Shown here: in pieces, positions 1 to 64,000 of the stretch
Layout of the letters: each line of letters opens with the position of its first letter
Numbering within the stretch: position 1 is the first letter of the stretch
Source: Candidatus Omnitrophota bacterium
GTDB taxonomy: Bacteria > Omnitrophota > Gorgyraeia > Gygaellales > Profunditerraquicolaceae
Direction: 5' to 3'
Length of the DNA stretch: 64,000 nucleotides
Assembly: GCA_963805065.1 (NCBI GenBank)
Contig: CAWDSS010000010.1
Coordinates: forward strand, 600,359 to 664,358
Translations under genes and position numbers: made by a program
The notes under the pieces: model-generated
What the model saw: the letters and a program-made list of their open reading frames with translations, nothing else
Database searches by the model: none
What the model was told of the DNA's origin: nothing

Positions 1-23
1 TCGACATTAGAAAGTAAATAGAC

Positions 24-1208
24 ATGCCGATAAAAGTAGGCGTAGGCCTAAGCACGCAAAGAGACCCGGTCCTGGCAGCCAGGGAAGCCTTAAAAAGCGC
101 GCACTTTAATCTTCATACCGAGAAGATAGACCTGGCTATTCTGTTTAGTTCTGACGACCTCTCTTCCCAAAGCCTCATAAGGACAATCAGCATCCCTCTT
201 GGCGCACAAATTCCCATAATAGGCTGCAGCGGCGCTGCAATAATCTGTAATCAGAATATATTGAAACACGGGGTTGTGATAATGCTTTTATCATTGCCTG
301 CGGGGGTTTATTTTAATACAGCCGTCACCAATGAACTCCTTGCCAAGGGTTCAATTAATGCCGGCCAAGAATTAGGGCAAAAATTAATTTATGGCTTCGG
401 GAATGTCCGCAGGGGCCTTAGCATTATATTCTCCGACGGGTTAAGCCGGCAGGGCTCGAAACTTATCTTCGGGCTTCAGGAAAGATTGGGCAAAAGTTTT
501 CCTCTGGTGGGAGCGTCGGCTTCTGATAACCTTAAATTTCAAAAAACCTATGTGTACTTCAACCAAGAGATATTAAACGATGCGGCCTGCGGAATTCTTT
601 TGGGAGGAAAATTAAATTTTGGCGTGGGAGTAAAACACGGCTGGAAGCCACTGGGAAAACCCCGCTATATAACCAAATGCGAGGATAATGTCGTCTATGA
701 AATAGACGGAAACACTGCGGCAAAGGTATACGAAGAATATTTTGCCTGCGGCCTGGAGGAGCTTAGGAAAAAATTAAGATACATCTCCATACTCTATCCA
801 ATAGGGATTTACCTGCCCGGAGAAAAAGAGTATCTTTTGCGAAACTTAACCTCTATAGGTAACGACGGCTGTTTAACTTTTCAAGGCAATATTCCTCAAA
901 ATAGCATTGTGAGGTTGATGATCGGGACAAAAGAATCCTGCCTTGCTGCCGCAAAGCAGGCAGCTGATGAGGCCAAAAGATCGTGCCCGGGTAATTTTGT
1001 GCTTGTATTTGACTCGATTTCAAGATATATTTTGTTAAGGCGCGATGCTAAAAAAGAATTGAAGATAATTAACGAGAGCATCGGCAAAGATATCCCGGTA
1101 ATCGGAGTTTATACCTACGGAGAGCAAGCGCCCTTGGAAGCAATGGGCTACCACGGCCAGACATATTTTCATAATCAAACTGTGGTTGTGCTTAGCGTAG
1201 GAGCTTAA
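24..1208 (+). CDS. FIST-domain sensory protein
   Basis: 394-aa ORF starting at ATG 24. Motif pattern typical of FIST_N/FIST_C proteins (VGVGLS..., IFSDGLS, VGASASD, GWKPLG, YPIG, C-terminal GVYTYGEQAP). Its stop lies 1 nt before the kinase start, suggesting an operon. Confidence 0.7.
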   Translation: MPIKVGVGLSTQRDPVLAAREALKSAHFNLHTEKIDLAILFSSDDLSSQSLIRTISIPLGAQIPIIGCSGAAIICNQNILKHGVVIMLLSLPAGVYFNTAVTNELLAKGSINAGQELGQKLIYGFGNVRRGLSIIFSDGLSRQGSKLIFGLQERLGKSFPLVGASASDNLKFQKTYVYFNQEILNDAACGILLGGKLNFGVGVKHGWKPLGKPRYITKCEDNVVYEIDGNTAAKVYEEYFACGLEELRKKLRYISILYPIGIYLPGEKEYLLRNLTSIGNDGCLTFQGNIPQNSIVRLMIGTKESCLAAAKQAADEAKRSCPGNFVLVFDSISRYILLRRDAKKELKIINESIGKDIPVIGVYTYGEQAPLEAMGYHGQTYFHNQTVVVLSVGA

Positions 1209-1211
1209 TTA

Positions 1212-2741
1212 ATGCAAAACCTCGTCTATAATATTGGCGCTTTGTTAGCACTGCTGGCTATTGCATACCTGGCGCTCACCCTTCTATTCAAGATAGACAA
1301 AATAAAAGAGCTGCAAACAACCACGGATAAATTGAAGCAGTCGCTGGAAGAAATGGATGAACAGGCAAAACTCATCGTGCGCACAGACATCGAATTAAAC
1401 AAAACCCAGGAGGAACTGGATAAAAGGATGTCCGGGCTTTATGCCCTGCAAAGATTATCGCGTGCTATAACCACTACGCTAGAAGAAAATCAGGTATTTA
1501 AAATGATCGGCGCCAGCCACTTGGAAGACTTGGGGTTTGAAAAAGCCTGCAGTTTCCTCTGGGATGAGCCACAAAAGCGTTTCTTGCCTACCCTAAGCGT
1601 GGGTTACTCTGCCCAGGAATCAGAAACCATAATCTCTTCGGTTAATCAGAATAAAGATCTCTATCTTAATCTAATACAAGACCAGAAGTCTTTATCATCC
1701 ATATCGGTACACCCGGATGTTAGTTCGTCCGAAAAAATAAACAAGGTTTTTAAAGCCTCTTTTTTCGTAATCTCTCCGATATTGCCCAAAGAAGGCGATA
1801 AAGGGATTTTGTTTGTAGGCACGCAAAACACAGAGGCAGCTTTAACTGAGGGGGATGAAGAATTAATCACAATCCTTAGCAATGAAATCGGACAAGCCCT
1901 GGAAAATGCGCGCCTGTTCGAAAAAACCTGGCGCGCGCAGCAGGAATTAGAAATTAAGGTGGAGGAGCGCACGCATGAATTAACCCTCGCTCTTGAAGAA
2001 GTAAAGAAAATAAGCAAGCGCAAAACCGATTTTATATCCAGCGTTTCCCATGAATTAAGGACTCCCCTTACTTCGGTTAAGGGCTATGCGGCGATACTCA
2101 TGGAGGAAAAACTGGGGGCAGTGCCTGCGGCAGTAAAAGAACGCCTGCAAAAAATCAACAGCCACAGCAATGAACTTGTAAACATGGTAAATGACCTTCT
2201 GGATATAGCGCGTATTGAATCCGGTAAAGCAACCATGACTTTGTCTGAACTAGATTTAAACAGCATCATTGCAACGGTTGTGGATTTGATTATGATACAA
2301 TGTAAAACCAAAAATATTGATTTGGTGGTAGATGTCCCAAAAGATATCCCCCAAATTATAGCTGACCGCGTCCAGATAGAACGGGTATTTATTAATCTTT
2401 TGGGTAATGCCGTAAAATTTACGCCACAAAACGGCAAAATCACTATCAGGGCAGAAAAACGCGCCAATGCCATACAAGTAGATATCTTGGATACCGGTAT
2501 CGGCATCCCCGCGGAAGCATTGAATTTGATATTTGACGAATTTTATCGCGTTGACAATTCTATCAACCAACAGGTAAAAGGTACGGGCCTTGGGCTTTCT
2601 TTGGTAAAATATATTATTGAGGCGCACAAGGGAAAAATTTGGGTAGAAAGCAGGGTCGGGGAAGGCAGCACTTTTAGTTTTACTCTGCAAATAAAAGGGG
2701 ACGTTTCTATTTTTAACGCCTCCGGTTTAGCAGAAAAATAG
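1212..2741 (+). CDS. Sensor histidine kinase (TM, coiled coil, GAF-like, HisKA, HATPase_c)
   Basis: N-terminal hydrophobic helix; H-box SHELRTPLTSVKGY; N/G boxes NLLGNAVKFT, DTGIGIP, GTGLGLS. The last ~16 codons (IKGDVSIFNASGLAEK) are encoded by REP doublet 2693-2755. Confidence 0.85.
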   Translation: MQNLVYNIGALLALLAIAYLALTLLFKIDKIKELQTTTDKLKQSLEEMDEQAKLIVRTDIELNKTQEELDKRMSGLYALQRLSRAITTTLEENQVFKMIGASHLEDLGFEKACSFLWDEPQKRFLPTLSVGYSAQESETIISSVNQNKDLYLNLIQDQKSLSSISVHPDVSSSEKINKVFKASFFVISPILPKEGDKGILFVGTQNTEAALTEGDEELITILSNEIGQALENARLFEKTWRAQQELEIKVEERTHELTLALEEVKKISKRKTDFISSVSHELRTPLTSVKGYAAILMEEKLGAVPAAVKERLQKINSHSNELVNMVNDLLDIARIESGKATMTLSELDLNSIIATVVDLIMIQCKTKNIDLVVDVPKDIPQIIADRVQIERVFINLLGNAVKFTPQNGKITIRAEKRANAIQVDILDTGIGIPAEALNLIFDEFYRVDNSINQQVKGTGLGLSLVKYIIEAHKGKIWVESRVGEGSTFSFTLQIKGDVSIFNASGLAEK

Positions 2742-2755
2742 AAACGTCCCCTTTT
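2693..2755. repeat. REP doublet (inverted pair of GGGGACGTTTCTATTTTT arms)
   Basis: AAAAGGGGACGTTTCTATTTTT-19 nt-AAAAATAGAAACGTCCCCTTTT. The spacer aacgcctccggtttagcag is shared with the copy at 19322. Confidence 0.9.
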
Positions 2756-2778
2756 TCTTTTTACAAGGAGAATCTTCT

Positions 2779-3714
2779 ATGGTTAGGCCAAGAATTTTGC
2801 TTGTGGATGATGACCCGGACATTCTGGATGTTTTGGAGATTACCCTTTCTGAAGAAAACTACGAGCTCCTGAAAGTCAGGGATGGAGAAGAAGCGTTGAA
2901 GATTATTAAATCCAAGCCCCTGGATTTGGTATTGTTAGATTACGCCATGCCCAAGATGAATGGCCGCCAGGTATGCATGGAAGTAAAAAAAGACATACTG
3001 TTAAGGCACCTGCCGATAATCATGGTAACGGGAAAAGGCGAAGTAAAAGACAAAGTCGGTGGGATTGACGCAGGAGCAGATGATTATATTGTAAAGCCCT
3101 TTGAACCCAAAGAATTGCTCGCGCGCATACGTATGATTATCAGGCGCACGCAAAGAGACCTTGAGGCAAACCCGCTATCTCGCTTACCGGGGAATGTCTC
3201 AATTCTTAATGAATTATCGCGCAGGATTGAAATGAAATCTTTATTTTCCGTCTGCTACCTAGATTTGGACAAATTCAAGACCTATAACGATAAGTATGGT
3301 TTTGAGCACGGGGATGAGGTAATCCGGGAAACCGCGCGCATATTAATACAAGTCGTGCAGCAGGTAGGTAACCCAGACGATTTTATCGGCCATATTGGCG
3401 GGGATGACTTTGTGATTGTAACTGCGCCAAAAACAGTAGATAAAATATGCCAGAAGATTATTGAGGATTTTGAAAAAATATCGCCTTCCTTTTATAATGA
3501 TTCGGACAGGAAAAACGGTTTTATCCTGGCGTTTGACCGCCAGGGCAAAGAGCAGAAAATTCCGCTTTTGTCTATTTCTATCGGTGTGGTTTCAAATGAA
3601 TTCAGGAAGATTGAACACGTGGCACAAATAGGCGAGATCGGAGCAGAAGTAAAATCCCTTGCCAAACGCCTGGAAAGAAGCAACTACATCAAAGACCAGC
3701 GTAAGTCCGAGTAA
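2779..3714 (+). CDS. Response regulator, REC domain plus GGDEF-family domain with variant GGDDF signature
   Basis: REC motifs (LLVDDDPD, LVLLDYAMPKMNG, KPF). C-terminal domain has DLDKFKTYNDKYGFEHGDEV...HIGGDDFVIV, which is GGDEF-like but non-canonical. SD-like aaggag lies upstream. Confidence 0.8.
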   Translation: MVRPRILLVDDDPDILDVLEITLSEENYELLKVRDGEEALKIIKSKPLDLVLLDYAMPKMNGRQVCMEVKKDILLRHLPIIMVTGKGEVKDKVGGIDAGADDYIVKPFEPKELLARIRMIIRRTQRDLEANPLSRLPGNVSILNELSRRIEMKSLFSVCYLDLDKFKTYNDKYGFEHGDEVIRETARILIQVVQQVGNPDDFIGHIGGDDFVIVTAPKTVDKICQKIIEDFEKISPSFYNDSDRKNGFILAFDRQGKEQKIPLLSISIGVVSNEFRKIEHVAQIGEIGAEVKSLAKRLERSNYIKDQRKSE

Positions 3715-3717
3715 AAT

Positions 3718-4453
3718 AAAAGGGGACGTTTCTATTTTTGTTAGATTTAACCCTCTTCCACGTCTATTAATAGTGGAAGGGGGTGTTTTTATGCCAAGGT
3801 CAAAAAGATTAATTCCTATAAATGCAGCTATGCATATTGTGTGTAGAGGCAATAACAAACAAGATATATTTAAAGGGGAAGGCGACAAATTGCGTTATTA
3901 TTCTTTACTTAAAGAGTTCGAGGAGGAAAACAGAGTAACTATTTTTCATTATTGCCTTATGAATAATCATGTACACCTACTTGTTTGGCTTGATGAAAAA
4001 AGTAAGGTATCAAGATTTATGAAACAGGTTAATTTGACTTATTTTAATTATTTCAACAAAATTTATAGTTATGTCGGACATTTATGGCAAGGCAGGTTTA
4101 AAAGCAACATAATAGACACTGATTCATATCTTCTGCAATGCGGTAAATATATTGAACTCAACCCCCTAAGAGCCGGCTTGGTTTATCAGGCGCAAGATTA
4201 TGCCTTTAGCAGCTATAATCATTATGCAAACGGAAAACCCGATTCGTTACTTAGTAATAATCCGATGTATATTGGCTTGGCAAATTCTGAAGAACAGCGG
4301 AGAAACCTGTATATTAATTTTGTGGTAGATACTCAGTTGGTAAATAAAGATATTCTAATCAAAAGATTTAAAAGAGGTAAGCCTAAAAATATATAATGGG
4401 GACGTTTCTATTTTCCGCTAAGCTGCAGAGATGAAAAATAGAAACGTCCCCAT
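3718..4453 (+). mobile_element. RAYT unit: REP-associated tyrosine transposase gene with flanking REP arms
   Basis: Single REP arm at 3718-3739, RAYT CDS at 3791-4396, REP doublet at 4395-4453. The outermost arms are in inverted orientation. Confidence 0.7.
3791..4396 (+). CDS. REP-associated tyrosine transposase (RAYT; IS200/IS605 TnpA-like Y1 HUH enzyme)
   Basis: HUH motif in LMNNHVHLLVW and catalytic-Tyr motif GKYIELNPLRAGLV. Start chosen at ATG 3791, preceded by ggaaggggg. The longer tracked ORF from 3659 merely reads through the upstream gene end and a REP arm. Confidence 0.8.
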   Translation: MPRSKRLIPINAAMHIVCRGNNKQDIFKGEGDKLRYYSLLKEFEEENRVTIFHYCLMNNHVHLLVWLDEKSKVSRFMKQVNLTYFNYFNKIYSYVGHLWQGRFKSNIIDTDSYLLQCGKYIELNPLRAGLVYQAQDYAFSSYNHYANGKPDSLLSNNPMYIGLANSEEQRRNLYINFVVDTQLVNKDILIKRFKRGKPKNI

Positions 4454-4489
4454 TTATTTTCAGGGTTTAGGCATTGTGGTTCATTTTAG

Positions 4490-4573
4490 TGCGAGGAGAG
4501 GGACTTGAACCCTCACAGGCTCATCGCCCAACAGCCCCTCAAACTGTCGCGTCTGCCATTCCGCCATCCTCGC
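4490..4573 (-). tRNA. tRNA-Leu (anticodon GAG)
   Basis: Reverse complement GCGAGGATGGCGGAATGGCAGACGCGACAGTTTGAGGGGCTGTTGGGCGATGAGCCTGTGAGGGTTCAAGTCCCTCTCCTCGCA folds as a cloverleaf: 7-bp acceptor stem, anticodon stem ACAGT/GCTGT with loop TTGAGGG, long variable arm, GGTTCAAGTCC T-loop. CCA is not encoded. Confidence 0.9.
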
Positions 4574-4584
4574 ATATGTCAAAT

Positions 4585-5472
4585 TTACTGCTCAGACCAG
4601 GAAAGAATTTTATTTTCTTTCGGGCTTATCACTACTTGATAACGAACGCCGTCTTTGCCCTTAACCTGAGGGATAATATTAAGCCTTAAGTAGTCTGATT
4701 TTACGCTTAAAACACTCATCGCCGATAACAAATCCTGCTCCTGCCTTAAGCTTACGTCGGAGAAGTTCTTTAAATCCGCTAATATTGTTGCCTGGCTGGT
4801 AAATGCGCCGTCTTCTTTCCCCTGCTCAGCTTTATATTCCCGGCGAAAGCGCATAATTATATCTATAAGCTCATCATCCAGGCCCAACGCAGATAACACT
4901 TCGCTTGAGGCAGTATTAATATTTATTTTTCCCAGTCCATAGACGGTAATTGAATCTTTGATTTGATTGTATATGTCTTTGGTCATCCCCTCTACAAGCA
5001 AGAGCTCTTCTTTGCGTTTAAATGGCCGGCGAGTTGATTCTGTAATATTTTTTGCCAGGTCCTCATTTATACCTACCAGCCTTTTTAATACTTCACTAGA
5101 AACCAGGTTAATATTTATCAGCGCCCCTTCATCGACAAATTTCTCTTTTTCCCCGGCTGTTTTTCTTTCGCTAAGGTAATACTTGTAGCCTGGCTTATCA
5201 CAGAGCATTACTATATTTGCCTGCGTAAGCTCGTTATAAGAATCGTAATCCGGGGTAGCATCTTTAATTCTATCTTCAAATACGCGTAACATTGCTGCCT
5301 TTGCCATGGGTAGCGACATGGACTGGCGGATAAAAAAACTTGAGAATTTTATTTCCTGAAACACAAACCCTGCCAGAGCCAGACTTAAAATAGACAAAAT
5401 CGCAAGCGCCCAAAGGCTAACAATAAGAATGCTTCCCTGTTTATGCTGTGGGAATTGTAATAACCGTAACAT
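4585..5472 (-). CDS. gspK: GspK-like minor pseudopilin
   Basis: N-terminal QGSILIVSLWALAILSILSLA hydrophobic segment and the NINTASSEVLSALGL helix-hairpin-helix-like motif, both typical of T2SS protein K. It is the last gene of the pseudopilin run. Confidence 0.65.
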   Translation of the reverse strand: MLRLLQFPQHKQGSILIVSLWALAILSILSLALAGFVFQEIKFSSFFIRQSMSLPMAKAAMLRVFEDRIKDATPDYDSYNELTQANIVMLCDKPGYKYYLSERKTAGEKEKFVDEGALININLVSSEVLKRLVGINEDLAKNITESTRRPFKRKEELLLVEGMTKDIYNQIKDSITVYGLGKININTASSEVLSALGLDDELIDIIMRFRREYKAEQGKEDGAFTSQATILADLKNFSDVSLRQEQDLLSAMSVLSVKSDYLRLNIIPQVKGKDGVRYQVVISPKENKILSWSEQ

Positions 5473-6067
5473 AAGACTTTTCTTTTTGGGTTACATTAAC
5501 CTTGACTGCCAAGGGTAAAGTTGGTTGCTGTTGCCAATCTTTTTTCCAAACATATGCTTTTTGCTGAAGGTCATAAATTAGATATGCAAAACTAAAGTTA
5601 TCTAATCCTTCGGCAAAGGAAGAAAATTGCGGCTCTAATTGCAATTTACCCTTAGCTAAAATATCCGCCAATTTATCCTGGCTTCGATAAAGAGCCTTTT
5701 TATCAGCATCATACGAATAAATGACCCGGTAGATTTCAGAGTCAATTACCGAAGCAAGCTGCAGCTTAATGCCCGTGCCGCTAAAGGCAACATCATTAAA
5801 AAGAAATGCCTGCCTTAATTCCCGGTTTAGTTTTTCCATTTTTAATATAAACGCGCGCTGTTGTGCCTCGGAGTCTTTGGCGCGCCGCCATACGGTCATG
5901 CCGGAATTGAAAGTCGCATAAATAGCCACAGTTACGACAGCGAATATCGTAACTGTGATAAGCAGTTCGAGAAGCGTAAATGACCTCTGGGTTCTGGGTT
6001 CTGGGTTCTCGGTTCTCGGCAAGAACCTAGAACCTAAAACCCAAAACCTAGTTCTATTTTTGTTCAT
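5441..6067 (-). CDS. Minor pseudopilin (GspJ-like) with prepilin-type N-terminal motif
   Basis: FTLLELLITVTIFAVV class III signal motif. Start set at ATG 6067 (MNKNRTRF...). The leader is encoded by heptamer palindrome 5986-6051; an alternative TTG start sits in the palindrome loop. Confidence 0.55.
   Translation of the reverse strand: MNKNRTRFWVLGSRFLPRTENPEPRTQRSFTLLELLITVTIFAVVTVAIYATFNSGMTVWRRAKDSEAQQRAFILKMEKLNRELRQAFLFNDVAFSGTGIKLQLASVIDSEIYRVIYSYDADKKALYRSQDKLADILAKGKLQLEPQFSSFAEGLDNFSFAYLIYDLQQKAYVWKKDWQQQPTLPLAVKVNVTQKEKSYVTVITIPTA
5986..6051. repeat. Heptamer palindrome (GGGTTCT)n-loop-(AGAACCT)n
   Basis: tctgggttctgggttctgggttctcggttctcgg-caa-gaacctagaacctaaaacccaaaacctag; lies within the 5' coding end of pseudopilin 5441-6067. 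Confidence 0.9.
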
Positions 6068-6554
6068 TTTGTTTTTCTTCCTGTTTCCTTGGCAAATACG
6101 TCGAAACCCAAGCATCTTTAGTTCGTCCTGCCTCCGTCCAATCTACCCTAATACAAACTTCCACTAATTTTTCAGTTAAATAATCCGGGCTGGATACTTC
6201 TTTTACTTCGCTTAGCCAGTTAAAATTTCTTGGGCCAATTTTGCGGGTTCCCGAATCAGATTCTAACCCGGGAGTTAAACCTTTTCTTTCGTATGAAACC
6301 AACTCCAGCTCAGCCAGTTTGTCTCTAGCAAGCTGTGTCGCGCTAATATAATTTTGGCTTGCGTTTAGAGCGCCTGCAGAAATTATGTAAGACTGGCTGA
6401 CTATAACCAGCCCAAAGCCCAGTATGGCTACGCTTATCATTAGTTCAATAAGCGTAAATGACCTCTGGGTTTTGGGTTCTAGGTTTTGGGTTCTGGGCAA
6501 GAACCTAGAACCTAAAACCCAGAACCTAATATTATTCCCAGTTCGTAATATCAT
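6054..6554 (-). CDS. Minor pseudopilin (GspI/H-like) with prepilin-type N-terminal motif
   Basis: FTLIELMISVAILGFGLV motif. The leader MILRTGNNIRFWVLGSRFLPRTQNLEPKTQRS is encoded by heptamer palindrome 6464-6528. Confidence 0.55.
   Translation of the reverse strand: MILRTGNNIRFWVLGSRFLPRTQNLEPKTQRSFTLIELMISVAILGFGLVIVSQSYIISAGALNASQNYISATQLARDKLAELELVSYERKGLTPGLESDSGTRKIGPRNFNWLSEVKEVSSPDYLTEKLVEVCIRVDWTEAGRTKDAWVSTYLPRKQEEKQNEQK
6464..6528. repeat. Heptamer palindrome
   Basis: tctgggttttgggttctaggttttgggttctggg-caa-gaacctagaacctaaaacccagaaccta; lies within the 5' coding end of pseudopilin 6054-6554. Confidence 0.9.
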
Positions 6555-6930
6555 CAGCGGTGCCTGGCTGGCCGTCTTTTCCTACGCTGGAAAGATCGTA
6601 TCCATTTTGATTGTGCTCTCCGGGGAATTTATACAGATAGGCCTTGCCCCAAGGATCAAGCGGTTTTTTCTTTAGATATGGCCCCCGCCAGTTGTCTGCT
6701 GCAGCAGGCTTTGTAGTCAAATAGTCCAGGCTATCGGGAAAAGTCCCCATATCCATTTCATAAAGATCCAAAGCCAGTGCAATGCTTGAGCTGATGTCCG
6801 ACTTTGCAGCCTGAATCCTGGCTTGCTCGGAACGGCCGGCTAGCCTCGGCATAACCATAGCTGACAAAATACCGATAATGATTACTACTAACATCAGTTC
6901 GATTAATGTAAAGCCTCTTTTTGTTTTCAT
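6532..6930 (-). CDS. gspG: Major pseudopilin GspG-like
   Basis: MKTKRGFTLIELMLVVIIIGILSAMVMP plus C-terminal WRGPYL...DPWGKAYLY...GKDGQPGTADDI, a classic GspG pattern. Start trimmed to ATG 6930, preceded by ggagg. Confidence 0.85.
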   Translation of the reverse strand: MKTKRGFTLIELMLVVIIIGILSAMVMPRLAGRSEQARIQAAKSDISSSIALALDLYEMDMGTFPDSLDYLTTKPAAADNWRGPYLKKKPLDPWGKAYLYKFPGEHNQNGYDLSSVGKDGQPGTADDITNWE

Positions 6931-7003
6931 GGAATCCTCCCTGTTAATGTCAAATACCAAAGCACAAAATCCAAAATAAATTAAAATTTCAAAATCTAAA
7001 AAT

Positions 7004-7074
7004 AAAAGGGGACGTTTCTATTTTTCTTCTAATTTTAGTTTTAGGGAACGTTAAAAATAGAAACGTCCCCTTTT
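7004..7074. repeat. REP doublet
   Basis: Same arms; the spacer contains gggaacgtt. Confidence 0.9.
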
Positions 7075-7090
7075 ATTCAGAATGAACCTT

Positions 7091-7122
7091 AGTTTTGACT
7101 TTTACGTTTTGCGTTTTACGAC
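7091..7122. repeat. Second heptamer family (GTTTTRC/CTTTTAC)
   Basis: gttttga cttttac gttttgc gttttac; overlaps the pilO-like stop codon. Confidence 0.8.
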
Positions 7123-7655
7123 AGCGACACTGCCAGAATATTAACTTCTATTTTTAGCACTCCGGAAGTCTCATCTTTGCTGGATAAATTAAGCTTGTCA
7201 ATTTTAAAAAGTATATCGGAATTCTCTAAATTATAAATAAAATCAAAAAACTTCTTTACATCCGCTTCAGCGCGAAGTTGCACGTGAAAAGTCTTAGGCA
7301 TAGCCTGGGGATTAACAGAGGCTTGCGGATTCAGGTCCAAGATGGATAAACCCGACTGCCTAGCCAAGGCTTCGATTTTACTTAAGATTACGCCCATCTT
7401 TGCCTCGTCAGTTCCTTTGAGGCTTAAATAACGCTCTATCTGTTTTTGTGCTTTCAAAATATCTTCTTTTTGCTGCACGAGTTCCAGGTATTTACGGATG
7501 CCCAACTGCTGGCGCTCTATGTCAAGCTTAACAGAACTCATTTTTTCAAGCAGCGGATTAAAAATAATCAGTTTGAACATAAACGCCAGCGCCAAAGCTC
7601 CGACGGCAATGGCCAATATTTTTTCACGCTTTCCTAATTTTTTAATATTTAGCAT
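7116..7655 (-). CDS. PilO/GspM-like bitopic assembly protein
   Basis: 179 aa with an N-terminal TM helix (ILAIAVGALALAFMFKLIIF), a coiled coil and a small C-terminal domain. It sits between the PilM/N-like gene and gspG. Assignment rests on architecture and context only. Confidence 0.4.
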   Translation of the reverse strand: MLNIKKLGKREKILAIAVGALALAFMFKLIIFNPLLEKMSSVKLDIERQQLGIRKYLELVQQKEDILKAQKQIERYLSLKGTDEAKMGVILSKIEALARQSGLSILDLNPQASVNPQAMPKTFHVQLRAEADVKKFFDFIYNLENSDILFKIDKLNLSSKDETSGVLKIEVNILAVSLS

Positions 7656-7695
7656 AAAGGTCGACTATTTTACTTTTGGCTTTTAACTTTTTACT

Positions 7696-9096
7696 TTATT
7701 TTATGCCTATCTCAAAATCCACTATTTCTTTTTCTTTTACTTTGCGCCGGCGCATGTACTTGGCCTGGGAGTCCTTAAAAATGCTGGAATTATTCAGCGC
7801 ATTTACAAAGCTGGAGATATCGGGCATCTGTTGTGCATAACCGCGGATACTGAAGTTTTTCTGCCATTCCCAGGTAAAATTTGTCAGTGTAATATTATCG
7901 GGGCAAAGCCGCGTTAATTCATAAATGTAGGTAGCTACCGAATCCTTTGCTCCGTAATACTGTTTCACGATTGTTATCTTTTGCGCAACGTCATATAAGG
8001 CGCCTGTGTCTTTCTTTAATTGGGTGATCCTCTTTTCCAGCCCCTCTCGGTATGACTGCAGTTGATTTATCCTCACCAAAGCAAGCAGGCCTAATATAAT
8101 AAAAACATAAGTTATGCACGCTCCCATTGTAAGTATTTGCTGCATTTTGAGTTTTATCTCTTTCTTAATCTGCGCCTCCGGCAGCGTAAAATTAATATCC
8201 TCTTTTCTCCTCTGGTAACTAAACCCTAATACGGAGGCAAAGGACACGCCTTCTGCGTTCCTGACGGGGAATTTATCCAGTTCGCTGCATCTTGTAAACT
8301 CAAACTTCAGATTAAAATCTTTTTTCAGCCAATTTTCTATCGTAGATTCTAATTCCCGGGGGGCTCCGGTTATAAAAAGGCGGCTAGGCTTTGTATTGGG
8401 GATTTCGTTATTCAACACTACCAACGCCTGTTTTAATTCGGCACAGCATTTCTCTCTTTCTGTCTCCATTCTGAGCTGCTCGCAGCCTTGCGATATTATA
8501 ACAGTGGATCTGATATTATGATTATTCACCAATACGAGATCGCTAAAATTATAATCGATGTCAAACACAAGGAACGCCCCGTGCAAAAGCGATTTATCTT
8601 TTATGGCCTCATTAATATAATGGACTGTGCCTTGCGAACTCATCAGCATTGATTCAGGTAATATGTTTAGGGGGGTGAATGCGTTAAAAATGTGCCGCAG
8701 CATTTCGCGGTGTGCCACTGCCAAAAGAATATGGCTGTTACTTAAACCGTCAAACCCCAGGTTCTGGTGGCTCCAGATAATTTCCTCTTTTGGATAGGGG
8801 ACTTGCCTTATGACATGTAACCCCAGCATTGATTCGATTTCCGCAGGATCCCTCGACGGCAAATCCAGCTCTCTAACGGTGATTTTATTGCGGCTGACCA
8901 CAACCAAAACCTCTAAGCCCTTTTTTTGCCCTATCTGCTCAAAAATGTTCTTTAGGGAATTGGCAAGGTTATAATTATCTAACCCCGCGGGCTCAAGAAT
9001 TATCTTATCTACTGCGTTATGCGCAATGCCTACAGACGAAGAACATACGGCCTTAAGCCAACGCTCGGAAAACTCTATTACTACTTTTTTCTTCAT
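7696..9096 (-). CDS. PilM-PilN fusion / GspL-like assembly protein
   Basis: 466 aa: an N-terminal ~320-aa cytoplasmic actin-like region (PilM-like start MKKKVVIEFSERWLKAV), one TM helix (ILTMGACITYVFIILGLLALV) and a ~120-aa periplasmic tail. Located directly downstream of gspF. Confidence 0.5.
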   Translation of the reverse strand: MKKKVVIEFSERWLKAVCSSSVGIAHNAVDKIILEPAGLDNYNLANSLKNIFEQIGQKKGLEVLVVVSRNKITVRELDLPSRDPAEIESMLGLHVIRQVPYPKEEIIWSHQNLGFDGLSNSHILLAVAHREMLRHIFNAFTPLNILPESMLMSSQGTVHYINEAIKDKSLLHGAFLVFDIDYNFSDLVLVNNHNIRSTVIISQGCEQLRMETEREKCCAELKQALVVLNNEIPNTKPSRLFITGAPRELESTIENWLKKDFNLKFEFTRCSELDKFPVRNAEGVSFASVLGFSYQRRKEDINFTLPEAQIKKEIKLKMQQILTMGACITYVFIILGLLALVRINQLQSYREGLEKRITQLKKDTGALYDVAQKITIVKQYYGAKDSVATYIYELTRLCPDNITLTNFTWEWQKNFSIRGYAQQMPDISSFVNALNNSSIFKDSQAKYMRRRKVKEKEIVDFEIGIK

Positions 9097-9099
9097 TAT

Positions 9100-10314
9100 T
9101 TAACCGCCGACTAAAGTATCTATGGTGAAGATTGGCAGGAGCACAGCCATCACAATTCCACCGATAACTAACCCTAAGATAAGGATAATCGCCGGCTCAA
9201 GAAGGGAGCTGATAACCTTTAAATCGCCCTCGATTTCCTGTTCATAAGAATTTGCAATATCCTCCATAACGCTATCAAGCCTGCCGCCCTCTTCCCCCAC
9301 CCGGATCATCTGGACAACAAAATCCGGAAAAATTTTGAATTTGGAAAGAGCCTGAGAAAAAGAACTGCCTTCTTTGATGTCGCTGGAAACTTTGCCTAAT
9401 TGTTTTATCTGCTGCGGGTTTTCTATAATGGGCGCTGTAATTGATAGCGCGGATAATAGCGTCACTCCACTTTTTAATAAAAGCGCTGTACTCGTCGAGA
9501 AATTAGCTATTGCCTGTTTATACACAAGCGACTTTACCATGGGCAGGCGGTATTTTAACCACGAAAGAACGCTGCTGCCGTCTTTGCCTTTCTTTTGCAG
9601 TAAACCCAATATAAGCATGAAGGCTACGACTACCAATAACCAGTATTTTTTAAGGAATCCGGCGATAGCCAAAAGAATAACCGTGGGTAGCGGGAGTGCT
9701 GCCTGGAAATCTTCAAACATTCCGGCTAAGCGCGGCAAAACAAACGTAAGCATAACAAAAATTGTCCCAATGCCTACCACGATCATGAATATAGGATACG
9801 CCAATGCCTGACGCACTTTCGTACGCAACTCTTCAGTATGTTGTAGGCGCGTTAAAATCTGCTCCAGCGCATCTTTCAGCTGGCCCGAACCCTCTCCTGT
9901 GCGGATGATATTTATATAGAGAAGAGAAAAATATTGCGGGTATCGGGAGAGGCATTGTGAAAAAGTCATCCCCTCTTTAATGTTTTTGATTATGTCTTCT
10001 AATAGCAATTTTTCCGTATGGTCACTGCCGGACTGCTCAAGCAGCCTCAATGCAGAAAGCAATTCCACGCGGGATTTACTCAGGTTATACAATTTCTGGG
10101 TAAACAAAACTAATTTTTTATGCCCCCACTTACCCAGCTTTATGTTGGATGGCTTAATTTTTGTATCGGCCCTTGCTGCCCCTTCTTCCTCCACCGATAT
10201 AGCAATCATACCCTGATGCTCGAGATTTTCTATTACATGCTCGACAGTATCAGCCTCAAGCTTACCTTCTACTATCTCGTTTAAGCTTTTTTTTGCCTTG
10301 TATCTAAATAACAT
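9100..10314 (-). CDS. gspF: Type II secretion / type IV pilus platform protein (GspF/PilC family)
   Basis: 404 aa with two repeats of the T2SSF cytoplasmic domain plus three TM segments; motifs LSRYPQYFSLLYINIIRTGEGSGQL and FPDFVVQMIRVGEEGGRL. Confidence 0.9.
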   Translation of the reverse strand: MLFRYKAKKSLNEIVEGKLEADTVEHVIENLEHQGMIAISVEEEGAARADTKIKPSNIKLGKWGHKKLVLFTQKLYNLSKSRVELLSALRLLEQSGSDHTEKLLLEDIIKNIKEGMTFSQCLSRYPQYFSLLYINIIRTGEGSGQLKDALEQILTRLQHTEELRTKVRQALAYPIFMIVVGIGTIFVMLTFVLPRLAGMFEDFQAALPLPTVILLAIAGFLKKYWLLVVVAFMLILGLLQKKGKDGSSVLSWLKYRLPMVKSLVYKQAIANFSTSTALLLKSGVTLLSALSITAPIIENPQQIKQLGKVSSDIKEGSSFSQALSKFKIFPDFVVQMIRVGEEGGRLDSVMEDIANSYEQEIEGDLKVISSLLEPAIILILGLVIGGIVMAVLLPIFTIDTLVGG

Positions 10315-10321
10315 TGTTATC

Positions 10322-11935
10322 CTATATTTCTACTACGCGCATAATTTCTTCTTGGGTAGTAAGGCCTTCCTGCACTAACTGCATGCCTGCGTCTTTTAAG
10401 GAACGCATGCCCAATTGTTGCGCTTTTGTCCTAAGTTCCGATGCGGTCTTACGGGCAACAATCATCTGCCGGATCTCATCGTCAATTGCCAGTATTTCAA
10501 AGATTGCCCTTCTGCCTTTGTAACCCGTATCGCTGCAATTGTCGCAACCCTTGCCTTTGCATATGGGGCATAGGAGCCGTATCAGCCTTTGTGCGATTAA
10601 TATTTCCAGGGAAGACGCCAGCAAGAATGGCTCAATGCCCATATCCAATAGCCTGGCAATTCCCGCCGGAGCGTCATTGGTATGCAAGGTAGAAAATACC
10701 AAATGCCCGGTAAGGGCAGAGCGTATTGCCAGGTCTGCGGTTTCAGAATCGCGGATTTCTCCAATCATCATAATATCCGGGTCATGGCGTAGGACGCTGC
10801 GCAGGGTATTGGCAAATGTCAAGCCCACTTTGGGATTTACCTGAATCTGAGTTATTCCTTCTAAGGCATACTCCACAGGGTCCTCTATGCTGATAATCTT
10901 TACTTCCGGCTTATTCAGCCTGCTCAAAGAGGCATACAGGGTTGTGGTCTTTCCGCTTCCTGTTGGCCCTGTGAGCAGGATGATTCCATGGGGCTTTTGC
11001 AGAGCCTTTTTTATTTTTTGCAGGTCATTAGGGTCGAAACCTATGGCGTCCAAATCCAACAGAATCTGGGTAGGCAATATTCTAATCACCACATTTTCCC
11101 CGAAATATCCGGGGATTATAGAAATCCTTAAATCAACTTCCTGGCCGTCCTGAAGGCGTACTTTAGTCCGGCCGTCCTGGGGTATACGGTGCTCTACCAC
11201 ATCAAGGATGGACATAATTTTTATACGCGAGACAATTGCCGGCTCTATATAATATATATCCTCCGGCACCCTGAATTCGCGCAATATTCCGTCGATGCGG
11301 TAACGTAAATGCACCTTGTTCAGGTAGGGCTCGATATGGATATCGGTTGCGCGCAGGCGTATTGCCTCGGATAGAATCTGATTTACCAAATTTATAACTG
11401 ATGCCTCCTCCGCGCTTTTTTCAATATCTTCTACTTTTTCTTTGGCAATCAGGGTTTCTTTGTCATCTTTCTTGCCGGTGATAATTCTATCTACTGTCCC
11501 TGCCACCATGCCGTAGTGTTTATGTATTGCCTCCTCGATTTCAGCGCGCGTGCTTAAAACCCTTTGCACATTAAACCCTAAATCCAGCTTGATATTTTCC
11601 GCCAGCCACACATCCATGGGATTACTGACGGCAATGGTCAGCGTCTTATCTTTTAGCTCAAGGGGCATAAACCCGTAATGCTGCACGAATTTTACCGGCA
11701 CAGCCTTCACTGCTTCTTGAGAAATGGGCCTTTCTTTAAGGCGCGGGAAAAATGGCATGCGGAACTGCTCTGCCAAAACCTCCAGCAACTGCCCTTCCTT
11801 CAGGTGCCCTGCTTTTATGAGGGCCTTGCCTAAAATCTCTTCATTCTCCGGAGATTTCTTCAATGCCTCGCTTAACTGCTCTTTGGTAATAAATCCCTTG
11901 TTTATTAATATTTCTCCCAATAATTTTACAGCCAT
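10322..11935 (-). CDS. gspE: Type II secretion / type IV pilus assembly ATPase (GspE/PilB family)
   Basis: Walker A GPTGSGKTTTLYA, Asp and His boxes (IMMIGEIRD, TGHLVFSTLHTN), tetracysteine motif CPICKGKGCDNC, and an N-terminal GspE_N-like domain. Confidence 0.92.
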   Translation of the reverse strand: MAVKLLGEILINKGFITKEQLSEALKKSPENEEILGKALIKAGHLKEGQLLEVLAEQFRMPFFPRLKERPISQEAVKAVPVKFVQHYGFMPLELKDKTLTIAVSNPMDVWLAENIKLDLGFNVQRVLSTRAEIEEAIHKHYGMVAGTVDRIITGKKDDKETLIAKEKVEDIEKSAEEASVINLVNQILSEAIRLRATDIHIEPYLNKVHLRYRIDGILREFRVPEDIYYIEPAIVSRIKIMSILDVVEHRIPQDGRTKVRLQDGQEVDLRISIIPGYFGENVVIRILPTQILLDLDAIGFDPNDLQKIKKALQKPHGIILLTGPTGSGKTTTLYASLSRLNKPEVKIISIEDPVEYALEGITQIQVNPKVGLTFANTLRSVLRHDPDIMMIGEIRDSETADLAIRSALTGHLVFSTLHTNDAPAGIARLLDMGIEPFLLASSLEILIAQRLIRLLCPICKGKGCDNCSDTGYKGRRAIFEILAIDDEIRQMIVARKTASELRTKAQQLGMRSLKDAGMQLVQEGLTTQEEIMRVVEI

Positions 11936-11980
11936 TGTATTCGCCCTCCGTCTTGATTATTTCTGTAATGTTTAAAAAAT

Positions 11981-12042
11981 AAAAGGGGACGTTTCTATTT
12001 TCCTTCTGCTTAAGAAACGTTAAAAATAGAAACGTCCCCTTT
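11981..12042. repeat. REP doublet
   Basis: Same arms; lies between the atpD stop and the gspE start. Confidence 0.9.
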
Positions 12043-12062
12043 ATTTTGCAGAATGAACCTTA

Positions 12063-12095
12063 GTTTTGCCTTTTTACTTTTGCGTTTTGAGTTTT
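12063..12095. repeat. Second heptamer family
   Basis: gttttgcctttttacttttgcgttttgag. Together with the preceding cagaatgaaccttag it duplicates the 7075-7122 segment. Confidence 0.8.
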
Positions 12096-12101
12096 TCAAG
12101 T

Positions 12102-13493
<1,392 letters not shown>

Positions 13494-14336
13494 TTAGTGT
13501 CTACCTAATAGCCTTGACGCAGAAATCTCGCGAATCGTCTTATCAGAAAGGCCATGCAGGTACTTAAAATATTCCAGCTCCAAATGCTGGTTAATGCGTT
13601 TTAATTCCTGGAGGCTTGCCTCCAAATGCATGATGCGCGCGGCGAACTCCGCTAATTTACTGGACCAGAAAATCTGATAAAGCCTAAACCCCAACCACAG
13701 CTTGGCCCAGCCTTCAATGACCAGGCTTCGGCTTGGCTCAATAATAATATCTTCCTTTTTAACATCTGGATTTAGCGACGGGGGCGGCAAAGGCAACAGG
13801 GTTTCCGATTCAATCTGCTGAAGGGCAATATTCACGAACCTGGGATAAATTATCTGGATTTTACCGATTTCGCCTTTCCTGTAACGCTTAAAGCAATAGT
13901 CTCTTAACGGCTCCACGTGTTTGAATTCTAATTTTTCACTCGGCGAGGAAAAGGGAGTAAAATCCATCCCTACTTCTTCCAGGTACTCTGCTCCCTGGCG
14001 GCCTAAAACAATTATTTCATTTTCCCCCGATCTTATTTCCGAGAGCCTGTTAACTAATAGCACGTTTAACTCTCCTAAGAAGCCTTCATCGGAACTTACC
14101 AGGATAATAGCGGACGACGACGATTCAGGGCGCGGGCTGAAAAAGATACTGTTTGTAGCCAGCCCGGAAATCAAATTAATCCCTTCTTCCAGGGAGGGCA
14201 AAAAATCCCTTCTGGGCTCCTGGCGGGTGCGGAACTGGTTAAACTGCAAAGTTGCCGCCATCTTCATTACTTCTATGAGTTCATCCAGGTTTTTATTGAA
14301 TTTGAGATTCTCTTTTAATTTCGCAGCCGGTATCAT
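13494..14336 (-). CDS. atpG: F1 ATP synthase gamma subunit
   Basis: 280 aa between alpha and beta. N-terminal helix LIEVMKMAATLQFNQ and C-terminal helix ...TIREISASRL match the gamma pattern. Confidence 0.75.
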   Translation of the reverse strand: MIPAAKLKENLKFNKNLDELIEVMKMAATLQFNQFRTRQEPRRDFLPSLEEGINLISGLATNSIFFSPRPESSSSAIILVSSDEGFLGELNVLLVNRLSEIRSGENEIIVLGRQGAEYLEEVGMDFTPFSSPSEKLEFKHVEPLRDYCFKRYRKGEIGKIQIIYPRFVNIALQQIESETLLPLPPPSLNPDVKKEDIIIEPSRSLVIEGWAKLWLGFRLYQIFWSSKLAEFAARIMHLEASLQELKRINQHLELEYFKYLHGLSDKTIREISASRLLGRH

Positions 14337-14338
14337 TC

Positions 14339-15811
14339 CTACCCTACTTCAATTGTCCTAAAGAACTCCTGGATCGACTTATCCAGCCTTTCCTTTATCT
14401 GTTCGGTTAAATCGCCGTATTTGTCCAATTCATCGACGATACTGGCATTGTGTTTTAACAAGAATGTGAAAAACTCCTGCTTGAATTTCTTCACCTGCTC
14501 AATACTTATTGCCTCTAAGATCTTTTTATCAAAGGTATAGAACAGGACTATTTCTTCTGCCAGAGAAAGCGGGGCATTGTTTTCCTGCGTAAGAAGCTCA
14601 TACAGCGCCCTTCCTCGCTGCAATTGCGCTGTTGCCTCGGCAGATAACTTTGTACGCAGGCGTGTCAATCTCTGCAAAGACCGGTAATGCACGTATTCAT
14701 AACGTAAGCCCCTGCTTAAACTACGCATTGCAGGAGACTGCACCTTGCTTCCAATACGGGAAACTGAAAGCTCAAGGTCTATTGCCGGCTTAAACCCTTC
14801 CTGGAATAAACTCGTATTAAGATAAATCTGGCCGTCTGTCATGGAAACAAGATTAGACGGGATGTATCCGGTGATGTCACCTTGCAAGGTTTCGCACATC
14901 GGCAAAAATGTCATTGTCCCGCCGCCAAATTCCTGCCTTAAGAATCCGGCGCGCTCCATAAGCTGTGAATGCAGGAAAAATATATCTCCGGGGTATGCCT
15001 CTCTTCCCGGAGCCCGCTCCAGGAGTAAAGACATTTGGCGGTAAATCCAGGCGTGCTTGGTAAGGTCGTCAAATATTACTAATACGTCTTTGCCCTTATG
15101 CATAAAATATTCGCCCAGCGTAGCAGCAGTATAAGGACAGACGTACTGCTCGGCCGTAGATGAGCCTGCCGGAGCACATATTCCTATTGTATATTCCATG
15201 GCCTGCTTCTGGGCAACGGTCTGCATAATTTTTTTAAACGCAGCGTAATTGCCGCCAATCCAGCAGTAAATACAAATTACGCCTTTGCCTTTCTGATTAA
15301 TAATCGTATCTAAGGCTATTGAGGTCTTACCTATCTGGCGGTCTCCCACAATTAACTCGCGTTGGCCCTTACCGATAGGAATAAGCAGGTCAATAATTTT
15401 AATTCCCGTCATCAGCGCCTTATTTATAGGCTCGCGTTCCATGACACCTGCTGCCTCGCGAAAAACCGGGTTAAAATCCGAAGAGGTTATTTCTCCCTTG
15501 TCATCAAAAGGCCTGGCTAAACTATCGACAATCCTTCCGATAAAGTTTTCTCCAACAGGAATATATAATGGCCTGCCTTGGCTAGAAACAGTATCACCGA
15601 CTTTTACGCTGTACTCATCGCCAAAAACAATCCCGTAGACGCAGGAAGGATTAAACTCAATAACCATGCCTTTAATACGGCTGCCAGAAGCATTTTCGAA
15701 TTCTATAACCTGCCCGTAGATACAGTTAGGCAAGCCGCTTATCTTAATGATGCCCTGCCTGACTTCTTCTACTTTGCCTATTTCTTTTATTTCTATGGTA
15801 GGAATATGCAT
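14339..15811 (-). CDS. atpA: F1 ATP synthase alpha subunit
   Basis: P-loop GDRQIGKTSIALDTIINQ, DDLTKHA, REAYPGDIFFLHSQLMERA, SITDGQI-like SMTDGQIYL. Confidence 0.92.
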   Translation of the reverse strand: MHIPTIEIKEIGKVEEVRQGIIKISGLPNCIYGQVIEFENASGSRIKGMVIEFNPSCVYGIVFGDEYSVKVGDTVSSQGRPLYIPVGENFIGRIVDSLARPFDDKGEITSSDFNPVFREAAGVMEREPINKALMTGIKIIDLLIPIGKGQRELIVGDRQIGKTSIALDTIINQKGKGVICIYCWIGGNYAAFKKIMQTVAQKQAMEYTIGICAPAGSSTAEQYVCPYTAATLGEYFMHKGKDVLVIFDDLTKHAWIYRQMSLLLERAPGREAYPGDIFFLHSQLMERAGFLRQEFGGGTMTFLPMCETLQGDITGYIPSNLVSMTDGQIYLNTSLFQEGFKPAIDLELSVSRIGSKVQSPAMRSLSRGLRYEYVHYRSLQRLTRLRTKLSAEATAQLQRGRALYELLTQENNAPLSLAEEIVLFYTFDKKILEAISIEQVKKFKQEFFTFLLKHNASIVDELDKYGDLTEQIKERLDKSIQEFFRTIEVG

Positions 15812-15835
15812 TGTTTAGCTGTCAGTCGTCAGAAG

Positions 15836-15898
15836 AAAAGGGGACGTTTCTATTTTTAACGTTTCCCAACTAGAAGAAAAATAGAAACGTCCCCTTTT
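15836..15898. repeat. REP doublet
   Basis: Same arms. The spacer aacgtttcccaactagaag is the reverse complement of the spacer at 16826, so the element is in the opposite orientation. It lies between the atpF(b) and atpA genes. Confidence 0.9.
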
Positions 15899-15950
15899 CT
15901 TTGGGTCCCCTTTTCTTTGGGTTTTGTCATTTGCCATTACACTTTACACA

Positions 15951-16673
15951 TTACACGGATTTACTGAGTTCGGGTATGACTCTGGATAATTTATTCCTGA
16001 GGGTTCCGTCGATAACCAACCCTCCTATTTCAACGGTCAGGCCGCTGATTAAATCTTTATCAACGGATTCTTCCAAGGCAATATTCCTCTCTAGTTTCTC
16101 AGCCAAAACTTTTTTCAAGGTTTCCCGTTGTTTATCTTGCAGGGCGTAGCTGGCAATAACCTTTACTTTATCGGAGGTGACTGTAAACTTTTCTTTGGGC
16201 AGTTTGCCGATTTCCTGGATAATCTCGGTAATAAATTGGTGCTGTAGTTCCTCTTTGTCTGTTTCGTTAAATGTCTCCTCGATCATCCTGATTGCCAGGT
16301 CCAGGCTTTGCTTTTGCATTTCCCGGTTGAGTTTTTCTTTCAGCTCCTTTACCTCTTCTTTTGCCTGGGCAATGATTTTCTCTGATTGCTGCCTAGCCTC
16401 CTCTTCCATAATCAGGCGGGTCTTAATTGCCTCCTGTTTTGCTTCCTCTATCAAAGCATCGGCTGCTTCTTTACCCTTGGCAATCTCTGCTTCTCTTTCT
16501 TCCTGAGCGCGCTTCAGCTCTTCGGTAAGCTGCGCTTCCTTGACTAAATTCTCCTCGTGGAGTGAGTTTAATCTGGTTAAGGCAACATTGAGGTTACGCG
16601 AAAAAATATAGCGTAAGACAAACAGAAGCACTATAAATGTGATTCCCTGAATTATGAGGAGTTGGATTAGCAT
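15951..16673 (-). CDS. atpF: ATP synthase b subunit fused to a delta(OSCP)-like C-terminal domain
   Basis: N-terminal TM helix plus a long charged helix (b-like). The C-terminal ~90 aa end in VDKDLISGLTVEIGGLVIDGTLRNKLSRV, which resembles the conserved C-terminus of delta/OSCP. No separate delta gene is present in the cluster. Confidence 0.7.
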   Translation of the reverse strand: MLIQLLIIQGITFIVLLFVLRYIFSRNLNVALTRLNSLHEENLVKEAQLTEELKRAQEEREAEIAKGKEAADALIEEAKQEAIKTRLIMEEEARQQSEKIIAQAKEEVKELKEKLNREMQKQSLDLAIRMIEETFNETDKEELQHQFITEIIQEIGKLPKEKFTVTSDKVKVIASYALQDKQRETLKKVLAEKLERNIALEESVDKDLISGLTVEIGGLVIDGTLRNKLSRVIPELSKSV

Positions 16674-16675
16674 TG

Positions 16676-16794
16676 TCTAGGTTCTAAGCTATGGCTTAGC
16701 CTTCTAAGGTTCTAGGCTATGGAATAGACTTCTGGGTTCTAGGTTATGGGTTCTGGGCTATGGGCAAAAACCTAGAACCTAAAACCTAGAACCT
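16676..16794. repeat. Heptamer/27-mer structured array abutting the atpF(b) start codon
   Basis: Contains the ~80-nt unit shared with 17144-17228 and 17472-17556, plus one extra ggttctaagctatggcttagccttct module. Confidence 0.9.
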
Positions 16795-16825
16795 ACTTCG
16801 TAAACAAATTGTATACTATCAGTAG

Positions 16826-16888
16826 AAAAGGGGACGTTTCTATTTTTCTTCTGGTTGGGAAACGTTAAAAATAGAAACGTCCCCTTTT
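16826..16888. repeat. REP doublet
   Basis: Same arms; spacer cttctggttgggaaacgtt; lies between the atpE(c) and atpF(b) genes. Confidence 0.9.
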
Positions 16889-16928
16889 CTTTGGGTGTTG
16901 TCATTTGTCATTACACTTTACACAATTA

Positions 16929-17141
16929 CTATTTCGTAAATAGATTGTACACAATTAACAACGCTAATACTGCGATTGCCTCGGCGAAAATAAAAGCCAA
17001 AATCATGGCTATGAATATCTTGGCAGATGCCGAAGGGTTGCGTGCCACGGACTTGACCGCCGAGAAACCGACCAAGGCAATTACAGCTGCCGGTCCTGCG
17101 GTGCTTAGGAACATGGTTATGATTAGAATTAAGTTCTGCAT
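16929..17141 (-). CDS. atpE: ATP synthase c subunit (proteolipid)
   Basis: 70-aa two-helix hairpin with loop ARNPSA (cf. ARQPE) and a carboxylate in FIFAEAIAVLALL. Confidence 0.8.
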   Translation of the reverse strand: MQNLILIITMFLSTAGPAAVIALVGFSAVKSVARNPSASAKIFIAMILAFIFAEAIAVLALLIVYNLFTK

Positions 17142-17143
17142 TG

Positions 17144-17228
17144 TCTAGGTTCTAGGCTATGGAATAGACTTCTGGGTTCTAGGTTATGGGTTCTGGGCTA
17201 TGTGCAAAAACCTAGAACCTAGAACCTA
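17144..17228. repeat. ~85-nt heptamer-based structured element filling the atpC-atpE spacer
   Basis: gtctaggttctaggctatggaatagacttctgggttctaggttatgggttctgggctatgtgcaaaaacctagaacctagaaccta. Confidence 0.9.
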
Positions 17229-17229
17229 A

Positions 17230-17469
17230 TTATGTTTCCACAAATATCTTTAATGCATTGCTCTTCATAAACGCAATGCCGTCTTTAATTAAAACCTGGT
17301 TCTGGGTTCTGGGTTCTGAGGAACACCTAATATTACCTTTTTTTAGCCTCATCAGGAATGGCTGATGAAAATCCAATACGCAAACTTCTCCGTCTTCAGT
17401 GGGTAAAGTCACCTGCCTTGCATTTCCTTCCCAGAGTACGCCTTTGGGTTCGAGTATACTTACCTGCAT
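17230..17469 (-). CDS. atpC: ATP synthase epsilon subunit, N-terminal beta-sandwich domain only
   Basis: 79 aa. LEPKGVLWEGNARQVTLPTEDGEVCVLDFHQPFLMRLKKGNIR aligns with the epsilon N-domain pattern (GE.g.L..H.P.l..L..G). It lacks the C-terminal helical hairpin. A heptamer repeat encodes SSEPRTQNQ. Confidence 0.65.
   Translation of the reverse strand: MQVSILEPKGVLWEGNARQVTLPTEDGEVCVLDFHQPFLMRLKKGNIRCSSEPRTQNQVLIKDGIAFMKSNALKIFVET
17296..17320. repeat. Direct heptamer run inside atpC
   Basis: ctggttctgggttctgggttctgag, read in-frame as SEPRTQNQ. Confidence 0.8.
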
Positions 17470-17471
17470 CG

Positions 17472-17556
17472 TCTAGGTTCTAGGCTATGGAATAGACTTC
17501 TGGGTTCTAGGTTATGGGTTCTGGGTTATGTGCAAGAACCTAAAACCTAGAACCTA
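17472..17556. repeat. ~85-nt heptamer-based structured element abutting the atpC start codon
   Basis: Near-identical to 17144-17228, with a few substitutions. Confidence 0.9.
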
Positions 17557-17571
17557 ATTCACTATAATTAT

Positions 17572-18453
17572 CTATTTTCTAGCTACACAATACTTATTCT
17601 TGCCTGTCCTCTTTGCCTCGTAAAGCGCTACGTCTGCCTTTTCAATAAGAGTAGTTATTTCCTGCGCATCTTCCGGGAATGTTGAGATGCCTATGCTTAA
17701 TGTCGCGGGTAGATACAGGGTTGCCTGCACGCGCAGCCTCTCGGCAACTATCTGAGCGCCCTTTTTATCCGTCTGGGGCAATATAACCACAAATTCCTCT
17801 CCTCCGTAACGGCAGACCATGTCCACTTCACGCATAGAAGCCTTCAAGAGCTTGGAGAGCTTACGTAATAATTCGTCTCCCGCGGGGTGCCCATTTGTAT
17901 CATTATAATTTTTAAAATTATCGATGTCAATCATTAACAAAGACAGGTTTGAGGCAAAGCGTTTTAACCTGGCAAATTCCATCAGCATTACCTCATTGAA
18001 ATACCTGCGGTTATAAAGCCCGGTGAGCCCGTCGATAACAGCAAGCTGCGCATAATAATCTTTTTCTTTGCCCGCTGACAACAGATAGAACCTTTCTACG
18101 GCATGCCCGACCTTAATCCTTATTTCAGAGGTATTAAAGGGCTTGGTAATATAAGCGTAGGCGCCTGCCTCCATCGCCTCTATCGCGGAATTGATGAATG
18201 AATACAGGGTTATGACTATTACATTTGTTGCCGGTGAAATTTTATGCGCCTGCCGGGTTAATTCCACACCGTTCATTTTTGCGGAGCGTACTTCCGTAAT
18301 GATTACCGCGAATTGGTTTTGCCGAAGCAACCCCAGGCCCTCTGCAGGATTGCCGGCTATCCAAACCTTGTAACCCACATCTTTAAGGGTCTTTTCCAAA
18401 ATCATGGCTGATTCCGGATTATCCGTAATCACTAATATATTTATCTCTGCCAT
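17572..18453 (-). CDS. Response regulator - diguanylate cyclase (REC + GGDEF)
   Basis: REC domain followed by LTGLYNRRYF, IDIDNFKNYNDTNGHPAGD and the canonical RYGGEEFVVIL signature. Confidence 0.88.
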   Translation of the reverse strand: MAEINILVITDNPESAMILEKTLKDVGYKVWIAGNPAEGLGLLRQNQFAVIITEVRSAKMNGVELTRQAHKISPATNVIVITLYSFINSAIEAMEAGAYAYITKPFNTSEIRIKVGHAVERFYLLSAGKEKDYYAQLAVIDGLTGLYNRRYFNEVMLMEFARLKRFASNLSLLMIDIDNFKNYNDTNGHPAGDELLRKLSKLLKASMREVDMVCRYGGEEFVVILPQTDKKGAQIVAERLRVQATLYLPATLSIGISTFPEDAQEITTLIEKADVALYEAKRTGKNKYCVARK

Positions 18454-18461
18454 TTATCTCC

Positions 18462-19244
18462 TTAATGCGCTAATATGAATTCCTTCCATTTACTTTCCAT
18501 ATCATTTAAATCCTTAAAGCCGTAGGTGTTCTGTAATGTCTCCTGCCAATCTCCGCCGTCGCGAAGCCCGCGGCTGAAGTCCAGGAATTTATCCCTGCCG
18601 TAATCCTCGAGCAGAAAAATAATCAAGGAGGCGGACTCTGCATAAAAAACATTGGGGACAACCAATGTAGCACCCTGAATCGCATTGAGCTTGCTTAAAG
18701 AAATGTATACGCCCTCGGTAACCAAATTTTTTGCAAATTTTAACCGTTCTTTTAAATTGCTTTTTTCCTGCGAACAGGCAACGCCCTCATCAATCCAGAG
18801 AGGCAAATTTATTTTATCTCCTACGAACTCCCTGAATATAATATGGGTTAACTCATGAGGCAACACTGAATCAAAAAATCCCTGCTGGCCGACAAAGGTT
18901 ATTATGGTACGCTTTTTTATGTTAACCATTGCCCCTGACCATTCTGCAGCCAGCCCGGTAGAGTGGTACCCTGTGTTATCCTTATATAAATATATTTTAG
19001 CACGGTTATCCCAGCTCCAGAAGTCAAATCTTCGGTACCCCAAATCATCGACAATGCCGTTGTAATAGTTTTCTGCGTTGTTTATAAGTTCGTCGACATA
19101 GCCGTAAGGCGCCTCCTGGGAATAGGCGATAAAATGCTCGGATTTGGTTGTTTGCCAGAGTTGTGTTTCAACCTCGGCGAGACACCGGCTGAAAAATGCC
19201 GTAGATAAAAAAAAGAAAAATATCAATATTTTGGTATTTTTCAT
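18462..19244 (-). CDS. Secreted zinc metallopeptidase-like protein (HEXXH)
   Basis: Signal peptide MKNTKILIFFFFLSTAFFSRCLA; HELTH motif in VLPHELTHIIFREF with downstream DEG. Family assignment is uncertain. Confidence 0.5.
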   Translation of the reverse strand: MKNTKILIFFFFLSTAFFSRCLAEVETQLWQTTKSEHFIAYSQEAPYGYVDELINNAENYYNGIVDDLGYRRFDFWSWDNRAKIYLYKDNTGYHSTGLAAEWSGAMVNIKKRTIITFVGQQGFFDSVLPHELTHIIFREFVGDKINLPLWIDEGVACSQEKSNLKERLKFAKNLVTEGVYISLSKLNAIQGATLVVPNVFYAESASLIIFLLEDYGRDKFLDFSRGLRDGGDWQETLQNTYGFKDLNDMESKWKEFILAH

Positions 19245-19272
19245 ATTTTTTGTAAGTTGTTTGATCTATCTG

Positions 19273-19409
19273 TTAATGTCAAATGACAAAGCACAAATGA
19301 AGAAAAGGGGACGTTTCGAAGAAAAGGGGACGTTTCTATTTTTAACACCTCCGGTTTAGCAGAAAAATAGAAACGTCCCCTTTTCTTTGGATGTTGTCAT
19401 TTGTCATTA
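19273..19409. mobile_element. Short composite MITE-like element
   Basis: ttaatgtcaaatgacaaagcacaaa - REP doublet - ctttggatgttgtcatttgtcatta. The ends are inverted repeats of each other. Confidence 0.65.
19303..19384. repeat. REP doublet preceded by a partial duplicated half-arm
   Basis: gaagaaaaggggacgtttc is duplicated, followed by a full doublet at 19322-19384. Confidence 0.9.
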
Positions 19410-20111
19410 CTCCTTGTTTTCTTCCGAAAGCTTTCTCTCCTGCTCCGACTTCGCCTGCTGCTGCCAGATAATATAAAAGGTAAGTCCCAATATTCCTAAG
19501 AAAACGATGATAAAAATAATTATTTTCCAGGTAAGCTTGGCTAACCCCCGAGGCTGGACTTCTGCAAGCAAAGTCTTGGCTGAAAGCAAATCGTTCTTTG
19601 CTGATTCCAGCTGGCTTACGCAATAACGGTAATCCGATATATGCTGCGAAGGGTTATTCGCCGATGCCTTCTGCTTTTCTTCCACTTCATTAAGTTTCTT
19701 TTCTACGTCGCCGTAAAGAACATTGGCTTTATCGGCATAGCCTGTTTTGGCAAATCCGCTAAAGACATCTTTGGCTTCTTTACGAAGCGCCAAAATCTGT
19801 GCCTCATCAACGACCCAGACATCTTTAATCTCAATTTCCTTTTCCAGCACCTCTTTAGGCTTAAGCTCATACTCACCGGAGACATAATAAGTGCCCAGTT
19901 GCGCATCATAAGCAACCTCTAAATCTTCCTTATAAATAATGTCCTCGGGCTTTACTTCCAGGGGTAGATATACTTTTATCGGCACGGTTTGCGTCGATTC
20001 TTCAGAAGGATTTACCGCTACTACTCGAAGAGTAATGCTGGCTTGTGCAAGGCTTGCAAAAAATAACAGGCAAAAAAAAGTGATTAAGGAAAAGAAAATC
20101 GCTTTTTTCAA
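19407..20111 (-). CDS. Hypothetical bitopic membrane protein (signal peptide plus C-terminal TM)
   Basis: 234 aa with N-terminal signal sequence FFSLITFFCLLFFASLAQA and C-terminal TM WKIIIFIIVFLGILGLTFYIIW. It lies 64 nt downstream of the giant gene. No family recognised. Confidence 0.5.
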   Translation of the reverse strand: MKKAIFFSLITFFCLLFFASLAQASITLRVVAVNPSEESTQTVPIKVYLPLEVKPEDIIYKEDLEVAYDAQLGTYYVSGEYELKPKEVLEKEIEIKDVWVVDEAQILALRKEAKDVFSGFAKTGYADKANVLYGDVEKKLNEVEEKQKASANNPSQHISDYRYCVSQLESAKNDLLSAKTLLAEVQPRGLAKLTWKIIIFIIVFLGILGLTFYIIWQQQAKSEQERKLSEENKE

Positions 20112-20175
20112 GGGTCCCTCCGGGCTTTTCTTTTCTATATATTATATACTTATTTTATTATAATTTACACACAAA

Positions 20176-23100
20176 TTATTTGAACTCAAACCAAGTCTGC
20201 ACAACGGGTTTCTTGGCAACGTTCTCAACCATCTTGCTGTTTAAGTCCATTGCCGCCTTTAATTCCTCGGTCTTGTTCTTTAAGTAAACCATATCGTCTT
20301 TCTTTTCTTTGGCAACTTCATATAATTTCTTTAAATTGATGCCTCCCGCTCCGCTCATCTTATCTATCTGGGCGCTGATATCGTCCAATTGTTTGTACAC
20401 TGTCTCAACCTGAGTCAACACTCCCTGCGCCTGCTCCGCCTTCCCCGTAAGGCCCTGGCTAAGCTTTGTCAATGCATCGTCAACGAGGTTGAATTGCGAA
20501 TTGAGCGTATCGGCAACTGACTTCAATCCTGTGATGCCTGTGGTTGAGCCTAAAACCGCGGAAACCTGCCCAGCTACATCTGCAATATCAGTGTTGTAAA
20601 CAGTGATCACCTGAGCATCTACGGTGCCCTTAGTAGTCTCAGAACACACTACCGTAAAATCACCCGTGCCCCAACCCGCAAGGAATGTAACAGTGTAATC
20701 GTAAACTCCGCTTGTTCCGTTTTCTATCATACGCCCCTTGGAAATTTTTAACATGTTCTTGGGGTCATAAACATCGATAGTGGGGGAAAGGCCCGTGGTT
20801 GTGCGATAGGAAATTATAACTGCCTGGCCTGACTTTACCGCGGTATCGCGGTTAAGAATGCCCGACTGCACCTGCGGTTTAATCTCGGTGTTTAGTGTCC
20901 CGGTTATATTATTTTGCGCCGCAGTTATAGCGTTAGGAATAGCAGTATTTGTGGCAGTTAAAATCTGGGAAGTCTGTTGCGTTATGGCTGAAACCTGCGG
21001 CTGTATAGCGTTTACAACTGAATCCTGTATTGTTTTCTGAATGCTCTGAGTCTGGTTAGCTATGGCTGCAGTGGTAGTATTTATGGCATCGGTAGCTGTC
21101 TGTATCATCTGCGTCATTTGTTTTAATTGCTCGGATATGCTGATGTCGAATGTTGCGCCTGAGGTATAAGTGCTTCTAGTGCCGCTTGTGCCGCCGTAGC
21201 TAATGCTACAGTTTGCAAAATACGTTTTACCGGACTCAAGCCCGCCGGTAGTAGTGGCATTGGGCACCTGTATAAAATAACTGCCTGTCGTTGGATCTGC
21301 TGATGCAGCTGTTGCTGTCCATAACGTCGATGAGCCGTAAGACACCGCAACAGTAGCTGAGCCCAGCGCATTGATAGAGTCACTAACCACTAAATAGCCT
21401 TGTTTCTCAAGCCACAACCTTATCATCAACGTATTCGTGTCTTCATTGTAAGAAAAGCTGCTCTGGACCCTGTATTCCTTAGGGGTTGTTGACTCCATAA
21501 GCACATCTACCAACGCATCCTGACTTACTATCCTGTCGACATCGCTAGTATCATAGTATCCTGATTTCGACCAGATAGTTGTGTATGTGCCTTGAGGGTA
21601 ACGCCAGGTAAATGTAGTTGAGCCGGTCGCCACATCCAGCGCTCCCACTATAACATTCCAGTATGTTGAACCTCCTCCCGAAGAATCTACGCCTAATCCG
21701 GTGGTTAATAACGTCATGGTCTCATCATCCCTGATTCTCCAGGTGAGGGTGTAATAAGAAATCGTAAATGCAGGAGATACGGCAAATATTGTCGCATCTG
21801 ACGTTGAACTGACTCTTAGTTGGACATAATAATCTGCTGGCGGTTCAGCCGGCAGATTGGCGAAATTAGGATCGGGCACTGTCCAGGCATAGCCTGAGAT
21901 ATTGTTTGCATTAGGAACGTTAGTAAAGGAGTTAATAGTAGTCCAGCTAGCAAGAGGTAATGTCGACTGATCAGTGGCTGTCCTATACTCTAATTTCAGC
22001 GACGGAAATGCCCCTTTGTTATACCAAGTTATGGAATGAAGTGTATTTGCCTTCCAGTCTGTGGAATTTAAAAATTCCTCGCTGTTAACAGTTTCATCCC
22101 TGAAATCAAAACCACCGGTGATCCTAAACCATCCCGGACTCACCGCAGTAGCAAGTAAGTTACCATTGGAATCATATCCTCTTACCCGCATTTTCAAAGT
22201 AGATGTGGCAGTTGCATTGTCCGGCACTGTCCAGGTATAACTACCTGTATAGCTACCGCTATATGCATCAGCAGTATCGGATGTACCCTTAGGAATGTTG
22301 ACCGCAATAACTGTGGCGGTTTCAGTACCGTCTAAAGAGCCGTCTTGATCGGCATCATTCCAGTAATCAATTGCTACATGATCAATAGCCAAGCCGCGTA
22401 TTGTCCAGTTAATCGTCATGGGATCCTCAACCACGTAGGCAACGCCATTTGGCGGAGGGGTGAGGAACGTAGCTATCGTAGGAGCGGCAATGACTGTAAA
22501 GTTAGCAACTGATGCGCCGCTGGAATTAGGCCTTGAGCCATCCATGACTCTTAGGCGCTCATTAATTCCCTGAACAATAGCCGGGACAGTCCAAGTGTAG
22601 GTCCCGCTATTAGCCAGAGAGTTGGCAAAAGGAGCAGCATAGTTTTGGCCGCTGTTGGTAGAATATGCTATTTGTAGGGCATTGGCAGTTATGGAACCCT
22701 GGGTTGTCCAGGCAATAGGCGCTAAATCGCCCACAGCCCAAACTTCGCCGCCATTAGGACGAATCATGCTAACCGTGGGTATCTTGACAGTCCATTGCGC
22801 TGATACCTCTACCGGCGTTGCGCTATTTCCTGAGTCGGTAATCCTGACTCTGGCCGGCGAATCGCTGGTTATTGCAAAGGAGTTTGGTATTGCCCAGTTG
22901 TAGGAAGTTGCACCATGCATGGCTCCTGAGTAAATTTGCGAATAAGTTACGCCGTTGTCGTATGAATATTCCAAAAGAAGGTTATCGCTTACCAGGCCTT
23001 GCTTTGTCCAGCTAATAGTCTGGGTAGTTCCCATTATCCAGGCATCAGTTGTAGTCGGATGGTTTATGCTGGTAATCATGGGCGGAGGCAATACTGAGAA

Positions 23101-26100
23101 ATTAGCGTTGGAAACAGCCACTACGCTGGGATTCGCAGCATCGCTTATCCTTATCCTGGCAGTTGCGGTAACTGTTGCCGGAGAAAAGTTATAATACGCG
23201 CCGTTATTTGGCCAGTTGGACTCTATGGTTGCCCAGGTCTGATTAGTTGTATAATCCGGGCACCATTCAATCTTCACGTTACCCACTGTTCCTGTGTTTG
23301 TCCATTTAATCCCGCCTGTAGGATTTACCTGGTCGCTATATCCTAGATTATAAGTCTGGTATTGGGTGAGCTCTTCCCCGCCATTTGGCTGCAGTATCCC
23401 TATTGCAGGCAAGGCAATGATAAACGCCGACGGAGAAACCGAAACATTAGACAGGCCGTTTGGCTGGGAAACCCGCACCAGGCAAACCTGTTGATTGCCG
23501 ATAGAATAATCTGCCGGGATAGTCCAGCTGAAGCTTCCGGTATTTCCGACAATGCCGTCATTAAGCGTGTCATATGATTCAACTACGGTTGTCCAGGAAG
23601 TGCCGTAGTCAGTAGAATATTCCAATTTCACAGTAGCCATGGAAGCCGAGCCGGCTGTGGTTGTCCAGGTAATATTATGAGTAGTCCCGATAGTCCAGTT
23701 TTCACCTCCCACAGGAGAAATTAAGTTTAAGTTACCTTTGATATTAAATGTCCCGGAGGTTGCAGAAACAGTGAGATCATTAGCATCCTCTACTTGTATC
23801 TTGCAGTCGCTGGATATATTATCAGGCACTGTCCAGGTATAATTAGTTGCTGCATTGGCATTAGGAGTAACGCTCCAGTTCGCAGAAGCATTCAATACTG
23901 TCCAGGTGGGAGTGCCTGCGCTGGCATTGGTGGTATACAAAAGTTTTACACGCGTAATATTTCCCGTGGTTGTCCAGGTGATTACATTGCCTGTGCCTAC
24001 TGTCCAGCTTGCACCTAGAGCAGGCGGGTTAGGGGCGCTCACTGAGCCGTTTATCTGGAAGGTAGTAGTCGTGTCTTTATAAGAAGTGGAGTCTGTAGGA
24101 ACGCGCGTATCTATTATTCTTATCCTTAATGCAGTATTAATGTAGCTGGCATCAACAGTTGTAGGCACAGTCCAGACGCACGAACCTGAACTGTTACCAA
24201 TATTCCAGCTGCTTAAGTCAGCGGAGGAAATTGTTTGGGCGCTAGTAAGATTAACATCACCATCTCTATAATAAATCAGCTCCACATTAGCCTGGTCAAT
24301 TCTACCGGTAGTTGTCCAGTTAATTGTCAGGGCACTTCCTGCTGTTACTGCTGAGCCTGATAAATTCACGTTGTTAAACATGCCACAAATGGTAAAGGAA
24401 TTAGAAGTAGCAGCTGTTGTACTCTGCCTGTATGAATCAAACACCTTTATCTGGGATGCTCCCACATCATTGGGAACTGTCCAGGTAAAGGTGGATGTGC
24501 CATTGGAATTACTGGTTACTGAAGCACCGCCGGAAACATTTGTAAAACTACCGCCGCCTGACGTAGAATTATATTGTATGGTTGCCGCATAAGTAGCGCT
24601 GCCTTCGCCACCAGCTGTGCTCCAGGTAATTGCCGGGGTTTCAGTTACCACCTGATAGCCGGATAAATTACCCACAGTAATTGCCGGCTGTGTAATTGTC
24701 ACCTGGGGTAGCAATGTGTTTGTCATCTGGGTTTGCGTCCTAGTCATATCCCTGATTCTTAGTTGCGCGCTGGCATTAGTAGCTGCTGCGCCTAAGGCTG
24801 CTTGCGGCACTGTCCAGGAGAAACTTGCCGCACTAGGATACCCCCTTGGCTGGCCTGTGGCAATGGCTGTCCAGTTTGTGCCTGAGTTTGTAGAGTATTC
24901 AACATTAATATTGTCATTGGCATTGGCAGAGCCTGTCCAGGTAATGGTATTTCCCGCCGAACCTACCCGCCAGGATGGATTTGTCAAAGGAGAAGTAATG
25001 GTTAGGGTGGGCTGTGTGCCAATGTTAAAAGGATTTGAAGTAGACACTGCCACTGAAGGATAATTGGGATCATATATTCTCACTTGGGCAGTTGAGGTTA
25101 TTGCATTGGGTATAGTCCAGCTAAAGCTTCCGCTGCTTCCACTATTAGGCACCTGGGTGAAACTGTTTTGCGCGGTATGATTCATATCATACCAGTTGCT
25201 GCCGTCAGTGGATAATTGCAGATTTACTGGCGTAAATGTCCCGGCAGATGTCCAGGTAATATTCACTGAATCATTCACCACAACATTAGGTGGCTGAGCC
25301 AAAGTTATGCTACCGACTAAATTAAACTCACCTGAAGTCTTGGTAACAACAGTGGATCTAGAGGCATCTACAATCTTAACGGAAGTAGCGCCGATATCGT
25401 CGGGAATTGTCCAGGTCCAGCTTGTAGAACCGTTAGATGTATTAGCCAGATTAGTAGCAATTGTTGACCAGCTTGTGCCTGCCCCATAGCTAAGGTCGTA
25501 AGAGATATTTACTTGAGAAACCGCTCCGCTTGTCGACCAGGAAATTAGGTTAGCTGTAGCTACTGCCCAATTGTTGCTTGAGCTGGGGCTGTTAATTGTA
25601 ATCTGCGGGGCAATTGCCGTCCATGCGGCATCAGGGCTGACAACAGCCCCTAAAACTGCTGAGCCAGCACGCGAGGCATCGCTAACCTCGATTAGTCCTG
25701 CGCTAGTAGAATTTGTCCATAACAATGCTGCTTGGGGCACTGTCCAGAAATAAGTGCCGTTTTGTGCTGCGGTTGTAGTCAAAACTGTCCAGCCCATATC
25801 GCTAGTATTAGCCCTTAACTGTACATGGCCATCGTTTACACCTGCAGAGGCTGTCCAAGTAATGGAATAGCCTTTGCCCACCTGCCACTGCGGAGTTCCC
25901 GTCGGAGAAGTAATGGTAATGGAAGGCTGGGCTTTTACAGTATAAGCAGTAGAGGATTGGCCTAGGCTGGCCGAGCGGGATGAATCTGTATCTTCCACCT
26001 TAATTTGCGTCTGATTTATGCTCACGGCATCAGAAGGTATGGTCCAGTTAAAGGACGCAGTAGTATTTGCCAAAGCACCCGCTCCGCTACAGGCTGTCCA

Positions 26101-29100
26101 GGTTGTGCCATTATTATTTGTGTAAGAAACCTTAACGCTATTGCCGCTGCTTAAATTACCTACCCAGGTCCAGGAAATAGTTGCCGTGTCGCCAACATAC
26201 AGCGCATCTGCGCCTAAAGGCTGAGTTAGAGTAACATTGCTAATTTTGGGAACTGCTATGGTTATAGGTAATGTAACAGAAATATTCGTGGGGTCTGAGC
26301 CGTTAATTGCCGGGGCGCGCGTTCCGGTAATCCTTATTTGGCTTGCGCCAGATGAGATATACGCATCGTTGTTAGGAACAGTCCAGTAATAAGACTTGGT
26401 GAAGTTATTATCGTATGTGCCTGTGGTAAGAAGAGTAATATTGCTATCATTGGGATCAGTGTTATCAACAGTCCAGTTAGTATAACTTGCATTCGGCACT
26501 GTCCAGGTTGAGCCGTCAGGAGAATATTCTACTTTTACCTGCGTAATCTTACCCACGGTTGACCAGCTGATTTGATTATTGCTGGTGCCTAATGTCCAGG
26601 TAGTTCCGCTGGCTGGCAAAACAGTAGTAATATTCGCTGCTACGGTAAATGCAGATGATGTACCTGTAATAGTATTATCCGCATTGGAGATAATCTCTAT
26701 TTGGGCATTGGTTGAAGGAGCTAACCAGACGTTCCAGTTATAGGTCCCGCTATTGACACTTGAGTTTGCTAAATTGGGGGTTTGCGCTACGCCATTCTCA
26801 ACATACTTAATAGTTACAGCAGGGCTATTAGTTGGATTAGCCTTGTCTCCGATATTTGTCCAGGTAACGCTGGAATAGGTTTTGCCTCCGATTATCCTCA
26901 CGCCTGCAGCAGGCGTATCAACCCTAAACTTGGCATTGTTCAAAACCTTGAACACGTAAGATAAGGCTTGTATGCCTTGGGTCCTGGCAGGGGTAGAACC
27001 ATCCTCAATCCTTATCTGTCGGTTAGTGCCTACTGCCGCTGCAGGGATAGTCCAAACATAAGAGCCGTTGTCTGTTAGCCCTGCAACACTCCAAAGCACA
27101 GTTGCTCCGCTAATACAGTCAATTTCAATATTATTTCCTAAATTGCGTTCAGTCGTCCAGGTAATGCTACGCGCATCATTCTGCACTAAAGTGATTGCAC
27201 CATCACTATCTTCGGGCTCTGTTGACAGCGGGAATGGATTTAAGGTAATGGTCGGGTAGCGCACAGTAAAGGCATTCTTAGTATAATCATACACGGTGCT
27301 GGGGTTGTTAGAATCCTCGATCTTCAGGCCATAGCTAGTGGAAGAATATGCAGTAGGAATTACCCACGCATAGCTTCCGTTATTTGTCTCTTGTCCAATC
27401 AATGTCCAGGTAGCGCTAGTAGGAGTAGTTGGGTTAAAATCAGTAGCATAATATAGGTTTGCTGTGGCTGCCTTTGTTCCTACAGTAGTCCAGGTAATTG
27501 TCCAGGTATCTCCGGCAATCTGAGGAGAAGTTACTGCATTTAAGCTAATAGTGCTGGAGGGAATAGCGAAGGTATTTGAGACAGCTGTCCAATTAGTAGT
27601 AGGCGATATTTCTGAGCGGGAGGCGTAAGTGATTTTTATCTGGGCGTTGCTTGTGGCTGCGCTCAACTCCGGAATAGTCCAGGAGGTAGAATTTGCCTGT
27701 GTATCGCTAACTCCTGTTGGCTGAGGATTGGCTACTGTTCCTGTTCCAATGTTCGTCCAGGTTATTCCATCTGACGTATACCAGATAGTTATTTGATTGG
27801 CTGCTGCATAATCAGTAGTCCAGGCAATAGTCTGGTTGGTTCCCATTCTCCAGGAAGAACCGCTATTAGGCGATTGAATAGTAATTGAGGGGGGCGATAC
27901 AATCTTAAACGCGCTATTTGAGGTATCTGAAACTGTTGCGCCGTGCATACTTACCATTACCAAACAATTATTTGAAACGTCATTTGGTATAGAATACCAA
28001 TTGTAGGTCCCCAAATTAGCTTGTTGTGTATCAATGGTTGTCCAATCTGTGCCGCCATCACTAGAATAATACAAATCTATGGGTGTACTAGGAATTAAAC
28101 CTGTGGATGTCCAAGTGATATTTCTATTAGTATCTCCCACCACCCACATCTCTGAGCCGGTGTTAGGCGCAGTAACTCTAACTCCCTTAACTGTAAACCC
28201 TGCAGAGGTTGTCCAGGCTACATTATTAAGCGCGGTTATGCTTGTAGGCTGAAGTTTTATCTGGGCGCTATTAGTAGCTGTGGCAATCTGGTCTCCGGTA
28301 ATTGTCCAGGTATAACTTGTGCCGCTTTGGTTAGTGGCAATTGTCCAGCAAGTAGAATTATCTACAGTCCAGTTTGTGCCATTGGAAGAATACAAAATAT
28401 CTAACGGCTCATTAAAGCCGGCTGTTGACCAGGTAATATTTGAGTTTGTATTTGCCGTCCAGGATGTCCCTGCCGCAGGCGCAGTAATGCCTAAATTAGT
28501 GATTTTTATGGTCCATGTCTGCGTAGATGCCTGGCTATTATTTACATTATCCACAGCTGCCACTGACCAGGTATATATTCCCGGGTTTATGGTATTGGCA
28601 GTAATGGTAGAGCCTGTAGTCCAAGTAGCAGAGATATTGTCTTTATTAACACTCCCGTTTACATATAGTTGGTATTTACCTAAACCTGAGCCGGCATCTG
28701 AACTAGCAGACCAGCTAAAAGCAGGCGTGGTAGACGTAGTCCAGATAGAAGAAGTTGGGCTGGTTAAGCTAAAGCTGGCTGGCGCAGTAAGATCTTGAAT
28801 CACTGAAAAATTATTAGAGACTGTGGTTAAGCCTGCGTTATTGGTTACTGTAAAGCTAACCGAACCATTCTGAGTAGAATTTGCCGTCCAGGTATAGTTA
28901 GCAGTCCAGGTAGTGCCGCTACTCGTAACATCAAATGCAGTGTTTCCTGTACTGAACCCGGCCAAACCCGGAAAAGTAATCTTTTGAATTCCCGAGACTG
29001 GATCTTGTGCTGTAGCAATAATCCTGAATGAACCGGAAGTTCCGCCCGTATTATAATAAATCGGGCCGCTAGCACTCGATACGTATTGATAAATAGAGCT

Positions 29101-32100
29101 CGGATTCCCGGCAATGGTAAAGGAAATTGAGCCGGCAGGAGGAGCAGTAGAATCCACCACAAATGTCCAGCTGGTAGCTTGTTCAGTCCAGTTCATTGCT
29201 GCGTCTGTAGCCTTGATTTTTACCTTGCAGTTAGCAGAGCTAATGCCAGGAGCTGGTGTCCAGGTATAGCTGCCACTATTAGTAATGCTCCAGTTTGTAG
29301 CTGTATTTATAATTGACCAGGTAGGAGAGCCGAGGTTTCCATCGGAGGCATAGTAAATTTGTATAGGAGTAGTATTTAAGCCGCTGGTAGCATCTGTAAT
29401 TGCAGTTGTTGACCAGGTAATGGCATTGGTCCCTACGGTGCCATTCCAATATGTTCCTCCTGAGGCTGGGGCAATAATAACATTGCCGTTAAATATCGGA
29501 GATGCAGTGTCCAGGGTGATGGAGCCATAGAGTGGAGAAACTATGCTAATAGTAACATTAGTTAAGCTAGGTGTATAAAGTGTATTTGCAGTTGCAAAAT
29601 AGACTTTATAGCGCAGGTATTGCTTGCCTGTAAGTACAGGGTTAATTGTAGTACCGCTTACAGTATAATAATCAGTTGTGCTCGTGGGGCCGTAGTATAT
29701 CCAGGGGCCAGTAGCACTATTGGAAGTTGCTAATTGGAATTTTAAGGCAGTTGCTTGTGATACTGTCCAGCATTGGCTGGGTATAGTTGCAGTCCAGCTT
29801 ATGGTCCACAGCTGGGCTTCGCCGCCTAAATTTACAGTTGCTGACTCAAAGGTACCGGAGGAATTATAATTAAAAGGAGTAATGGTTAAAGATCCGTTGC
29901 TTCCAGCTGCCGCACCAGCTCCAGCAATTGTAGTCCAGTTCGTGAGCGAAGTTGAACTCCAAACATACCCTGAACCTCCGCCGCCAGCTCCACCACCAGT
30001 AGCGCTGCCTGCACCACTACCGCCACCATAATATCCACCTCCACCGCCACCCGCATTATTGCCAGTACCGCCAGGTGCTGTTCCGCCAATACCAGCTGAG
30101 CCATGACTGCCAGTAACAGTACCGGTACCACCAGCGCCGCCACCAGTAGAGGTTCCACCGCTACCGCCGCCGCCAGATCCGCAGCTGCCCCCATTGGCGC
30201 CACTGGCACCACCACCAGTTCCTCCTTGAGATTGGGTTGCCCCACCTCCTCCTCCACCTCCAGCAACTATGATCGCTGTCGATGTTGAAAATGTTGAGGC
30301 TATTCCAAGCCATGTCATTCCACCACCACCACTACCAGAATAGATACCATTACTAGTTCCACCACCGCCACCACCATATCCACCAGTTGTACCAGTAGCG
30401 GGACCAGCACCTCCAACTAAAATATAATAAGTTTGTCCCGCAGTAACAGCTAGAGCTCCCGTGCTTGAGCCTCCCGCAGCACCGTAACCATAAGTACCGC
30501 CCACACCACCACCTCCGGCACCATTTGCAGTAATTTGTATGCTCCCCACCCCGCTGCTAGGCACAGTCCAGGTATAGGTGCTGGGAATAGTCCAAGTAGT
30601 AGGAGAACCACTACTCCTCAATAATAACCCCACGCTGGCACCTGCCCCTGTTCCTGTGATGGCAACATTGCTTGTCCCGGTGTTACTTAACCCTGGAGTA
30701 AACCCGTCCCAACTTGCAGGGGTATCAGCTGTGCCATCACTAGAGGCTTGTACTATCTGTGTATAGGTAACAGTCTTGGAAGTGCGTGATGATATGTTCC
30801 CTGCTCCATCCATGACCCTGACATACACAGTCTTTGTCCCGTCGGTATTGGAGAGCTTCCAGGCGCTGTTAATTGTCCAGTTAGAAGAAGAGGCAGTAAC
30901 TGCAGTCCAGGTGCCTGCTGCCCAGGTAGAGCCGCCTGTAGTAGAGTTAGTTGAGCCGTTATATACGCCCCAGGTAGAGCTGTCTTCTGAGAATTGCACT
31001 TCTAAGGTGGTAGGTACAAATGTCCAGGAGGTCCTGCTATTGTCATCAAATACACCAGCTACCTTAATTATCTGGTTATCGCCAGGTGAGGCCATGCCAT
31101 TGACATAGGTGGCTGAGCCGCCAGTAGGAGCAGTGCCATTGCCATAGATGGTAAAGCCGGTGATTGTAGGGGAAGCTGTATCGCAGGCAATGGGAGAAGA
31201 GTTACCGGAATAAGCTCCTACTATAAGGGCATTGTTCCTTGCCTTTACTTTAGCATAGTAGGTGTTATTGTTAGAAGCGCCTGTCCAGGTGTAGCTGGTA
31301 ACATTACCTACGTTTAAGTCGCTGACTTGATCTGTTCCTCCGGCAGTTGTACCTATGCAGAAGAAGTAATCCTTTATGCCGGCAACGCTATCTACAGCAG
31401 CTGTCCAGGTCCAGGTGATCGAGTTAGAGCCTGTGACCACTCCTGAAGCAACAGGAGTGCCAGGAGGAGAACTAGGCGCTGTTGAATCAATGACAAATGT
31501 CCCGCTAGTAGGCACTGTCCAGTCGCTGTAGTTCATGGCTGCATCAGTTGCTCTTAGTTTAATTTGAACGGTAGAACTGGATATGCCGGGAGCTGGACTC
31601 CAGGTATATGAGCCAGTAGTATTAGGTAAGGCTGAGGCAGTATTAATTGTCCACCAGTTTGAACCGTCAGTAGAATAATACAGGTTGATAGGCAGAGTCC
31701 AGTTAGTGCCAGTAAGGTTAGTGTCTGTAACTAAGCTAGTTGACCAGGTAATGGCATTGGTGTTTAGGGTGCCATTCCAGTAAGTGCCAGATGTAGGCGT
31801 AAGCACTGAGTTGGTTACGCTGGGTGGAGTAGTGTCCAGGGTGATGGTTTTACTTCCTATTGCTGTTGCTTCGCTTCCTAGGGAGCCTACAACAGGCGGA
31901 GAAGACAAATATTGACGGCCTAAATAATGCGCAGTAATGTCAGTTTGTGTCAGGGCGCGGCTGTATATTCTGACTTCGTCGAGAATGCCATTCCAATAGT
32001 AACCCGCAAAAGCACCGAGTGTTAAGGGTGCGGATCCATTTGTACAGCCACCACCGTAGTCGGCCACGAGAATATTGCTTTTTACTCCATTAAGATAAAT

Positions 32101-35100
32101 TTGTGTTTCGGAGTCGCAACCCGTAAATACTACTGCGACATGATACCAGGTATTTGTTGCAACAGGACTGGCGTATTCGTGTTTAAACCAAGTTCCGTTG
32201 AACAGATATGTATAAACGTCTAAATATCCATTCAGTATGTAGATGCCCCATTCATAATTACTGGTTGAGCCTTTCCCCATAACTGAGTAGATATTAGTCA
32301 CGTCACTACCAGTTTTTACCCAAAACTCTGTAGAAAGAACTCCCGTAGTATTAATGGAAAAGGCATCTTGGTCAGAAATGGTTACATAATTACTGCTGCC
32401 ATTACCTTGGAATGCGCTGCCAAATTTTCCGGCTGTTGTCCAATAACTAGAGCCCTGCATTGTTCCAGTATAGCTTTTTCCGCTTGTATCAGCAGTACTT
32501 GCACCACTCCCCTCATTCAACAGCCATTCTCCTTTTAATCCAGTATCTCCATTATACGAATAGCTTGTGCTGGAATTAGCAGTATTAGCATAACTACTGG
32601 AGCTTGTGGCGCTGGGGTTTCCGTAATACATATAAATTGTAGCACCGCTGGTAGGTATTGAATCTACTTTAACCCAGAAACTAGATGTACCAGTACTACT
32701 CCAGGATTCAATCCAGTAAGGTAATTCCTGCATGGTTGAAGGATTGTAGAATCTAATATCTGATCCGTTACTATTTACATTAGTATAAGGGGACCCCATT
32801 GTAGCAGTGGTAAGGCTTACATTAACCTGATAACTAGTTTGGGTTGCTCCCGATGAGTTAGTGATCGGAATAGCTCTATTGTATTTCCAGGTGCCGCCAC
32901 CGGCATTAGATAAGCTGCTAGATACGGGGCTATATAAACCAACATTCTCCGCTGCATCACGTGCTCTGACATAAATGCTCTTTGCAGCGTCGCTACCTTC
33001 CAAATACCAGGCGCTACTAATTGTCCAGGTGGTAGGCGAGGTACTAGTATTAACTGTGGTCCAATTAGTCCAGTCAGCAGCTTTATTATTTGTCGTGCCT
33101 GAGCCGGAATAAACGCCCCAGTTAGTGCCGTCTTGAGAGAATTGCACTTGCAGGCTCGTGCTTGTATTATCAGAAGACACGCCTACCGCCTTAATTAGCT
33201 GTGCATCGCCGGGTGAAGCCATGCCATTGACATAGGTAGGTGAGCCGCCATTCGGAGCAGCGCCGTTGCCATAGATAGTGAAGTTGGTAAGTGTGGGTGC
33301 GACCAAACCAATTTGGAATGGGCCAAGGTCAGCTGTCCCTACGGCGGGAACACCTTCGCCATTATAACCTTGAAGGTGCAGATAATACTGGCCTGAGGCG
33401 CTGGCGATTCGAGTTAAGGTTGAGCTTGACCAGACATTTCCGTCTCCAGCCCAAGTATGAGTGTTATTTGTATCCCAAACATATTTATAATAAGCAACTC
33501 CACCTGAACCAAACGGTAGGTTATTGGTAAAAACCCAGGTGGCGGTATTAGTCCAGGTGCTGCTTGTAGGGGTTACGTTCCAGCTTGCAGAGGGAATTGC
33601 ATAGGTGTATTTTGCGGTGGTTGAGGTAGCATTAGTCGAAACACCATTGCCGTTTTGTGCAGCCACAGACCAAATATACTGTTGGTTACTGTTAAGCCCA
33701 CTTACTACTTTACCAGAAGCTCCACCCCAGCCAGCTGAAACAGTTGTCCACACTGCCGAGGCACCTAAGGTGCCATTACCTTGGACATAATATCCGGCTC
33801 CTGTTCCGCCCCCCATATTCTCTATGGCATAATTAGTATTAGCGGGGTTCGCAGGAGTCTCGGCTACATAAGTTATAGTCATGCCTGTAGTAGAAATATT
33901 GGATACTGCCCACGCCGACGGAGTATTGGCAAGAGAATATAGAGGTTCAATGGAAGCTGTCTGTGCAGTGTTGCTTGTCCAATTTGCACTTGAGCCTGTA
34001 TCATATAAATAAGACCAAACACGGTAACAATAAGGAGTGTTATAGCTGACGGAGGCGTCATCAGAGGTGACTGTGCCTGAGCCTGGGCTGGGATAAGTCC
34101 AGGAATAATCAGTCCAGCTATTTGTGCAACTTAACCCATCACTAGAACCGCAACGCTCTACCCTGTAACCGGTTGCGGTTGATACAGCAGACCAGTTAAC
34201 AGTAAGCTTGTTGGGCTGGGGCAGAGTTGACGGAACACTGATAGAGCAAGCAGATGGCGCGCTGGGAGGAATTACCGTATAAGTTATCGTCCAGTCCGTA
34301 ATATCGCGCTCATTGGCAGAATCTGGGTTAATAGCCATAGTATTGCTATCATCCAAAGTCAACCTTGTCCATAATGCCCGGCCATTTTGGTTTATGGTAT
34401 AGGCAGTGCCACGCGTAATAGGATTAACCGTGGTAACCGCGCCAAATGCTGCGGTAGTTGCATCTGCCACAGCATATTGCAACCCCACTGCGCCTGTATT
34501 GGCAGTAGTCCAGTTTATGGCAATAGAACTCCAGGTTGTATTTAGGCCACGGTCATATAATTTAGAATAATAACCTTTGGAAACTGGTAGAGCGTTGATA
34601 GAGGCGTAGAGCACGTCGGTGGCGTAAATGCCCATACCCCAAACCCCTCCCATGATATACACATAGCCATTGTAGGCTACTGAGCTGTGGCGCGCCCTTG
34701 ATGATCCGATTGCTACCTTGCCAAAATAGCTGGTGGTAGCCCAGGGACCCAAGGTGCCGTTTGAGTTAATAGGGGCGTAGAGCACGTCGGAGAAGGTAAT
34801 GTATGAAGACAGTAAACCTCCTCCTATGATATACAGATAGCCATTGTAGGCTACTGTGCTTTGGTCCGCCCTTTGTCCAGATCCTACGTTGGCAAAAGAG
34901 CTAGTGGTAGACCAGGTGCCTAAGGTGCCGTCGGCGTTAATAGAGGCGTAGCCTACTTTAGAGCTGTAGCCAGTTGAAACTCCTACGATATATATATATC
35001 CATTGTAGGCAGCTGAGCTGAGGTATTCGCTTCCTATCGCGCTAAAATTGCTGGTGGTAGACCAAATGCCTAAGGTGCCGTCGGCGTTCATAGAGGCGTA

Positions 35101-38100
35101 GAGCACGTCGGAATAGTTTGAGCTACCGACACCTCCCATGATATACAAATAGCCATTGTAGACTACTGAGCTGTGGTTATGTCTTGCCCCGCTTCCCACG
35201 CCGCTAAAAGAGCTGGTGGTAGACCAAATGCCTAAGGTGCCGTCGGCGTTCATAGAGGCGTAGAGCACGTCGGAATAGTTTGAGCTACCCCTACCTCCCA
35301 TAATATACAGATAACCATTGTAGGCTGCTGAGGTGTGGCCATACCTTGCGACTCCTGCCCCGCTAAAAGAGTTGGTGGTAGACCAGGTACTTATGGTGCC
35401 GACGGCGTTCATAGAGGCGTAGAGCACGTCGGAATAGTAGTTGCTGGCGCCGTTATACCCTCCCATGATATACAGATAACCATTGTAGGCTGCTGAGGAC
35501 GGGTACTCCCTTGTACTTACACCGTCTAAACCGCTATAATTACTGGTGGTAGACCAGGTGGTGAGGTTTCCTCCCGGCCCCAGCGGGGCGTAGAGCACGT
35601 CGGATAAATAGGCGGTGTTAATACCTCCCATGATATACATATAGCCATTGTAGACTGCTGAGCTGTGGTACGATCTTGCTCCGCCTCCTACGCCAGTAAA
35701 AGAGCTGGTGGTAGTCCAGTTAGCCAGGGTGCCGTCGGAGTTGATAGAGGCGTAGAGTGTGTCGGCGAGGAAGGTGCTGCTATAGCCTCCCATGATATAC
35801 ATATAGCCATTGTAAGCTGCTGAACTGTGGACATACCTTGCTCCGCCTCCTATGCCGGTAAAAGAACTGGTGGTAGTCCAGTTGTCGAGAGCGCCAGTGC
35901 CGTCGGATTTTATGTGTGCGTAGAGTGTGTCGGCGAGGGCGACGCCGCAATTACCTCCCATGATATACAGATAGCCATTGTAGGCTGCTGAGCTGTGCAT
36001 AGATCTTGCTCCGCCTCCTCCTGCTGCACTGTTAAAAGAGATGGTGGTAGTCCAAGTGCCAAGGGTACCAGTGGAGTTTATGGAGGCGTAGAGGACATCG
36101 GAGAGGGAGTTGCCGCTTTGATTGCTCCCTCCCATAATATACAGATAGCCATTGTAGGCTGCTGAGCTGTGGTACGATCTTGCTCCGCCTCCTCCTGCTG
36201 CACTGTTAAAAGAGATGGTGGTAGTCCAGTTAGCCAGGGTGCCGTCGGAGTTGATAAAGGCGTAGAGGACATCGGAGAAGCGGTTGGCGCTTTGATCCAT
36301 CCCTCCCATGATATACATATAGCCATTGTAGGCTGCTGAGCTGTGGTGCGATCTTGCTCCGCCTCCTCCTGCTGCACTGTTAAAAGAGATGGTGGTAGTC
36401 CAAGTGCCAAGGGTACCAGTGGAGTTTATGGAGGCGTAGAGCACGTCGGAGATGTAGTTGCCATTACAACCTCCCATAATATACATGTAGCCATTGTAGG
36501 CAACTGAGGCATGTCGTCCCCTTGCTCCGCCTCCTCCTGCTGCACTGCCAAAATAGCTGGTGGTAGTCCAGTTCCCCGTGCCGCCGGGAGTAAATGGGAC
36601 GTAGAGAGTGTCGGATAAGCTAGAGCCATTCCAACCTCCCATGATATACATATAGCCATTGTAGGCTGCTGAACAATGCATATTCCTTCCTCCGCTACCT
36701 GCATTGCCAAAATAGCTGGTAGCAGCCCAAGTACCCAGGGTGCCATTAGAATTGATAGGGGCATAGAGGACATCGGAGAAGTAAGCAGCGTCGAATGAAG
36801 CATTATTCCCCCCTACGATATACATATAGCCATTATAGGCTATTGAACAATGTATATTCCTTCCTCCGCTACCTGCATTGCCAAAATAGCTGGTGGTGGT
36901 CCAGGTAGCCAGGGTGCCGTCGGAGTTGATAGAGGCGTAGAGGACATCGGAGAAGCCAATACCGTTCCAAGTGTCAGTAGTACCTCCCATAATATACATA
37001 TAGCCATTGTAGGCAACTGAAGTATGGGCATCCCTTGCTCCGTTGCCTTTGCCAGTAAAAGAGCTGGTGGTGGTCCAGTTAGCCAGGGTGCCGTCGGAGT
37101 TGATAGAGGCGTAGAGTGTGTCGGAAAGATAGGTACCGTTAGTACCTCCCATAATATACATATAGCCATTATAGGCTGCTGAGGTATGTATGCCCCTTGC
37201 TCCGCTTCCTCCACTTACGCTGCCAAAAGAGCTGGTGGTAGTCCAGTTGTCGAGAGCGCCAGTGCCGTCGGATTTTATGTGTGCGTAGAGTGTGTCGGAG
37301 AGATAGGTACCGTTAACACCTCCCATGATATACAGATAACCATTGTAGGCTGCTGAGGTGTGGCCATACCTTCCTCCGCTTCCTCCTGCTGCACTGTTAA
37401 AAGAGATGGTGGTGGTCCAGTTAGCCAGGGAGCCGTCGGAGTTGATAGAGGCGTAGAGGACATCGGAGAAGTAGTTAGACCAGTTGCTAGTTCCTCCCAT
37501 AATATACAGATAGCCATTATAGGCTGCTGAGCTGTGGTAATACCTTACTCCGCTTCCGCCGCTTACACTACCAAAATTGCTTGTGATAGCCCAAGTGCCA
37601 AGAGCCCCTGTTGCCGGAGTTTTGCTTCTGATAATTGGTGCACCGGAGGTATTATAGGAAATCATTCCCTCATTATTCCCGCCTCCTCCAGTGGACTTAA
37701 AGTCTGCTACAGTGACGATGTGCACAGAGGGATCAATGCTTATAGGATAATTCAAGTTCCTATAATTCTTAACTTCCAAAATCAGGGACACCCTCGATTC
37801 CAAAGCAGGGACACCCTGCTTTCCAATCGGAAGGCTGTCCCCTTTGGGATTGGTAATCTTGTAGCTGGCTAAATCTTTTCTTTCTTTGCCGTTTGCCTCC
37901 CTTATTATAGGTAAGGGAATTGTATAGAGAAGCTCTGTTTTGGGAGCGTTCTTTCGCGCCAGCTCAATTAATTTGGCGCTTTTTTCATCACCTATCTGAA
38001 TATCACCCCAGAGATATTGGCTGGGCCCGTAAATTCCAATTGAGCCGTCCTGTTCCTGTTTTGCCACTAAATTATTATCCAGTTCCAATTGCCAGCTTAA

Positions 38101-38664
38101 ATTAACTTTTTTGTAATCGCGGCTGCTGGCAACCACAATATCTTCTCTTACGCCGTTATCCAGTGGAGTATAAATAATTGCCTGCCCCTGTCCGAAATTA
38201 TACACTACTCTTCCATTACGCAACTGGGAGCTGAATTTACAATTTTTGTATAAAGCCTTCATAACAAAACCAAACGCAGAATCATCGCGCTTAACCCAAA
38301 CCCTTCCTGCGTACTGAGCAAATGTGGCCTGGAATTTTACTTTAGCCAGCTCGTTGACGGACACAGATGCGCCTTGTTTTTGCGCAGGCGCGGTTTGCAA
38401 ATCGGCATTTTTGAAAACGTAGCTGTCTTTTTCTTTGGCCAGCGTGCCTTTAGTAGGCATGGGCAGGAAGCCTTCGGCAAAGCTTATCAGCTTTTCTCCC
38501 CGCACTTCTTTGGCTGTGGTTTTTAGTTCATTAAAGGTAGCATAGAATCCCAGCGCCAGGCCTGCTCCTAAAAATAAGATCGTCGCCAAACCCACTGTTA
38601 CAGTTTTTGCCAAATGCATTTTTCCTTGTTTGTCTTTTAGCATTTCTTTAATAGTGGTTTGCAT
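20176..38664 (-). CDS. Giant (6162-aa) membrane-anchored multi-repeat surface protein
   Basis: Uninterrupted 18,489-nt ORF with GAGGAG 7 nt upstream of the ATG. Contains an N-terminal signal-anchor helix (VTVGLATILFLGAGLALGFYA), 18 Kelch-like repeats, FN3-like units, DUF2341+LamG, a glycine-rich domain, dozens of ~85-90-aa Ser/Thr/Trp-rich Ig-like repeats and a coiled-coil C-terminus. Confidence 0.85.
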   Translation of the reverse strand: MQTTIKEMLKDKQGKMHLAKTVTVGLATILFLGAGLALGFYATFNELKTTAKEVRGEKLISFAEGFLPMPTKGTLAKEKDSYVFKNADLQTAPAQKQGASVSVNELAKVKFQATFAQYAGRVWVKRDDSAFGFVMKALYKNCKFSSQLRNGRVVYNFGQGQAIIYTPLDNGVREDIVVASSRDYKKVNLSWQLELDNNLVAKQEQDGSIGIYGPSQYLWGDIQIGDEKSAKLIELARKNAPKTELLYTIPLPIIREANGKERKDLASYKITNPKGDSLPIGKQGVPALESRVSLILEVKNYRNLNYPISIDPSVHIVTVADFKSTGGGGNNEGMISYNTSGAPIIRSKTPATGALGTWAITSNFGSVSGGSGVRYYHSSAAYNGYLYIMGGTSNWSNYFSDVLYASINSDGSLANWTTTISFNSAAGGSGGRYGHTSAAYNGYLYIMGGVNGTYLSDTLYAHIKSDGTGALDNWTTTSSFGSVSGGSGARGIHTSAAYNGYMYIMGGTNGTYLSDTLYASINSDGTLANWTTTSSFTGKGNGARDAHTSVAYNGYMYIMGGTTDTWNGIGFSDVLYASINSDGTLATWTTTSYFGNAGSGGRNIHCSIAYNGYMYIVGGNNASFDAAYFSDVLYAPINSNGTLGTWAATSYFGNAGSGGRNMHCSAAYNGYMYIMGGWNGSSLSDTLYVPFTPGGTGNWTTTSYFGSAAGGGGARGRHASVAYNGYMYIMGGCNGNYISDVLYASINSTGTLGTWTTTISFNSAAGGGGARSHHSSAAYNGYMYIMGGMDQSANRFSDVLYAFINSDGTLANWTTTISFNSAAGGGGARSYHSSAAYNGYLYIMGGSNQSGNSLSDVLYASINSTGTLGTWTTTISFNSAAGGGGARSMHSSAAYNGYLYIMGGNCGVALADTLYAHIKSDGTGALDNWTTTSSFTGIGGGARYVHSSAAYNGYMYIMGGYSSTFLADTLYASINSDGTLANWTTTSSFTGVGGGARSYHSSAVYNGYMYIMGGINTAYLSDVLYAPLGPGGNLTTWSTTSNYSGLDGVSTREYPSSAAYNGYLYIMGGYNGASNYYSDVLYASMNAVGTISTWSTTNSFSGAGVARYGHTSAAYNGYLYIMGGRGSSNYSDVLYASMNADGTLGIWSTTSSFSGVGSGARHNHSSVVYNGYLYIMGGVGSSNYSDVLYASMNADGTLGIWSTTSNFSAIGSEYLSSAAYNGYIYIVGVSTGYSSKVGYASINADGTLGTWSTTSSFANVGSGQRADQSTVAYNGYLYIIGGGLLSSYITFSDVLYAPINSNGTLGPWATTSYFGKVAIGSSRARHSSVAYNGYVYIMGGVWGMGIYATDVLYASINALPVSKGYYSKLYDRGLNTTWSSIAINWTTANTGAVGLQYAVADATTAAFGAVTTVNPITRGTAYTINQNGRALWTRLTLDDSNTMAINPDSANERDITDWTITYTVIPPSAPSACSISVPSTLPQPNKLTVNWSAVSTATGYRVERCGSSDGLSCTNSWTDYSWTYPSPGSGTVTSDDASVSYNTPYCYRVWSYLYDTGSSANWTSNTAQTASIEPLYSLANTPSAWAVSNISTTGMTITYVAETPANPANTNYAIENMGGGTGAGYYVQGNGTLGASAVWTTVSAGWGGASGKVVSGLNSNQQYIWSVAAQNGNGVSTNATSTTAKYTYAIPSASWNVTPTSSTWTNTATWVFTNNLPFGSGGVAYYKYVWDTNNTHTWAGDGNVWSSSTLTRIASASGQYYLHLQGYNGEGVPAVGTADLGPFQIGLVAPTLTNFTIYGNGAAPNGGSPTYVNGMASPGDAQLIKAVGVSSDNTSTSLQVQFSQDGTNWGVYSGSGTTNNKAADWTNWTTVNTSTSPTTWTISSAWYLEGSDAAKSIYVRARDAAENVGLYSPVSSSLSNAGGGTWKYNRAIPITNSSGATQTSYQVNVSLTTATMGSPYTNVNSNGSDIRFYNPSTMQELPYWIESWSSTGTSSFWVKVDSIPTSGATIYMYYGNPSATSSSSYANTANSSTSYSYNGDTGLKGEWLLNEGSGASTADTSGKSYTGTMQGSSYWTTAGKFGSAFQGNGSSNYVTISDQDAFSINTTGVLSTEFWVKTGSDVTNIYSVMGKGSTSNYEWGIYILNGYLDVYTYLFNGTWFKHEYASPVATNTWYHVAVVFTGCDSETQIYLNGVKSNILVADYGGGCTNGSAPLTLGAFAGYYWNGILDEVRIYSRALTQTDITAHYLGRQYLSSPPVVGSLGSEATAIGSKTITLDTTPPSVTNSVLTPTSGTYWNGTLNTNAITWSTSLVTDTNLTGTNWTLPINLYYSTDGSNWWTINTASALPNTTGSYTWSPAPGISSSTVQIKLRATDAAMNYSDWTVPTSGTFVIDSTAPSSPPGTPVASGVVTGSNSITWTWTAAVDSVAGIKDYFFCIGTTAGGTDQVSDLNVGNVTSYTWTGASNNNTYYAKVKARNNALIVGAYSGNSSPIACDTASPTITGFTIYGNGTAPTGGSATYVNGMASPGDNQIIKVAGVFDDNSRTSWTFVPTTLEVQFSEDSSTWGVYNGSTNSTTGGSTWAAGTWTAVTASSSNWTINSAWKLSNTDGTKTVYVRVMDGAGNISSRTSKTVTYTQIVQASSDGTADTPASWDGFTPGLSNTGTSNVAITGTGAGASVGLLLRSSGSPTTWTIPSTYTWTVPSSGVGSIQITANGAGGGGVGGTYGYGAAGGSSTGALAVTAGQTYYILVGGAGPATGTTGGYGGGGGGTSNGIYSGSGGGGMTWLGIASTFSTSTAIIVAGGGGGGGATQSQGGTGGGASGANGGSCGSGGGGSGGTSTGGGAGGTGTVTGSHGSAGIGGTAPGGTGNNAGGGGGGYYGGGSGAGSATGGGAGGGGSGYVWSSTSLTNWTTIAGAGAAAGSNGSLTITPFNYNSSGTFESATVNLGGEAQLWTISWTATIPSQCWTVSQATALKFQLATSNSATGPWIYYGPTSTTDYYTVSGTTINPVLTGKQYLRYKVYFATANTLYTPSLTNVTISIVSPLYGSITLDTASPIFNGNVIIAPASGGTYWNGTVGTNAITWSTTAITDATSGLNTTPIQIYYASDGNLGSPTWSIINTATNWSITNSGSYTWTPAPGISSANCKVKIKATDAAMNWTEQATSWTFVVDSTAPPAGSISFTIAGNPSSIYQYVSSASGPIYYNTGGTSGSFRIIATAQDPVSGIQKITFPGLAGFSTGNTAFDVTSSGTTWTANYTWTANSTQNGSVSFTVTNNAGLTTVSNNFSVIQDLTAPASFSLTSPTSSIWTTSTTPAFSWSASSDAGSGLGKYQLYVNGSVNKDNISATWTTGSTITANTINPGIYTWSVAAVDNVNNSQASTQTWTIKITNLGITAPAAGTSWTANTNSNITWSTAGFNEPLDILYSSNGTNWTVDNSTCWTIATNQSGTSYTWTITGDQIATATNSAQIKLQPTSITALNNVAWTTSAGFTVKGVRVTAPNTGSEMWVVGDTNRNITWTSTGLIPSTPIDLYYSSDGGTDWTTIDTQQANLGTYNWYSIPNDVSNNCLVMVSMHGATVSDTSNSAFKIVSPPSITIQSPNSGSSWRMGTNQTIAWTTDYAAANQITIWYTSDGITWTNIGTGTVANPQPTGVSDTQANSTSWTIPELSAATSNAQIKITYASRSEISPTTNWTAVSNTFAIPSSTISLNAVTSPQIAGDTWTITWTTVGTKAATANLYYATDFNPTTPTSATWTLIGQETNNGSYAWVIPTAYSSTSYGLKIEDSNNPSTVYDYTKNAFTVRYPTITLNPFPLSTEPEDSDGAITLVQNDARSITWTTERNLGNNIEIDCISGATVLWSVAGLTDNGSYVWTIPAAAVGTNRQIRIEDGSTPARTQGIQALSYVFKVLNNAKFRVDTPAAGVRIIGGKTYSSVTWTNIGDKANPTNSPAVTIKYVENGVAQTPNLANSSVNSGTYNWNVWLAPSTNAQIEIISNADNTITGTSSAFTVAANITTVLPASGTTWTLGTSNNQISWSTVGKITQVKVEYSPDGSTWTVPNASYTNWTVDNTDPNDSNITLLTTGTYDNNFTKSYYWTVPNNDAYISSGASQIRITGTRAPAINGSDPTNISVTLPITIAVPKISNVTLTQPLGADALYVGDTATISWTWVGNLSSGNSVKVSYTNNNGTTWTACSGAGALANTTASFNWTIPSDAVSINQTQIKVEDTDSSRSASLGQSSTAYTVKAQPSITITSPTGTPQWQVGKGYSITWTASAGVNDGHVQLRANTSDMGWTVLTTTAAQNGTYFWTVPQAALLWTNSTSAGLIEVSDASRAGSAVLGAVVSPDAAWTAIAPQITINSPSSSNNWAVATANLISWSTSGAVSQVNISYDLSYGAGTSWSTIATNLANTSNGSTSWTWTIPDDIGATSVKIVDASRSTVVTKTSGEFNLVGSITLAQPPNVVVNDSVNITWTSAGTFTPVNLQLSTDGSNWYDMNHTAQNSFTQVPNSGSSGSFSWTIPNAITSTAQVRIYDPNYPSVAVSTSNPFNIGTQPTLTITSPLTNPSWRVGSAGNTITWTGSANANDNINVEYSTNSGTNWTAIATGQPRGYPSAASFSWTVPQAALGAAATNASAQLRIRDMTRTQTQMTNTLLPQVTITQPAITVGNLSGYQVVTETPAITWSTAGGEGSATYAATIQYNSTSGGGSFTNVSGGASVTSNSNGTSTFTWTVPNDVGASQIKVFDSYRQSTTAATSNSFTICGMFNNVNLSGSAVTAGSALTINWTTTGRIDQANVELIYYRDGDVNLTSAQTISSADLSSWNIGNSSGSCVWTVPTTVDASYINTALRIRIIDTRVPTDSTSYKDTTTTFQINGSVSAPNPPALGASWTVGTGNVITWTTTGNITRVKLLYTTNASAGTPTWTVLNASANWSVTPNANAATNYTWTVPDNISSDCKIQVEDANDLTVSATSGTFNIKGNLNLISPVGGENWTIGTTHNITWTTTAGSASMATVKLEYSTDYGTSWTTVVESYDTLNDGIVGNTGSFSWTIPADYSIGNQQVCLVRVSQPNGLSNVSVSPSAFIIALPAIGILQPNGGEELTQYQTYNLGYSDQVNPTGGIKWTNTGTVGNVKIEWCPDYTTNQTWATIESNWPNNGAYYNFSPATVTATARIRISDAANPSVVAVSNANFSVLPPPMITSINHPTTTDAWIMGTTQTISWTKQGLVSDNLLLEYSYDNGVTYSQIYSGAMHGATSYNWAIPNSFAITSDSPARVRITDSGNSATPVEVSAQWTVKIPTVSMIRPNGGEVWAVGDLAPIAWTTQGSITANALQIAYSTNSGQNYAAPFANSLANSGTYTWTVPAIVQGINERLRVMDGSRPNSSGASVANFTVIAAPTIATFLTPPPNGVAYVVEDPMTINWTIRGLAIDHVAIDYWNDADQDGSLDGTETATVIAVNIPKGTSDTADAYSGSYTGSYTWTVPDNATATSTLKMRVRGYDSNGNLLATAVSPGWFRITGGFDFRDETVNSEEFLNSTDWKANTLHSITWYNKGAFPSLKLEYRTATDQSTLPLASWTTINSFTNVPNANNISGYAWTVPDPNFANLPAEPPADYYVQLRVSSTSDATIFAVSPAFTISYYTLTWRIRDDETMTLLTTGLGVDSSGGGSTYWNVIVGALDVATGSTTFTWRYPQGTYTTIWSKSGYYDTSDVDRIVSQDALVDVLMESTTPKEYRVQSSFSYNEDTNTLMIRLWLEKQGYLVVSDSINALGSATVAVSYGSSTLWTATAASADPTTGSYFIQVPNATTTGGLESGKTYFANCSISYGGTSGTRSTYTSGATFDISISEQLKQMTQMIQTATDAINTTTAAIANQTQSIQKTIQDSVVNAIQPQVSAITQQTSQILTATNTAIPNAITAAQNNITGTLNTEIKPQVQSGILNRDTAVKSGQAVIISYRTTTGLSPTIDVYDPKNMLKISKGRMIENGTSGVYDYTVTFLAGWGTGDFTVVCSETTKGTVDAQVITVYNTDIADVAGQVSAVLGSTTGITGLKSVADTLNSQFNLVDDALTKLSQGLTGKAEQAQGVLTQVETVYKQLDDISAQIDKMSGAGGINLKKLYEVAKEKKDDMVYLKNKTEELKAAMDLNSKMVENVAKKPVVQTWFEFK
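29880..30600 (-). other. Glycine-rich domain of the giant protein
   Basis: WTVPSSGVGSIQITANGAGGGG...GQTYYILVGGAG...AIIVAGGGGGGG...GGGSGYVWS. This resembles the bacterial/ALK-type 'glycine rich protein' domain; the DNA is runs of ccacc/gccgcc. Confidence 0.55.
31920..32900 (-). other. DUF2341-like plus LamG-like (concanavalin-A-type) module of the giant protein
   Basis: DIRFYN...LPYWIESW...FWVKVDSIP...IYMYYGN matches the DUF2341 pattern. It is followed by GEWLLNEGSG...WYHVAVVF...LDEVRIYSRALTQTDI, the Laminin_G_3 pattern. Confidence 0.65.
34590..37640 (-). other. Kelch-like repeat region of the giant protein (18 repeats)
   Basis: The motif (A/V)AYNGY(L/M)YI(M/V)GG recurs 18 times at ~47-55-aa spacing, each followed by SDVLYA.INSDGTL..W.TTS.F. 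This is consistent with three 6-bladed propellers (inference). Confidence 0.7.
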
Positions 38665-38680
38665 TGTTCGCTCCTCTTTT

Positions 38681-40099
38681 TTAGGAATTAGGTTCTGGGT
38701 TCTGGGTTTTAGGTTCTATAACTACTTTCGGTTCTACTTCCACGAACGGCCGAACCCTGACCCAGTCAAAATAAACGCTGCCTGCATTAACCAAGGCAGC
38801 ATCTGCTTTTAAACCGATATAGTCTTGCTCCAAACCGCCCACATCTAAAAATTGTATTTCTGCTTCTTTCTTGTAATTTTCACTGTATCTTTCAAATATA
38901 ATGCCGTCTTCATTTACGATTACCTTATATATATAATAAGTAAGAGGTGTTATGGGCTTACCGATATTTAGCTTGGCTACGCCATTAATGGCAATGGTAT
39001 GCTCTGCTCCGGGATAATTTGAAGAATAAACTATTACTTCGATGGGCAAAGTTTTTTGGTTTGTAACTTTTTCGCGCAGCACTGCCTGAATACTGGCATT
39101 GTCTTGCGCCTTGGCTTTAAATTCCAAAATCCCTTGTTTCATTGTAAAATCGCGCGAAAGAATCAGGCAATCCTTAAGCTGCAATTGGCCGTCTTTTAAA
39201 TTATATTCTTTTTTCAGTCCGGGCAGCACCTGCCATTTTGTCTCATCTAATTTCGCTTGGCTAAAATCATCGAAGAGCGGGAAGACTTTATTGGCATCTA
39301 AATATTCAGGGACAGTCCCCTGCGGGGGCAGCCCCTGTTTATCTCCGCAATAAAGATAAATGGTTATGCCTTCTTTGGGAATCTGGGGTATCTTGACCCA
39401 GCAATTATCATATTGGGTTCTAGGTTCTAGGTTCTTGGTGTTCGCATAATCCCCAGAACCTAGAACCGAAAACCTAGAACCTTCTTCTAAATAGTAGTAC
39501 AGAGGCGTCTGGCCATCTGCAGCAGTAAAATAAACATCCCTTCTATCCAAATTTATTTTCACGGGATAATTAAAGAGCTCCTCATTTGAACCCGCAATAA
39601 AAATCGGCTTATGATATTTAAATTTGTAGATGTCGGGGTTGCGGAAGATTTTTTTTACCCCTGATGAATCTGTAAACCCAAGGGTAATTTTTTTCAAGAT
39701 ACTGCCTTGGGGAATATTGACTTTAAAACACAAGGTATTTCCCGCAATAAATCCGTCAGTCAAAGGTTTTCCATTAATTATTTTTGTGTAAGAAGTGCCT
39801 GCGTTAGCGCTGACTTCCAGAGTAACCTCACCTTCAAAATCGTAAGAGGCAGAAATGGTTTTTATTGTGCCTGCAGTTTGAATAGGCGCAGATTCTATTG
39901 TGGTAGGGCCGGCTAAATTGTATTCAAAAACCATAGGGACAGTCCCCTTCGCTTCGCTCGGGGACAGTCCCTGAGCCTGCGCCTGAAGGGTGAGCCCCGC
40001 GCTTAACACTCCCACAATTAACCCAATAGTATATTTATTCATTTTCTCCTCTTCTTGTATGTCCATATAAAATATACTATTTATCATTGTTAATATCAA
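38681..40099 (-). CDS. Secreted DUF2341/LamG-like protein (paralogous to a module of the giant protein)
   Basis: Signal peptide (IGLIVGVLSAGLTLQAQA). DUF2341-like PLYYYLEE...CWVKIPQIPKEGITIYLYCGD, then a concanavalin-like FDDFSQAKLDETKWQVL... domain. Its stop lies 16 nt before the giant gene start. It contains in-frame heptamer palindrome 39413-39482 and has a heptamer-encoded C-terminus. Confidence 0.6.
   Translation of the reverse strand: MILTMINSIFYMDIQEEEKMNKYTIGLIVGVLSAGLTLQAQAQGLSPSEAKGTVPMVFEYNLAGPTTIESAPIQTAGTIKTISASYDFEGEVTLEVSANAGTSYTKIINGKPLTDGFIAGNTLCFKVNIPQGSILKKITLGFTDSSGVKKIFRNPDIYKFKYHKPIFIAGSNEELFNYPVKINLDRRDVYFTAADGQTPLYYYLEEGSRFSVLGSGDYANTKNLEPRTQYDNCWVKIPQIPKEGITIYLYCGDKQGLPPQGTVPEYLDANKVFPLFDDFSQAKLDETKWQVLPGLKKEYNLKDGQLQLKDCLILSRDFTMKQGILEFKAKAQDNASIQAVLREKVTNQKTLPIEVIVYSSNYPGAEHTIAINGVAKLNIGKPITPLTYYIYKVIVNEDGIIFERYSENYKKEAEIQFLDVGGLEQDYIGLKADAALVNAGSVYFDWVRVRPFVEVEPKVVIEPKTQNPEPNS
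38689..38718. repeat. Heptamer run at the 3' coding end of the DUF2341/LamG gene
   Basis: taggttctgggttctgggttttaggttcta, read as EPKTQNPEPNS-stop. Confidence 0.85.
39413..39482. repeat. Heptamer palindrome inside the DUF2341/LamG gene (in-frame)
   Basis: ttgggttctaggttctaggttcttgg-tgttcgcataatcc-ccagaacctagaaccgaaaacctagaacc, read as SRFSVLGSGDYANTKNLEPRTQ. Confidence 0.9.
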
Positions 40100-40154
40100 T
40101 TATCAACATACCTGATTTTATTGCACAATATACTCGATCTTCCAAGGCTACTCT

Positions 40155-40233
40155 TTGGGTTCTGGGTTCTGGGTTCTGGGCTGTAAATATTGACCGGGTT
40201 TTAGCTAGAACCGAAAACCTAGAACCTAGAACC
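40155..40233. repeat. Heptamer palindrome upstream of the DUF2341/giant-gene operon
   Basis: ttgggttctgggttctgggttctggg-23 nt-ctagaaccgaaaacctagaacctagaacc. Confidence 0.9.
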
Positions 40234-40311
40234 GAATTCAGTATGTACATTGTCAGTTTGGACATTTCTAATCTCCAATTTCGGCAATTTTACGCTCCAT
40301 AGCACCTTCAG

Positions 40312-40755
40312 CTATTCCAATAGAATCTCTAAATCTGCCTTATCCTGTTTACGCCCTGATACCTTTTTGGTCCTTATTAACTCGTTTTTCCCAATAAAAA
40401 ACACCTTTTCTTTCCCGTATTTAGCGACTTTTTTATTCTTCCAAATTTCCTTAAAACTGGCGCCCTCAACAGAGGTTATCAAATCAACCCTTAAGGGTTC
40501 GTAGCCAAGCTGTATAATCTTTCCTTCCAAAGCAAAATCTTCCTTTGCCAATTTGAGGTTTTTAAAGCCGAATTCGGTTAGCGACTTTATGATTTTGTGG
40601 CTATTATCTTTTTTGGCTTCTACTAAGATATCGATATCTTTTGTATACCTGGGCTTGGCGTATAGAGCCAGCGCATATGCGCCAACAATGCAATATTTAA
40701 CCTTGTTCTTATTGAATAATTTTAATAATTCTTCGTAATCCTTTTCTACTTTCAT
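40312..40755 (-). CDS. Nucleotidyltransferase-fold-like small protein
   Basis: 147 aa. YCIVGAYALALYAKPRYTKDIDILV resembles minimal nucleotidyltransferase/DUF-type proteins often paired with a small upstream partner. Family not verified. Confidence 0.4.
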   Translation of the reverse strand: MKVEKDYEELLKLFNKNKVKYCIVGAYALALYAKPRYTKDIDILVEAKKDNSHKIIKSLTEFGFKNLKLAKEDFALEGKIIQLGYEPLRVDLITSVEGASFKEIWKNKKVAKYGKEKVFFIGKNELIRTKKVSGRKQDKADLEILLE

Positions 40756-40912
40756 TTTTATGCCCGCCTTTTATTTTAAGATATATCTCCCGTAAAAACT
40801 GCATTGTTTCTAAGCGCCCCTGCCGCGACATTCCACGGTAATAAACAGTATCAAAATCTTGGGCTTCTTTAAATGATTGGAATTTTTTTATCCAGATTTT
40901 CTTCATTCTCAT
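40709..40912 (-). CDS. Small hypothetical protein, possible partner (antitoxin-like) of the downstream nucleotidyltransferase-like gene
   Basis: 67-aa ORF overlapping the next gene by 47 nt and the RR stop by 4 nt. The pattern FKEAQDFDTVYYRGMSRQGRLETMQFLRE recalls small proteins found upstream of NTase-like genes. Weak. Confidence 0.3.
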   Translation of the reverse strand: MRMKKIWIKKFQSFKEAQDFDTVYYRGMSRQGRLETMQFLREIYLKIKGGHKNESRKGLRRIIKIIQ

Positions 40913-41562
40913 TCTCCCGCGGCATCCACGATTTTGTGCTCTAAAGCATACTTTATCAGGTCGCTGGTCTTATGCAGGTTAAGCTTCTTTAGGATGCTGT
41001 TTTTATAGTTTTCCACAGTCCTGCGGCTTAAAAACAGGGTTTCTGCGATTTCCTTGGCAGTCTTTCCCTCAGCTACCAGCCGCAAAACATCCTGCTCCCG
41101 CTCATTCAAAATTTCACCCTTGGACACCTCTTTTTGCTTGGGCTCCTGCATTATTTCTGTTAAATAATTTGAGATGGAAGCTCCAAAATAAGAATTGCCG
41201 GAAATTACGCGCGACAATGCAGGAATCAACTCTTCCGCTAAATTATCCTTATTTAAATATCCGTTTACTCCGCGGCGCATTGCCTTTAAAACATAGGCTC
41301 CTAATTTATGCACTGTAATCATAATAATTTTTGTTTTATTTGAGGCCCGTTTAACCCGCTCAATAATATCCAGGCCGCTAACCTTGGGCATGGAAATGTC
41401 CAGAAGCAAAATATCCGGCTTCATTTCGCGCACCAATTCCAGCGCCTGCTCTCCGTTTGATGCCTCTGCGCAAACCTGATATTGCGCATGGGGCTTCAGT
41501 ACGCTCTTTATTCCCTCTCTTATGATATCGTGGTCGTCAGCTATTAGAATAGTTATAGGCAT
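40909..41562 (-). CDS. NarL/LuxR-family response regulator
   Basis: REC domain (LIADDHDIIREG, ILLLDISMPKVSG) plus a C-terminal LuxR HTH (LNEREQDVLRLVAEGKTAKEIAETLFLSRRTVENYKNSILKKL). Confidence 0.9.
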   Translation of the reverse strand: MPITILIADDHDIIREGIKSVLKPHAQYQVCAEASNGEQALELVREMKPDILLLDISMPKVSGLDIIERVKRASNKTKIIMITVHKLGAYVLKAMRRGVNGYLNKDNLAEELIPALSRVISGNSYFGASISNYLTEIMQEPKQKEVSKGEILNEREQDVLRLVAEGKTAKEIAETLFLSRRTVENYKNSILKKLNLHKTSDLIKYALEHKIVDAAGE

Positions 41563-41563
41563 A

Positions 41564-41617
41564 TTGGGTTCTAGGTGTTCGACTCTCTATTATTACTTCT
41601 GGGTTCTGGGTTCTTGG
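41564..41617. repeat. Heptamer units (GGTTCT orientation) between the RR start and the four-helix-bundle gene end
   Basis: ttgggttctaggtgttc ... cttctgggttctgggttcttgg. Confidence 0.85.
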
Positions 41618-41805
41618 TAATCATTTACATGTTGCCTGGTTTTTCCTTCTGCAATGTTTGAAGAAATAGAAACAGCGCATCTTCTCATTTGATTAATCAA
41701 GCCGTACATTTCCTCTTTAGGAAAATCTTTGGTAAGTATATAAACTTTTTTAACGAACTCTATGGATTTTTTCCAAACTTCCAAGTCTTTATAGCTTTTT
41801 ATCAC
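41593..41805 (-). CDS. Four-helix-bundle protein (23S rRNA intervening-sequence protein family), truncated
   Basis: SYKDLEVWKKSIEFVKKVYILTKDFPKEEMYGLINQMRRCAVSISSNIAEG matches the N-terminal half of the family. The ORF ends in heptamer-encoded YQEPRTQK, so about half the usual length is missing. GTG start. Confidence 0.55.
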   Translation of the reverse strand: MIKSYKDLEVWKKSIEFVKKVYILTKDFPKEEMYGLINQMRRCAVSISSNIAEGKTRQHVNDYQEPRTQK

Positions 41806-41817
41806 TTCTAATTATCC

Positions 41818-41849
41818 CCCAGAACCTAGAACCTAAAACCTAGAACCTA
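41818..41849. repeat. Heptamer units (AGAACC orientation) between the HK stop and the four-helix-bundle gene start
   Basis: cccagaacctagaacctaaaacctagaaccta; includes the HK stop codon (TAG). Confidence 0.85.
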
Positions 41850-43205
41850 AATAGGCAAATCAACTGTGATTCTGGTTCCTTTACCTAGGGCTGAATCAAT
41901 ATGCATTACTCCGTCCAACAACTCAATCCGCTCTTTTAAGCTCACCAACCCCAGCCTTAATTTATCTTCCTGCCGCCTGCGGGGAATTTTTTTTACCATT
42001 GCTTCATAATCAAACCCTAAGCCGTCATCCTGATAAAAAAATTCCAGCGAATTCTTTTTTTTAGTCAACCGGATTTCCACTGCTTTGGCCTGCGCGTGTT
42101 TTAGCATATTAGTCAGGAGTTCCTGCGCAATGCGGTATAAAACCAAACTATATTCAGGGGGCAGCTGCAATTCCTCTTTGGGTTTTTCATAAATAAAATT
42201 TATATTACTCAATTGCTTATATTCCATAACCAGGGCTTCCAGGCTCTCGGCTAATCCCACCTCATCCAAATCCGGGGGCCTTAAGAGAAATGCGATGTTG
42301 TGGCCTTTTTCAATTAATCCGGAAACTATTTTTTTAATCTGGACTAATTTTTCTTTTAGGTCCTGCGGCAGGTTCATAAGGCCCTGCTCTAATAATCCCA
42401 GGTAAATTTTTAAAGCGCTTAGGTCCTGGCCCATCTGGTCGTGTACCGCCGTAGAAAGGTTTTTGCGCTCTGTTTCTTCCACATTAATCATCTGGTTAAA
42501 CAGGTCTTCGCGGTTTAAACGTTCACTGCCAAGGCGCCTGTAAACCGACTGGGCAATAAGGATTCCAATGATTGTGGCACTAAGCAAAATTAAACACACA
42601 AACAAAATTGCTGCTTTCCTGTCATGGCTAGTTTTCTGCATCTGCCTTTCTACTTCAGAAATATTCGCCTTACCCATGGTGTTGTCCAGGAATTCATCTA
42701 TTTTATACAGCTTGTTTTCAAAGGCCATGAGCAGGCTGTTAATTACAGCCTCTTCCGCCGCGGGCTGCGCTGAATTTGAGAGGTCTATAATTTGTTTACC
42801 CAGGGCACTTAGCTCATTAAAAGAATTGCCTACTTCTCTAGCCCATTCTTTTTGCTGCGCAAGATACGCAAAGTCTTCGTAAACTTTTAATTGCTGACGG
42901 AAACGTTCCCCGGCATCAAGGACATCATTCAAATTAACTGCCATGGGAAGGGCGCCCAGGTATTTCGATATTTTCCAAAACACGTAATTACGTATGCCTA
43001 TGGAATAAATCGTATTGTTTATGCGCATTTCCAAAACCGCTTTTTCCAATTTTAGATTGCGCTTGCCCAGGTCTTCGATTCTATGGCTTAGGCCGCGGAT
43101 TTCCAGGATTCCCGTTATGCCTATTGCAATAATTAAAATAATTAAGACAGTAAATGCTATCTGCAGCTTCCTGTCTTTATGGTCTAACTTTCTGGAGTCA
43201 ATCAT
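41847..43205 (-). CDS. Sensor histidine kinase (HisKA_3/NarX-LiaS type)
   Basis: Two TM segments flank a periplasmic/HAMP-like region. H-box AVHDQMGQDLSALKIYL; HATPase motifs ELLTNMLKHA, DDGLGF, GLVSLKERIELLDG. Confidence 0.85.
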   Translation of the reverse strand: MIDSRKLDHKDRKLQIAFTVLIILIIAIGITGILEIRGLSHRIEDLGKRNLKLEKAVLEMRINNTIYSIGIRNYVFWKISKYLGALPMAVNLNDVLDAGERFRQQLKVYEDFAYLAQQKEWAREVGNSFNELSALGKQIIDLSNSAQPAAEEAVINSLLMAFENKLYKIDEFLDNTMGKANISEVERQMQKTSHDRKAAILFVCLILLSATIIGILIAQSVYRRLGSERLNREDLFNQMINVEETERKNLSTAVHDQMGQDLSALKIYLGLLEQGLMNLPQDLKEKLVQIKKIVSGLIEKGHNIAFLLRPPDLDEVGLAESLEALVMEYKQLSNINFIYEKPKEELQLPPEYSLVLYRIAQELLTNMLKHAQAKAVEIRLTKKKNSLEFFYQDDGLGFDYEAMVKKIPRRRQEDKLRLGLVSLKERIELLDGVMHIDSALGKGTRITVDLPI

Positions 43206-43206
43206 T

Positions 43207-43317
43207 TGGGTTCTAGGCTATGGTTTAGACTTCTGGGTTCTAGGTTCTCGGCTATGGCTTAGACTTCTGGGTTCTAGGTTCTCGTGCTAGAACCTAGAAC
43301 CTAAAACCTAGAACCTA
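43207..43317. repeat. Heptamer/27-mer structured array filling the secretin-HK spacer
   Basis: Two ggctatgg(y)ttagacttctgggttctaggttctcg modules plus a terminal palindrome arm. The array spans from the secretin stop codon to the HK start codon. Confidence 0.9.
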
Positions 43318-45867
43318 TATTTTGTTTTTATTCAGCTCCTCTATGTGCCTTAAGGCTTCCTTCGTCCAGAGGTCAGTCGGCTCGCCCAATTGCACGCGCT
43401 TCTTCCAGTATTCAATTGCCTTAGGCTTGTCGCCCTTTGCCTCATTTAACAAAGCCAGGTTAGAATAAGCTGCACGGCACTTTGGATCGAGGTCCAGGGT
43501 TTTTAAATACATCTTCTCTGCTTCATCAGCCAGGCCTGCGGTTTCCAGGATAATACCTAATTGGTTATATGCGCCGGCAAAAGTAGGGTCTGCGCCGGTA
43601 GCTTTTTGAAAATAATCTTTTGCCTCATTGAGGTTACCTGACTTTTGTAACTCCAGGCCCTTTTGATACAACTCTGCAGCTTTGAACCTGTCGGGAATTT
43701 TAACTTCTAAGGCCTTCTTTTCCTCTTTTATCTTTTTTCCGGCTTCTTCCTGTTCTTGCTTTCTCTGTTCTTCTTGTTTCCTTATCTCTTCTTGCTTCTT
43801 GGCTTCTGCTGCTTTTTTCGCCTCTTGGGCTTTTTTAATTTCTTCTTGCTGCCTGTTGGCTTCCTCGGTTTTCTTGGCTTCTTCCTGTTTTTTAAGCTCC
43901 TGGGCTTTTCTTATTTTTTCCTGCCTCTTAGCCTCTGCTTGTTTTCTTTCTTCCTCTGCCTGCTTTTTAATTCCTTCCTGCTGCGCCTTTTTTTGTGCTT
44001 CCTGCTCTTTCTTTTCTTGCTCCTTTTTGGCATTCTCGGCTTTTACGGCTGTTTCTAATTTTATGGCATCGTCTATTTTTTTAAATTCCGCGGCTTGCCT
44101 TTCTTGCTCTAATTTTTCCGATTCAGCCCGAATCAATTCTTCCTGCATTTTTCTTGCGGGAAACTCTAACGTATCGGCCATTTCCCATTCTCTGGCAATT
44201 TTTCTTTTAACGGTTTCAGGCATTATGTCTTTAGGGATTATTTTTTCCGGCTCATATCCGGGCAGCGTTGTATCGCCTTTTATTAAATGAGGCGTAACAA
44301 AAACAATCAGTTCTGTCCTTTGTTTGCTTTTGTCGCGGTTGCCGAAAAACGAACCTATTACCGGCAACCTGGATAGCCAGGGTAACCCCGTAATCGTATC
44401 CGTGTTTTGCTCCTGGATAAGGCCGGCAATCATAATCATTGTGCCGTCTTTAACCTTAACCACGGTCTCTGCCTGCGAGGTCGAGACAATGGGTATACGG
44501 CTGCCTAAAGAAGTTGTGATAGTTTCTTTTACGGAGCTCACCTCTGGTTTTATCTTCATGCTGATGTAACCATCTTTATTGATAGTGGGAATAATTTTTA
44601 ATTTCACGCCCACATCCACGAATTCAATTGACTCGGAGGTTACCGTAGTTGACTGCGCCTGGCTCAATGTCTGGGTCACATATGCCTCGCGCGTGCCCAC
44701 CATAATGCTTGCCTCTTCGTTATTAACCGCGGCAATCCTGGGCTGGGAGATAATTTTGGTGTCACCGTAGCTTTCCAAAAGCTTTATAACTACATTAAAT
44801 CTATTAGCGGGTACGCTGCCCACTGATATTTGCTGATACGTAGCCAAAGCCGTTGCCACCGGGAAATTTCCCAGGAAGTCTAATCCGGCAAGCCTGCTTT
44901 GACTAAACAGCTGTTCCCAATTAATGCCCCTGCTAAAATCATTACTCAGGGTTACTTCGGCAATTTCAGTTTCTAAAAACACTTCCCGCGTTTCTTCGTC
45001 AATCTCTTTTACCAGGCGGCTTATTTTTTCCATCTTCCTGGGCAGGTCAGATACAATGGCCTTGCCGTTACGCTCATCCACAATGACCTGGCCTGTCCCG
45101 GGAGTTATTGCCGCATTCAGTTGCGTTTTTGCATCAGCCGGCTTAATATAATTAAGATTGAAAACTGTGGTTTGTAACGGCTGGTCGAGTTCTAAAGCAG
45201 TTTTTTCCATGATCTCAATTTTTTCCGGTATGTCGATTAAAATTATTGTGCCGGATGCCTCATCAGCAATAATTTTTCCTATATCTGATTTCAGCTGGGA
45301 AAGCGCATTGAATACGTTTGCAGGCTTTGCGTAAGAAAGCTTGATAACCTTCATCCTCCTTTGTTCTATATAATCTTTGCCGTAGCGGACTTTATACTCC
45401 GCAGCGCTCATAATGTAATATATACCGCCTTGTTTCTCGATGGCGTAGCCTTGGGTGAGCACAATTATATCCAATACGTCTTTTAAGGTAACATTATTAA
45501 GGAATACGGTTATGCGGCCGGTTACATCTTTGCTGGGGACAATGGTTCTTCCTGTCTTTAAAGCAAGTATGCGCAGCAATTCTACTACTTCAATATTTTT
45601 TAAATCCAGGGAAATCTTCTCTTCTTTTTGCAGGGAAGGGGCCCCCTCTGCCAAAGCGCTAATACCAAAGCACAAATGACAAAATAAAATCAAAGCACAA
45701 ATGACAAAACTCAAAGAAAAGGGGACGTTTCTATTTTTCTGCTGATTAGGAGACGTTAAAAATAGAAACGTCCCCTTTTCTTTGGTTGTTGAATTACTTA
45801 GATTAAAGGATTTATTTAGACGTTGGGATTTTGTCATTTGGATTTTTAACTTCAATTTTTTCCTCAC
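43315..45867 (-). CDS. Secretin (GspD/PilQ/MshL family) fused to a Lys/Glu-rich coiled region and C-terminal TPR repeats
   Basis: Secretin C-domain (SQPRIAAVNNEEASIMVGT..., ITGLPWLSRLPVIGSFFG, ELIVFVTPHLI). A Lys/Glu-rich low-complexity stretch lies at roughly nt 43725-44145, followed by TPR repeats (AGAYNQLGIILE..., AAYSNLALLNE...). The start is uncertain because the N-terminal ~50 codons are repeat-derived. Confidence 0.8.
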   Translation of the reverse strand: MRKKLKLKIQMTKSQRLNKSFNLSNSTTKEKGTFLFLTSPNQQKNRNVPFSLSFVICALILFCHLCFGISALAEGAPSLQKEEKISLDLKNIEVVELLRILALKTGRTIVPSKDVTGRITVFLNNVTLKDVLDIIVLTQGYAIEKQGGIYYIMSAAEYKVRYGKDYIEQRRMKVIKLSYAKPANVFNALSQLKSDIGKIIADEASGTIILIDIPEKIEIMEKTALELDQPLQTTVFNLNYIKPADAKTQLNAAITPGTGQVIVDERNGKAIVSDLPRKMEKISRLVKEIDEETREVFLETEIAEVTLSNDFSRGINWEQLFSQSRLAGLDFLGNFPVATALATYQQISVGSVPANRFNVVIKLLESYGDTKIISQPRIAAVNNEEASIMVGTREAYVTQTLSQAQSTTVTSESIEFVDVGVKLKIIPTINKDGYISMKIKPEVSSVKETITTSLGSRIPIVSTSQAETVVKVKDGTMIMIAGLIQEQNTDTITGLPWLSRLPVIGSFFGNRDKSKQRTELIVFVTPHLIKGDTTLPGYEPEKIIPKDIMPETVKRKIAREWEMADTLEFPARKMQEELIRAESEKLEQERQAAEFKKIDDAIKLETAVKAENAKKEQEKKEQEAQKKAQQEGIKKQAEEERKQAEAKRQEKIRKAQELKKQEEAKKTEEANRQQEEIKKAQEAKKAAEAKKQEEIRKQEEQRKQEQEEAGKKIKEEKKALEVKIPDRFKAAELYQKGLELQKSGNLNEAKDYFQKATGADPTFAGAYNQLGIILETAGLADEAEKMYLKTLDLDPKCRAAYSNLALLNEAKGDKPKAIEYWKKRVQLGEPTDLWTKEALRHIEELNKNKI
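45660..45840. mobile_element. Composite MITE-like element (outer inverted repeats plus REP doublet core)
   Basis: The left end has ccaaagcacaaatgacaaa duplicated; the core is the REP doublet. The right flank ctttggttgttgaattacttagattaaaggatttatttagacgttgggattttgtcatttg is ~90% identical to 53113-53175. Confidence 0.65.
45717..45779. repeat. REP doublet
   Basis: Same arms; lies inside the tracked 5' extension of the secretin-TPR ORF. Confidence 0.9.
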
Positions 45868-47377
45868 TTTTATCAGACTCTGCTCCGCTAATTAATTGCG
45901 GGGTGAGAAAAATAACCAATTCTTTTCTGGGATTAGATTTCACCCGGCTTCCGAATAGGGCCCCTAAAATCGGAATCCTGGATAACACCGGCTCTCCGGT
46001 GATGGTATCCTGTTTTGTGTCTTGCATCAGCCCGGCAATCATAATCATTGTGCCGTCTTTGACCTTGACCACGGTTTCTGCCTGCGAGGTGTCTACAATG
46101 GGGATTTGGCTGCCGGCAGCTGTGGTGAGAACTGAAGCGACAGTACTTACCTCCGGTTTTATTTTCATGGTGATGTAACCGTCTTTACCGATGGTGGGGA
46201 CTACTTTTAATTTTACTCCCACATCAATAAATTGCACATTTTCTGAATTAACCGTGGTTGTCTGGGCCTGGCTTAAGGTTTCAGTTATATAGGCTTCTCT
46301 TGTCCCCACAAGTATTGTAGCCTCTTCTTTATTAACCGCGACTATGCGCGGAGAAGAAAGAATTTTTGTCTCACCATATTGCGCTAAAAAATTCATAACT
46401 GCAGTAAAGCTATTATGACCGACCGTCCCAATTGAAACCTGCTGATAGGAAGAAAGGGGTATCGTCCAATTTCCTACAAGGTCGAGGCCAGCCATCTTGG
46501 GATTGGTAAAAAGCTTTCCCCAGTTAATCCCACTAGACGTTGCATCAGTCAGGGTTACTTGTATAATTTCTCCGTTGATCAATACCTGGCGGCTTGCCTC
46601 ATCGAACTCTTTCATCAGCCTTGTGATTTTGGCTAATCTCTGCGGCAGGTCAGAGACAATTGCCTTACTGCTCCTATCGTCGATAATTACCTGGCCCACT
46701 CCCGGAGTAATCAATTCATTTAAATAGGATTTGATGTCGGCTGAGCGGGCGTAATTTATGTCAAACACAGCAGTCTGCAAAGGCTGGTCGAGCTCCTTTA
46801 TGGTCTGCTCAATCAGCGATAAAACAGGCGGGGAATCTGTTATGATAAGCGTCCCCGAAGGCTCATCAGAGATTATTTTTCCCGTTTGTGATTTTAGTGT
46901 CGAGATAATATTAGTTATGTTGGAGGGTTTGGCATAATTAAGCTTTATGGTTTTGGTTTCTTTTCTTTCGCCAAACTTGACGCCAAACGTTGCTTCATAC
47001 TCTTCCGGAGTCATTACCTTAATGAGATTACCTCTTTTCTCGTAGGCTAAATTCTGTTTCGTAATAATAACATCCAAGGCATCTTCAAAAGATAAATTAT
47101 TCACAAAAACACTGGCTACCCTGCCCTGGACACCGGGCGTCGTTATGATGGTCAATCCGCTTTTGGCAGAAAGCACTTTGAATAATTCGTTTATGTCTAC
47201 CCCTTGCAAATCCAGGGAAATTTTTTCTCCTTTTGCAAGTGGCACTTCTGGCGCGACAGTAGCTGGCATGGTGGCTGCCGGCTGGATTACAGTTGCAGTG
47301 GTAGAGGGAGTCTCTGCAGCATAACCAAAAACCGAAAACCAACAACCAATAACCAATAACAATATTTTTATCTTCAT
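45812..47377 (-). CDS. Secretin (GspD/PilQ/MshL family)
   Basis: Signal peptide MKIKILLLVIGCWFSVFGYA; N-domains; secretin domain SSPRIVAVNKEEATILVGT..., ITGEPVLSRIPILGALFG, ELVIFLTPQLI. Long stretches are near-identical to the downstream paralogue. Confidence 0.88.
   Translation of the reverse strand: MKIKILLLVIGCWFSVFGYAAETPSTTATVIQPAATMPATVAPEVPLAKGEKISLDLQGVDINELFKVLSAKSGLTIITTPGVQGRVASVFVNNLSFEDALDVIITKQNLAYEKRGNLIKVMTPEEYEATFGVKFGERKETKTIKLNYAKPSNITNIISTLKSQTGKIISDEPSGTLIITDSPPVLSLIEQTIKELDQPLQTAVFDINYARSADIKSYLNELITPGVGQVIIDDRSSKAIVSDLPQRLAKITRLMKEFDEASRQVLINGEIIQVTLTDATSSGINWGKLFTNPKMAGLDLVGNWTIPLSSYQQVSIGTVGHNSFTAVMNFLAQYGETKILSSPRIVAVNKEEATILVGTREAYITETLSQAQTTTVNSENVQFIDVGVKLKVVPTIGKDGYITMKIKPEVSTVASVLTTAAGSQIPIVDTSQAETVVKVKDGTMIMIAGLMQDTKQDTITGEPVLSRIPILGALFGSRVKSNPRKELVIFLTPQLISGAESDKSEEKIEVKNPNDKIPTSK
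47321..47360. repeat. AT-rich heptamer run (NNAACCN)x6 encoding a signal-peptide core
   Basis: ataacca aaaaccg aaaacca acaacca ataacca ataacaa, read on the minus strand as LLLVIGCWFSVFGY. Confidence 0.7.
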
Positions 47378-48025
47378 TTATCTTAACTCGTAATCCTTCA
47401 ATTTGCCTTCTCCCTCTATCTCTAAGATTACGGAGTTGTGTGTGACTTCTTTTACCTTAAGCTGCTGCTGGCCGAAAGTATCCCCCTTTTTTAAAAGGTA
47501 AGTCCGGTTTTCCTTGGAGTTTTCTACCATTGCCTCGGGATTCTTCGACCAGATAATTCCTACCAGTTTTACATCCTGAAATAATTGAGCGATATTAGGC
47601 GCCATTTCTGTCGGGCCGGTTGCCCTTATCTCAGGAGGCAAAAACATATTGCGCTTGCTAATTTCATTCAGGTATTCTTGTAGTCCTAAGAAGCTGTTTG
47701 CCTGCTGGATTACGCCCTTAGCAGGAGAGCCTCCTTTGCCAGAGGGGAAAATTAAATCCGCCCTGATTGCTCCTGGCCCGCTGATAAGGGCAATCAAAAA
47801 CAATAGAGTCAACAAGCCACAGACTACAAATAATCCCTTATTTATATTTTGCAGGTTCATCATGGCGCGAGGGTCAAACTTTCGGGGAAAAGAGAGGAAA
47901 CTAAAAGGCGTTCTGCCTTTTGGCTTCAAGCCTACTTTCTGAATAGGCTTAACACTAGATGTCCCTTCAATCAGTTTAAGTAATTTTTCGTCTGAGGTGC
48001 TTTTATCGGTCATTTTGTCTGTCAT
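47378..48025 (-). CDS. PilP/GspC-like secretin-associated membrane protein
   Basis: One TM helix (GLFVVCGLLTLLFLIALI) and a C-terminal beta domain VKLVGIIWSKNPEAMVENSKENRTYLLKKGDTFGQQQLKVKEVTHNSVILE, resembling the PilP/GspC HR-domain pattern. It abuts the secretin start. Confidence 0.45.
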   Translation of the reverse strand: MTDKMTDKSTSDEKLLKLIEGTSSVKPIQKVGLKPKGRTPFSFLSFPRKFDPRAMMNLQNINKGLFVVCGLLTLLFLIALISGPGAIRADLIFPSGKGGSPAKGVIQQANSFLGLQEYLNEISKRNMFLPPEIRATGPTEMAPNIAQLFQDVKLVGIIWSKNPEAMVENSKENRTYLLKKGDTFGQQQLKVKEVTHNSVILEIEGEGKLKDYELR

Positions 48026-48843
48026 ATAATACTCTTGGTTATTAATTCGCGTATTAGTGCCGCATCTACCACGGTCTTATCTTCCGCCAGAAGGGTGCGC
48101 AGCGCATTATGGCAGATTAAATTAATCCTCCTGGGGTAACCCTGGCTATAACGATAAATCTCGCTCACCGCCTCATCCGTAAATAATTTTAAGTCCGAAT
48201 TAAACCCTGCCTGCCTTAACCTAAACTCAATCATATCCCTGGTTTCCTGTTCATCAAAAGGGTTAAGCACGTATTTTAAGACTATCCGGTCGAAGAAATT
48301 TTTTATGCCTTTTATTACCGGTAATAATTCCATTTGTGACAACAAAACTAACTGTAATAATTTATATTCGTTGGTTTCATAATTTAATAAGACGCGTAAC
48401 ACCTCTAAAGACATAGGGTTAAGTTTTTGTGCCTCATCAATGACTAAAACCACGGTTTTATTTTCTTCCGCAGCTTTCTGGAATAAATATTTCTTAATTG
48501 CCTCCTTGTAATCAAGGATGTTGGCTCCCGCAGAAATTTCTTGTATATTAAAAGCTCTTACCAGCGACTCTAAAAATAGCTCTTCGCTTCCGGCAGTAGG
48601 GTCCATAATCATAAAAAAGAGGATATCCGGCCTTTCCTTTAACATCTGGAATAATTTTCTAGAAAGCGTGGTTTTTCCTGTGCCTACATCTCCTAATATA
48701 AGGCTTAAGCCCCTGCGCAGCCTAATTTCCACCAAAAGCCGCATCAGCGCTGCCCTGTGTTCATAGGAATCGTAAAAGAATTCCGGATCAGGGCTTGATG
48801 AAAAAGGTTCTTTTTTTAGTCCGAGGATCGTGTAATAGCTCAT
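48022..48843 (-). CDS. ExeA/GspA/MshM-like AAA ATPase
   Basis: N-terminal YYTILGLKKEPFSSSPDPEFFYDSYEHRAAL, Walker A GDVGTGKTTL, Walker B VVLVIDEAQ. Confidence 0.8.
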   Translation of the reverse strand: MSYYTILGLKKEPFSSSPDPEFFYDSYEHRAALMRLLVEIRLRRGLSLILGDVGTGKTTLSRKLFQMLKERPDILFFMIMDPTAGSEELFLESLVRAFNIQEISAGANILDYKEAIKKYLFQKAAEENKTVVLVIDEAQKLNPMSLEVLRVLLNYETNEYKLLQLVLLSQMELLPVIKGIKNFFDRIVLKYVLNPFDEQETRDMIEFRLRQAGFNSDLKLFTDEAVSEIYRYSQGYPRRINLICHNALRTLLAEDKTVVDAALIRELITKSII

Positions 48844-48844
48844 T

Positions 48845-49099
48845 TTATTTCTTCCTCAGCATGTCGCGGATTAATTTTAGCGAATAGCCCTGATTTTTGA
48901 ACTTCGTCACAGCGTCAAGGCAGCGCCGGACTTCGCCTGCTTTGTATAGCCGGCTGTTACCGATTTTCTTTCGTACCATCAATAGCCCAAGGTTAGTGTA
49001 ATAATTAACGGTCTGGTAGGAAAGATTATGGATCCTGGTGATGTCCTGCGTAGAAATCAAACCTTTGCTCATTGAGCCTCCTTTTTGAAATTGAAGCAA
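48845..49099 (-). CDS. Small MerR/excisionase-type HTH DNA-binding protein
   Basis: 84 aa. ISTQDITRIHNLSYQTVNYYTNLGLL is a MerR-like HTH. It is the first gene of the secretin operon. Confidence 0.55.
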   Translation of the reverse strand: MLQFQKGGSMSKGLISTQDITRIHNLSYQTVNYYTNLGLLMVRKKIGNSRLYKAGEVRRCLDAVTKFKNQGYSLKLIRDMLRKK

Positions 49100-49102
49100 A
49101 AT

Positions 49103-49165
49103 AAATGGGGACGTTTCTATTTTTAATGTTTATTAATCAGCAGAAAAATAGAAACGTCCCCATTT
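49103..49165. repeat. REP doublet (TGGGG/CCCCA variant)
   Basis: AAATGGGGACGTTTCTATTTTT...AAAAATAGAAACGTCCCCATTT. The variant is shared with the RAYT-adjacent copy at 4395-4453. Confidence 0.9.
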
Positions 49166-49225
49166 ATTTTTGGGCCTCATTTTTAGCTTAGGGTAGTTAT
49201 AGTAAGTGCTATAATATTATAGTAA

Positions 49226-49254
49226 ATCATATATAAAATTATATGTTTTGTCAA
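49226..49254 (-). promoter_or_regulatory. Candidate sigma70-type promoter (TTGACA-17 nt-TATGAT) for the MerR-like/ExeA/secretin operon
   Basis: On the minus strand, TTGACA (49254-49249), a 17-nt spacer and TATGAT (49231-49226) lie in a 235-nt non-coding AT-rich region ~130 nt upstream of the first gene. The AT-rich context makes a chance match possible. Confidence 0.35.
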
Positions 49255-49400
49255 GAACTATTTTACATTTACTGGCTTAATTTTCCGTCGGGAAATTGCT
49301 ATTTCTTAGGCTTTTTGGTAAGGTTTTTTAGGTAAGATAACGAATTATCGTAACTTCAATAAAATTAATAACTTTTGCTTCTGTTAAAATCTAAAGCGGC

Positions 49401-50888
49401 TTAGAATTTAAACTCCAGGGCTAATTCCACCTGGAAGGCGGGGTCGGCTGAACCATCCCCCCGCACAAAAGGAGTTAAGAGGCTGCCATCCGTATCGTCT
49501 CTTTCCTCTTGGTAGAACTCACCCGGCCAAAAATACCCTCCCAAGAGGCTAATCAGGATATTTTCGTTAATTTTGTAATCAATGAACAGGTCGGTTTCCC
49601 AGCCTAAATCGCGCGAAAGGTATTTTGCCTCTTCCTCATACATCCCGGCACCCCTTTCAAAGGAGCTTAAATAATATTCGTAAATACCCAAAGTCAATTT
49701 CTCGGTTGCAAGATAATCAAATCCTATGCAGGGCAGAATTATATTTTCAAAATCTCCCACTGAAAAGGTTTTTGGCCTGGGTACTCCGTAATTTAAACCG
49801 TACCCTCCTCCCATCGCCACAATGGGAAGCATGTCTGAATTATTGCTGCTGATTGAATCTCCTAAATTTTTATTCATCGGAGAATAGTAACTAAACGCCC
49901 TGTTCTTTGCGCTGGTTAAACTTGTGTCACGGCCCCTCACTGCATCCAAAGTTACTTTATTGCCGGAACAGGCTAAAACTTTCGCCGATGGAATAAACTT
50001 ACCTGTTTTATAGCTTAGCCCTGAGTATATTAAATAGCCCGTGTGAGAAATATCTTTAAATTCTGGATCGCTACTTTTAGCTCTGCCAAAATTATGCGCC
50101 GCTTCAAAATTAAAAGTCAGTTTGTTAATCGTTGTATCCCAGGCCAGCCCCACTGTGCCTAAAATATCCTGTTTTATGGGGGCGCTAAATAAGTTATCCC
50201 TTTTGTCGGGAGACGTGTAATCAACCAAAGCTCCGATATAGGGCTGTAATGAGTTTTCACCTATTTTAAATTTTGCATCCGTGGCAAAAAAATTAGCGGC
50301 GTTAGGCTCATAAACAATCCCTTGTTCTTTTTCCTGATGGATAGCCGGCCCCAGCCGGTATTTATGCTCGAGGTCAGGCCGGCAATAATAGAACCTCCAG
50401 CAAAAATCCTGCGATTCGCGCGATAAAGTAAACCCGATGTTTTCGTATCCGCCGTTTAGGCTAAAGCCGTTTCCTACTGTATAAGCATAAAGCCCTGCTT
50501 TAAATTTAAGGTAGTCAAATAACGGCGTCTCCATCCACAATTCCTCAAGCGCTGGCAAAAGTTCTTCATCGCGATACTTTTCAATAACTCCGCCTGAAGT
50601 CATGAGGGTATTATGTATAAAGAGAGGCGCGTCGTAATCATAGGGTCCGTTTCTTTCCAATTTTAAATAAAATTTGCTGGGGTTATTTTTTAAATCCAGA
50701 TTAAAACCTAAACTGTAGTCAATGCCTAGATACACCGTGGAATCGTCTTTGTTTTTATTATCCAGGCTGGTGACGTTCTTAAAAGTCATCAAATCATTCC
50801 TTAGGTAGGTGTTCATGATTAAGCTGAAATTATCTGTTTCTAACAAAGGCGCGGCATAACAGGCAGGAGCCCAAAAAAATAAGAGCAC
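49401..50888 (-). CDS. Putative outer-membrane beta-barrel protein (porin-like)
   Basis: 495 aa with a signal-like N-terminus (LLFFWAPACYA), alternating amphipathic beta-strand pattern rich in Y/G/N/D, and a C-terminal ...LALEFKF aromatic terminus typical of OMPs. Family not identified. Confidence 0.4.
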   Translation of the reverse strand: MLLFFWAPACYAAPLLETDNFSLIMNTYLRNDLMTFKNVTSLDNKNKDDSTVYLGIDYSLGFNLDLKNNPSKFYLKLERNGPYDYDAPLFIHNTLMTSGGVIEKYRDEELLPALEELWMETPLFDYLKFKAGLYAYTVGNGFSLNGGYENIGFTLSRESQDFCWRFYYCRPDLEHKYRLGPAIHQEKEQGIVYEPNAANFFATDAKFKIGENSLQPYIGALVDYTSPDKRDNLFSAPIKQDILGTVGLAWDTTINKLTFNFEAAHNFGRAKSSDPEFKDISHTGYLIYSGLSYKTGKFIPSAKVLACSGNKVTLDAVRGRDTSLTSAKNRAFSYYSPMNKNLGDSISSNNSDMLPIVAMGGGYGLNYGVPRPKTFSVGDFENIILPCIGFDYLATEKLTLGIYEYYLSSFERGAGMYEEEAKYLSRDLGWETDLFIDYKINENILISLLGGYFWPGEFYQEERDDTDGSLLTPFVRGDGSADPAFQVELALEFKF

Positions 50889-50910
50889 TCCTATAAAGAG
50901 TGCCCTTATC

Positions 50911-50989
50911 TGGCGGGGTCGACGAGATTTGAACTCGCGGTCTCCACCGTGACAGGGTGGCGTGCTAGACCAGGCTACACCACGACCCC
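50911..50989 (-). tRNA. tRNA-Asp (anticodon GTC)
   Basis: Reverse complement GGGGTCGTGGTGTAGCCTGGTCTAGCACGCCACCCTGTCACGGTGGAGACCGCGAGTTCAAATCTCGTCGACCCCGCCA. Anticodon stem CCACC/GGTGG with loop CTGTCAC; GTTCAAATC T-loop; CCA encoded. Confidence 0.9.
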
Positions 50990-51053
50990 TTAAAAATTGC
51001 GGGAGATTAATTTTAACTTAAAACCCCCTTATTAGCAATAAGTTTTTTGGCAA

Positions 51054-52871
51054 TCACTTGCCCAAAGACGCTTCTGCGCGTTCAAGATTCGAGCGCGCTT
51101 CTGGTGAATCCGGCTTAAGCTGGAGCGCTTTTTTGTAAAGCACAATGGCTTCGGGAAAACGGCCGTTTGTAGCATAGGCGTTTCCCAAATTAATATTAGC
51201 CTCAACAGAATCAGGGTTTAATTCTGCTACTTTTTTAAAGGCTGCTAATGCTTCCTCCTGCCTTCCTGTCATAGCATAAGCTATACCTGTGTCATTATAT
51301 GCAGCGAGAAGCTCCGGATTGAGCTCTAATGCTTTTTTGTCATATTCTATTGCCTCAGCGTATTTACCCTGGCGCAGATACGCATTGCCTAGATTGTAAT
51401 AAGAGCCGCTGTCTTTGGGGTCGCGCTTTATAGCATCTTGGAATAACGCAATCGCTTCTTCTATGTGGCCGGAATTTAAATAGCTCATGCCTAAATTATC
51501 CTGGGAATTAACAAACCGTTTATCCGACTCATTGGCTTTTTTAAATAATTCTGCTGCTTCGCTATTACGCCCCATATGCATATACTCCATGCCTAAACCA
51601 TTAAGTATGCGGGGACTGGTTGTATACTTAAGCGTGCGCTCGTAAAAATACAAAGGTTCGCTCCAGTAACGGTTTTGTTGTATAGTGCGCACTGCGTAAA
51701 ATAACCCTGCAACAATGGCAACAGTTAGTACTGTCCTACTTAATTGCGGCTTTCGATAAAAAACCAATCCTTCATGCGCCGCTAATAAAAAGAATCCTAT
51801 GGAAGGCAGGTATAACCAGTGCTCTGCCATATAGACCTGGACAGGATAAAGATTGGCAACAGGCAGAAGCCCGACGAAAAACCAGAGGATGGCAAACGAT
51901 ACTACTTTATTAGTCTTAAGCGACCTTATTGCCCAAATGATTGCCGCTGCTGTAATCAGAAATCCCAGGATAACCTCCGGGTGCGTATAAGGGAACCAGG
52001 AAATGCCGTATTCCATATGTAAATTAAACGGCGCTATCAGAAGTTTTAAATATTCTGCGGCTGCAAGAAATGAGCCAGGCAGGCGCTGAAGAAGCGTCGA
52101 GGAATAAACAAATTCCGGGTGAAAAGGCTTTAGAACCGTCGAGCGCAGCAAAATATATATAGTCGATATAATTACAACCGCCCAAAATCTTTTAAGCTTA
52201 ATTTTTTCTTTGAAAACGAAATGGTACAACAAAAGCAAGCAGGGAAAAATTATGCTGCCTTCGCGGGATAAAAGTGCCGCGCAGTAACATATAACCAGCG
52301 CGATAAAAGAAAACGTGTTTTTTTCTTTGCGCTTATTAAGATAGGCGATAAAGGCTAAAACAATAAATAATAGCGACAAAGGATCTGCCCTGCCGGCAAT
52401 GTAACTGACTGCCTCGGTATGAATGGGATGAATTTCAAAAAATACAGCTGTCAGGATGGCTAAAAGAAAATCGCTAAAAAGCAGATAAACCAAAGCAAAA
52501 ATACCAAGTGTTGCCCCGATATGAATTAATACATTCGTCAGATGATAACCGACTATGTTTTGCCGCCAGACAGAATAATCTAACATATAAGTCATCATTT
52601 GTAGCGGCCGATAAGAGCTGCTTTTTTGTCCGGTGCCTGCGCCGATATCTCCTGTGAAAAGTTTTCCTATATTGCTTAAGCTCTTGATGCGGGGATTGGC
52701 TTGGATTAAATATTCATCATCCCAAATGAAGCTGCCTTTAAGAGAATTCAGATAGCAAATAGCTCCCAGGATAATAATGGCTAAAACTGCCGGCCAAAGC
52801 TGTTTTCGGCTTGCCGGAATAGGTTTATGCTTTTGATTGTTCATGTAGAATGTTTTTTGTAATAGGGCCAA
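51054..52871 (-). CDS. TMTC-like membrane protein: polytopic GT-C-like N-terminal domain plus C-terminal TPR repeats
   Basis: About 10 TM segments with FIWDDEYLIQANPRI near the first loop, as in TPR-containing putative O-mannosyltransferases. The C-terminal ~200 aa contain at least 5 TPR units (YYNLGNAYLRQGKYAEAIEYDKKALELNP etc.). Confidence 0.6.
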   Translation of the reverse strand: MALLQKTFYMNNQKHKPIPASRKQLWPAVLAIIILGAICYLNSLKGSFIWDDEYLIQANPRIKSLSNIGKLFTGDIGAGTGQKSSSYRPLQMMTYMLDYSVWRQNIVGYHLTNVLIHIGATLGIFALVYLLFSDFLLAILTAVFFEIHPIHTEAVSYIAGRADPLSLLFIVLAFIAYLNKRKEKNTFSFIALVICYCAALLSREGSIIFPCLLLLYHFVFKEKIKLKRFWAVVIISTIYILLRSTVLKPFHPEFVYSSTLLQRLPGSFLAAAEYLKLLIAPFNLHMEYGISWFPYTHPEVILGFLITAAAIIWAIRSLKTNKVVSFAILWFFVGLLPVANLYPVQVYMAEHWLYLPSIGFFLLAAHEGLVFYRKPQLSRTVLTVAIVAGLFYAVRTIQQNRYWSEPLYFYERTLKYTTSPRILNGLGMEYMHMGRNSEAAELFKKANESDKRFVNSQDNLGMSYLNSGHIEEAIALFQDAIKRDPKDSGSYYNLGNAYLRQGKYAEAIEYDKKALELNPELLAAYNDTGIAYAMTGRQEEALAAFKKVAELNPDSVEANINLGNAYATNGRFPEAIVLYKKALQLKPDSPEARSNLERAEASLGK

Positions 52872-52888
52872 ACGGTGAGACTCAAAAC

Positions 52889-52966
52889 TGGTGGGCGGTA
52901 CTGGACTTGAACCAGTAAACCTCTTGAATGTAAATCAAGCGCGCTAACCAATTGCGCCAACCGCCC
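52889..52966 (-). tRNA. tRNA-Val (anticodon TAC)
   Basis: Reverse complement GGGCGGTTGGCGCAATTGGTTAGCGCGCTTGATTTACATTCAAGAGGTTTACTGGTTCAAGTCCAGTACCGCCCACCA. Anticodon stem CTTGA/TCAAG with loop TTTACAT; CCA encoded. Confidence 0.9.
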
Positions 52967-53016
52967 CCAATTATGTATTATAAATACAAAGGCTTAAGAG
53001 GTCAATCCTCTCATTC

Positions 53017-53180
53017 TTAATGTCAAATGCCAAAGTACAAAATTCAAAATAAAGGGGACGTTTCTATTTTTAACGTTTCCTAATCAGAAGAAAAATAGAA
53101 ACGTCCCCTTTTCTTTGGTTGTCGAATTACTTAGATTAAGGGATTTATTTTGACGTTGGGATTTTGTCATTTGACATTTT
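53017..53180. mobile_element. Composite MITE-like element (TIR AATGTCAAATGMCAAA ... TTTGTCATTTGACATT around a REP doublet)
   Basis: The terminal inverted repeats ttaatgtcaaatgccaaag / ttttgtcatttgacatttt are reverse complements. The internal REP doublet is at 53051-53112. Confidence 0.7.
53051..53112. repeat. REP doublet
   Basis: Same arms; core of the composite element at 53017-53180. Confidence 0.9.
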
Positions 53181-53185
53181 ATAGT

Positions 53186-53872
53186 TTATAATTCCTCTAC
53201 TGCTTTTAGCGGATCCTTTGCTTCTAATATGGGCCTGCCTACGACGAGAAAATCGCTGCCTGCTTTAATTGCCGACTTTGAGGTTGTAATTCTTTGCTGA
53301 TCATCGCTTGCGGATTTCACCGGCCTTATCCCAGGAGTTATTGCAATAAATTTTTTGCGGATGTTTCGCTTTAAGCCGGAAACTTCTTGAGCCGAACAGA
53401 CAACCCCGTCTAAACCGCAAGCCAAACCTGTTTTTGCCAATTTCAGGACCTCACCTGGCCTGGTTTCTTTGCTGGTTAATACCGTAACCCCGATTAACAG
53501 CGGCCTTCTTGCCTTAAGCCGCCTTGCTTCCTGTTTTGCTGCCCTTACTGCCTGCCTTAGCATTTCTTCTCCTCCTGAAATATGCAAGGTGAGCATCTTG
53601 ACTTTAAGGCGGGTTGCCTGACGCACGGCATTAGCAACGGTATTGGGGATATCATAAAATTTTAAATCCAAAAACACTTCTGCGTGCTTCTTATGTAAAA
53701 AATCAATTATTTTATGTCCGCAGGCGGCAAAAATCTGTGAACCCACTTTAAATATTCTTATCTTCGGGTAAAGCTTATTGATGAAATATTTTGCTTTTTT
53801 AAAATTATCCACATCTAAGGCTAGGATTATCCTGTTCTTGAGTTCTTGAGTTCTTGAGTTCTTGACTTTCAT
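53186..53872 (-). CDS. pyrF: Orotidine 5'-phosphate decarboxylase
   Basis: IILALDV, FKVG, FLDLKFYDIPNTV, GVTVLTS, VVGRPI motifs. N-terminal codons 4-13 are encoded by heptamer array 53834-53866. Confidence 0.9.
   Translation of the reverse strand: MKVKNSRTQELKNRIILALDVDNFKKAKYFINKLYPKIRIFKVGSQIFAACGHKIIDFLHKKHAEVFLDLKFYDIPNTVANAVRQATRLKVKMLTLHISGGEEMLRQAVRAAKQEARRLKARRPLLIGVTVLTSKETRPGEVLKLAKTGLACGLDGVVCSAQEVSGLKRNIRKKFIAITPGIRPVKSASDDQQRITTSKSAIKAGSDFLVVGRPILEAKDPLKAVEEL
53834..53866. repeat. Heptamer run (GAGTTCT)x4 at the 5' end of pyrF
   Basis: gttcttgagttcttgagttcttgagttcttgac, read as KNSRTQELKNR. Confidence 0.85.
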
Positions 53873-53892
53873 ATTATTATCTACTTAGTGTC

Positions 53893-53954
53893 TTTGCGAG
53901 CAAAGCGAAGCAATCTCATTTGGGATTGCTTCGGCACTTCGTGCCTCGCAATGA
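53893..53954. repeat. Imperfect 62-nt palindrome in the pyrD-pyrF spacer
   Basis: tttgcgagcaaagcgaagcaatc-tcatttgg-gattgcttcggcacttcgtgcctcgcaa. Single copy in this window and unrelated to the other families. Confidence 0.7.
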
Positions 53955-53962
53955 CGGCTGCC

Positions 53963-54877
53963 TTATATAGCAAGAGAGCCTATAGTGTCCTTAATACTAC
54001 TGATTTTATTTTGTAATAAATATTCCTTTAGCCCGTAGATTATATCGATGCTTACTTTGGGATTAATAAAATTAGCAGTGCCTATTGCTACGGCAGTTGC
54101 TCCGGCAATAAAAAATTCTAAGGCACTTGAAACATCCATGATGCCGCCCATGCCGATGATAGGGATTTTTATCTTCTGATAAACCTGCCAGACCATTCTT
54201 ACTGCCACCGGCCTGATTGCCGGGCCGCTTAACCCTGCGGTTACGCAGGCAATTCGCGGCTCTCTTTTGGTTACGTCTATGCTCATGCCTGTTAATGTAT
54301 TAATCAAAGAAACTGCGTCGCTACCGGCGGATTCCGATGCTTTGGCAATCTCGGTTATATCCGTAACATTGGGCGAAAGCTTGGTAATCAACACCTTGTG
54401 CGTAACTTTGCGTACTGCTGTTATTAAATCATGGGTTGCTTTTGCATCCTGTGATATCAATTGCGGGCTTTTTATGTTCGGGCAGGATATGTTTAATTCC
54501 ACAGCGGCAATTTCTGTTATTTTGTCTAAAATTCTAGCCAGGGTTACAAATTCTTTTGGGTCGCCTTCAGAGGCGATGCTTACGATTATCGGGCAGCCAA
54601 GCTTTACCAAATGCGGCAATTTATGTTTTAAAAATGAATCTGCTCCGGGATTTTCCAAGCCGATAGAATTAAGCATGCCTGCGGGAGTTTCGCAGGTGCG
54701 CGGCGAGGGATTACCGATTCTGGGCTTAATAGTAATGGTTTTTGTTACAATAGCCCCCAATTTCTTCACATCAAAAAAATCCTTAAATTCCTCGGCATAG
54801 CCGAATGTTCCGGAGGCAACCATTACGGGATTACTTAATTTAAGCTTACCTATATTTACTGATGTATCGATAGACAT
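53963..54877 (-). CDS. pyrD: Dihydroorotate dehydrogenase catalytic subunit (class 1B)
   Basis: NPVMVASGTFGY, NSIGLENPG, ELNISCPN, GLSGPAIRPVA, IIGMGGI motifs. Confidence 0.92.
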   Translation of the reverse strand: MSIDTSVNIGKLKLSNPVMVASGTFGYAEEFKDFFDVKKLGAIVTKTITIKPRIGNPSPRTCETPAGMLNSIGLENPGADSFLKHKLPHLVKLGCPIIVSIASEGDPKEFVTLARILDKITEIAAVELNISCPNIKSPQLISQDAKATHDLITAVRKVTHKVLITKLSPNVTDITEIAKASESAGSDAVSLINTLTGMSIDVTKREPRIACVTAGLSGPAIRPVAVRMVWQVYQKIKIPIIGMGGIMDVSSALEFFIAGATAVAIGTANFINPKVSIDIIYGLKEYLLQNKISSIKDTIGSLAI

Positions 54878-54882
54878 TTGTT

Positions 54883-56031
54883 TTAAAAGCTGGGTTCAAT
54901 ACAAAGTATTTTGTATTTTTTAAAATCCTTCAACCCCCCCTGGATAAAACTTAAATTCGTTAAATACTTCATTTTGCACCAGAACCAGAATTTATTCGTC
55001 GGCTCCATGCTGAAATTCCATTTTACATACTGGTAGGCAAAATAGAGCGTCAGCAGAAATGCTACGATAGTAAAAAGCTTTAACCCGATTCCTGATGCAA
55101 ACAAACTAAATATCAAACCAATTATGGAAACCAAGCCAAACAGATGCATGAGATGAAAATTGCCAATGTAGACAAAGCCTCGCAGGGGAAACGGCAGAAT
55201 AAATGAAGGGTTCCCTTTTAAAAATTGCAGGTTAACCTGCAGTCCCTTCTTAATTACATACTTGTCAATCAAAGGTAAATGTGCCTGGCCATAAGTCACC
55301 CAGACTTTACGCAGCGCCTTTAAATCTGCCCTGTGCATATGGTCAACTTTTGCCTTGGGAGCAAAATAAAATTTCCAGCCACGGCTGCGGTGCTGATAGC
55401 TTAAATCCATATCCTCACCAGTCGGCCTTTCCCAAAACTTGGCACCCAATGATTGCATTGCAGACCTGCGGTACGTCACATTACAAGTGCCGAAGAAATA
55501 TGCCTTGTGCCCCCCGATATCAACGGGTTTGGGGTTTTTGGGAAAATCCGGGTAATAGCCTTCTTTAATAAATCCGTAGCGGGGGCTAACCATATTAAAA
55601 CGGAAATGCTGACACCATGCCTCTACCAGATTATCGGGATCGACCTTTAAAGTATAGACCTCTCCTCCTACTGCAGCGATTAATTCATCCCGCTGAAAGT
55701 GCCGCAGCATTTCTTTTATCCAGTTTTTATCCGGAGCGCAGTCTGCGTCCGTAAAAAACAGGAACTCTCCTTTAACAACCTCGAGCGCTTTATTGCGGGC
55801 AAACCCCGGAGAAGGGCAATTCGGCACTTCTACTAATTTTATAAACGGGTATTTTACCTGCCAGCTCTTTATTATTTCAATCGTCTTATCGCTGGAGCCG
55901 CCGTCGGCAATTACCCATTCCCAAGAGTCGTGCGGGTAATCGACATTAAGCAAATAATCAAAGGTCTTCTCTATAGTGCGTTCGAAATTTTTTACCGGAA
56001 TAATTATGGAAACCAAAGGCATTGCGGGCAT
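54883..56031 (-). CDS. Family 2 glycosyltransferase with C-terminal membrane domain
   Basis: VSIIIPVKN, ADGGSSDKT, FTDADC (DXD) and GEDMDLS motifs, with C-terminal TM helices. It sits between pyrK and pyrD. Confidence 0.8.
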   Translation of the reverse strand: MPAMPLVSIIIPVKNFERTIEKTFDYLLNVDYPHDSWEWVIADGGSSDKTIEIIKSWQVKYPFIKLVEVPNCPSPGFARNKALEVVKGEFLFFTDADCAPDKNWIKEMLRHFQRDELIAAVGGEVYTLKVDPDNLVEAWCQHFRFNMVSPRYGFIKEGYYPDFPKNPKPVDIGGHKAYFFGTCNVTYRRSAMQSLGAKFWERPTGEDMDLSYQHRSRGWKFYFAPKAKVDHMHRADLKALRKVWVTYGQAHLPLIDKYVIKKGLQVNLQFLKGNPSFILPFPLRGFVYIGNFHLMHLFGLVSIIGLIFSLFASGIGLKLFTIVAFLLTLYFAYQYVKWNFSMEPTNKFWFWCKMKYLTNLSFIQGGLKDFKKYKILCIEPSF

Positions 56032-56043
56032 TTTACCCTCCTT

Positions 56044-56790
56044 CTACCAGATTATTTCATCCGCTAAAAATACAGGCCCCTCTTTACAGACCCGCTTAAA
56101 ACCATTCTTTGTATCTACGACACAGCCTAAACATGCGCCTATCCCGCAAGCCATGTGTTCTTCCAAAGAAATTTGCGCGGGGATTTTCAGGTTTTTAGAG
56201 ATTATGGCTATTTCTTTTAACATGGGTTTGGGACCGCAGGCGTAGATGGTCGATGGTCGCAAAACCTTCTTTAATAAATCCGTTACCCTGCCTTTGAAAC
56301 CCCTGGAACCGTCATCAGTAGCAATTTTGATTTCGCAGCCTAAATTTTTAAATTCCCTCTCGCATAATATTTGGTTTTTTGTTTTTGCGCCTATTAAAAC
56401 CAAGGGCTTATGTTTAGCCAGCTTTTTTGCTAAGAATACCAAGGGCGCAACGCCCATGCCTCCTGCTACGAGAACCGATAACCGAGAACCGAGAACCGAG
56501 AACCCATTGCCCAACGGCCCGATTATATCCGCATATTCTCCTTGTTTTCTTTGCGAAAATAACTCCGAGCCTTTGCCTACAACTTCATAAATAATCTCTA
56601 TGGATTTGCCTTTTGCTGCATGTATGCTAAACGGCCGCCTAAGAAGCGGGTCAAACCCTTCACCTACTTTTATATTCACAAATTGGCCAGCAGTTGCTGA
56701 CTTTGCAATATTAGCGGCTTGCAGGCAGCAATGAAAATAATTATTGCTGATTTTTGCGTTGTAAATTATTTTAGCTTTTGTTTGAAACAT
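56044..56790 (-). CDS. pyrK: Dihydroorotate dehydrogenase electron-transfer subunit
   Basis: RRPFSI (FAD binding), GPLGNGF, AGGMGVAPL, and the C-terminal 2Fe-2S motif MACGIGACLGCVV. The loop after GNGF is encoded by heptamer array 56470-56505. Confidence 0.88.
   Translation of the reverse strand: MFQTKAKIIYNAKISNNYFHCCLQAANIAKSATAGQFVNIKVGEGFDPLLRRPFSIHAAKGKSIEIIYEVVGKGSELFSQRKQGEYADIIGPLGNGFSVLGSRLSVLVAGGMGVAPLVFLAKKLAKHKPLVLIGAKTKNQILCEREFKNLGCEIKIATDDGSRGFKGRVTDLLKKVLRPSTIYACGPKPMLKEIAIISKNLKIPAQISLEEHMACGIGACLGCVVDTKNGFKRVCKEGPVFLADEIIW
56470..56505. repeat. Heptamer run (GAGAACC)x5 inside pyrK
   Basis: gagaaccgataaccgagaaccgagaaccgagaaccc, read as FSVLGSRLSVL between GPLGNG and VAGGMG. 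Confidence 0.85.
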
Positions 56791-57496
56791 CTATGCTCGA
56801 TGCAGTTGTTTTTTTGTTTAGATAAATTATAAATAGTGTAAACATCAGCAACACTATTAACATTAGCGCAAATTCCTTTAAGTATGCTGGCAACCCCTTG
56901 CTCCTAATATCCTCCCATGATTCTAATAATAGCGCAAGCAATAAAACTGTTATTATTGAGCCGATTTCTTTTTTTATCCATGATATCTTCAAGGGGAAAT
57001 ATTCTGAAAATTTCATTTTGCATAACGTGGCTAAAGACGGCAGGATACGGGGAACGCGCAGTTTATACTCCAGGTAATCTTTACCGAAAAGCGCTGTTAA
57101 TTTCCTTTCCTCTTCGTATGTAAGCAACATGTATCTTAGGAAAAAAATTGCCAGAAAAAGGAAAATCACCCACCAGCGAAATAACATCAGCACAATACCC
57201 AGGCCTATGAGCAGTATGCCTAGATACATGGGATTACGCACCAGCGAATAGGGCCCGCTTTGCAATAATACATTTCCTTGCTGTGAATGCTCTGCCTTAA
57301 AACCTCGCGCAGAAACACGCAGCAGCTGGCCGCAAATAATAAGGATAAGCCCCAGGGTTTCTATAATCATATCCGGATAACGCGCTTCATTTATTCTAAA
57401 AAATATTTTGTAAAATAAAACCAGCGCTACAACAGCCAAAAATATCAAGATCCCGTTAATCTTAAGGCGCTTCTTCATCTCTGGCACTTCGGGCAA
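56771..57496 (-). CDS. ICMT/PEMT-family membrane methyltransferase
   Basis: Polytopic membrane protein with LLQSGPYSLVRNPMYLGILLIGLGIVL, the hallmark of isoprenylcysteine carboxyl / phospholipid methyltransferase-like proteins, and the EERKL motif region. Confidence 0.7.
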   Translation of the reverse strand: MPEVPEMKKRLKINGILIFLAVVALVLFYKIFFRINEARYPDMIIETLGLILIICGQLLRVSARGFKAEHSQQGNVLLQSGPYSLVRNPMYLGILLIGLGIVLMLFRWWVIFLFLAIFFLRYMLLTYEEERKLTALFGKDYLEYKLRVPRILPSLATLCKMKFSEYFPLKISWIKKEIGSIITVLLLALLLESWEDIRSKGLPAYLKEFALMLIVLLMFTLFIIYLNKKTTASSIDVSNKS

Positions 57497-58275
57497 AAAT
57501 ACGTACCCCTTCCTCCCAAAGCAACCCGCTTGATGGGAGTTTTACAAACCAGGCAGGGTTTTCCTGCTCTGCCGTAAACCCGGTGGTATTTAACAAAGCT
57601 GCCCTGTTTACCTGAAAGCTGCACATATTGGTCTATAGATGAGCCTTTATGCTGTATTGCTTCGGTAAGCGTATCTTTTATTTCCTTAAACAGGAGCTCT
57701 TTCTCTTTATCGGATAATGCTGCAGCCGGCCTTTCAGGATGAATCCTCGCCCTAAACAACGCCTCAGCAGCATAGAGATTGCCTATCCCTGAAATAAATG
57801 TCTGGTCCATTAACAAGGGCTTGATTTTAGTTTTTTTAGCGCAAAGCTTTGCCTTAAACTGGCTGGCGGTTATATCAAAAGGCTCCGGCCCAAGCTCCCT
57901 GACAAATTTTAGATTATGCCAATTATCCACTAACCTTAATTCTCCCAGCAGCCTGCGGTCGTTAAAATCCAGGATTGAACCGCCGCAAAATCTAAAACTC
58001 ACACGGCTGGCCAAAGCATTTCCCGGATAAACAAGCTGGCCTGTCATTCTTAAGTGAATGGCCAAAGATTTTCCCGAGGACAATTCTAAAATCAAGAGCT
58101 TGCCTTTTCTTAAGATGGATTTTATAGTAACGTTCTTTAATGCCCTGACAAATTCTTCTTTCCCGGGTTCTTTTATCACCGCGGGGTTATTTATCACTAC
58201 ACCCGCGATTTTCTTGCCGCAAACTACTTTTTCTAATTCTCTTTTAATGGTCTCTACTTCCGGGAGCTCTGGCAT
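57475..58275 (-). CDS. mutM: Formamidopyrimidine-DNA glycosylase
   Basis: N-terminal MPELPEVETI, the H2TH region GIGNLYAAEALF, and the C-terminal zinc finger CLVCKTPI...GRGTYFCPKCQ. Confidence 0.92.
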   Translation of the reverse strand: MPELPEVETIKRELEKVVCGKKIAGVVINNPAVIKEPGKEEFVRALKNVTIKSILRKGKLLILELSSGKSLAIHLRMTGQLVYPGNALASRVSFRFCGGSILDFNDRRLLGELRLVDNWHNLKFVRELGPEPFDITASQFKAKLCAKKTKIKPLLMDQTFISGIGNLYAAEALFRARIHPERPAAALSDKEKELLFKEIKDTLTEAIQHKGSSIDQYVQLSGKQGSFVKYHRVYGRAGKPCLVCKTPIKRVALGGRGTYFCPKCQR

Positions 58276-58283
58276 AAAGTCTA

Positions 58284-58676
58284 TTAGCCTATTATTTTAA
58301 CCCAAACTTCTCTTGTGCGCGGGCCGTCGCCTTCGCAAAAATATATCCCCTGCCAGGTGCCTAATACTAATTCTCCTGACTCGATAAAAATATTTAAAGA
58401 AGCCCCGAATAAAGATGATTTAACGTGGCTGTCGGCATTTCCCTCTGAGTGAGCATATCCGGCATTCTCAGGCACAAGTTTATTCAGTGCATTTATAATA
58501 TCTCGCTGCACAGAAGGGTCTGCGTTTTCATTAATAGTCAAACCGGCTGTGGTATGCGGGCAAAACACAAAACATACGCCTTGCTTAATTTTGCATTTAG
58601 AAACTATTGTTTGTATATCCCGGGTAATATCTACTAAGTCTATGCGTTTAGCTGTTTTTATATTAATTTTCTCCAT
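58284..58676 (-). CDS. yjbQ: YjbQ/UPF0047 family (secondary thiamine-phosphate synthase) protein
   Basis: 130 aa; HTTAGLTINENADPSVQRD and GNADSHVKSSLFG motifs. Confidence 0.85.
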   Translation of the reverse strand: MEKINIKTAKRIDLVDITRDIQTIVSKCKIKQGVCFVFCPHTTAGLTINENADPSVQRDIINALNKLVPENAGYAHSEGNADSHVKSSLFGASLNIFIESGELVLGTWQGIYFCEGDGPRTREVWVKIIG

Positions 58677-58682
58677 ATTGAC

Positions 58683-58758
58683 GTTTTAGGTTTTGCGTTG
58701 CAGTTTTGCCTTTTTCCTTTTTACTTTTACCTTTTTGCTTTTTACTTTTTCCTTTTTA
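58683..58758. repeat. Second heptamer family, long run
   Basis: gttttaggttttgcgttgcagttttgcctttttcctttttacttttacctttttgctttttacttttt, which encodes the carB tail [23 protein letters not shown]. Confidence 0.85.
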
Positions 58759-60302
58759 TAGTAGCTTTGCAACGAATTCACTTCCAGCTTCTCTTGTATC
58801 AACGCCTCTATGCCGTTAACCGTTGCCTGTGCCCCGGAAATTGTAGTGGTGTAAGGAATGTTACAGGCGATAACCTGCGAACGAATCTTTACTTCATCTT
58901 GCCTGGGAATTCTTCCCGTGGGAGTATTGATTACCAATTGAATTTTCCCGTCTTTCATAAGATCCAGGACATTGGGTCTGCCTTCGGCGATTTTTGGCAG
59001 CACCTTTACCTCTATATTGTTTCTTTCTAATGCCGCGGCAGTGCCTGAAGAGGCATAGAGATGAAATCCCAGGTCTTTTAATTTTTTGGCAATGAACACG
59101 ACCGCCCTTTTATCTTTGTCTCTTACTGAAATAAACACATTGCCTTTTTTAGGAAGGTTTTGGCCGGCGGCAATCTGGCTTTTAATGTAAGCCTGGCCAA
59201 AATCCTTGCCAATACCCATTACCTCGCCTGTTGATTTCATCTCCGGCCCTAAAATTATATCTACTCCGGCAAAGCGGTTAAAAGGAAACACGGATTCTTT
59301 AACTGACACATGTTTTGGGATGATTTCCTGTGTAATACCCAGGTCTTTAAGCTTCTTACCCAACATGACCTTGGTTGCCAGTTTTGCCAACGGCACTCCT
59401 ATTGCCTTGGAAACAAAAGGAACTGTCCTGGATGCGCGCGGATTAACCTCTAATACATAAACTTTTTCATCTTTTACTGCATATTGGACATTCATTAGCC
59501 CTGTAACGCTCAATTCCTTTGCCATTTTATACGTAGCTTCACGGATTTTATTGAGTATTCCGGCGGACAGTGTATAAGTAGGCAACGCCATCGCTGAATC
59601 TCCCGAATGAATACCCGCCTCCTCTATATGCTCCATAATCCCGCCGATAACAAATGTGTCTCCGTCGCCGATTAAATCCACGTCTACTTCAATAGCATCC
59701 TCTAAAAATTTATCGATTAATACGGGATGTTCTCCTGAAACTTCAGCTGCTTCTTTGATAAAGCGCTCCAGGGTAGACTCTTCATAAACTATCTCCATTG
59801 CCCTGCCCCCTAAAACATAAGAAGGCCTTACTAAAACCGGGTAACCGATTTTTTGCGCTACTTCTTTTGCTTCCGGAAAAGTAAAGGCTGTGCCGTTTGC
59901 AGGCTGCAAGAGATTTAACTTTTCTAGCATCTGCTTGAAACGCTTTCTGTCTTCGGCAATATCAATGCTGTCTGCGCTTGTCCCCAAAAGGTTTACTCCC
60001 GCCTTACGCAAAGGCACTGCCAGATTAAGCGGCGTCTGACCTCCAAATTGTACAATTACTCCCACAGGCTTTTCAAGTTTAATGATACTCATAATATCTT
60101 CGAAGGTAAGCGGCTCAAAATAAAGCCTGTCTGAAGTATCATAATCAGTAGAAACTGTCTCCGGGTTACAATTAACCATAATACTGTCTATGCCTTCTTC
60201 TTTGAGGGCATATGCTGCATGGCAGCAGCAATAATCAAACTCAATACCCTGCCCGATTCTATTCGGGCCGCCACCTAAGATAATTACACATTTTTTAGCC
60301 AT
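58686..60302 (-). CDS. carB: Carbamoyl-phosphate synthase large subunit, C-terminal half (second ATP-grasp plus MGS-like domain)
   Basis: Collinear with E. coli CarB from about residue 555: [85 protein letters not shown]. It starts cleanly at MAKK, with no N-terminal half adjacent. Its Lys-rich tail is encoded by heptamer array 58683-58758. Confidence 0.9.
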
Positions 60303-60327
60303 TTTTCTTACCCATTATTTTTTTAAT

Positions 60328-60389
60328 AAAAGGGGACGTTTCTATTTTTCCATTAACTTGGAGACGTTAAAAATAGAAACGTCCCCTTT
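60328..60389. repeat. REP doublet
   Basis: Same arms; lies between the TIGR00725-like gene and carB. Confidence 0.9.
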
Positions 60390-60849
60390 ATTTTATTTTT
60401 CTCAATAGCTCCTCAATCTTACCAATTGTCTCATCAACTGTTTTTACCTTTATTACACCCGGCATATCCCAGGAATTTAAGCTGATTACCGGTATGCCAA
60501 ATTGCAGGCAATAGGCAATTTCTGAAAGCGTTCCTGCCTCTCCAGGCAAAGCAACCACCACATCTGCAGCCTTAACTACTAATACATTTCGAGCTAATCC
60601 TAAACCTGTAGGTATCACAATATCCACAAATTCATTGGCGTCATTTTTATCGTAACTTGGTATAATACCTATAGTTATGCCACCTCCAGCCTTAAATCCT
60701 TGACAAACTGCCTTCATTGTCCCACTTAAGCCACCAGATACGAGAATATCTACCACTTTTGCGAGTTTTTTGCCTAAATCTTGGGCTAATTGCTCCACTT
60801 CCTTATTGCATTTATGCCCGCCTATTACACTTATGACTCTTTTTCGCAT
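60388..60849 (-). CDS. TIGR00725/LOG-like Rossmann-fold protein
   Basis: ISVIGG...VSGGLSGTMKAVCQGFKAGGGITIGIIP...PGEAGTLSEI pattern. Confidence 0.7.
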   Translation of the reverse strand: MRKRVISVIGGHKCNKEVEQLAQDLGKKLAKVVDILVSGGLSGTMKAVCQGFKAGGGITIGIIPSYDKNDANEFVDIVIPTGLGLARNVLVVKAADVVVALPGEAGTLSEIAYCLQFGIPVISLNSWDMPGVIKVKTVDETIGKIEELLRKIK

Positions 60850-60862
60850 GCTTTGTTCTTAA

Positions 60863-60934
60863 TGCGCCTGGCGGGAATCGAACCTGCACACCCAGCTCCG
60901 GAGGCTGGTGCCCTATCCATTGGGCCACAGGCGC
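60863..60934 (-). tRNA. tRNA-Arg (anticodon CCG)
   Basis: Reverse complement GCGCCTGTGGCCCAATGGATAGGGCACCAGCCTCCGGAGCTGGGTGTGCAGGTTCGATTCCCGCCAGGCGCA. Anticodon stem CCAGC/GCTGG with loop CTCCGGA; GGTTCGATTCC T-loop; CCA not encoded. Confidence 0.9.
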
Positions 60935-61407
60935 GTAACCTCTTTTATCTTGGCTAAAACAAACTCGTTTTCCTTAACCCGAAACTGTGGGATGGAAAAT
61001 TTTTTAAACTCCTTAACCCCTTGTTTACTCAGCAACTCCTGCATGTAATTTTGGCAGCGGTTTACTCCTGTGCCACTGCCATGGGTTGTAAAGATAACCG
61101 CACTTTTTCCTGCTACGCCTGATACCTTATCTAAATAGGTATTAATTGCAGGCGTAGGGCTAAAAGCCCACACCGGAGTACCAACGCAGATTAAATCATA
61201 AGCGGATAAATCATAATTTGTTTCCTGAATGGCCGCCTTTTCATGCCTGAATGCCTTTTTGCATTGGCTAAGAAATTTTCCGTCTTCATTCAGGTCTTTT
61301 AATTCTATGGTTACTACCTCGCCTTTTTCTTTCAAGCACTCTGATAAACCTTGCGCAACTTTCTTCGTGTTACCGCTAAAAGAATAGTAAATAATTACGC
61401 TTTTCAT
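60913..61407 (-). CDS. Flavodoxin-family protein
   Basis: MKSVIIYYSFSGNTKKVAQ FMN-binding start and GTPVWAFSP. The last 7 codons overlap the 5' part of tRNA-Arg. Confidence 0.75.
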   Translation of the reverse strand: MKSVIIYYSFSGNTKKVAQGLSECLKEKGEVVTIELKDLNEDGKFLSQCKKAFRHEKAAIQETNYDLSAYDLICVGTPVWAFSPTPAINTYLDKVSGVAGKSAVIFTTHGSGTGVNRCQNYMQELLSKQGVKEFKKFSIPQFRVKENEFVLAKIKEVTRLWPNG

Positions 61408-61408
61408 T

Positions 61409-62647
61409 TTAGAATAAGCTTAACTGCTGCTCTCCTTTTTCCTCTCCCTGGTCTTTGCCAAGTATGGAAATAGTCCCATATTCTCCGTCGAAACCGGCGT
61501 TTATGTCCACCTTGCCTTCACGCACCCTTATTACGCCTTGCGCTATTTTAGGAGGCAGGCCCTTAATCAATTCCTCTTTAGAAGCCCGAAGCAGTATTTC
61601 AAACTCCGTGCCGAATTTCGCCACTACAGACATGTAATCTTTCTCCACTGCCACAGAACCCTTACCCACTCCTCTTGCCTCTGCAATAATTTCATCCAGA
61701 GGAATAAGATTTTTAAACGGCATGGCATTGGCAGGGTGAAAACCTTCCTGCCTGTCAGATAATTGCTCTACCCGGTTCATTACTCCCACTGTTACAGGCT
61801 TGCCGCATTTTGGGCAAATATTTTTATGTTGCTTTGTTTCTGTGGGCGAGAAACGCACTCCGCAAAGCCTGTGGCCGTCAAAATGATATTTACCCTCTTC
61901 GGGAAAGAATTCAATTGTGTATAAGAACCTCTTTTTGTCTTTGGTCCTTAAAACCTCCCTTATGGTTTTATAGTCCAATTCGCAATCAAACACATTTGCC
62001 TCGCGCCCAATTTTTTGCGGGCTGTGGCTGTCCGAATTGCTGATTAAGGTAAATTTGTCCAGGGCGCTTAGCCTCCAGTTCATCGCCGGATCCGACGACA
62101 AGCCTGTTTCTAATGCAAAAATCTTTGGTGTTTGTTCTTCAAAACAATCTTCTATCCTATCAAACCCGGACATCGAGCCAAATAAAGAAAACCAGGGCGT
62201 CCAGATGTGTCCGGGGACAACCATGCAATTCTCATCAATGTCAAAAACTATGCGCGCAAGCTCTGCTGCATCTAATCCCAGTATCGGCCGTCCGTCGCTG
62301 GATAGATTGCCCATGCGGCCCAAGGTTTCATTTATCTTATCCGTAGTCTTAAATGAAGGGCTGAAAACCATGTTGTGGATACGGTAGGTTTTGCCTTTTT
62401 TGGAATAAATGCTACTGATTTCTGAGGTAAGGATAAAATAAACGCCCTGGTATCTAAACAAGCCGTTGCCTAAATCTTCCAGGTTGTGCTTACATTCCTC
62501 AAGCCACAAATGATGTGTAAAGTCACCCGTGCCCATTAAAGTAATGCCCTTTAATTTGGCCCATTGCGCAAGGTGCTTGATATCCATATCCTTGCTTGTG
62601 GCGCGGGAATATTTAGAATGAATGTGAAAGTCGGCTATAAATTCCAT
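61409..62647 (-). CDS. Endonuclease Q-like PHP-domain protein (TIGR00375-type)
   Basis: ADFHIHSKYSRATSKDM, GTGDFTHHLW, NSDSHSP and the zinc-finger-like CPKCGKPVTVGVMNRV. Confidence 0.65.
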   Translation of the reverse strand: MEFIADFHIHSKYSRATSKDMDIKHLAQWAKLKGITLMGTGDFTHHLWLEECKHNLEDLGNGLFRYQGVYFILTSEISSIYSKKGKTYRIHNMVFSPSFKTTDKINETLGRMGNLSSDGRPILGLDAAELARIVFDIDENCMVVPGHIWTPWFSLFGSMSGFDRIEDCFEEQTPKIFALETGLSSDPAMNWRLSALDKFTLISNSDSHSPQKIGREANVFDCELDYKTIREVLRTKDKKRFLYTIEFFPEEGKYHFDGHRLCGVRFSPTETKQHKNICPKCGKPVTVGVMNRVEQLSDRQEGFHPANAMPFKNLIPLDEIIAEARGVGKGSVAVEKDYMSVVAKFGTEFEILLRASKEELIKGLPPKIAQGVIRVREGKVDINAGFDGEYGTISILGKDQGEEKGEQQLSLF

Positions 62648-62648
62648 A

Positions 62649-62678
62649 CTTTTACCTTTTTGCTTTTACGTTTTAACT
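62649..62678. repeat. Second heptamer family
   Basis: cttttac ctttttg cttttac gttttaa, lying between the endonuclease-Q-like and Mut7-C genes. Confidence 0.75.
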
Positions 62679-63137
62679 TGAGGCATTGATGCCTATCTCT
62701 TCTAAGCAATGCCGCACATTGCCCCAGTGCGTCCCCTGCCAGTATATGCGCTTACATTTTGGACAGGTGATAAAATCTTTTTGCGTTTGAAATACGTATT
62801 CGGGAACCTTATCTTTCACTTTATCTTTCTCAATGCCTTCTAACTTTTCGTTACAGATAATGCAGCGCGTAAACATCTCCTGGGATTTCGGTTTTATCTT
62901 TAACGCGCCTAAAATTTCCGCAAGCTGCTCTTTAATTCTTTCTTCCCCAATGACCACAATCCTGATTCCTGCGGACCTGGGTAAACGGTGGTTTCTGCTA
63001 ATAATAATGCGCTCGCTTCTTAATGCTTCAATAATCAAAGAGCTTAAGTTGCCCTGCTTAAAATATTCTGTGTCAAACCCCAGAATCCTTAGCCACTTGG
63101 CCAGCCGGCCTAATTCTTTTGTAAGCAGTAATTTCAT
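62673..63137 (-). CDS. Mut7-C RNase-domain protein
   Basis: LGRLAKWLRILGFDT near the N-terminus and the C-terminal CIICNEKL...CPKCKRIYWQGTHW zinc-ribbon pattern. Confidence 0.7.
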   Translation of the reverse strand: MKLLLTKELGRLAKWLRILGFDTEYFKQGNLSSLIIEALRSERIIISRNHRLPRSAGIRIVVIGEERIKEQLAEILGALKIKPKSQEMFTRCIICNEKLEGIEKDKVKDKVPEYVFQTQKDFITCPKCKRIYWQGTHWGNVRHCLEEIGINASS

Positions 63138-64000
63138 GCCTTATAGGCGATTTTTCCGCAGCAAATTGTATATTCGACCATTCCTTTCAAGCGCCTGCCT
63201 AAAAAGGGGCAGTTTTTAGACTTAGACAATAATCCGCTTCTTTCTACAACCCATTCTTTATCGGGGCTGACCACAACAATATCGGCACTTGCGCCTATGC
63301 TTAACGAACCTTTGGAAATCCCTAAAATTTTTGCCGGGTTAAGCGCGGTTTTACGCACTAATTCCGTCCAGGTCAAAACCTTAGAATGCACCAGTTCTGT
63401 AATCGCCACTGCCAACTCTGTCTCTAAGCCGATTACTCCGAATTCTGCACGCTCAAATTCAATTTCTTTTTCATTTTCTGTATGAGGCGCATGATCCGAA
63501 GCAATAACATCAATTATGCCCTCATGTAATCCTTGCTTTATTGCCGCGGCGTCGGTCTTGCTCCTTAAGGGGGGATTCATTTTCAGGTTAGTGTCGTAAT
63601 TTAACAATGCGTCTTCATCCAAGGCAAAATAGTGGGGCGCTGTTTCGCAGGTTACTTTTATCCCCTGCTGTTTTGCTTTGGCGATTATTTCCAGCGACTC
63701 TTTACAGCTTACATGCGCAATGTGAACAGACGCTTCTGCTTTCTTGGCTAATTCGATATCCCTTGCCACTCTTTTGTATTCTGACTCTTGGGAAATTCCC
63801 CTTAAACCCAGTCGCGTAGAAATAAACCCCAGGTTAACCACGCCGTTAGCGCTTAAAGCCTTGTCTTCGCTGTGGCAGATAACCAGAATTTTTTCCTGCT
63901 TGGCAATTTTAAAAGCCTCCAGCATTATCTTATCGGAATCTACTGATGAACCGTCGTCGGTAATCGCAACAGCTCCTGCTGCTTTTAGTTTCACGATGTC
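63134..64000 (-). CDS. pyrC: Dihydroorotase (partial; N-terminus beyond window end)
   Basis: AITDDGSSV, HIAHVS, CETAPHYFAL, MNPPLRSK, VIASDHAPH motifs. The reading frame stays open to base 64000. Confidence 0.88.
   Translation of the reverse strand, partial: DIVKLKAAGAVAITDDGSSVDSDKIMLEAFKIAKQEKILVICHSEDKALSANGVVNLGFISTRLGLRGISQESEYKRVARDIELAKKAEASVHIAHVSCKESLEIIAKAKQQGIKVTCETAPHYFALDEDALLNYDTNLKMNPPLRSKTDAAAIKQGLHEGIIDVIASDHAPHTENEKEIEFERAEFGVIGLETELAVAITELVHSKVLTWTELVRKTALNPAKILGISKGSLSIGASADIVVVSPDKEWVVERSGLLSKSKNCPFLGRRLKGMVEYTICCGKIAYKA

What the first reader, a model, noticed from the sequence alone, without database searches (positions are those of the whole stretch)
39413..39482. Heptamer palindrome inserted in-frame into a surface loop of the DUF2341/LamG protein
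A 70-nt (GGTTCTA)n...(TAGAACC)n palindrome is read through as SRFSVLGSGDYANTKNLEPRTQ without a stop. Aligning with the paralogous module in the giant protein (WIESW-SSTGTSS-FWVKV versus YYLEE-GSRFSVLGSGDYANTKNLEPRTQYDN-CWVKI) places the extra ~20 residues exactly in the loop between two conserved strands. This is evidence for an insertion that preserved the frame.

The same gene also ends in heptamer-encoded EPKTQNPEPNS (38689-38718). Together with the pseudopilin leaders, this shows the repeat family colonises coding DNA while keeping ORFs open.
Basis: seen in the sequence. Interest (0 to 1): 0.6.

Follow-up and report, generated by a model that had tools for sequence, protein, structure and literature searches.

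The report
In-frame palindromic repeat inside protein loop
A 66-base hairpin-forming repeat, one of about a dozen copies in this stretch of an Omnitrophota genome, sits exactly in frame in a floppy loop of a secreted protein; it is a bacterial case of selfish DNA becoming part of a protein, and it looks like a shrunken relative of the 'intervening sequence' elements known from ribosomal RNA genes.

Summary
Window 39416-39481 is a 66-nt palindrome built from GGTTCTN heptamers, with 24-nt arms that are 88% complementary. It lies inside the minus-strand DUF2341/LamG gene (38681-40042) and is read as 22 codons, GSRFSVLGSGDYANTKNLEPRT. Only one of its six frames is open, and that is the frame used.

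About 30 of 47 scorable orthologues have a 4-5 residue loop at this position. One orthologue has the empty site GAA GAA|CAA, which matches both window flanks, with no target-site duplication. Removing the 22 residues restores a full-length Pfam DUF2341 match. In an AlphaFold model the insert is the only internal segment with pLDDT below 50, and it lies between two strands. A second assembly reproduces the sequence exactly.

New findings:
- The same loop carries inserts from at least four different repeat families in other Omnitrophota.
- A distant orthologue pair carries the same 66-nt insert at the same codon boundary. Whether this reflects one event or two is unresolved.
- The element shares both inner junctions with a neighbouring cassette (41567-41847), whose heptamer arms flank a truncated S23p/23S-rRNA-IVS-protein gene. 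It therefore looks like an ORF-less miniature of an IVS-like cassette.

In kind this resembles Rickettsia palindromic elements. I found no published description of this element family.

The parts
39416..39481 (-). 66-nt in-frame palindromic element, 22 codons (GSRFSVLGSGDYANTKNLEPRT). Plus-strand layout: left arm 39416-39436, CGAACACC junction 39437-39444, relic SD+ATG (GGGGATTATG on the coding strand) 39445-39454, right arm 39455-39481.
38681..40042 (-). Host gene: secreted DUF2341 / ConA-like (LamG/GH16-fold) protein, 453 aa, with a signal peptide ending in AQA. It lies between the response regulator and the 6162-aa giant protein.
38684..38718 (-). Half-element (AGAACCN heptamers) that encodes the C-terminal tail EPKTQNPEPNS just before the stop codon.
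40158..40233 (.). Intergenic copy of the family, just upstream of the gene. It shares a 23-nt exact stretch, including the GGTTTTC variant unit, with the in-gene copy.
   Evidence: (D2)
41567..41847 (-). Cassette at the histidine-kinase|response-regulator junction. Inverted heptamer arms flank a truncated S23p/23S_rRNA_IVP gene (41617-41808). It shares both inner junctions (GGTTCTGGGG(G)AT... and CGAACACC[T/A]AGAACC...CAATATG) with the 66-nt element.
43209..43315 (.). Intergenic family copy (secretin|kinase junction) with an extra 34-nt module.
16680..16793 (.). Intergenic family copy in the ATP synthase gene region. Sister copies lie at 17148-17226 and 17476-17554.
5990..6048 (-). Family copy encoding the stretch upstream of the N-methylation motif of a T2SS-J-like pseudopilin (RFWVLGSRFLPRTENPEPRTQRS|FTLLE).
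6468..6526 (-). Family copy encoding the stretch upstream of the N-methylation motif of a T2SS-I-like pseudopilin.

Best explanation
The 66-nt palindrome is a copy of a dispersed, non-autonomous repeat family. It landed at a codon boundary in a short, permissive loop of the DUF2341 domain of a secreted protein.

It survives because three conditions are met together:
- its length is a multiple of three;
- the one open frame among its six is the frame it sits in;
- the loop tolerates 22 disordered residues.

The most likely reading is that the peptide has no function of its own and is selfish or neutral DNA carried as protein.

The element itself is most likely an ORF-less miniature of an 'intervening-sequence-like' cassette, that is, inverted arrays of GGTTCTN heptamers around a small S23p/IVP four-helix-bundle gene. 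It keeps the cassette's arms, the ribosome-binding site plus ATG, and the 3' junction, and has lost the gene.

Status of each step:
- Shown: the insertion, the frame, the loop position, the family, the junction identity with the neighbouring cassette, and the recurrence of inserts in this loop across orthologues.
- Inferred: the direction of derivation (cassette to miniature); the way it moves (no target-site duplication is seen and no transposase is known); any effect of the roughly -33 kcal/mol mRNA hairpin, such as RNase III cleavage as in rRNA IVSs.

Confidence in the in-frame insertion of a repeat-family element is about 0.9. Confidence in the IVS-cassette origin is about 0.6.
For: - Family and palindrome.
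- In-frame, with only 1 of 6 frames open and length 66.
- Orthologues: 30 of 47 scorable have the short loop. The closest relative P0005 has an empty loop and no heptamer elements in 21 kb.
- Exact empty site GAA GAA|CAA in P0003.
- Pfam domain restored on deletion of the insert.
- AlphaFold model with pLDDT below 50 only at the insert among internal segments, between two strands.
- Second assembly (Logan, ERR10755942) identical over 1962 nt including the element.
- Cassette link in the window: 41617-41808 matches PF05635 at 81.7 bits and is flanked by the same arms and the same junction motifs.
- Cassette link in L004: an intact IVP gene lies between GGTTCTA/TAGAACC arrays, and three in-gene miniatures in its DUF2341 orthologue match the arm next to that IVP gene.
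- Cassette link elsewhere: an Acidobacteriota locus has an IVP gene between GGTTCTN arrays. Many IVP homologues have called ORFs that run into such arrays, for example ...SLREPRTYHLEPRT and MNNSFSVFGFWFSVLG....
- Literature: the Coxiella IVS has an S23p ORF, a 28-bp terminal inverted-repeat stem, tandem heptamers of variable number next to the start codon, and RNase III excision (PMC4990558).
Against: - No target-site duplication and no transposase were found, so the mobility mechanism is unknown.
- The specific spacer was not found elsewhere in JGI metagenome contigs.
- Only three candidate proteins among 5.8 billion share words with the insert peptide, and none reached E <= 10. This sub-type is therefore not visibly spreading.
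- The distant orthologues P0033/P0038 carry the same 66-nt insert at the same boundary, at 86% identity against 63% gene-wide. This could mean a conserved, possibly functional feature rather than junk.
- Only 1 of 32 cross-phylum heptamer palindromes has an IVP gene within 8 kb.
- One IVP locus (L040) shows heptamer arrays in direct rather than clearly inverted orientation.
- The SD+ATG relic is only 10 nt long and could be coincidence.
Confidence: 0.8

Rival explanations
1. One ancient insertion was kept by selection in two lineages and precisely lost in the others. On this reading the loop peptide or the mRNA hairpin is functional, for example as a processing or pausing site or as a surface epitope.
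For: - The window and P0033/P0038 have the same boundary (after LE[EK]), the same length (66 nt), the same stop-avoiding C in unit 2 and a similar spacer.
- The insert is 57/66 identical between them, against 63% gene-wide and 47% at third codon positions. It is among the best-conserved 22-codon windows of the gene.
- The P0033/P0038 loci have no other copies of the family in 2 x 21 kb.
- The insert peptide shares words with only three candidate proteins in the database.
Against: - The window protein groups with empty-loop orthologues to the exclusion of P0033, with quartet bootstrap 0.86-1.0. A single gain would need at least 4 precise losses in a 37-leaf clade.
- In L001/L002 the right arm has decayed (TAGCACC) without compensating changes. 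The hairpin is weaker (-25 kcal/mol, z -3.3) and the peptide has changed (E>A, R>S), which argues against selection on either.
- Between L001 and L002 the insert is not unusually conserved.
- The loop offers only about 6 codon boundaries and the element has a single open frame. Two independent hits at the same boundary are therefore not very improbable.
Confidence: 0.25
2. The hairpin has been taken over as a regulatory RNA element inside the operon: an RNase III or other processing site, or a translational pause, that tunes DUF2341 and giant-protein expression. This does not exclude a selfish origin.
For: - The sense strand forms a stem of about 25 bp at -33 kcal/mol.
- Sibling copies sit at nearly every gene junction of the same co-directional cluster.
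- S23p-type IVS stems are RNase III substrates (PMC4990558).
Against: - There are no expression data.
- Most orthologues do without it.
- The hairpin is decaying in L001/L002.
- Rfam has no match.
Confidence: 0.15
3. The sequence arose in place by slippage or expansion of native codons (TTAGAA resembles the unit CTAGAAC) rather than by insertion of a pre-formed element.
For: - Heptamer arrays are slippage-prone.
- The native L-E codons (TTAGAA/CTAGAA) and the native C-terminal VEVEP codons (GTAGAACC) resemble the unit.
Against: - Slippage does not make an inverted repeat with a spacer.
- The spacer and both junctions match the cassette at 41567-41847.
- A 23-nt exact match exists to the intergenic copy at 40205-40227.
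- The empty site is clean.
Confidence: 0.04
4. The palindrome is an assembly artefact, produced by fold-back or a chimeric join at a repeat.
For: Palindromes and dispersed repeats are classic sources of misassembly.
Against: - The reading frame is kept and the protein aligns on both sides.
- An independent Logan assembly of run ERR10755942 is identical over 1962 nt.
- A different MAG has the homologous insert twice.
Confidence: 0.02

Closest known systems
Rickettsia palindromic elements (RPEs; Ogata et al. 2000, as reviewed in PMC10969869)
   Same: Both are dispersed palindromic repeats found in intergenic DNA and also in frame inside unrelated protein-coding genes. In both cases the insert adds a peptide at a position compatible with the fold, and the host ORFs stay open.
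   Different: RPEs are about 100-150 bp, belong to defined Rickettsia sequence families and encode a conserved peptide. This element is 66 nt, is built from tandem heptamers, comes from Omnitrophota, and is related to cassettes that carry an S23p/IVP gene.
23S rRNA intervening sequences with an S23p ORF (Coxiella, Leptospira; PMC4990558)
   Same: Both have terminal inverted repeats that form a stem of about 25-28 bp, and tandem heptamers next to the ribosome-binding site and start of an S23p/PF05635 gene. In Coxiella the heptamer number varies between strains. The ORF degrades over time; here it is truncated in the window cassette and absent in the 66-nt element.
   Different: Classical IVSs sit in helix 25 or 45 of 23S rRNA and are cut out of the RNA by RNase III. 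Here the cassettes sit at gene junctions and the miniature sits inside a protein-coding gene, where it is translated. RNase III cleavage was not tested.
Bacterial MITEs and small mobile sequences found intragenically (ERIC/RU, Correia, BOX; Delihas reviews PMC3184786, PMC2759123)
   Same: All are small, multi-copy, hairpin-forming and mostly intergenic, with occasional in-frame intragenic copies that add peptides.
   Different: No target-site duplication is seen at the filled versus empty site. The larger relatives carry a four-helix-bundle gene, not a transposase. The arms are tandem heptamer arrays rather than unique terminal inverted repeats.
REP/BIME elements mobilised by RAYT (IS200/IS605-like) transposases
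   Same: Both are short imperfect palindromes at gene junctions, and both insert without a target-site duplication.
   Different: There is no GT[AG]G head motif. No RAYT gene was seen in the DNA available. The heptamer-array architecture also differs.
Cyanobacterial STRR heptanucleotide tandem repeats (from memory, not checked here)
   Same: Both are tandem 7-nt units dispersed in non-coding DNA.
   Different: The unit sequences and the phylum differ. STRRs are not described as paired inverted arrays around an S23p gene.

Membership tests
RPE-like in-frame palindromic insert (functional class) | Multi-copy palindromic repeat family in the genome | tested here: met
   41 hits against 0.04 expected. 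About 12 elements in 64 kb. Hairpins with z from -4 to -8.
RPE-like in-frame palindromic insert (functional class) | The copy lies inside an ORF, in frame, and the ORF stays open and homologous on both sides | tested here: met
   66 nt, and only the used frame is free of stop codons.
RPE-like in-frame palindromic insert (functional class) | The insert sits at a position compatible with the fold (surface loop) | tested here: met
   pLDDT is below 50 at residues 208-229, between strands 202-205 and 231-240. The Pfam domain is restored when the insert is removed.
Rickettsia RPE sequence families (RPE-1 to RPE-10) | Sequence belongs to one of the Rickettsia RPE families, about 100-150 bp | tested here: not met
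   The length is 66 nt, the architecture is heptamer arrays and the host is Omnitrophota. No direct alignment to RPE consensus sequences was possible.
MITE | Terminal inverted repeats, small size, many copies | tested here: met
MITE | Target-site duplication flanking the element | tested here: not met
   Filled site GAA GAA|GGTTCT...GAACC|CAA against empty site GAA GAA|CAA in P0003. No duplicated bases, and the boundaries are unambiguous.
MITE | Cognate autonomous element with a transposase and the same ends | tested here: not met
   The larger relatives with the same ends carry a PF05635 S23p/IVP gene, not a transposase. Only 64 kb of the genome was available.
S23p-type intervening sequence (IVS) | Terminal inverted repeats that form a long stem | tested here: met
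   Stem of about 25 bp at -33 kcal/mol. Compare the 28-bp stem in Coxiella (PMC4990558).
S23p-type intervening sequence (IVS) | S23p/PF05635 ORF in the loop | tested here: not met
   The 66-nt element keeps only GGGGATTATG and CGAACACC. The sibling at 41567-41847 has a truncated ORF (profile positions 1-57 of 106, 81.7 bits). Intact ORFs are present in L004, L002, L020 and L042.
S23p-type intervening sequence (IVS) | Tandem heptamers adjacent to the S23p start codon | tested here: met
   Window cassette, L004, L042 and L020. Described for Coxiella in PMC4990558.
S23p-type intervening sequence (IVS) | Located in helix 25/45 of the 23S rRNA gene | tested here: not met
   It lies in a protein-coding gene or at gene junctions. 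Rfam finds only four tRNAs and no rRNA in the window.
S23p-type intervening sequence (IVS) | Excised from the transcript by RNase III | not testable with these tools
REP/RAYT | Conserved GT[AG]G head motif and an associated RAYT gene | tested here: inconclusive
   The motif is absent from the element sequence. The presence of a RAYT gene elsewhere in the genome could not be examined.
DUF2341 (PF10102) protein | Pfam match above the gathering score | tested here: met
   47 bits, or 55.6 bits after removal of the insert, against a cut-off of 23.4.

The most novel reading that the evidence does not exclude
S23p/IVP four-helix-bundle genes bracketed by inverted arrays of GGTTNTN heptamers may form a cross-phylum class of mobile cassettes. 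These would be the free-living relatives of 23S rRNA intervening sequences. They insert without target-site duplication at gene junctions. They also give rise to ORF-less miniatures that repeatedly colonise permissive protein loops, leader peptides and C-termini. The S23p protein (Avd-like, nucleic-acid binding) would be the factor that recognises the heptamer arrays.
Probability: 0.3. Interest if true: 0.75.

Novelty: new variant of a known kind. Interest (0 to 1): 0.55.

Why it matters
- It is a clean bacterial case, outside Rickettsia, of selfish palindromic DNA becoming part of a protein. A matching empty site, a structural model and a restored domain match all support it.
- One small loop of a single protein family has been hit by at least four unrelated repeat families. 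That makes the family a natural test case for separating insertion bias from survival in permissive sites.
- The link to S23p/IVS cassettes bears on an old open question: where 23S rRNA intervening sequences come from, and what their conserved ORF and heptamers are for. The link makes that question testable in genomes where these cassettes are abundant.
- Practically, such inserts inflate and fragment domain matches and create spurious ORFs in Omnitrophota annotation.

Tried and rejected
- Rfam gathering scan of the whole window: only four tRNAs, nothing on the elements.
- Literature search for the 13-mers: none of the four 13-mer strings occurs in any paper of the library, and the only hits were to the bare 7-mers. 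Searches for heptamer + four-helix-bundle, STRR and Omnitrophota repeats gave nothing specific.
- Metagenome scan for the element's spacer: two hits, both unrelated chance matches without heptamer arrays.
The 44-aa concatenate gave 3 word-sharing candidates, none scoring.
- Exhaustive representative search with the whole protein: 357 relatives, but no further carrier of the insert.
- Test for a recombination tract around the insert between the window and L001/L002. Identity peaks at the insert and at the universally conserved DGQTPLYYYLE just upstream, but the downstream flank is not closer. No tract could be shown.
- Test for constraint on the insert between L001 and L002: 63/66 identical, but 15% of windows in the gene are as good, so there is no signal.
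- IVP genes near the 32 cross-phylum palindromes: only one locus, L020. Most such palindromes are therefore ORF-less, or the link is loose.
- Inverted-repeat scoring of 100-nt IVP gene flanks against shuffles was clear for L004, L002 and the window cassette (z 4.7-11), weak for L042 (z 2.4) and absent for L040. For L020 the arrays lie outside the flanks used and were confirmed by eye.
- Site-specific targeting as the explanation for the shared insertion point was considered and down-weighted. The loop has only about 6 codon boundaries and the element has one open frame.
Full report
**1. The observation**

On the plus strand, 39416-39481 reads GGTTCTA GGTTCTA GGTTCTT GGTGTTCG CATAATCCCC AGAACCT AGAACCG AAAACCT AGAACC.
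- Tandem Repeats Finder reports period-7 arrays at 39416-39439 and 39455-39482.
- The repeat finder pairs them as 24-nt arms that are 88% complementary and 18 nt apart (I4).
- The 13-mer GGTTCTAGGTTCT, with at most one mismatch, occurs 41 times in the window against 0.04 expected from shuffles.
- Clustering the units gives about a dozen elements, most of them full palindromes.
- Both strands of the element fold at about -33 kcal/mol, z about -6.

The element lies inside the minus-strand ORF 38681..40099. The called product is 453 aa from the ATG at 40042, and it is 100% identical to a database protein on a 1.19-Mb NCBI contig. On the coding strand the 66 nt read GSRFSVLGSGDYANTKNLEPRT. Of the six frames only this one is free of stop codons, and 66 is a multiple of three. 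The second unit on the coding strand is GGTTTTC. A canonical GGTTCTA there would give an in-frame TAG. The same variant exists in the intergenic copy at 40205-40227, which shares 23 identical bases (D2).

**2. It is an insertion**

The protein search returned 86 proteins (the query itself plus 85 orthologues); every one that carries a source name is from Omnitrophota.
- In a 41-sequence alignment most read YYYLE-(4-5 residues)-[CYF][YW]VKVPQIPKEG, and the window has 22 extra residues.
- Of 47 sequences where the loop could be delimited by pattern, 30 have the short loop.
- The orthologue P0003 gives a matching empty site: TTG GAA GAA|CAA GGT AAT, against the window's TTA GAA GAA|66 nt|CAA TAT GAT. 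The boundaries are unambiguous and there is no target-site duplication.
- With the insert present, Pfam DUF2341 matches only profile positions 27-83 (47 bits). After in-silico removal of the 22 residues it matches positions 2-83 (55.6 bits).
- An AlphaFold2 model built on the orthologue alignment has mean pLDDT 76.9 and pTM 0.79. It has pLDDT below 50 at residues 1-51, 208-229 and 465-472 only. The insert is residues 207-228 and lies between strands 202-205 and 231-240.
- The C-terminal half has a ConA-like/GH16-like jelly-roll fold.
- A Logan assembly of run ERR10755942 is an exact substring of the window over 1962 nt, including this element and the one upstream. An assembly artefact is therefore very unlikely.

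**3.

- The C-terminal tail IEPKTQNPEPNS is encoded by AGAACCN heptamers running up to the last two codons before the stop, and orthologue tails differ.
- Two pseudopilin genes (T2SS J-like and I-like) carry a full palindrome directly upstream of the N-methylation motif (RFWVLGSRFLPRT[EQ]N[PL]EP[RK]TQRS|FTL[LI]E). The only ATG starts lie upstream of the elements. A TTG in the hairpin loop is a possible alternative start.
- Heptamer stretches also occur in an atpC-like ORF (17291-17317) and a pyrK-like ORF (56471-56504). The atpC-like ORF aligns to its Pfam model end to end without a gap, so there the heptamers add no net length.

**4. The loop is a hotspot**

Other orthologues carry inserts from different repeat families in the same loop:
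- GLSPSEASGTVPE, from a GGGACNGTCCC palindrome pair (P0002, P0004);
- IASSPAAPRND...VIANPPKAGEAI, from a GC-rich palindrome (P0011, P0025, P0029, P0037, P0040);
- SPPLVGGV repeats (P0064);
- a related heptamer element (P0006).

P0006's gene has three such inserts in three different loops. The same kinds of peptide also appear after the signal peptide, in the loop after IYxYYG and at the C-terminus. The simplest reading is a survival filter. These genomes are full of small palindromes, and only copies that land in frame in permissive loops persist.

**5. An unresolved point of history**

P0033 and P0038 come from two contigs of one MAG, GCA_043813305.1, with the same kinase-regulator-DUF2341-giant-protein synteny. 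They carry a 66-nt insert at the same codon boundary, with a similar spacer and the same stop-avoiding C.
- Evidence that suggests a shared or constrained insert: it is 57/66 identical to the window's, against 63% gene-wide and 47% at third codon positions.
- Evidence for separate events: the window protein groups with empty-loop orthologues to the exclusion of P0033 (NJ tree; quartet bootstrap 0.86-1.0). One gain would therefore need at least four precise losses.
- Evidence against selection in the other lineage: in L001/L002 the right arm has decayed to TAGCACC without compensation and the hairpin is weaker. No other family copies occur in 42 kb. The insert is not unusually conserved between the two contigs.

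Two independent hits seem somewhat more likely to me than one old, conserved insert. The loop has about six usable boundaries and the element has one open frame. The data do not decide between these.

**6. What the element is**

At the kinase|regulator junction (41567-41847) the same arms flank a truncated gene of the 23S-rRNA-intervening-sequence-protein family. It matches PF05635 at 81.7 bits over profile positions 1-57 of 106, and is 79% identical to an intact gene at the same junction in locus L004.

Read on the coding strand:
- the cassette is GGTTCTGGGGGATAATTAGAAGTG-[ORF]-...GAGAGTCGAACACCTAGAACCCAATATG;
- the 66-nt element is GGTTCTGGGGATTATG-CGAACACCAAGAACC...CAATATG.

The two inner junctions are shared. 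The 66-nt element therefore looks like the cassette with its ORF deleted.

Supporting cases elsewhere:
- In L004 the intact gene is flanked by GGTTCTA.../...TAGAACC arrays, and the three in-gene miniatures match that arm.
- L002 has an intact gene at the same junction with different heptamers (GATACTA/TAGAATC). L001, L003 and L045 have the junction empty. The cassette is thus polymorphic for presence and absence.
- A Vicinamibacterales (Acidobacteriota) locus has an IVP gene between GGTTCTN and NAGAACC arrays.
- Among the closest 120 of more than 7900 IVP homologues, many called ORFs run into such arrays at either end. DNA of L042 confirms this.
- Exact GGTTCTAGGTTCT...AGAACCTAGAACC palindromes occur in representative genomes of Bacteroidota, Acidobacteriota, Proteobacteria, Chloroflexota and Patescibacteria, among others. 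Only one of these 32 loci has an IVP gene nearby.

The Coxiella IVS has been described with the same anatomy: an S23p ORF, a 28-bp terminal inverted-repeat stem, tandem heptamers of variable number next to the start codon, and RNase III excision (PMC4990558).

**7. Comparison with known systems and novelty**

Functionally this is the phenomenon described for Rickettsia palindromic elements and for some enterobacterial small mobile sequences, namely in-frame palindromic inserts that are tolerated in proteins (PMC10969869; PMC2759123 and PMC3184786).
- It is not a member of the RPE sequence families.
- It fails two MITE criteria: there is no target-site duplication and no transposase-bearing parent.
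- It shares the anatomy of S23p-type IVSs but not their location.

I found no description of heptamer-armed S23p cassettes outside rRNA, nor of this repeat family. None of the four 13-mer strings occurs in any paper of the searched library.

I rate it a new variant of a known kind. It is of moderate interest as it stands. It would be of higher interest if the cassette-to-miniature model and a role for S23p in recognising the heptamers were confirmed.

Noticed in passing
window 39306-39335 and 39933-39971 (inside the same DUF2341 gene): A second mini-repeat family is present. The palindrome GGGACAGTCCC occurs three times in the window, against 0.01 expected, and all three copies are in this one gene. 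It is read in two frames, as GLSP and GTVP (QGLSPSEAKGTVPM after the signal peptide; QGLPPQGTVPE in the loop after IYLYCG). The same peptide fills loop 1 in orthologues P0002/P0004 and follows the signal peptide in P0003.
   Followed up: partly
orthologue proteins P0011, P0019, P0023, P0025, P0029, P0037, P0040, P0064 (alignment A1): Other Omnitrophota orthologues carry GC-rich palindrome-derived peptides (IASSPAAPRND...VIANPPKAGEAI, VIASPE.AKQS, SPPLVGGV) in the same loops. At least four unrelated repeat families have therefore colonised this one protein family.
   Followed up: partly
window 41617-41808 (-); L004 2974-3327; L002 8866-9261: An S23p/23S_rRNA_IVP (bAvd-like) gene cassette is present at the 5-nt histidine-kinase|response-regulator junction in three lineages. 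It is truncated in the window and has different heptamer arms in L002. It is absent in three others (L001, L003, L045). In the filled sites the kinase stop codon TAG is the start of the first heptamer.
   Followed up: partly
L005-L036 (genome-contig hits): Palindromes made of the very same GGTTCTA/TAGAACC heptamers occur in genomes of many phyla (Cyclobacteriaceae, Bacteroidia, Acidobacteriota, Gammaproteobacteria, Rickettsiales, Chloroflexota, Patescibacteria, Brevundimonas). There are several copies per genome in some, for example 6 loci in OZ244400.1.
   Followed up: partly
window 17230-17469 (-) and 56044-56790 (-): The atpC-like (epsilon subunit, 79 aa) and pyrK-like genes contain runs of 3-5 perfect heptamers (SSEPRTQNQ; GNGFSVLGSRLSVLVAGG) with no net change in length relative to their Pfam models. 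It looks as if native loop codons were replaced or converted rather than added to.
   Followed up: partly
window 15880-15965, 16890-16920, 19265-19415: Another inverted-repeat family is present: GAAGAAAAGGGGACGTTTC / GAAACGTCCCCTTTTCTT arms (tandemly doubled) with (TTGTCAT)n / (AATGACA)n heptamer arrays outside them.
   Followed up: no
window 7092-7120, 7663-7697, 12062-12095, 58704-58757, 47323-47360: Further heptamer arrays with other units ((G/C)TTTTNC and AACCNAN) lie at or near gene boundaries. Heptamer periodicity seems to be a general feature of this genome's junction repeats.
   Followed up: no
window 34646-37557 (inside the 6162-aa ORF 20176..38664): About 17 tandem copies of a 174-nt (58-aa) unit encode Kelch-like YNGY[LM]YIMGG blades near the N-terminus of the giant protein. 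That protein also contains a DUF2341 + LamG module and a Gly-rich region.
   Followed up: no
window 53834-53865: A perfect (GTTCTTGA)x4 octamer tandem repeat.
   Followed up: no
window 40312-40912 (-): Two small ORFs (147 aa and 67 aa) lie between the response regulator and the DUF2341 gene. They are absent from that position in L001-L004, where the two genes are 35-175 nt apart. The 147-aa product has a weak DUF6036 hit in the Logan annotation. This may be a small inserted gene pair.
   Followed up: no

Follow-up and report, generated by a model that had tools for sequence, protein, structure and literature searches.

A truncated four-helix-bundle gene between inverted heptamer arrays in a two-component operon: a probable decaying copy of a mobile intervening-sequence-type cassette

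Intervening sequences (IVSs) with an S23p open reading frame (ORF) in 23S rRNA have been known since the early 1990s. In the IVS of Coxiella burnetii, three to four tandem heptamers (GACAGAT ×3–4) stand directly before the S23p start codon and the element is closed by a 28 bp terminal stem. Cleavage by RNase III takes place at the first repeat, and the ORF is prone to decay, with one strain showing a 176 bp deletion (PMC4990558). A mobile-element origin of IVSs has long been suspected (PMC4990558).

Tandem heptamers have also been described as simple-sequence repeats (SSRs), namely GGGAATC in Xanthomonas and GGGGA(T/C)T and STRR in Nostoc/Calothrix (Rehm et al. 2015, PMC4692102). Xanthomonas genomes contain 70–75 convergent heptamer pairs each, the positions of which are kept between related species (PMC4692102). 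In that work the repeats were treated as G-quadruplex-forming SSRs with an unexplained role, and the four-helix-bundle (4HB, 'S23p') gene is unmentioned ('S23' occurs 0 times; PMC4692102).

The locus described here lies in a 64 kb stretch of DNA, which was analysed as a whole and is referred to as the window. The following features make up the cassette and its immediate neighbours, in the order of transcription.

41847..43205, − strand: histidine kinase of 452 aa (N-terminal 4HB_MCP_1 sensor, HisKA_3, HATPase_c), the upstream operon gene
41821..41849, − strand: 5′ arm of four heptamers, sense TAGGTTCT AGGTTTT AGGTTCT AGGTTCT (four AGAACCN units on the + strand)
41806..41820, − strand: Shine–Dalgarno-like GGGGGA and spacer, 5′ of the GTG of the remnant
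41617..41805, − strand: kept N-terminal 63 codons (helices 1–2) of a PF05635/TIGR02436 4HB gene, from profile matches and intact relatives
41597..41618, − strand: inner 3′ arm, sense CCAAGAACC CAGAACC CAGAAG, about 2.5–3 GGTTCTN units
41593..41616, − strand: out-of-family tail QEPRTQK and TAA stop, read from the 3′ array; deletion junction
41564..41581, − strand: outer 3′ arm, sense CGAACACC TAGAACC CAA, a GGTTCTA followed by a degenerate GGTGTTC unit
40909..41562, − strand: NarL-type response regulator of 217 aa (Response_reg and GerE), the downstream gene

An earlier note on this DNA had placed a 70 aa 4HB remnant between the HisKA_3 kinase and the NarL-type regulator, bracketed by inverted GGTTCTN arrays and with its frame ending inside the downstream array. 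Profile matches bear out the identity of the remnant, the arrays stand where the note had put them and the tail QEPRTQK* is indeed array-encoded. The cassette fits tightly between its neighbours. The stop codon of the kinase (TAG, 41847–41849) is the first triplet of the 5′ arm, and the outer 3′ arm stops one base short of the regulator's start codon (ATG, 41560–41562), with no Shine–Dalgarno sequence between the 3′ arm and this ATG. The wider neighbourhood comprises the kinase, the regulator, a DUF6036 nucleotidyltransferase and a DUF2341 gene. Counts of promoter-like and terminator-like sites over 40800–43400 were not above those of shuffled sequences. A search of the whole window against Rfam at gathering thresholds returned four tRNAs elsewhere and nothing more, a search at E ≤ 1 over 41450–41950 gave no match, and the window contains no rRNA genes. 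The sequence was also recovered in an independent assembly (L001, Logan ERR10755942) that is 99.986% identical over 7009 nt and has an identical cassette; since the two agree across the cassette, it is not an assembly artefact.

The ORF (41593..41805, − strand) starts with a GTG at 41803–41805, encodes 70 aa and is the N-terminal half of a PF05635/TIGR02436 4HB protein. It matches PF05635 with an E value of 3e-23 (82.5 bits, cut-off 33.8) over profile positions 1–59 of 106 only and TIGR02436 with 70.2 bits (cut-off 24), and the NCBIfam model NF008911 covers it at positions 1–63 of 118. The last homologous codon is 63 (..RQHVNDY), where the intact relatives, which are 114–128 aa long, run on ..NEYIQFLYIALGSCAELE... 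The complete four-helix domain (about 105–125 aa) is absent, so that the ORF is a fragment of the family and not an intact member. Relative to intact relatives of 117–120 aa, about 54–57 codons (160–170 nt) are missing: the gene has been truncated internally. The inner 3′ arm has its counterpart in the first 3′ array of the intact cassette L086, where the array directly follows the 4HB stop codon. The Shine–Dalgarno-like site is likewise found in orthologous copies (GGAGGGG in L002 and TAGGGG in L086). The intact protein of L086 matches PDB entry 2GSC (XCC0516) with an E value of 2.7e-23; entries 2GSC and 2RLD contain five chains each (homopentameric toroid). A fragment of two helices is unlikely to assemble in this way. 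Relaxation of selection is not visible in the remnant, which leaves a recent deletion or some retained role of the two-helix half. A reading of general decay, first drawn from a protein search that gave only short proteins of 59–108 aa, was rejected: equally identical intact relatives were present in the genome scan, and the list was probably biased by candidate selection.

The cassette resembles the 23S rRNA IVSs of C. burnetii and Leptospira in encoding a PF05635 protein from an ORF in the loop of a stem formed by terminal inverted repeats. In the Coxiella IVS the 5′ part of the stem contains tandem heptamers, and here four heptamers precede the Shine–Dalgarno-like site and the start codon. 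The location differs: IVSs occupy helix 25 or 45 of 23S rRNA, whereas the cassette lies between two protein-coding genes of an operon. RNase III excision is a feature of IVSs and may be supposed for the cassette by analogy. The presence and absence of the element at orthologous mRNA junctions, seen for the cassette, were not found in the IVS literature.

Orthologous kinase–regulator junctions were compared, as the earlier note had proposed for detecting an empty site. The junction is indeed empty, with 2–20 nt from stop to start, in most relatives (L087, L088, L089, L090, L093, L094, L095, L096, L098, L100, L103 and L107). In the close relative L086, the regulator of which is 91% identical, it holds an intact 117 aa cassette with GGTTCTA arrays. 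The copy at this junction is frameshifted in L002 and interrupted by a nonsense codon in L004, and about 20 codons remain between nested arrays in L124. Other 4HB types with other heptamers are found in L101 and L119, and arrays with no ORF in L105, L110, L112, L114, L115 and L118. Five of the seven copies at this junction are disrupted, with the caveat that frameshifts in metagenome contigs may be sequencing errors, which is less likely for nonsense codons and large deletions. The note had regarded full-length orthologous genes lacking arrays as speaking against its suggestions of capture or mobility; the near-full-length orthologous copies do carry arrays. In a rough neighbour-joining tree of the regulator (about 213 residues), cassette carriers are interspersed among empty-site lineages, and the identity between 4HB copies (66–82%) is unrelated to host distance. 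Repeated precise loss, in place of repeated gain, is a possible source of the scattered carriers.

A search of relatives for further array-flanked 4HB genes, which the note had also proposed, found others. The same type of cassette (66–82% identical protein, GGTT-core heptamers) stands at other junctions of other Omnitrophota genomes. At the junction between a giant protein and a 234 aa protein, L005 has a full cassette and L003 a truncated one, and the window has none; further sites of the same type lie 5′ of atpC (L006), 5′ of a leuC-like gene (L007) and in another kinase–regulator pair (L009). Polymorphism for presence or absence at orthologous sites was thus seen for the kinase–regulator junction, the junction of the giant and 234 aa proteins and the element at 43207–43317 described below. 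Across copies, pN is 0.09–0.19 and pS is 0.66–1.0. The strong purifying selection on the 4HB protein could equally reflect a benefit to the host; the protein may otherwise aid the spread of the cassette. No transposase, integrase or reverse transcriptase was found with any copy, and the 4HB gene is the only ORF of intact cassettes. Several copies end in TAGG...CCTA, where the TA belongs to the repeat unit, so that a target-site duplication would be indistinguishable. The empty junctions in most relatives, the scattered carriers and the occurrence of the same type at other junctions support the suggestion of the earlier note that the cassette is itself mobile, as far as sequence comparison can speak to it.

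The association extends well beyond this group. Complementary arrays on both sides were found for 43 of 86 4HB genes from many phyla compared with 8 of 492 control ORFs. One of the eight bracketed controls is a divergent 4HB gene, most of the others are A/T-rich low-complexity or operator-like sequences, and about three are truly array-flanked. The period of the arrays around 4HB genes is 7 nt, less commonly 8 nt. Of 75 of the genes, 65 share the orientation of both flanking genes, the median gaps being 70 and 60 nt, and none of the related copies examined (0 of 86) is in rRNA. The arms of one element are matched to each other: arm-to-arm identity is 0.88 in the best register and 0.66 when shifted by one unit. 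Three cassettes within a single 12 kb locus of L006 have their own heptamer unit each, and the unit tracks the 4HB type. At the level of sequence, these comparisons show arrays and gene to be one unit. In Xanthomonas, accB and accC are separated by an XCC0516-type 4HB gene that has GGGAATC ×4 and its complement at its two sides; the published GGGAATC repeats are the very repeats that bracket this gene. The window arrays share with the published heptamer SSRs the tandem 7 nt units, the mostly intergenic location and the frequent arrangement as convergent inverted pairs; the window unit GGTTCTN is, unlike those SSRs, not G4-prone.

Heptamer arrays are frequent in the window itself. The pattern GGTTCTNGGTTCT with at most one mismatch occurs 53 times (0.25 expected by chance), and about nine inverted heptamer pairs and three lone arrays of at least three tandem 7 nt units were located, mainly at gene junctions. 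The cassette is the sole heptamer palindrome of the window with a gene in its loop, and tblastn found no other 4HB gene in the window. The following gene-less palindromes were mapped (no strand assigned).

43207..43317: composite palindrome that takes up the entire secretin/TPR–kinase spacer
40156..40233: heptamer palindrome with a 29 nt loop
39412..39484: palindrome in frame within the DUF2341 ORF
17476..17557: composite palindrome just 5′ of the atpC-like gene
17143..17228: composite palindrome in the atpC-like/atpE-like spacer
16676..16795: composite palindrome in the atpE-like/atpF-like spacer
6464..6529: palindrome within the leader-peptide coding part of a pseudopilin gene
5986..6051: palindrome within a second pseudopilin gene, in its leader-peptide coding part

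Over 29 nt, the 5′ arm of the cassette is the same as one arm of the gene-less palindrome next to the kinase (43289–43317). This element is missing in L002, in which the secretin/TPR and kinase genes overlap, and another hairpin occupies its place in L086. The loop of the palindrome at 39412..39484 preserves both cassette edges, as GGTTCTGGGGATTATG at one end and as CGAACACC..AGAACCCAATATG at the opposite end, with an alignment score of 40.5 compared with 5.7 ± 2.4 for shuffled sequences; it is probably a cassette minus its ORF. At the equivalent of 17476..17557, L006 has an intact cassette of the type of the window remnant. The nine gene-less heptamer palindromes of the window look like derivatives of the cassette element. 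Palindromes in frame inside window ORFs were observed in the DUF2341 gene, the two pseudopilin leaders, the atpC-like gene and a pyrK-like gene.

Similar palindromes are familiar from other bacteria. The Correia/nemis elements of Neisseria and other MITE-like palindromes are short inverted repeats at gene junctions that are co-transcribed, form hairpins cleaved by RNase III and are polymorphic between strains. They resemble the gene-less GGTTCT palindromes, but the Correia arms are unique terminal inverted repeats and those in the window are tandem heptamers; we know of no 'full' form of a Correia element that carries a 4HB gene. The Rickettsia palindromic elements are palindromic repeats situated in frame within protein-coding genes, as are some of the window palindromes, although the sequence family and host differ, and to our knowledge no gene is associated with them.

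The secondary structure of the transcript was predicted using RNAfold. In both the minimum-free-energy and centroid structures, 41821–41849 pairs with 41597–41618 and 41564–41581, the 5′ arm using its inner half for the inner 3′ arm and its outer part for the outer 3′ arm. Pairing of the 5′ and 3′ arms was also predicted for L002 and L009 (minimum free energy and centroid), and at least 15 long-range pairs were predicted for 50 of 86 4HB genes compared with 35 of 232 controls. The arm mismatches of the 43 cassettes comprise 24 sense-strand G·U and 32 A·C, with no excess of G·U, together with 93 transversions, while those of the window arms comprise five sense-strand and 12 antisense G·U, with no sense bias; the spacer position of the window arms is A·C on the sense strand. 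As G·U does not exceed A·C, selection for sense-RNA pairing was not demonstrated, and the arms could be kept alike for some reason besides such pairing.

The most probable reading, to which we give fairly good confidence, is that the remnant represents a mobile IVS-type cassette in decay, the arms of which would form a long hairpin in the transcript of the operon. In such a cassette, a 4HB gene and its own ribosome-binding site would be enclosed by two inverted arrays, each of about four tandem heptamers. An ancestor would have gained it exactly between the kinase stop and regulator start codons, and it would be transcribed together with both genes. In the present lineage, an internal deletion of about 165 nt would have removed helices 3–4 and fused codon 63 to the first 3′ array; with these helices deleted, the protein would therefore be unable to form a four-helix bundle. 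In the operon RNA, the surviving arms are predicted to pair in two parts as one long hairpin, the loop of which contains the remnant ORF. By analogy with the 23S rRNA intervening sequences, RNase III most likely cuts this hairpin, which would split the kinase from the regulator message and so render the insertion tolerable. The gene-less GGTTCT palindromes of the window would be the same element minus its gene.

The earlier note had offered a second possibility, that the palindromes are resident host sequences at gene junctions whose loops act as recombination or insertion sites and trap small genes, here a 4HB gene. Tight palindromes of the same heptamer do far outnumber the single 4HB gene of the window, and arrays with no ORF occur at some orthologous junctions, where the order of events is not directly readable. 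The loops, however, hold only 4HB genes, with about three of the 492 controls truly array-flanked and one more being a 4HB gene. The unit also varies between cassettes of one genome along with the 4HB type, unrelated phyla show the design again, built from unrelated units, and the remnants at 39416 and in L124 point to loss of the ORF and not to its gain. This part of the note finds no support, and we regard capture as unlikely; integron-like capture as the origin of the cassette was considered and set aside. Ordinary slippage, by which the arrays would be local simple-sequence repeats with a mechanistically meaningless position around the 4HB gene, has in its favour that heptamer SSRs are abundant in several bacteria with no role explained (PMC4692102) and that their copy number differs among Coxiella strains (PMC4990558). 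It cannot, though, yield matched opposite arrays around one gene class, the fall in arm identity on shifting by one unit speaks against it, and orthologous sites differ by the presence or absence of entire elements; we consider it very improbable.

Two further explanations start from the protein. It might be a third part of the two-component system, such as a modulator of the kinase or regulator, and conserved for that reason, with the arrays acting as a regulatory attenuator. At least four orthologous operons do have the 4HB gene in the kinase–regulator spacer, as does the unrelated pair of L009, and the coding sequence of the gene is under strong purifying selection. Most orthologous operons nevertheless lack it, most copies at this junction carry disruptions, cassettes of the same type stand at metabolic, ATP-synthase and other junctions, and the occupancy of the kinase–regulator junction (about 35% of orthologs) is near the element density per junction in the window, all of which makes an accessory function quite unlikely here. 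Alternatively, a diversity-generating retroelement might have degraded and left the ORF as its Avd accessory gene. Proteins of PF05635 share homology with Avd (PMC10053308), which likewise folds as a four-helix bundle and assembles into a pentameric ring that is basic and binds nucleic acid, and weak bAvd and NF033474 matches were obtained. The NF033474 score is, however, 21 bits (37 for an intact relative) against a cut-off of 80; Avd systems include a reverse transcriptase and template/variable repeats, whereas there was no reverse transcriptase among the scanned neighbour genes, and intact relatives at the kinase–regulator site are likewise free of such partners. This origin is extremely improbable.

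If the remnant is, as we favour, a decaying mobile cassette, the locus and its relatives tie the S23p intervening sequences to the over-represented heptamer repeats of bacteria. The design of an ORF in a heptamer hairpin is common outside rRNA, at operon junctions of many phyla, and the empty, intact, decayed and gene-less states at orthologous sites provide comparative evidence for mobility. It is plausible that heptamer palindrome families originate from such cassettes. A wider proposal is put forward tentatively, and we think it rather doubtful as a whole: S23p cassettes may be widespread unrecognised mobile elements with no conventional transposase, the pentamer of which recognises its cognate arrays (about 4–5 units per arm) and drives spread into transcribed junctions, among them operon spacers, rRNA helices (the source of the classical IVSs) and even coding sequences, with gene decay leaving heptamer palindromes or SSR families such as the STRR of cyanobacteria and GGGAATC of Xanthomonas.

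For annotation, 'four helix bundle protein' genes and short 4HB fragments in operons would be read as element insertions and not as operon components. Tractable systems are the accB–4HB–accC locus of Xanthomonas, for whose protein a crystal structure exists, as well as several cultured strains of Flavobacterium and Kaistella. One viral contig was also found to carry a 4HB copy, with 46% identity and flanked by GGGAGTA/TACTCCC.

The kinase/regulator junction has the layout described in the earlier note, with a four-helix-bundle (4HB) remnant bracketed by heptamers; arms are given in the sense direction:

41847..43205, minus strand: histidine kinase, 452 aa (4HB_MCP_1 sensor, HisKA_3 and HATPase_c domains)
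41821–41849, minus strand: 5' arm of four heptamers, TAGGTTCT AGGTTTT AGGTTCT AGGTTCT, opened by the kinase stop codon TAG
41593..41805, minus strand: 70-aa 4HB remnant ORF between kinase and regulator, GTG start
41597–41618, minus strand: inner 3' array, AAGAACC CAGAACC CAGAAG, beginning after codon 63 of the remnant
40909..41562, minus strand: response regulator, 217 aa (Response_reg and GerE domains)

Downstream of the 5' arm, a GGGGGA ribosome-binding site precedes the GTG start. The inner 3' array is followed by a 14-nt A/T-rich spacer, the outer 3' array CGAACACC TAGAACC CAAT and, directly, the regulator ATG. The 70-aa ORF matches PF05635 (23S rRNA intervening-sequence protein; 82.5 bits) over profile positions 1–59 of 106 only, spans positions 1–63 of 118 of NCBIfam NF008911 and passes the cut-off of TIGR02436 ('four helix bundle protein'). 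Its seven C-terminal residues, QEPRTQK, are heptamers read as protein. Intact relatives have 114–128 aa; the truncation is real, since an independent assembly from a different sequencing run is identical across the cassette. Across the window this heptamer pattern was counted 53 times (0.25 expected). Downstream of the regulator (40312..40912, minus strand) come two overlapping ORFs, one of 67 aa and the other a 147-aa DUF6036/AbiEii-like nucleotidyltransferase; they look like a toxin–antitoxin-type pair.

The closest homologues of the fragment are the same gene between orthologous kinases and regulators, again within inverted arrays, at two loci from other assemblies: L002 (GGTGTTA GGTTCTA ... 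TAGAACC TAGA; frameshift near codon 88) and L004 (CGGTTTT CGGTTCT ... AAAACCG ATAACCG; in-frame TAA). Querying metagenomes with the regulator yielded 43 operons (regulator at least 52% identical).

Kinase/regulator junctions in the surveyed operons
Empty, stop to start 2–20 nt: L087, L088, L089, L090, L093, L094, L095, L096, L098, L100, L103, L107
Intact cassette: L086 (117 aa, GGTTCTA arrays, two-part 3' arm; regulator 91% and kinase 76% identical)
Replaced: L085 (regulator 92% identical; 72-nt spacer without heptamers, different repeat GGGGACG)
Other cassette type: L101 (4HB 30% identical, GTGTAAG arrays)
Other cassette type: L119 (4HB 40% identical, nonsense codon, GAGTCAG arrays)
Remnant: L124 (~20 codons of the 4HB N-terminus inside nested arrays)
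Arrays without ORF: L105, L110, L112, L114, L115, L118

Arrays and gene form one unit, present or absent at orthologous junctions, and the window copy lacks helices 3–4. Because its inner 3' array is the counterpart of the array that adjoins the 4HB stop in intact L086, the simplest history would be an internal deletion of ~165 nt that took out everything from codon 64 onwards. Copies at the kinase/regulator junction are disrupted in five of seven cases, and the window locus is an ordinary decaying copy. In a rough neighbour-joining tree of the regulators, carriers of this cassette type are spread over three positions, interspersed with empty-site lineages.

Copies of the same type (66–82% identity over the N-terminal 61 residues, GGTT-core heptamers) were found at unrelated junctions of other Omnitrophota:

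following the gene orthologous to the window's giant ORF: L005 (intact copy) and L003 (cut to 87 aa, 3' arm missing)
5' of atpC: L006
5' of a leuC-like gene: L007
between a different kinase and regulator: L009

The window's own giant-protein junction (20112–20175) is empty, with an ordinary GGAGGG ribosome-binding site; 5' of atpC, a palindrome without a gene (17476–17557) takes up the equivalent position. The giant ORF (20176..38664, minus strand; 6,162 aa) contains ~17 tandem 174-nt (58-aa) repeats at 34646–37557; its C-terminus (…VQTWFEFK*) has its orthologue in the gene preceding the cassette in L005 and L003.

The earlier note had offered two readings, a mobile cassette or palindromes acting as capture sites for small genes. 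Occurrence of the same type at unrelated junctions, with orthologous sites empty or occupied, supports the mobile cassette; the capture-site reading was not supported. 4HB identity is independent of host distance, at 80% to the L086 copy (regulators 91%) and 82% to the L002 copy (regulators 66%). Between 4HB copies synonymous sites are saturated (pS 0.66–1.0) while pN is 0.09–0.19, so the protein has been under strong purifying selection. The cassette encodes no mobility enzyme besides the 4HB protein itself. Copies are thus conserved as a set yet decay where they sit, and sites are found empty or occupied anew; a selfish element with a protein that works for its own spread would be expected to leave such a combination.

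About nine tight palindromes, consisting of (GGTTCTN)3–4, a 5–29-nt loop and (AGAACCN)3–4, are present in the window beside three lone arrays. Only in the kinase/regulator cassette are paired arrays ~200 nt apart, and it holds the sole 4HB sequence of the window. Its 29-nt 5' arm is identical to the arm of a gene-less palindrome at 43289–43317. Both cassette edges are kept in the loop of palindrome 39416–39481, with GGTTCTGGGGATTATG on one side and CGAACACC...AGAACCCAATATG on the other (alignment score 40.5; shuffles 5.7 ± 2.4), and judged by this alignment the palindrome looks like a cassette minus its ORF. The same element (39412–39484) lies in frame within a DUF2341 ORF (38681..40099, minus strand; …LEEGSRFSVLGSGDYANTKNLEPRTQYDNCWVKIP…), an in-frame insertion that resembles the palindromic elements of Rickettsia.

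Other arrays are also read as protein. Two GGTTCT palindromes (5986–6051 and 6464–6529) lie inside pseudopilin ORFs, in the leader right before the processing motif (…LPRTENPEPRTQ/RSFTLLELL and …PRTQNLEPKTQ/RSFTLIELM); either the repeats encode a prepilin leader of ~25–40 residues or the true start is non-canonical. A lone array of exactly three heptamers (17298–17318, 21 nt) is in frame in an ATP synthase epsilon-like ORF (…SSEPRTQ…); in L006 the atpC orthologue is shorter there. Another (56469–56504, five units) is in frame in a PyrK-like ORF (…FSVLGSRLSVL…). A TTGGTTN/TCGGTTT array (47323–47360) encodes the hydrophobic core of the signal peptide (MKIKILLLVIGCWFSVFGY) of ORF 45812..47377; its GGTT core is that of the arms of this cassette type in other Omnitrophota.

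For a wider survey, 86 PF05635 genes at 80 genome loci (Bacteroidota, Ignavibacteria, Melainabacteria, Patescibacteria, Cloacimonadota, Omnitrophota and other groups) were analysed by comparing the 90 nt before the start with the 90 nt after the stop, a score of at least 12 being taken as strong. Strong flanking inverted repeats were found for 43 of the 86 4HB genes versus 8 of 492 control ORFs; the eight comprise one divergent 4HB gene, two or three ORFs with arrays of the local cassette's unit, and otherwise low-complexity or operator-like sequence. Flanking repeats of 4HB genes are tandem with period 7, less often 8, and the unit is lineage-specific with matched arms (identity 0.88 in the best register versus 0.66 after a one-unit shift). 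Co-orientation with both neighbours was seen for 65 of 75 4HB genes, with gaps of ~70 and ~60 nt that are just the arrays; none of the examined genes lies within rRNA. The heptamer unit is a property of the cassette lineage and not of the host, since the three 4HB cassettes within 12 kb of the L006 ATP-synthase cluster of an Omnitrophota MAG (4138–4509, 6001–6357 and 10222–10599) each carry a different unit. The leu gene cluster of L007 has two cassettes, one with A-rich heptamers (CAAAAAT). Among viral contigs, a single 4HB relative was found, bracketed alike by GGGAGTA/TACTCCC. In Flavobacterium columnare, gmk and nadD are separated by a 'four helix bundle protein' gene with gaps of 33–88 nt, listed as part of a predicted phage region (PMC5524665); the layout fits a junction cassette instead.

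As an independent check, the orthologue of XCC0516 (crystal structure 2GSC, which defines the family) was looked up in Xanthomonas. It interrupts the conserved accB–accC operon (L165–L167, 2424–2873), preceded by GGGAATC GGGAGTG GAGAATC GGGAATC and followed by CATTCCC CATTCCC GACTCCC TATTCCC, which reaches the accC start codon. The GGGAATC repeats of Rehm et al., reported as 70–75 convergent pairs per genome with function given as unknown and without mention of an XCC0516-type gene (PMC4692102), are the arms of this cassette. The literature searched yielded no paper connecting 4HB genes as a class with flanking heptamer arrays or heptamer SSR families. The wider interest lies in intervening-sequence (IVS)-type 4HB cassettes at operon junctions across phyla, tied to heptamer palindrome families; Xanthomonas is a system in which this link can be tested directly.

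The window cassette is alike in anatomy to the Coxiella burnetii 23S IVS but is located in mRNA. In Coxiella, a 28-bp terminal stem carries an S23p ORF in its loop, with three or four tandem GACAGAT heptamers (copy number strain-variable) right before the ORF's start codon; the first repeat is the RNase III cut site, and the ORF is decaying, one strain having a 176-bp deletion (PMC4990558). The same authors mention an old suggestion in which the IVS would be a mobile element and its ORF would encode a mobility factor (PMC4990558).

In the predicted sense RNA (minimum-free-energy and centroid structures), the 5' arm would pair with both 3' arrays, leaving the ORF in the loop; arm pairing is also predicted in L002 and L009. 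At least 15 long-range pairs were predicted for 50 of 86 4HB genes versus 35 of 232 random small ORFs. We infer co-transcription of the cassette with kinase and regulator from three features: all are co-oriented, the arms abut the neighbouring stop and start codons, and the window locus shows no promoter or terminator signal. By analogy with the IVS, RNase III probably cuts the stem, which would make the insertion tolerable and uncouple two cistrons that are 2–7 nt apart in empty operons (survey range 2–20 nt). Arm mismatches show no G·U preference on the sense strand, so the likeness of the arms may be maintained by something other than pairing in the sense RNA, for instance protein sites in both orientations, DNA hairpins or inter-arm conversion. 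A Shine–Dalgarno sequence is missing from genes downstream of arrays (regulator, kinase, Xanthomonas accC) but strong at the 4HB gene; one possible explanation would be processing to a near-leaderless message.

Other repeats were also noted. A second repeat family, an inverted repeat of AAAAGGGGACGTTTCTATTTTT with flanking AATGACA/TTGTCAT heptamers, occurs in the window (19275–19408, 15889–15956 and 16820–16912), at the L085 kinase/regulator junction in place of the 4HB cassette (700–770) and at a secretin/kinase junction in L086 (~1110–1165). A-rich heptamer arrays (NCAAAAC/GTAAAAG, sense strand) lie at gene 3' ends (7080–7135, 7663–7697, 12040–12110 and 58704–58757), in a single orientation with no partner arm seen; two of the four share the terminus CAAAACTAAGGTTCATTC. 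The ORF-less L118 kinase/regulator junction (1830–1984) is filled by a near-perfect 28-nt inverted repeat (AAGGGGTCAAGTCTTATCTTTGTAACTT … AAGTTACAAAGATAAGACTTGACCCCTT) around TTTGTAAC repeats.

Follow-up and report, generated by a model that had tools for sequence, protein, structure and literature searches.

Secretins assemble as 12-16-mer rings in the outer membrane, and in the solved members of this superfamily the C-terminus lies at the outer-membrane end of the barrel. To our knowledge, and in the literature that we searched, characterised secretins have all been described as single-species rings, with pilotins as separate proteins; known TPR pilotins carry five to six repeats. In T4aP, the PilQ secretin has a TPR partner in PilF, PilW or Tgl, and a PilP/GspC-like gene lies upstream. 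The Vibrio MSHA system brings together the secretin MshL, the small cytoplasmic AAA_22 ATPase MshM and the TPR protein MshN in one neighbourhood. [quoted passage not shown]

Here we describe a locus from the Omnitrophota, an uncultivated and probably host-dependent phylum, that keeps two diverged secretins adjacent with a TPR protein welded to one of them. This arrangement of paired secretins with a tethered TPR is conserved in one Omnitrophota lineage and had not been described before. The genes, here called sec1 and sec2, were analysed in a stretch of 64,000 nucleotides, referred to as the window. On balance, we think that the two proteins form the outer-membrane channel of a T4P/T2SS-like machine, and that the tail of sec2 is a fused accessory TPR protein serving as an assembly or docking factor. 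The locus thus offers a natural system for asking how TPR partners aid secretin assembly and whether mixed rings exist.

The locus shares with Vibrio MSHA the same types of component; an MshEN domain is present in the ATPase of the machine, and GGDEF regulators are nearby. However, the genes come in a different order, with two secretins rather than one, and the TPR is fused through a long helix. The likeness to MSHA-type pili drawn in an earlier note on this DNA holds for the ExeA/MshM-like ATPase upstream and for the separate helix-TPR neighbours found in sister lineages, but does not extend to membership of the MSHA family: against the MshL profile (TIGR02519, cut-off 250.2 bits) sec1 and sec2 score 176.9 and 179.1 bits. 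Both proteins are likewise below the cut-offs for GspD (TIGR02517; 226.6 and 213.5 bits against 351.35) and PilQ (TIGR02515; 226.6 and 210 bits against 284.35), and neither has a Pfam match to the AMIN domain. With the T2SS secretin GspD they share the N0-N1-N3 domains and the barrel, as well as a GspC-like protein and an ExeA-like ATPase in the operon, but the model has three N domains instead of four, there is no S-domain, and sec2 carries a helix-TPR tail instead; the ExeA-like protein, unlike ExeA itself, is without a peptidoglycan-binding domain. In contrast to PilF, PilW and Tgl, the TPR is covalently attached, has three repeats and is not a lipoprotein. TadD differs in the same direction: it is a lipoprotein in its own right, has five TPRs and encircles the barrel as a ring. 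RcpA is a distant match, and the sec1 orthologues have no conserved C-terminal tail motif.

Two complete secretins in one operon

Both genes lie on the minus strand. The first, sec1 (45812..47377; ORF list, Pfam, NCBIfam and BLASTP), encodes 521 aa, as the earlier note had it, and sec2 (43315..45867; ORF list and Pfam) encodes 850 aa when the longest ORF is read from its GTG; a protein of 846 aa in the database, P0001, matches sec2 at 100% identity. That the neighbours are paralogs with long stretches in common is borne out by 254 identities over 454 residues (56%, E = 0.0, BLASTP). Both motifs quoted in the earlier note are present, IPIV(D/S)TSQAETVVKVKDGTMIMIAGL and ELDQPLQT(A/T)VF(D/N)(I/L)NY. 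The profile searches agree: Pfam Secretin (PF00263) scores 155.4 bits in sec1 and 165 bits in sec2 against a threshold of 27.5, Secretin_N (PF03958) matches two stretches of both proteins at 82 bits against 28.2, and the STN/N0 HMMs reach 25, just under their threshold of 28.4. TPR_1, TPR_2 and related Pfam families match sec2 only (residues 730-820 of the 850-aa ORF).

Both proteins are complete secretins, with the barrel and the N domains of the superfamily, N0 included. In sec2, for which domain residues follow a 795-aa numbering starting at nt 45702, the N0 domain occupies residues 29-107 (45382..45618, minus strand; AF2 model, Foldseek, STN/N0 HMM), where the modelled N0 fold has a pLDDT of ~90 and Foldseek aligns N0-N1 of XcpQ. 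The ring-building domains N1 and N3 follow at residues 116-234 (45001..45357, minus strand; Pfam Secretin_N, AF2), and the beta-barrel/gate domain at residues 239-475 (44278..44988, minus strand; Pfam Secretin, PDB, Foldseek). Foldseek matches of the sec2 secretin are headed by PulD and include InvG and PilQ, and sequence matches of the barrel in the PDB comprise PilQ and GspD, the best being PilQ of M. xanthus, Neisseria and P. aeruginosa. The layout of sec1 runs from an SPI-type signal peptide through N0/STN and two Secretin_N domains to Secretin; past the barrel only ~25 residues remain, and these are unconserved.

Three genes precede the pair on the same strand. The first of the operon encodes a MerR-family regulator (48845..49099, minus strand; Pfam, conserved position), with a promoter-like site upstream at 49226-49254. 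The second is the ExeA/MshM-like AAA_22 ATPase (48022..48843, minus strand; 273 aa; Pfam AAA_22 67.7 bits), which scores 183 bits against TIGR03015, below the cut-off, and is 59-78% identical in related loci. Immediately before sec1 comes a GspC/PilP-like membrane-anchored protein (47378..48025, minus strand; 215 aa), whose match to Pfam T2SSC (E = 0.0016) is below threshold and whose position is kept in all orthologous loci; it is presumed to be the inner-membrane partner of the secretin N0 domains.

The T4P/T2SS-like inner-membrane and pseudopilin genes are found elsewhere in the window (4585..11935, minus strand; profile matches). They encode a GspE-type ATPase with an MshEN domain, GspF, PilM-PilN-like and GspM-like proteins, and GspJ/K-like N-methyl proteins. 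No secretin gene is present within this cluster, which makes it the presumed partner machine of sec1 and sec2; we infer the link across ~32 kb (about 31-39 kb) because the platform genes, at 4.5-12 kb of the 64-kb window, are without a secretin of their own. The window also contains GGDEF regulators nearby and the gene of a giant surface protein. T2SS-like loci have been reported beside the giant genes of Omnitrophota, and T4aP genes beside unusual F-type ATPases (10.1101/2023.11.21.568195; PMC10066038). The window shows both, a T2SS-like locus near the giant gene and T4aP-type genes near an unusual F-type ATPase, and it refines the published association in that the outer-membrane part proves to be unusual.

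Age and conservation of the pair and the fusion

The secretin-TPR fusion is not peculiar to this genome. Among the matches listed it occurs in 103 of 120 clusters, hence in at least 103, nearly all of them labelled Omnitrophota and mostly MAGs. Complete loci from 11 other species show the same succession of genes: MerR, AAA_22 ATPase, GspC/PilP-like, sec1, sec2-TPR, histidine kinase, response regulator and DUF2341, with sec1 and sec2 co-inherited in 11/11. Conservation of the fusion in relatives was one of the checks that the earlier note had put forward, and a phylogeny of the duplication was another. In the tree, sec1 and sec2 each form a clade with 100% bootstrap support and congruent internal topology, and single-secretin lineages branch outside both. 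Separate clades with matching topologies indicate one old duplication plus fusion, kept in one Omnitrophota lineage.

Neither paralog is decaying, given that both are equally constrained (within-clade identity 0.66-0.79 per domain) and that, of the 34 fixed sites that set the paralogs apart, sec2 has the ancestral-like state at 17 and sec1 at 13. Differences are unevenly distributed. The N0 domain holds 11 of the 34 in 76 residues, about twice the average density and the highest of the domains, and the barrel is the most similar domain between the paralogs, with an identity of 0.57 between clades and 0.69 in the window genome.

The origin of the TPR part is suggested by relatives with a single secretin, in which genes immediately downstream encode proteins made of a signal or anchor, a helix (coiled coil) and a C-terminal TPR. 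One such protein, from locus L020 (11628-12521), has 46% identity and the YWxKR...LGxPxDxWT signature in common with the fused module, so that the proposal of a normally separate TPR neighbour joined to the secretin is upheld in spirit. In this lineage a separate periplasmic helix-TPR protein probably lost its targeting signal and became joined to the secretin C-terminus. The fusion serves as 'Rosetta-stone' evidence that the helix-TPR proteins beside single secretins elsewhere in Omnitrophota act on the secretin. Another of these downstream genes, a shorter one in loci L015 and L016, encodes a 123-aa TPR lipoprotein and is the only one with a lipobox. Free-standing homologues with the signature motif have SPI-type signal peptides and no lipobox. 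Two of them lie in a housekeeping context, secG-TPR-polA-coaE; as both retrieved contexts are of this secG-TPR-polA kind, we discarded the notion that free-standing homologues are secretin neighbours, and the TPR module is not dedicated to secretins.

One ring or two channels

In the reading that we prefer, sec1 and sec2, which arose by an ancient duplication and are inherited and expressed together, would jointly supply the channel of the T4P/T2SS-like machine, from an operon syntenic with the two-component system, DUF2341 and the giant surface protein. The junction of the genes bears on this. The probable start of sec2 is the ATG at 45837, overlapping the end of sec1, with a predicted signal-peptide cleavage between ...GISALA and EG and a mature protein from about nt 45648. 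In the orthologues, sec2 has its own Shine-Dalgarno sequence, GAGG, ahead of an ATG that stands 11 nt short of the sec1 stop; in most species the two genes are translationally coupled. Coupling in orthologues, strict co-inheritance and the single GspC-like partner weakly suggest that the two proteins function jointly.

The joint function could go as far as a hetero-oligomeric ring, with sec1 and sec2 subunits in one channel, for instance in an alternating 6+6 or 7+7 arrangement. We regard this as a tentative possibility. The overlapping start with its own Shine-Dalgarno sequence, the co-inheritance in every complete locus with congruent trees, the lone GspC/PilP-like partner in the operon and the closeness of the barrels are all in keeping with it, and among solved structures the tetradecameric PilQ, to which TsaP binds as a heptamer, offers a 2:1 precedent (6ve2, a Foldseek match). 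On the other side, literature searches found no two secretin paralogs sharing one ring, and in the 11 other genomes paralogs of the same genome are no more alike than those of different genomes. The window genome is the exception, but as the excess similarity is confined to it and third codon positions are not homogenised, gene conversion or co-evolution was rejected as a signal of hetero-oligomers; without such an excess outside the window there is no general sign of co-evolution. A mixed ring, if true, would be the first known case of a secretin channel that combines two kinds of secretin subunit. Its sec2 subunits alone, every second one in an alternating ring, would have the charged single-helix arm with the peptide-clamping TPR at its end. 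The channel would bear a half-occupancy periplasmic TPR crown and present two classes of N0 domain to the inner-membrane platform, which might provide a built-in match of a 12-14-fold ring to a platform of lower symmetry, or a means of holding the giant protein.

A strong hairpin at the junction could moreover uncouple the expression of sec1 and sec2 in this genome, which also speaks against a shared ring. It belongs to a REP-like palindromic element (45716..45780, no strand assigned) of 65 nt, with 23-nt arms and a 19-nt loop, that is read through in frame within the n-region of the sec2 signal peptide; the RNA hairpin is part of a larger fold, 116 nt long, with -43.8 kcal/mol (z = -8). The element has 11 copies in the window and belongs to a genome-wide family, so a specific role for this copy is unproven and we do not treat it as a dedicated regulatory element.

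Alternatively, the paralogs may form two separate homo-oligomeric channels, one for a pilus fibre and one for secretion or display of the giant protein, or each serving a different inner-membrane machine. We consider this unlikely, and somewhat more so than a mixed ring. The doubled density of fixed differences in N0, the domain that docks to the platform, is what one would expect of it. Other Omnitrophota, moreover, have duplicated secretins independently (L013 and L016), and several type IV filament systems are common per Omnitrophota genome (PMC10066038). Yet the window shows a single platform cluster and no more than one gene each for a GspC-like and an ExeA-like protein, a single complex accounts better for the translational coupling and the strictly conserved tandem, and the sequence is silent on pore size or cargo. 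Like the mixed ring, the double ring, the two alternative exits and the channel dimensioned for the giant protein that the earlier note raised are speculative.

Two further candidates at the ends of these proteins were rejected. Self-piloting through a lipid anchor, as in a liposecretin, was considered because the sec1 signal peptide has a Cys at position 12 and sec2 has Cys residues near its cleavage site; none of these is conserved, and no lipobox fits across orthologues. The sec1 C-terminal tail as a ligand of the TPR was set aside since it is conserved in one subclade only and unconserved in the window, and in that subclade the conserved C-terminus overlaps the Shine-Dalgarno sequence and start codon of sec2.

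The helix and TPR module at the sec2 C-terminus

Beyond its secretin domain sec2 continues for about 314-320 aa, more than the ~270 aa first estimated, and consists there of a Lys/Glu-rich helix and a TPR module, on which Pfam and AF2 agree with the earlier note. The ~140-aa low-complexity helix described there is indeed helical and rich in Lys and Glu, but its size and position needed correction: the Lys/Glu core measures 114 aa (43708-44049, minus strand; composition) and forms part of a mostly helical linker of 186 aa (43702..44259, minus strand; composition, AF2). AF2 places helices at residues 496-567, 581-602 and 618-662, with a pLDDT that is partly low and in places <50. The core contains 57% E/K/R and 7% hydrophobic residues, with 41 opposite-charge pairs at i/i+3 and 30 at i/i+4 against 18±3.3 for each in shuffles. 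With 7% hydrophobic residues and no heptad pattern it is not a coiled coil, and by its charge, pair spacing and helix prediction it looks like an ER/K single alpha-helix; TolA domain II and the ER/K SAH domains share the high E/K/R content, the salt-bridge pairs, the scarcity of hydrophobic residues and the predicted continuous helix. As a single alpha-helix the core would be ~17 nm long, and the whole linker up to ~28 nm.

Unlike those helices, this linker sits on an outer-membrane beta-barrel protein and its length is highly variable. In 103 homologous fusions it ranges from 36 to 578 aa, with a median of 80; short-linker orthologues are not E/K-rich, and TRF detects only weak DNA repeats in the linker. 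Such unconserved length argues against a precise ruler, and a fixed-length molecular ruler was accordingly rejected.

The TPR module (43318..43701, minus strand; 128 aa, Pfam, AF2 and Foldseek) comprises three repeats and a capping helix, is modelled with a pLDDT of 96 and bears the signature YWKKRVQLGEPTDLWT. In the homologous fusions it forms the very C-terminal end and, apart from a few longer outliers, is near-constant at ~125 aa. It has no signal peptide of its own and is not a lipoprotein. Being consensus-like, it finds its best sequence and fold matches in designed CTPR proteins and in domains of OGT, RPAP3 and SGT; PilF, PilW and TadD are absent from the top 50 Foldseek fold matches, and the NCBIfam Tgl profile scores 35.9 bits against a cut-off of 225. 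As both sequence and fold gave only generic matches, in Foldseek to 3-TPR domains that bind peptides, we gave up placing the module in a particular family.

By analogy with PilF, PilW, Tgl, TadD and MshN, we infer a pilotin-like or docking role for the tail. Domains of the 3-TPR+cap type clamp a short extended peptide, and the charged single alpha-helix would give the TPR a reach of anything between a few nm and some 17-28 nm from the ring. The tail could in this way be a tethered factor for assembly, stabilisation or docking, with neighbouring subunits or a different envelope component as its target.

A different role, that of an envelope tether or spacer like TolA domain II or Lpp, would have the charged helix span the periplasm. 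We find this doubtful, as the 16-fold spread in length includes a median of 80 aa (~12 nm or less) that is too short for the periplasm in most species, although the Lys/Glu core weakly and compositionally matches full-length TolA (NCBIfam) and has the features and reach of a single alpha-helix. In this role the TPR would fasten the channel to the inner membrane, peptidoglycan-associated proteins or the giant protein; the unfused relatives are indeed inner-membrane-anchored helix-TPR proteins, but Pfam finds no peptidoglycan-binding domain.

Finally, that the tandem pair or the fusion stems from mis-assembly, a frameshift or a gene-calling merger has next to no probability, since nothing was found in its favour, the DNA of sec1 and sec2 is too divergent for an assembly duplication (~60% identical, longest exact match 29 nt, third-codon-position identity of 0.50 at identical residues), the sec2 ORF runs uninterrupted through the TPR part and so leaves no frameshift between secretin and TPR, and the arrangement recurs in unrelated assemblies, with the fusion in over 100 independent clusters and the syntenic locus in 11 cases; both hazards named in the earlier note, an assembly artefact and a frameshift before the TPR part, are thereby excluded. 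Some of these homologues carry automated JGI names that combine the same elements, 'secretin / PilF' and 'secretin / TadD', and others are named MshL.

Two paralogous secretins and a fused TPR module

The window encodes two adjacent paralogous secretins on the minus strand, sec1 (45812-47377, an ORF of 521 aa) and sec2 (43315-45867, longest ORF 850 aa). ORF calling and BLASTP agree on this pair, which an earlier note had described from the sequence, and both shared motifs quoted in that note are found in the two proteins. Sec1 and sec2 are 56% identical across 454 residues (E = 0.0). Pfam profiles detect the Secretin domain at 155 and 165 bits, respectively (threshold 27.5), two stretches of Secretin_N in each protein, STN/N0 matches near threshold in both, and TPR families in sec2 only (ORF residues 730-820). 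The AlphaFold2 model of sec2 (47 homologues, mean pLDDT 75.7, residues numbered from nt 45702) comprises N0 (29-107), N1 (116-172), N3 (177-234), a beta-barrel/gate (239-475), long helices with low confidence in parts (496-662) and a TPR domain of seven helices with pLDDT >90 (671-794). A separate model of the C-terminal 133 residues, with pLDDT 96, consists of three TPR repeats and a capping helix. Profiles and model thus bear out the proposed secretin-TPR architecture; the extension noticed earlier is present but somewhat longer than stated, about 314 aa, of which 186 aa are linker and 128 aa the TPR module.

An assembly artefact and a frameshift cutting off the TPR part, the two possibilities that the earlier note had named against itself, can both be dismissed. 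Assembly duplication is ruled out by the divergence of the two genes, whose DNA is about 60% identical with a longest exact match of 29 nt and a third-codon-position identity of 0.50 at identical residues. Mis-assembly or mis-annotation of the fusion is ruled out by the uninterrupted sec2 ORF, by the weak repeats that are all Tandem Repeats Finder detects in the Lys/Glu-coding DNA, and by the recurrence of the fusion among relatives: >1000 relatives turned up among about 5.8 billion proteins searched, and 103 of the best 120 clusters combine a secretin with a C-terminal TPR. Nearly all named fusion clusters are Candidatus Omnitrophota/Omnitrophica MAGs, and stray labels (Parcubacteria, Methanoperedens, for example) are probably binning errors.

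The closest solved structures to the barrel by sequence are PilQ of M. xanthus, Neisseria and P. aeruginosa, with GspD next; the nearest folds to the whole secretin core are PulD, InvG and V. cholerae PilQ. Both proteins score under the NCBIfam curated cut-offs for GspD, PilQ and MshL, and the AMIN domain and S-domain are absent from both. We file sec1 and sec2 as secretins outside any established subfamily.

Conserved operon and age of the pair

Scanning one genome per GTDB species yielded 30 loci encoding a related secretin; we called their ORFs and compared these by BLAST with the proteins of the window. Eleven complete loci (L001, L002, L004-L009, L011, L027 and L029) share the order MerR, AAA_22 ATPase, GspC-like protein, short secretin (about 500-526 aa), secretin-TPR (679-944 aa), histidine kinase, LuxR-type response regulator and DUF2341. 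A twelfth locus with this order, L003, carries an intact sec2-TPR and a sec1 orthologue (2986-4352) broken into ORFs of 190 and 260 aa; the split is due either to a frameshift in sequencing or to loss of the short paralog, a rare event. The short secretin is present at every TPR-secretin locus whose upstream DNA is available.

In a neighbor-joining tree of 42 secretin cores (200 bootstraps), the short copies and the TPR-bearing copies each form one clade (100%), and the two clades are joined at 68%. Because these clades are separate, their internal topologies match and single-secretin Omnitrophota fall outside both, the tree points to a single duplication and a single fusion in the lineage ancestor, followed by co-divergence. 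Other secretin duplications, a tandem pair without TPR fusion in L013 (9899-13675) and two secretins in L016 (6424-8157 and 9893-11629), each with its own MerR gene, arose independently.

Constraint is equal in both copies, with within-clade identity of 0.66-0.79 per domain. At the 34 sites fixed differently between the clades, single-copy relatives are sec2-like at 17, sec1-like at 13 and neither at 4. Given this equal constraint and split of ancestral-like states, each copy has become specialized and neither is in decay. With 11 in 76 residues, N0 has the highest density of fixed differences; in known secretin systems this domain docks the inner-membrane platform. The duplicated secretin with its fused helix and TPR is real, old and lineage-wide.

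Origin and putative role of the sec2 tail

Genes directly downstream of the secretin in single-secretin Omnitrophota include, among other kinds, those for small TPR proteins, such as the 123-aa TPR lipoprotein encoded just 3' of the secretin in L015 and L016. Other genes in this position encode proteins that combine a signal peptide or an anchor in the membrane with a long coiled coil and, at the C-terminus, a TPR; the downstream protein of L020 is 46% identical to the fused module and has a distinctive cap motif in common with it (YWRKRAGLGSPDDPWT vs YWKKRVQLGEPTDLWT). Because single-secretin relatives encode such similar TPR proteins beside the secretin, the sec2 tail is best read as an accessory gene fused on, its helix having come from that gene instead of arising as a spacer de novo. 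As a caveat, other free-standing homologues with the cap motif carry ordinary signal peptides that lack a lipobox. The two with retrievable context (L038 6001-6843 and L039 648-1394) are periplasmic TPR proteins with the same module and a YWxKR...LGxPxDxWT motif, placed between secG and polA with no secretin adjoining, in a housekeeping context (tpiA, secG, TPR, polA, coaE) conserved in other Omnitrophota. The TPR module is thus not confined to secretin loci.

Across the 103 fusions the TPR module of about 125 aa lies at the extreme C-terminus, and linker length ranges from 36 to 578 aa (median 80), the window's 186 aa falling in the upper tail; such variation argues against a precise ruler role. 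The 114-aa linker core is 57% E/K/R and 7% hydrophobic, with 41 opposite-charge pairs at i/i+3 and 30 at i/i+4 vs 18±3.3 in shuffles for either spacing. It bears the predicted signature of a single alpha-helix, not that of a coiled coil; this helix would extend about 17 nm, with up to about 28 nm for the linker as a whole.

The TPR is consensus-like, and its best matches in sequence and fold are designed CTPR proteins, OGT and the 3-TPR domains of RPAP3 and SGT, which clamp peptides. The top NCBIfam TPR match for sec2 is Tgl, the PilQ pilotin, at 36 bits vs a cut-off of 225. Since these matches are generic and Tgl is below its cut-off, the module would by analogy act as small peptide-binding TPRs do, and its membership of the pilotin families is not demonstrable.

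In the best-supported reading, which we slightly favor, sec1 and sec2 would form the outer-membrane channel of a T4P/T2SS-like machine, with the sec2 tail as a tethered accessory TPR helping the channel to assemble, stabilize or dock. The accessory role follows the precedent of TadD, whose TPR groove holds the final four residues of the Tad secretin and is required for the ring to form (PMC10499894). As to whether the paralogs would make one mixed ring or two separate rings, their translational coupling (see below), their strict co-inheritance and the single GspC-like partner point towards joint action. Their divergence in N0 and the lack of a general co-evolution signal between them would also fit separate channels.

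Expression, junction hairpins and gene context

A promoter-like site 5' of the MerR gene matches 11 of 12 consensus positions. In the majority of orthologues, GAGG precedes the sec2 ATG, which lies 11 nt ahead of the sec1 stop; this layout indicates sec1-sec2 translational coupling. The corresponding ATG of the window (45837) likewise overlaps the sec1 end, and a 65-nt palindromic element (45716-45780) is inserted just 3' of it. The 116-nt junction region with this element has a hairpin-dominated fold of -43.8 kcal/mol (z = -8). Similar strong hairpins occupy the junction in 5 of 11 orthologous loci (L007 4339-4408; L002 11490-11560; L008 11403-11452; L009 3196-3260; L029 11412-11482). In the window and in L007, where it is seen against the sister locus L011, the element is read in frame and adds about 23 aa to the signal-peptide n-region of sec2. 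These hairpins may be tolerated REP insertions or may tune sec2 expression.

The element belongs to a REP-like family with invariant 23-nt arms (GAAAAGGGGACGTTTCTATTTTT) and a loop of about 19 nt in two orientations, present in 11 copies in 64 kb vs 0 expected by chance. Hairpins of about 65 nt start at 2692, 7003, 11980, 15835, 16825, 19321, 45716, 49102, 53049 and 60327; almost all copies are intergenic or at gene 3' ends, and one separates the promoter-like site from the MerR start codon. Two inverted single arms, at 3717 (+) and 4434 (-), flank an IS200-like Y1 transposase ORF (3659-4396, +; Pfam Y1_Tnp, 66.7 bits), as expected of a REP-associated tyrosine transposase (RAYT), which would spread these elements.

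Short repeats make up the 109 nt that separate the sec2 stop from the histidine-kinase start (43207-43317): GGTTCTA heptamers form a 13-bp perfect hairpin, and a 34-nt direct repeat (2.4 copies) lies directly 5' of the kinase ATG. This spacer may function as a terminator or as an operator of the LuxR-type regulator.

The order secretins, histidine kinase, response regulator and DUF2341 is kept in related loci, several of whose DUF2341 proteins measure 800-960 aa. In the window, the DUF2341 gene (38681-40099, -) precedes a giant ORF into which the conserved order runs on (20176-38664, -; 6162 aa), whose product has a hydrophobic anchor at the N-terminus and many Kelch-like and Ig-like repeats. 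The window also holds GGDEF response regulators and a T4P/T2SS-like platform without secretin (4585-11935, -: GspE-type ATPase with MshEN, GspF, PilM-N-like, GspM-like and pseudopilins), directly adjoined by an F-type ATPase-like cluster (12102-16673, -; alpha, gamma, beta and a b/delta fusion). This combination matches published descriptions of Omnitrophota, which report T4aP genes adjoining giant ORFs and unusual F-type ATPases (the 'type 2/3 F-type ATPase adjacent to T4aP' arrangement; PMC10066038) and T2SS-like loci including gspD adjoining giant genes (10.1101/2023.11.21.568195). The word 'secretin' is absent from these two reports and from the complete-genome preprint 10.64898/2026.06.07.730766, and the available portions of all three contain no mention of a duplicated secretin or TPR fusion; mixed secretin rings or pilotin fusions were likewise not found in the searchable literature. 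The arrangement is undescribed in that literature, and the proteins themselves are already in databases under generic names.

Two genes upstream of the operon encode a 495-aa protein with an Alginate_exp-like beta-barrel match (49401-50888, -) and a protein of 605 aa whose N-terminus is multi-pass membrane and whose C-terminus has TPR repeats (51054-52871, -).
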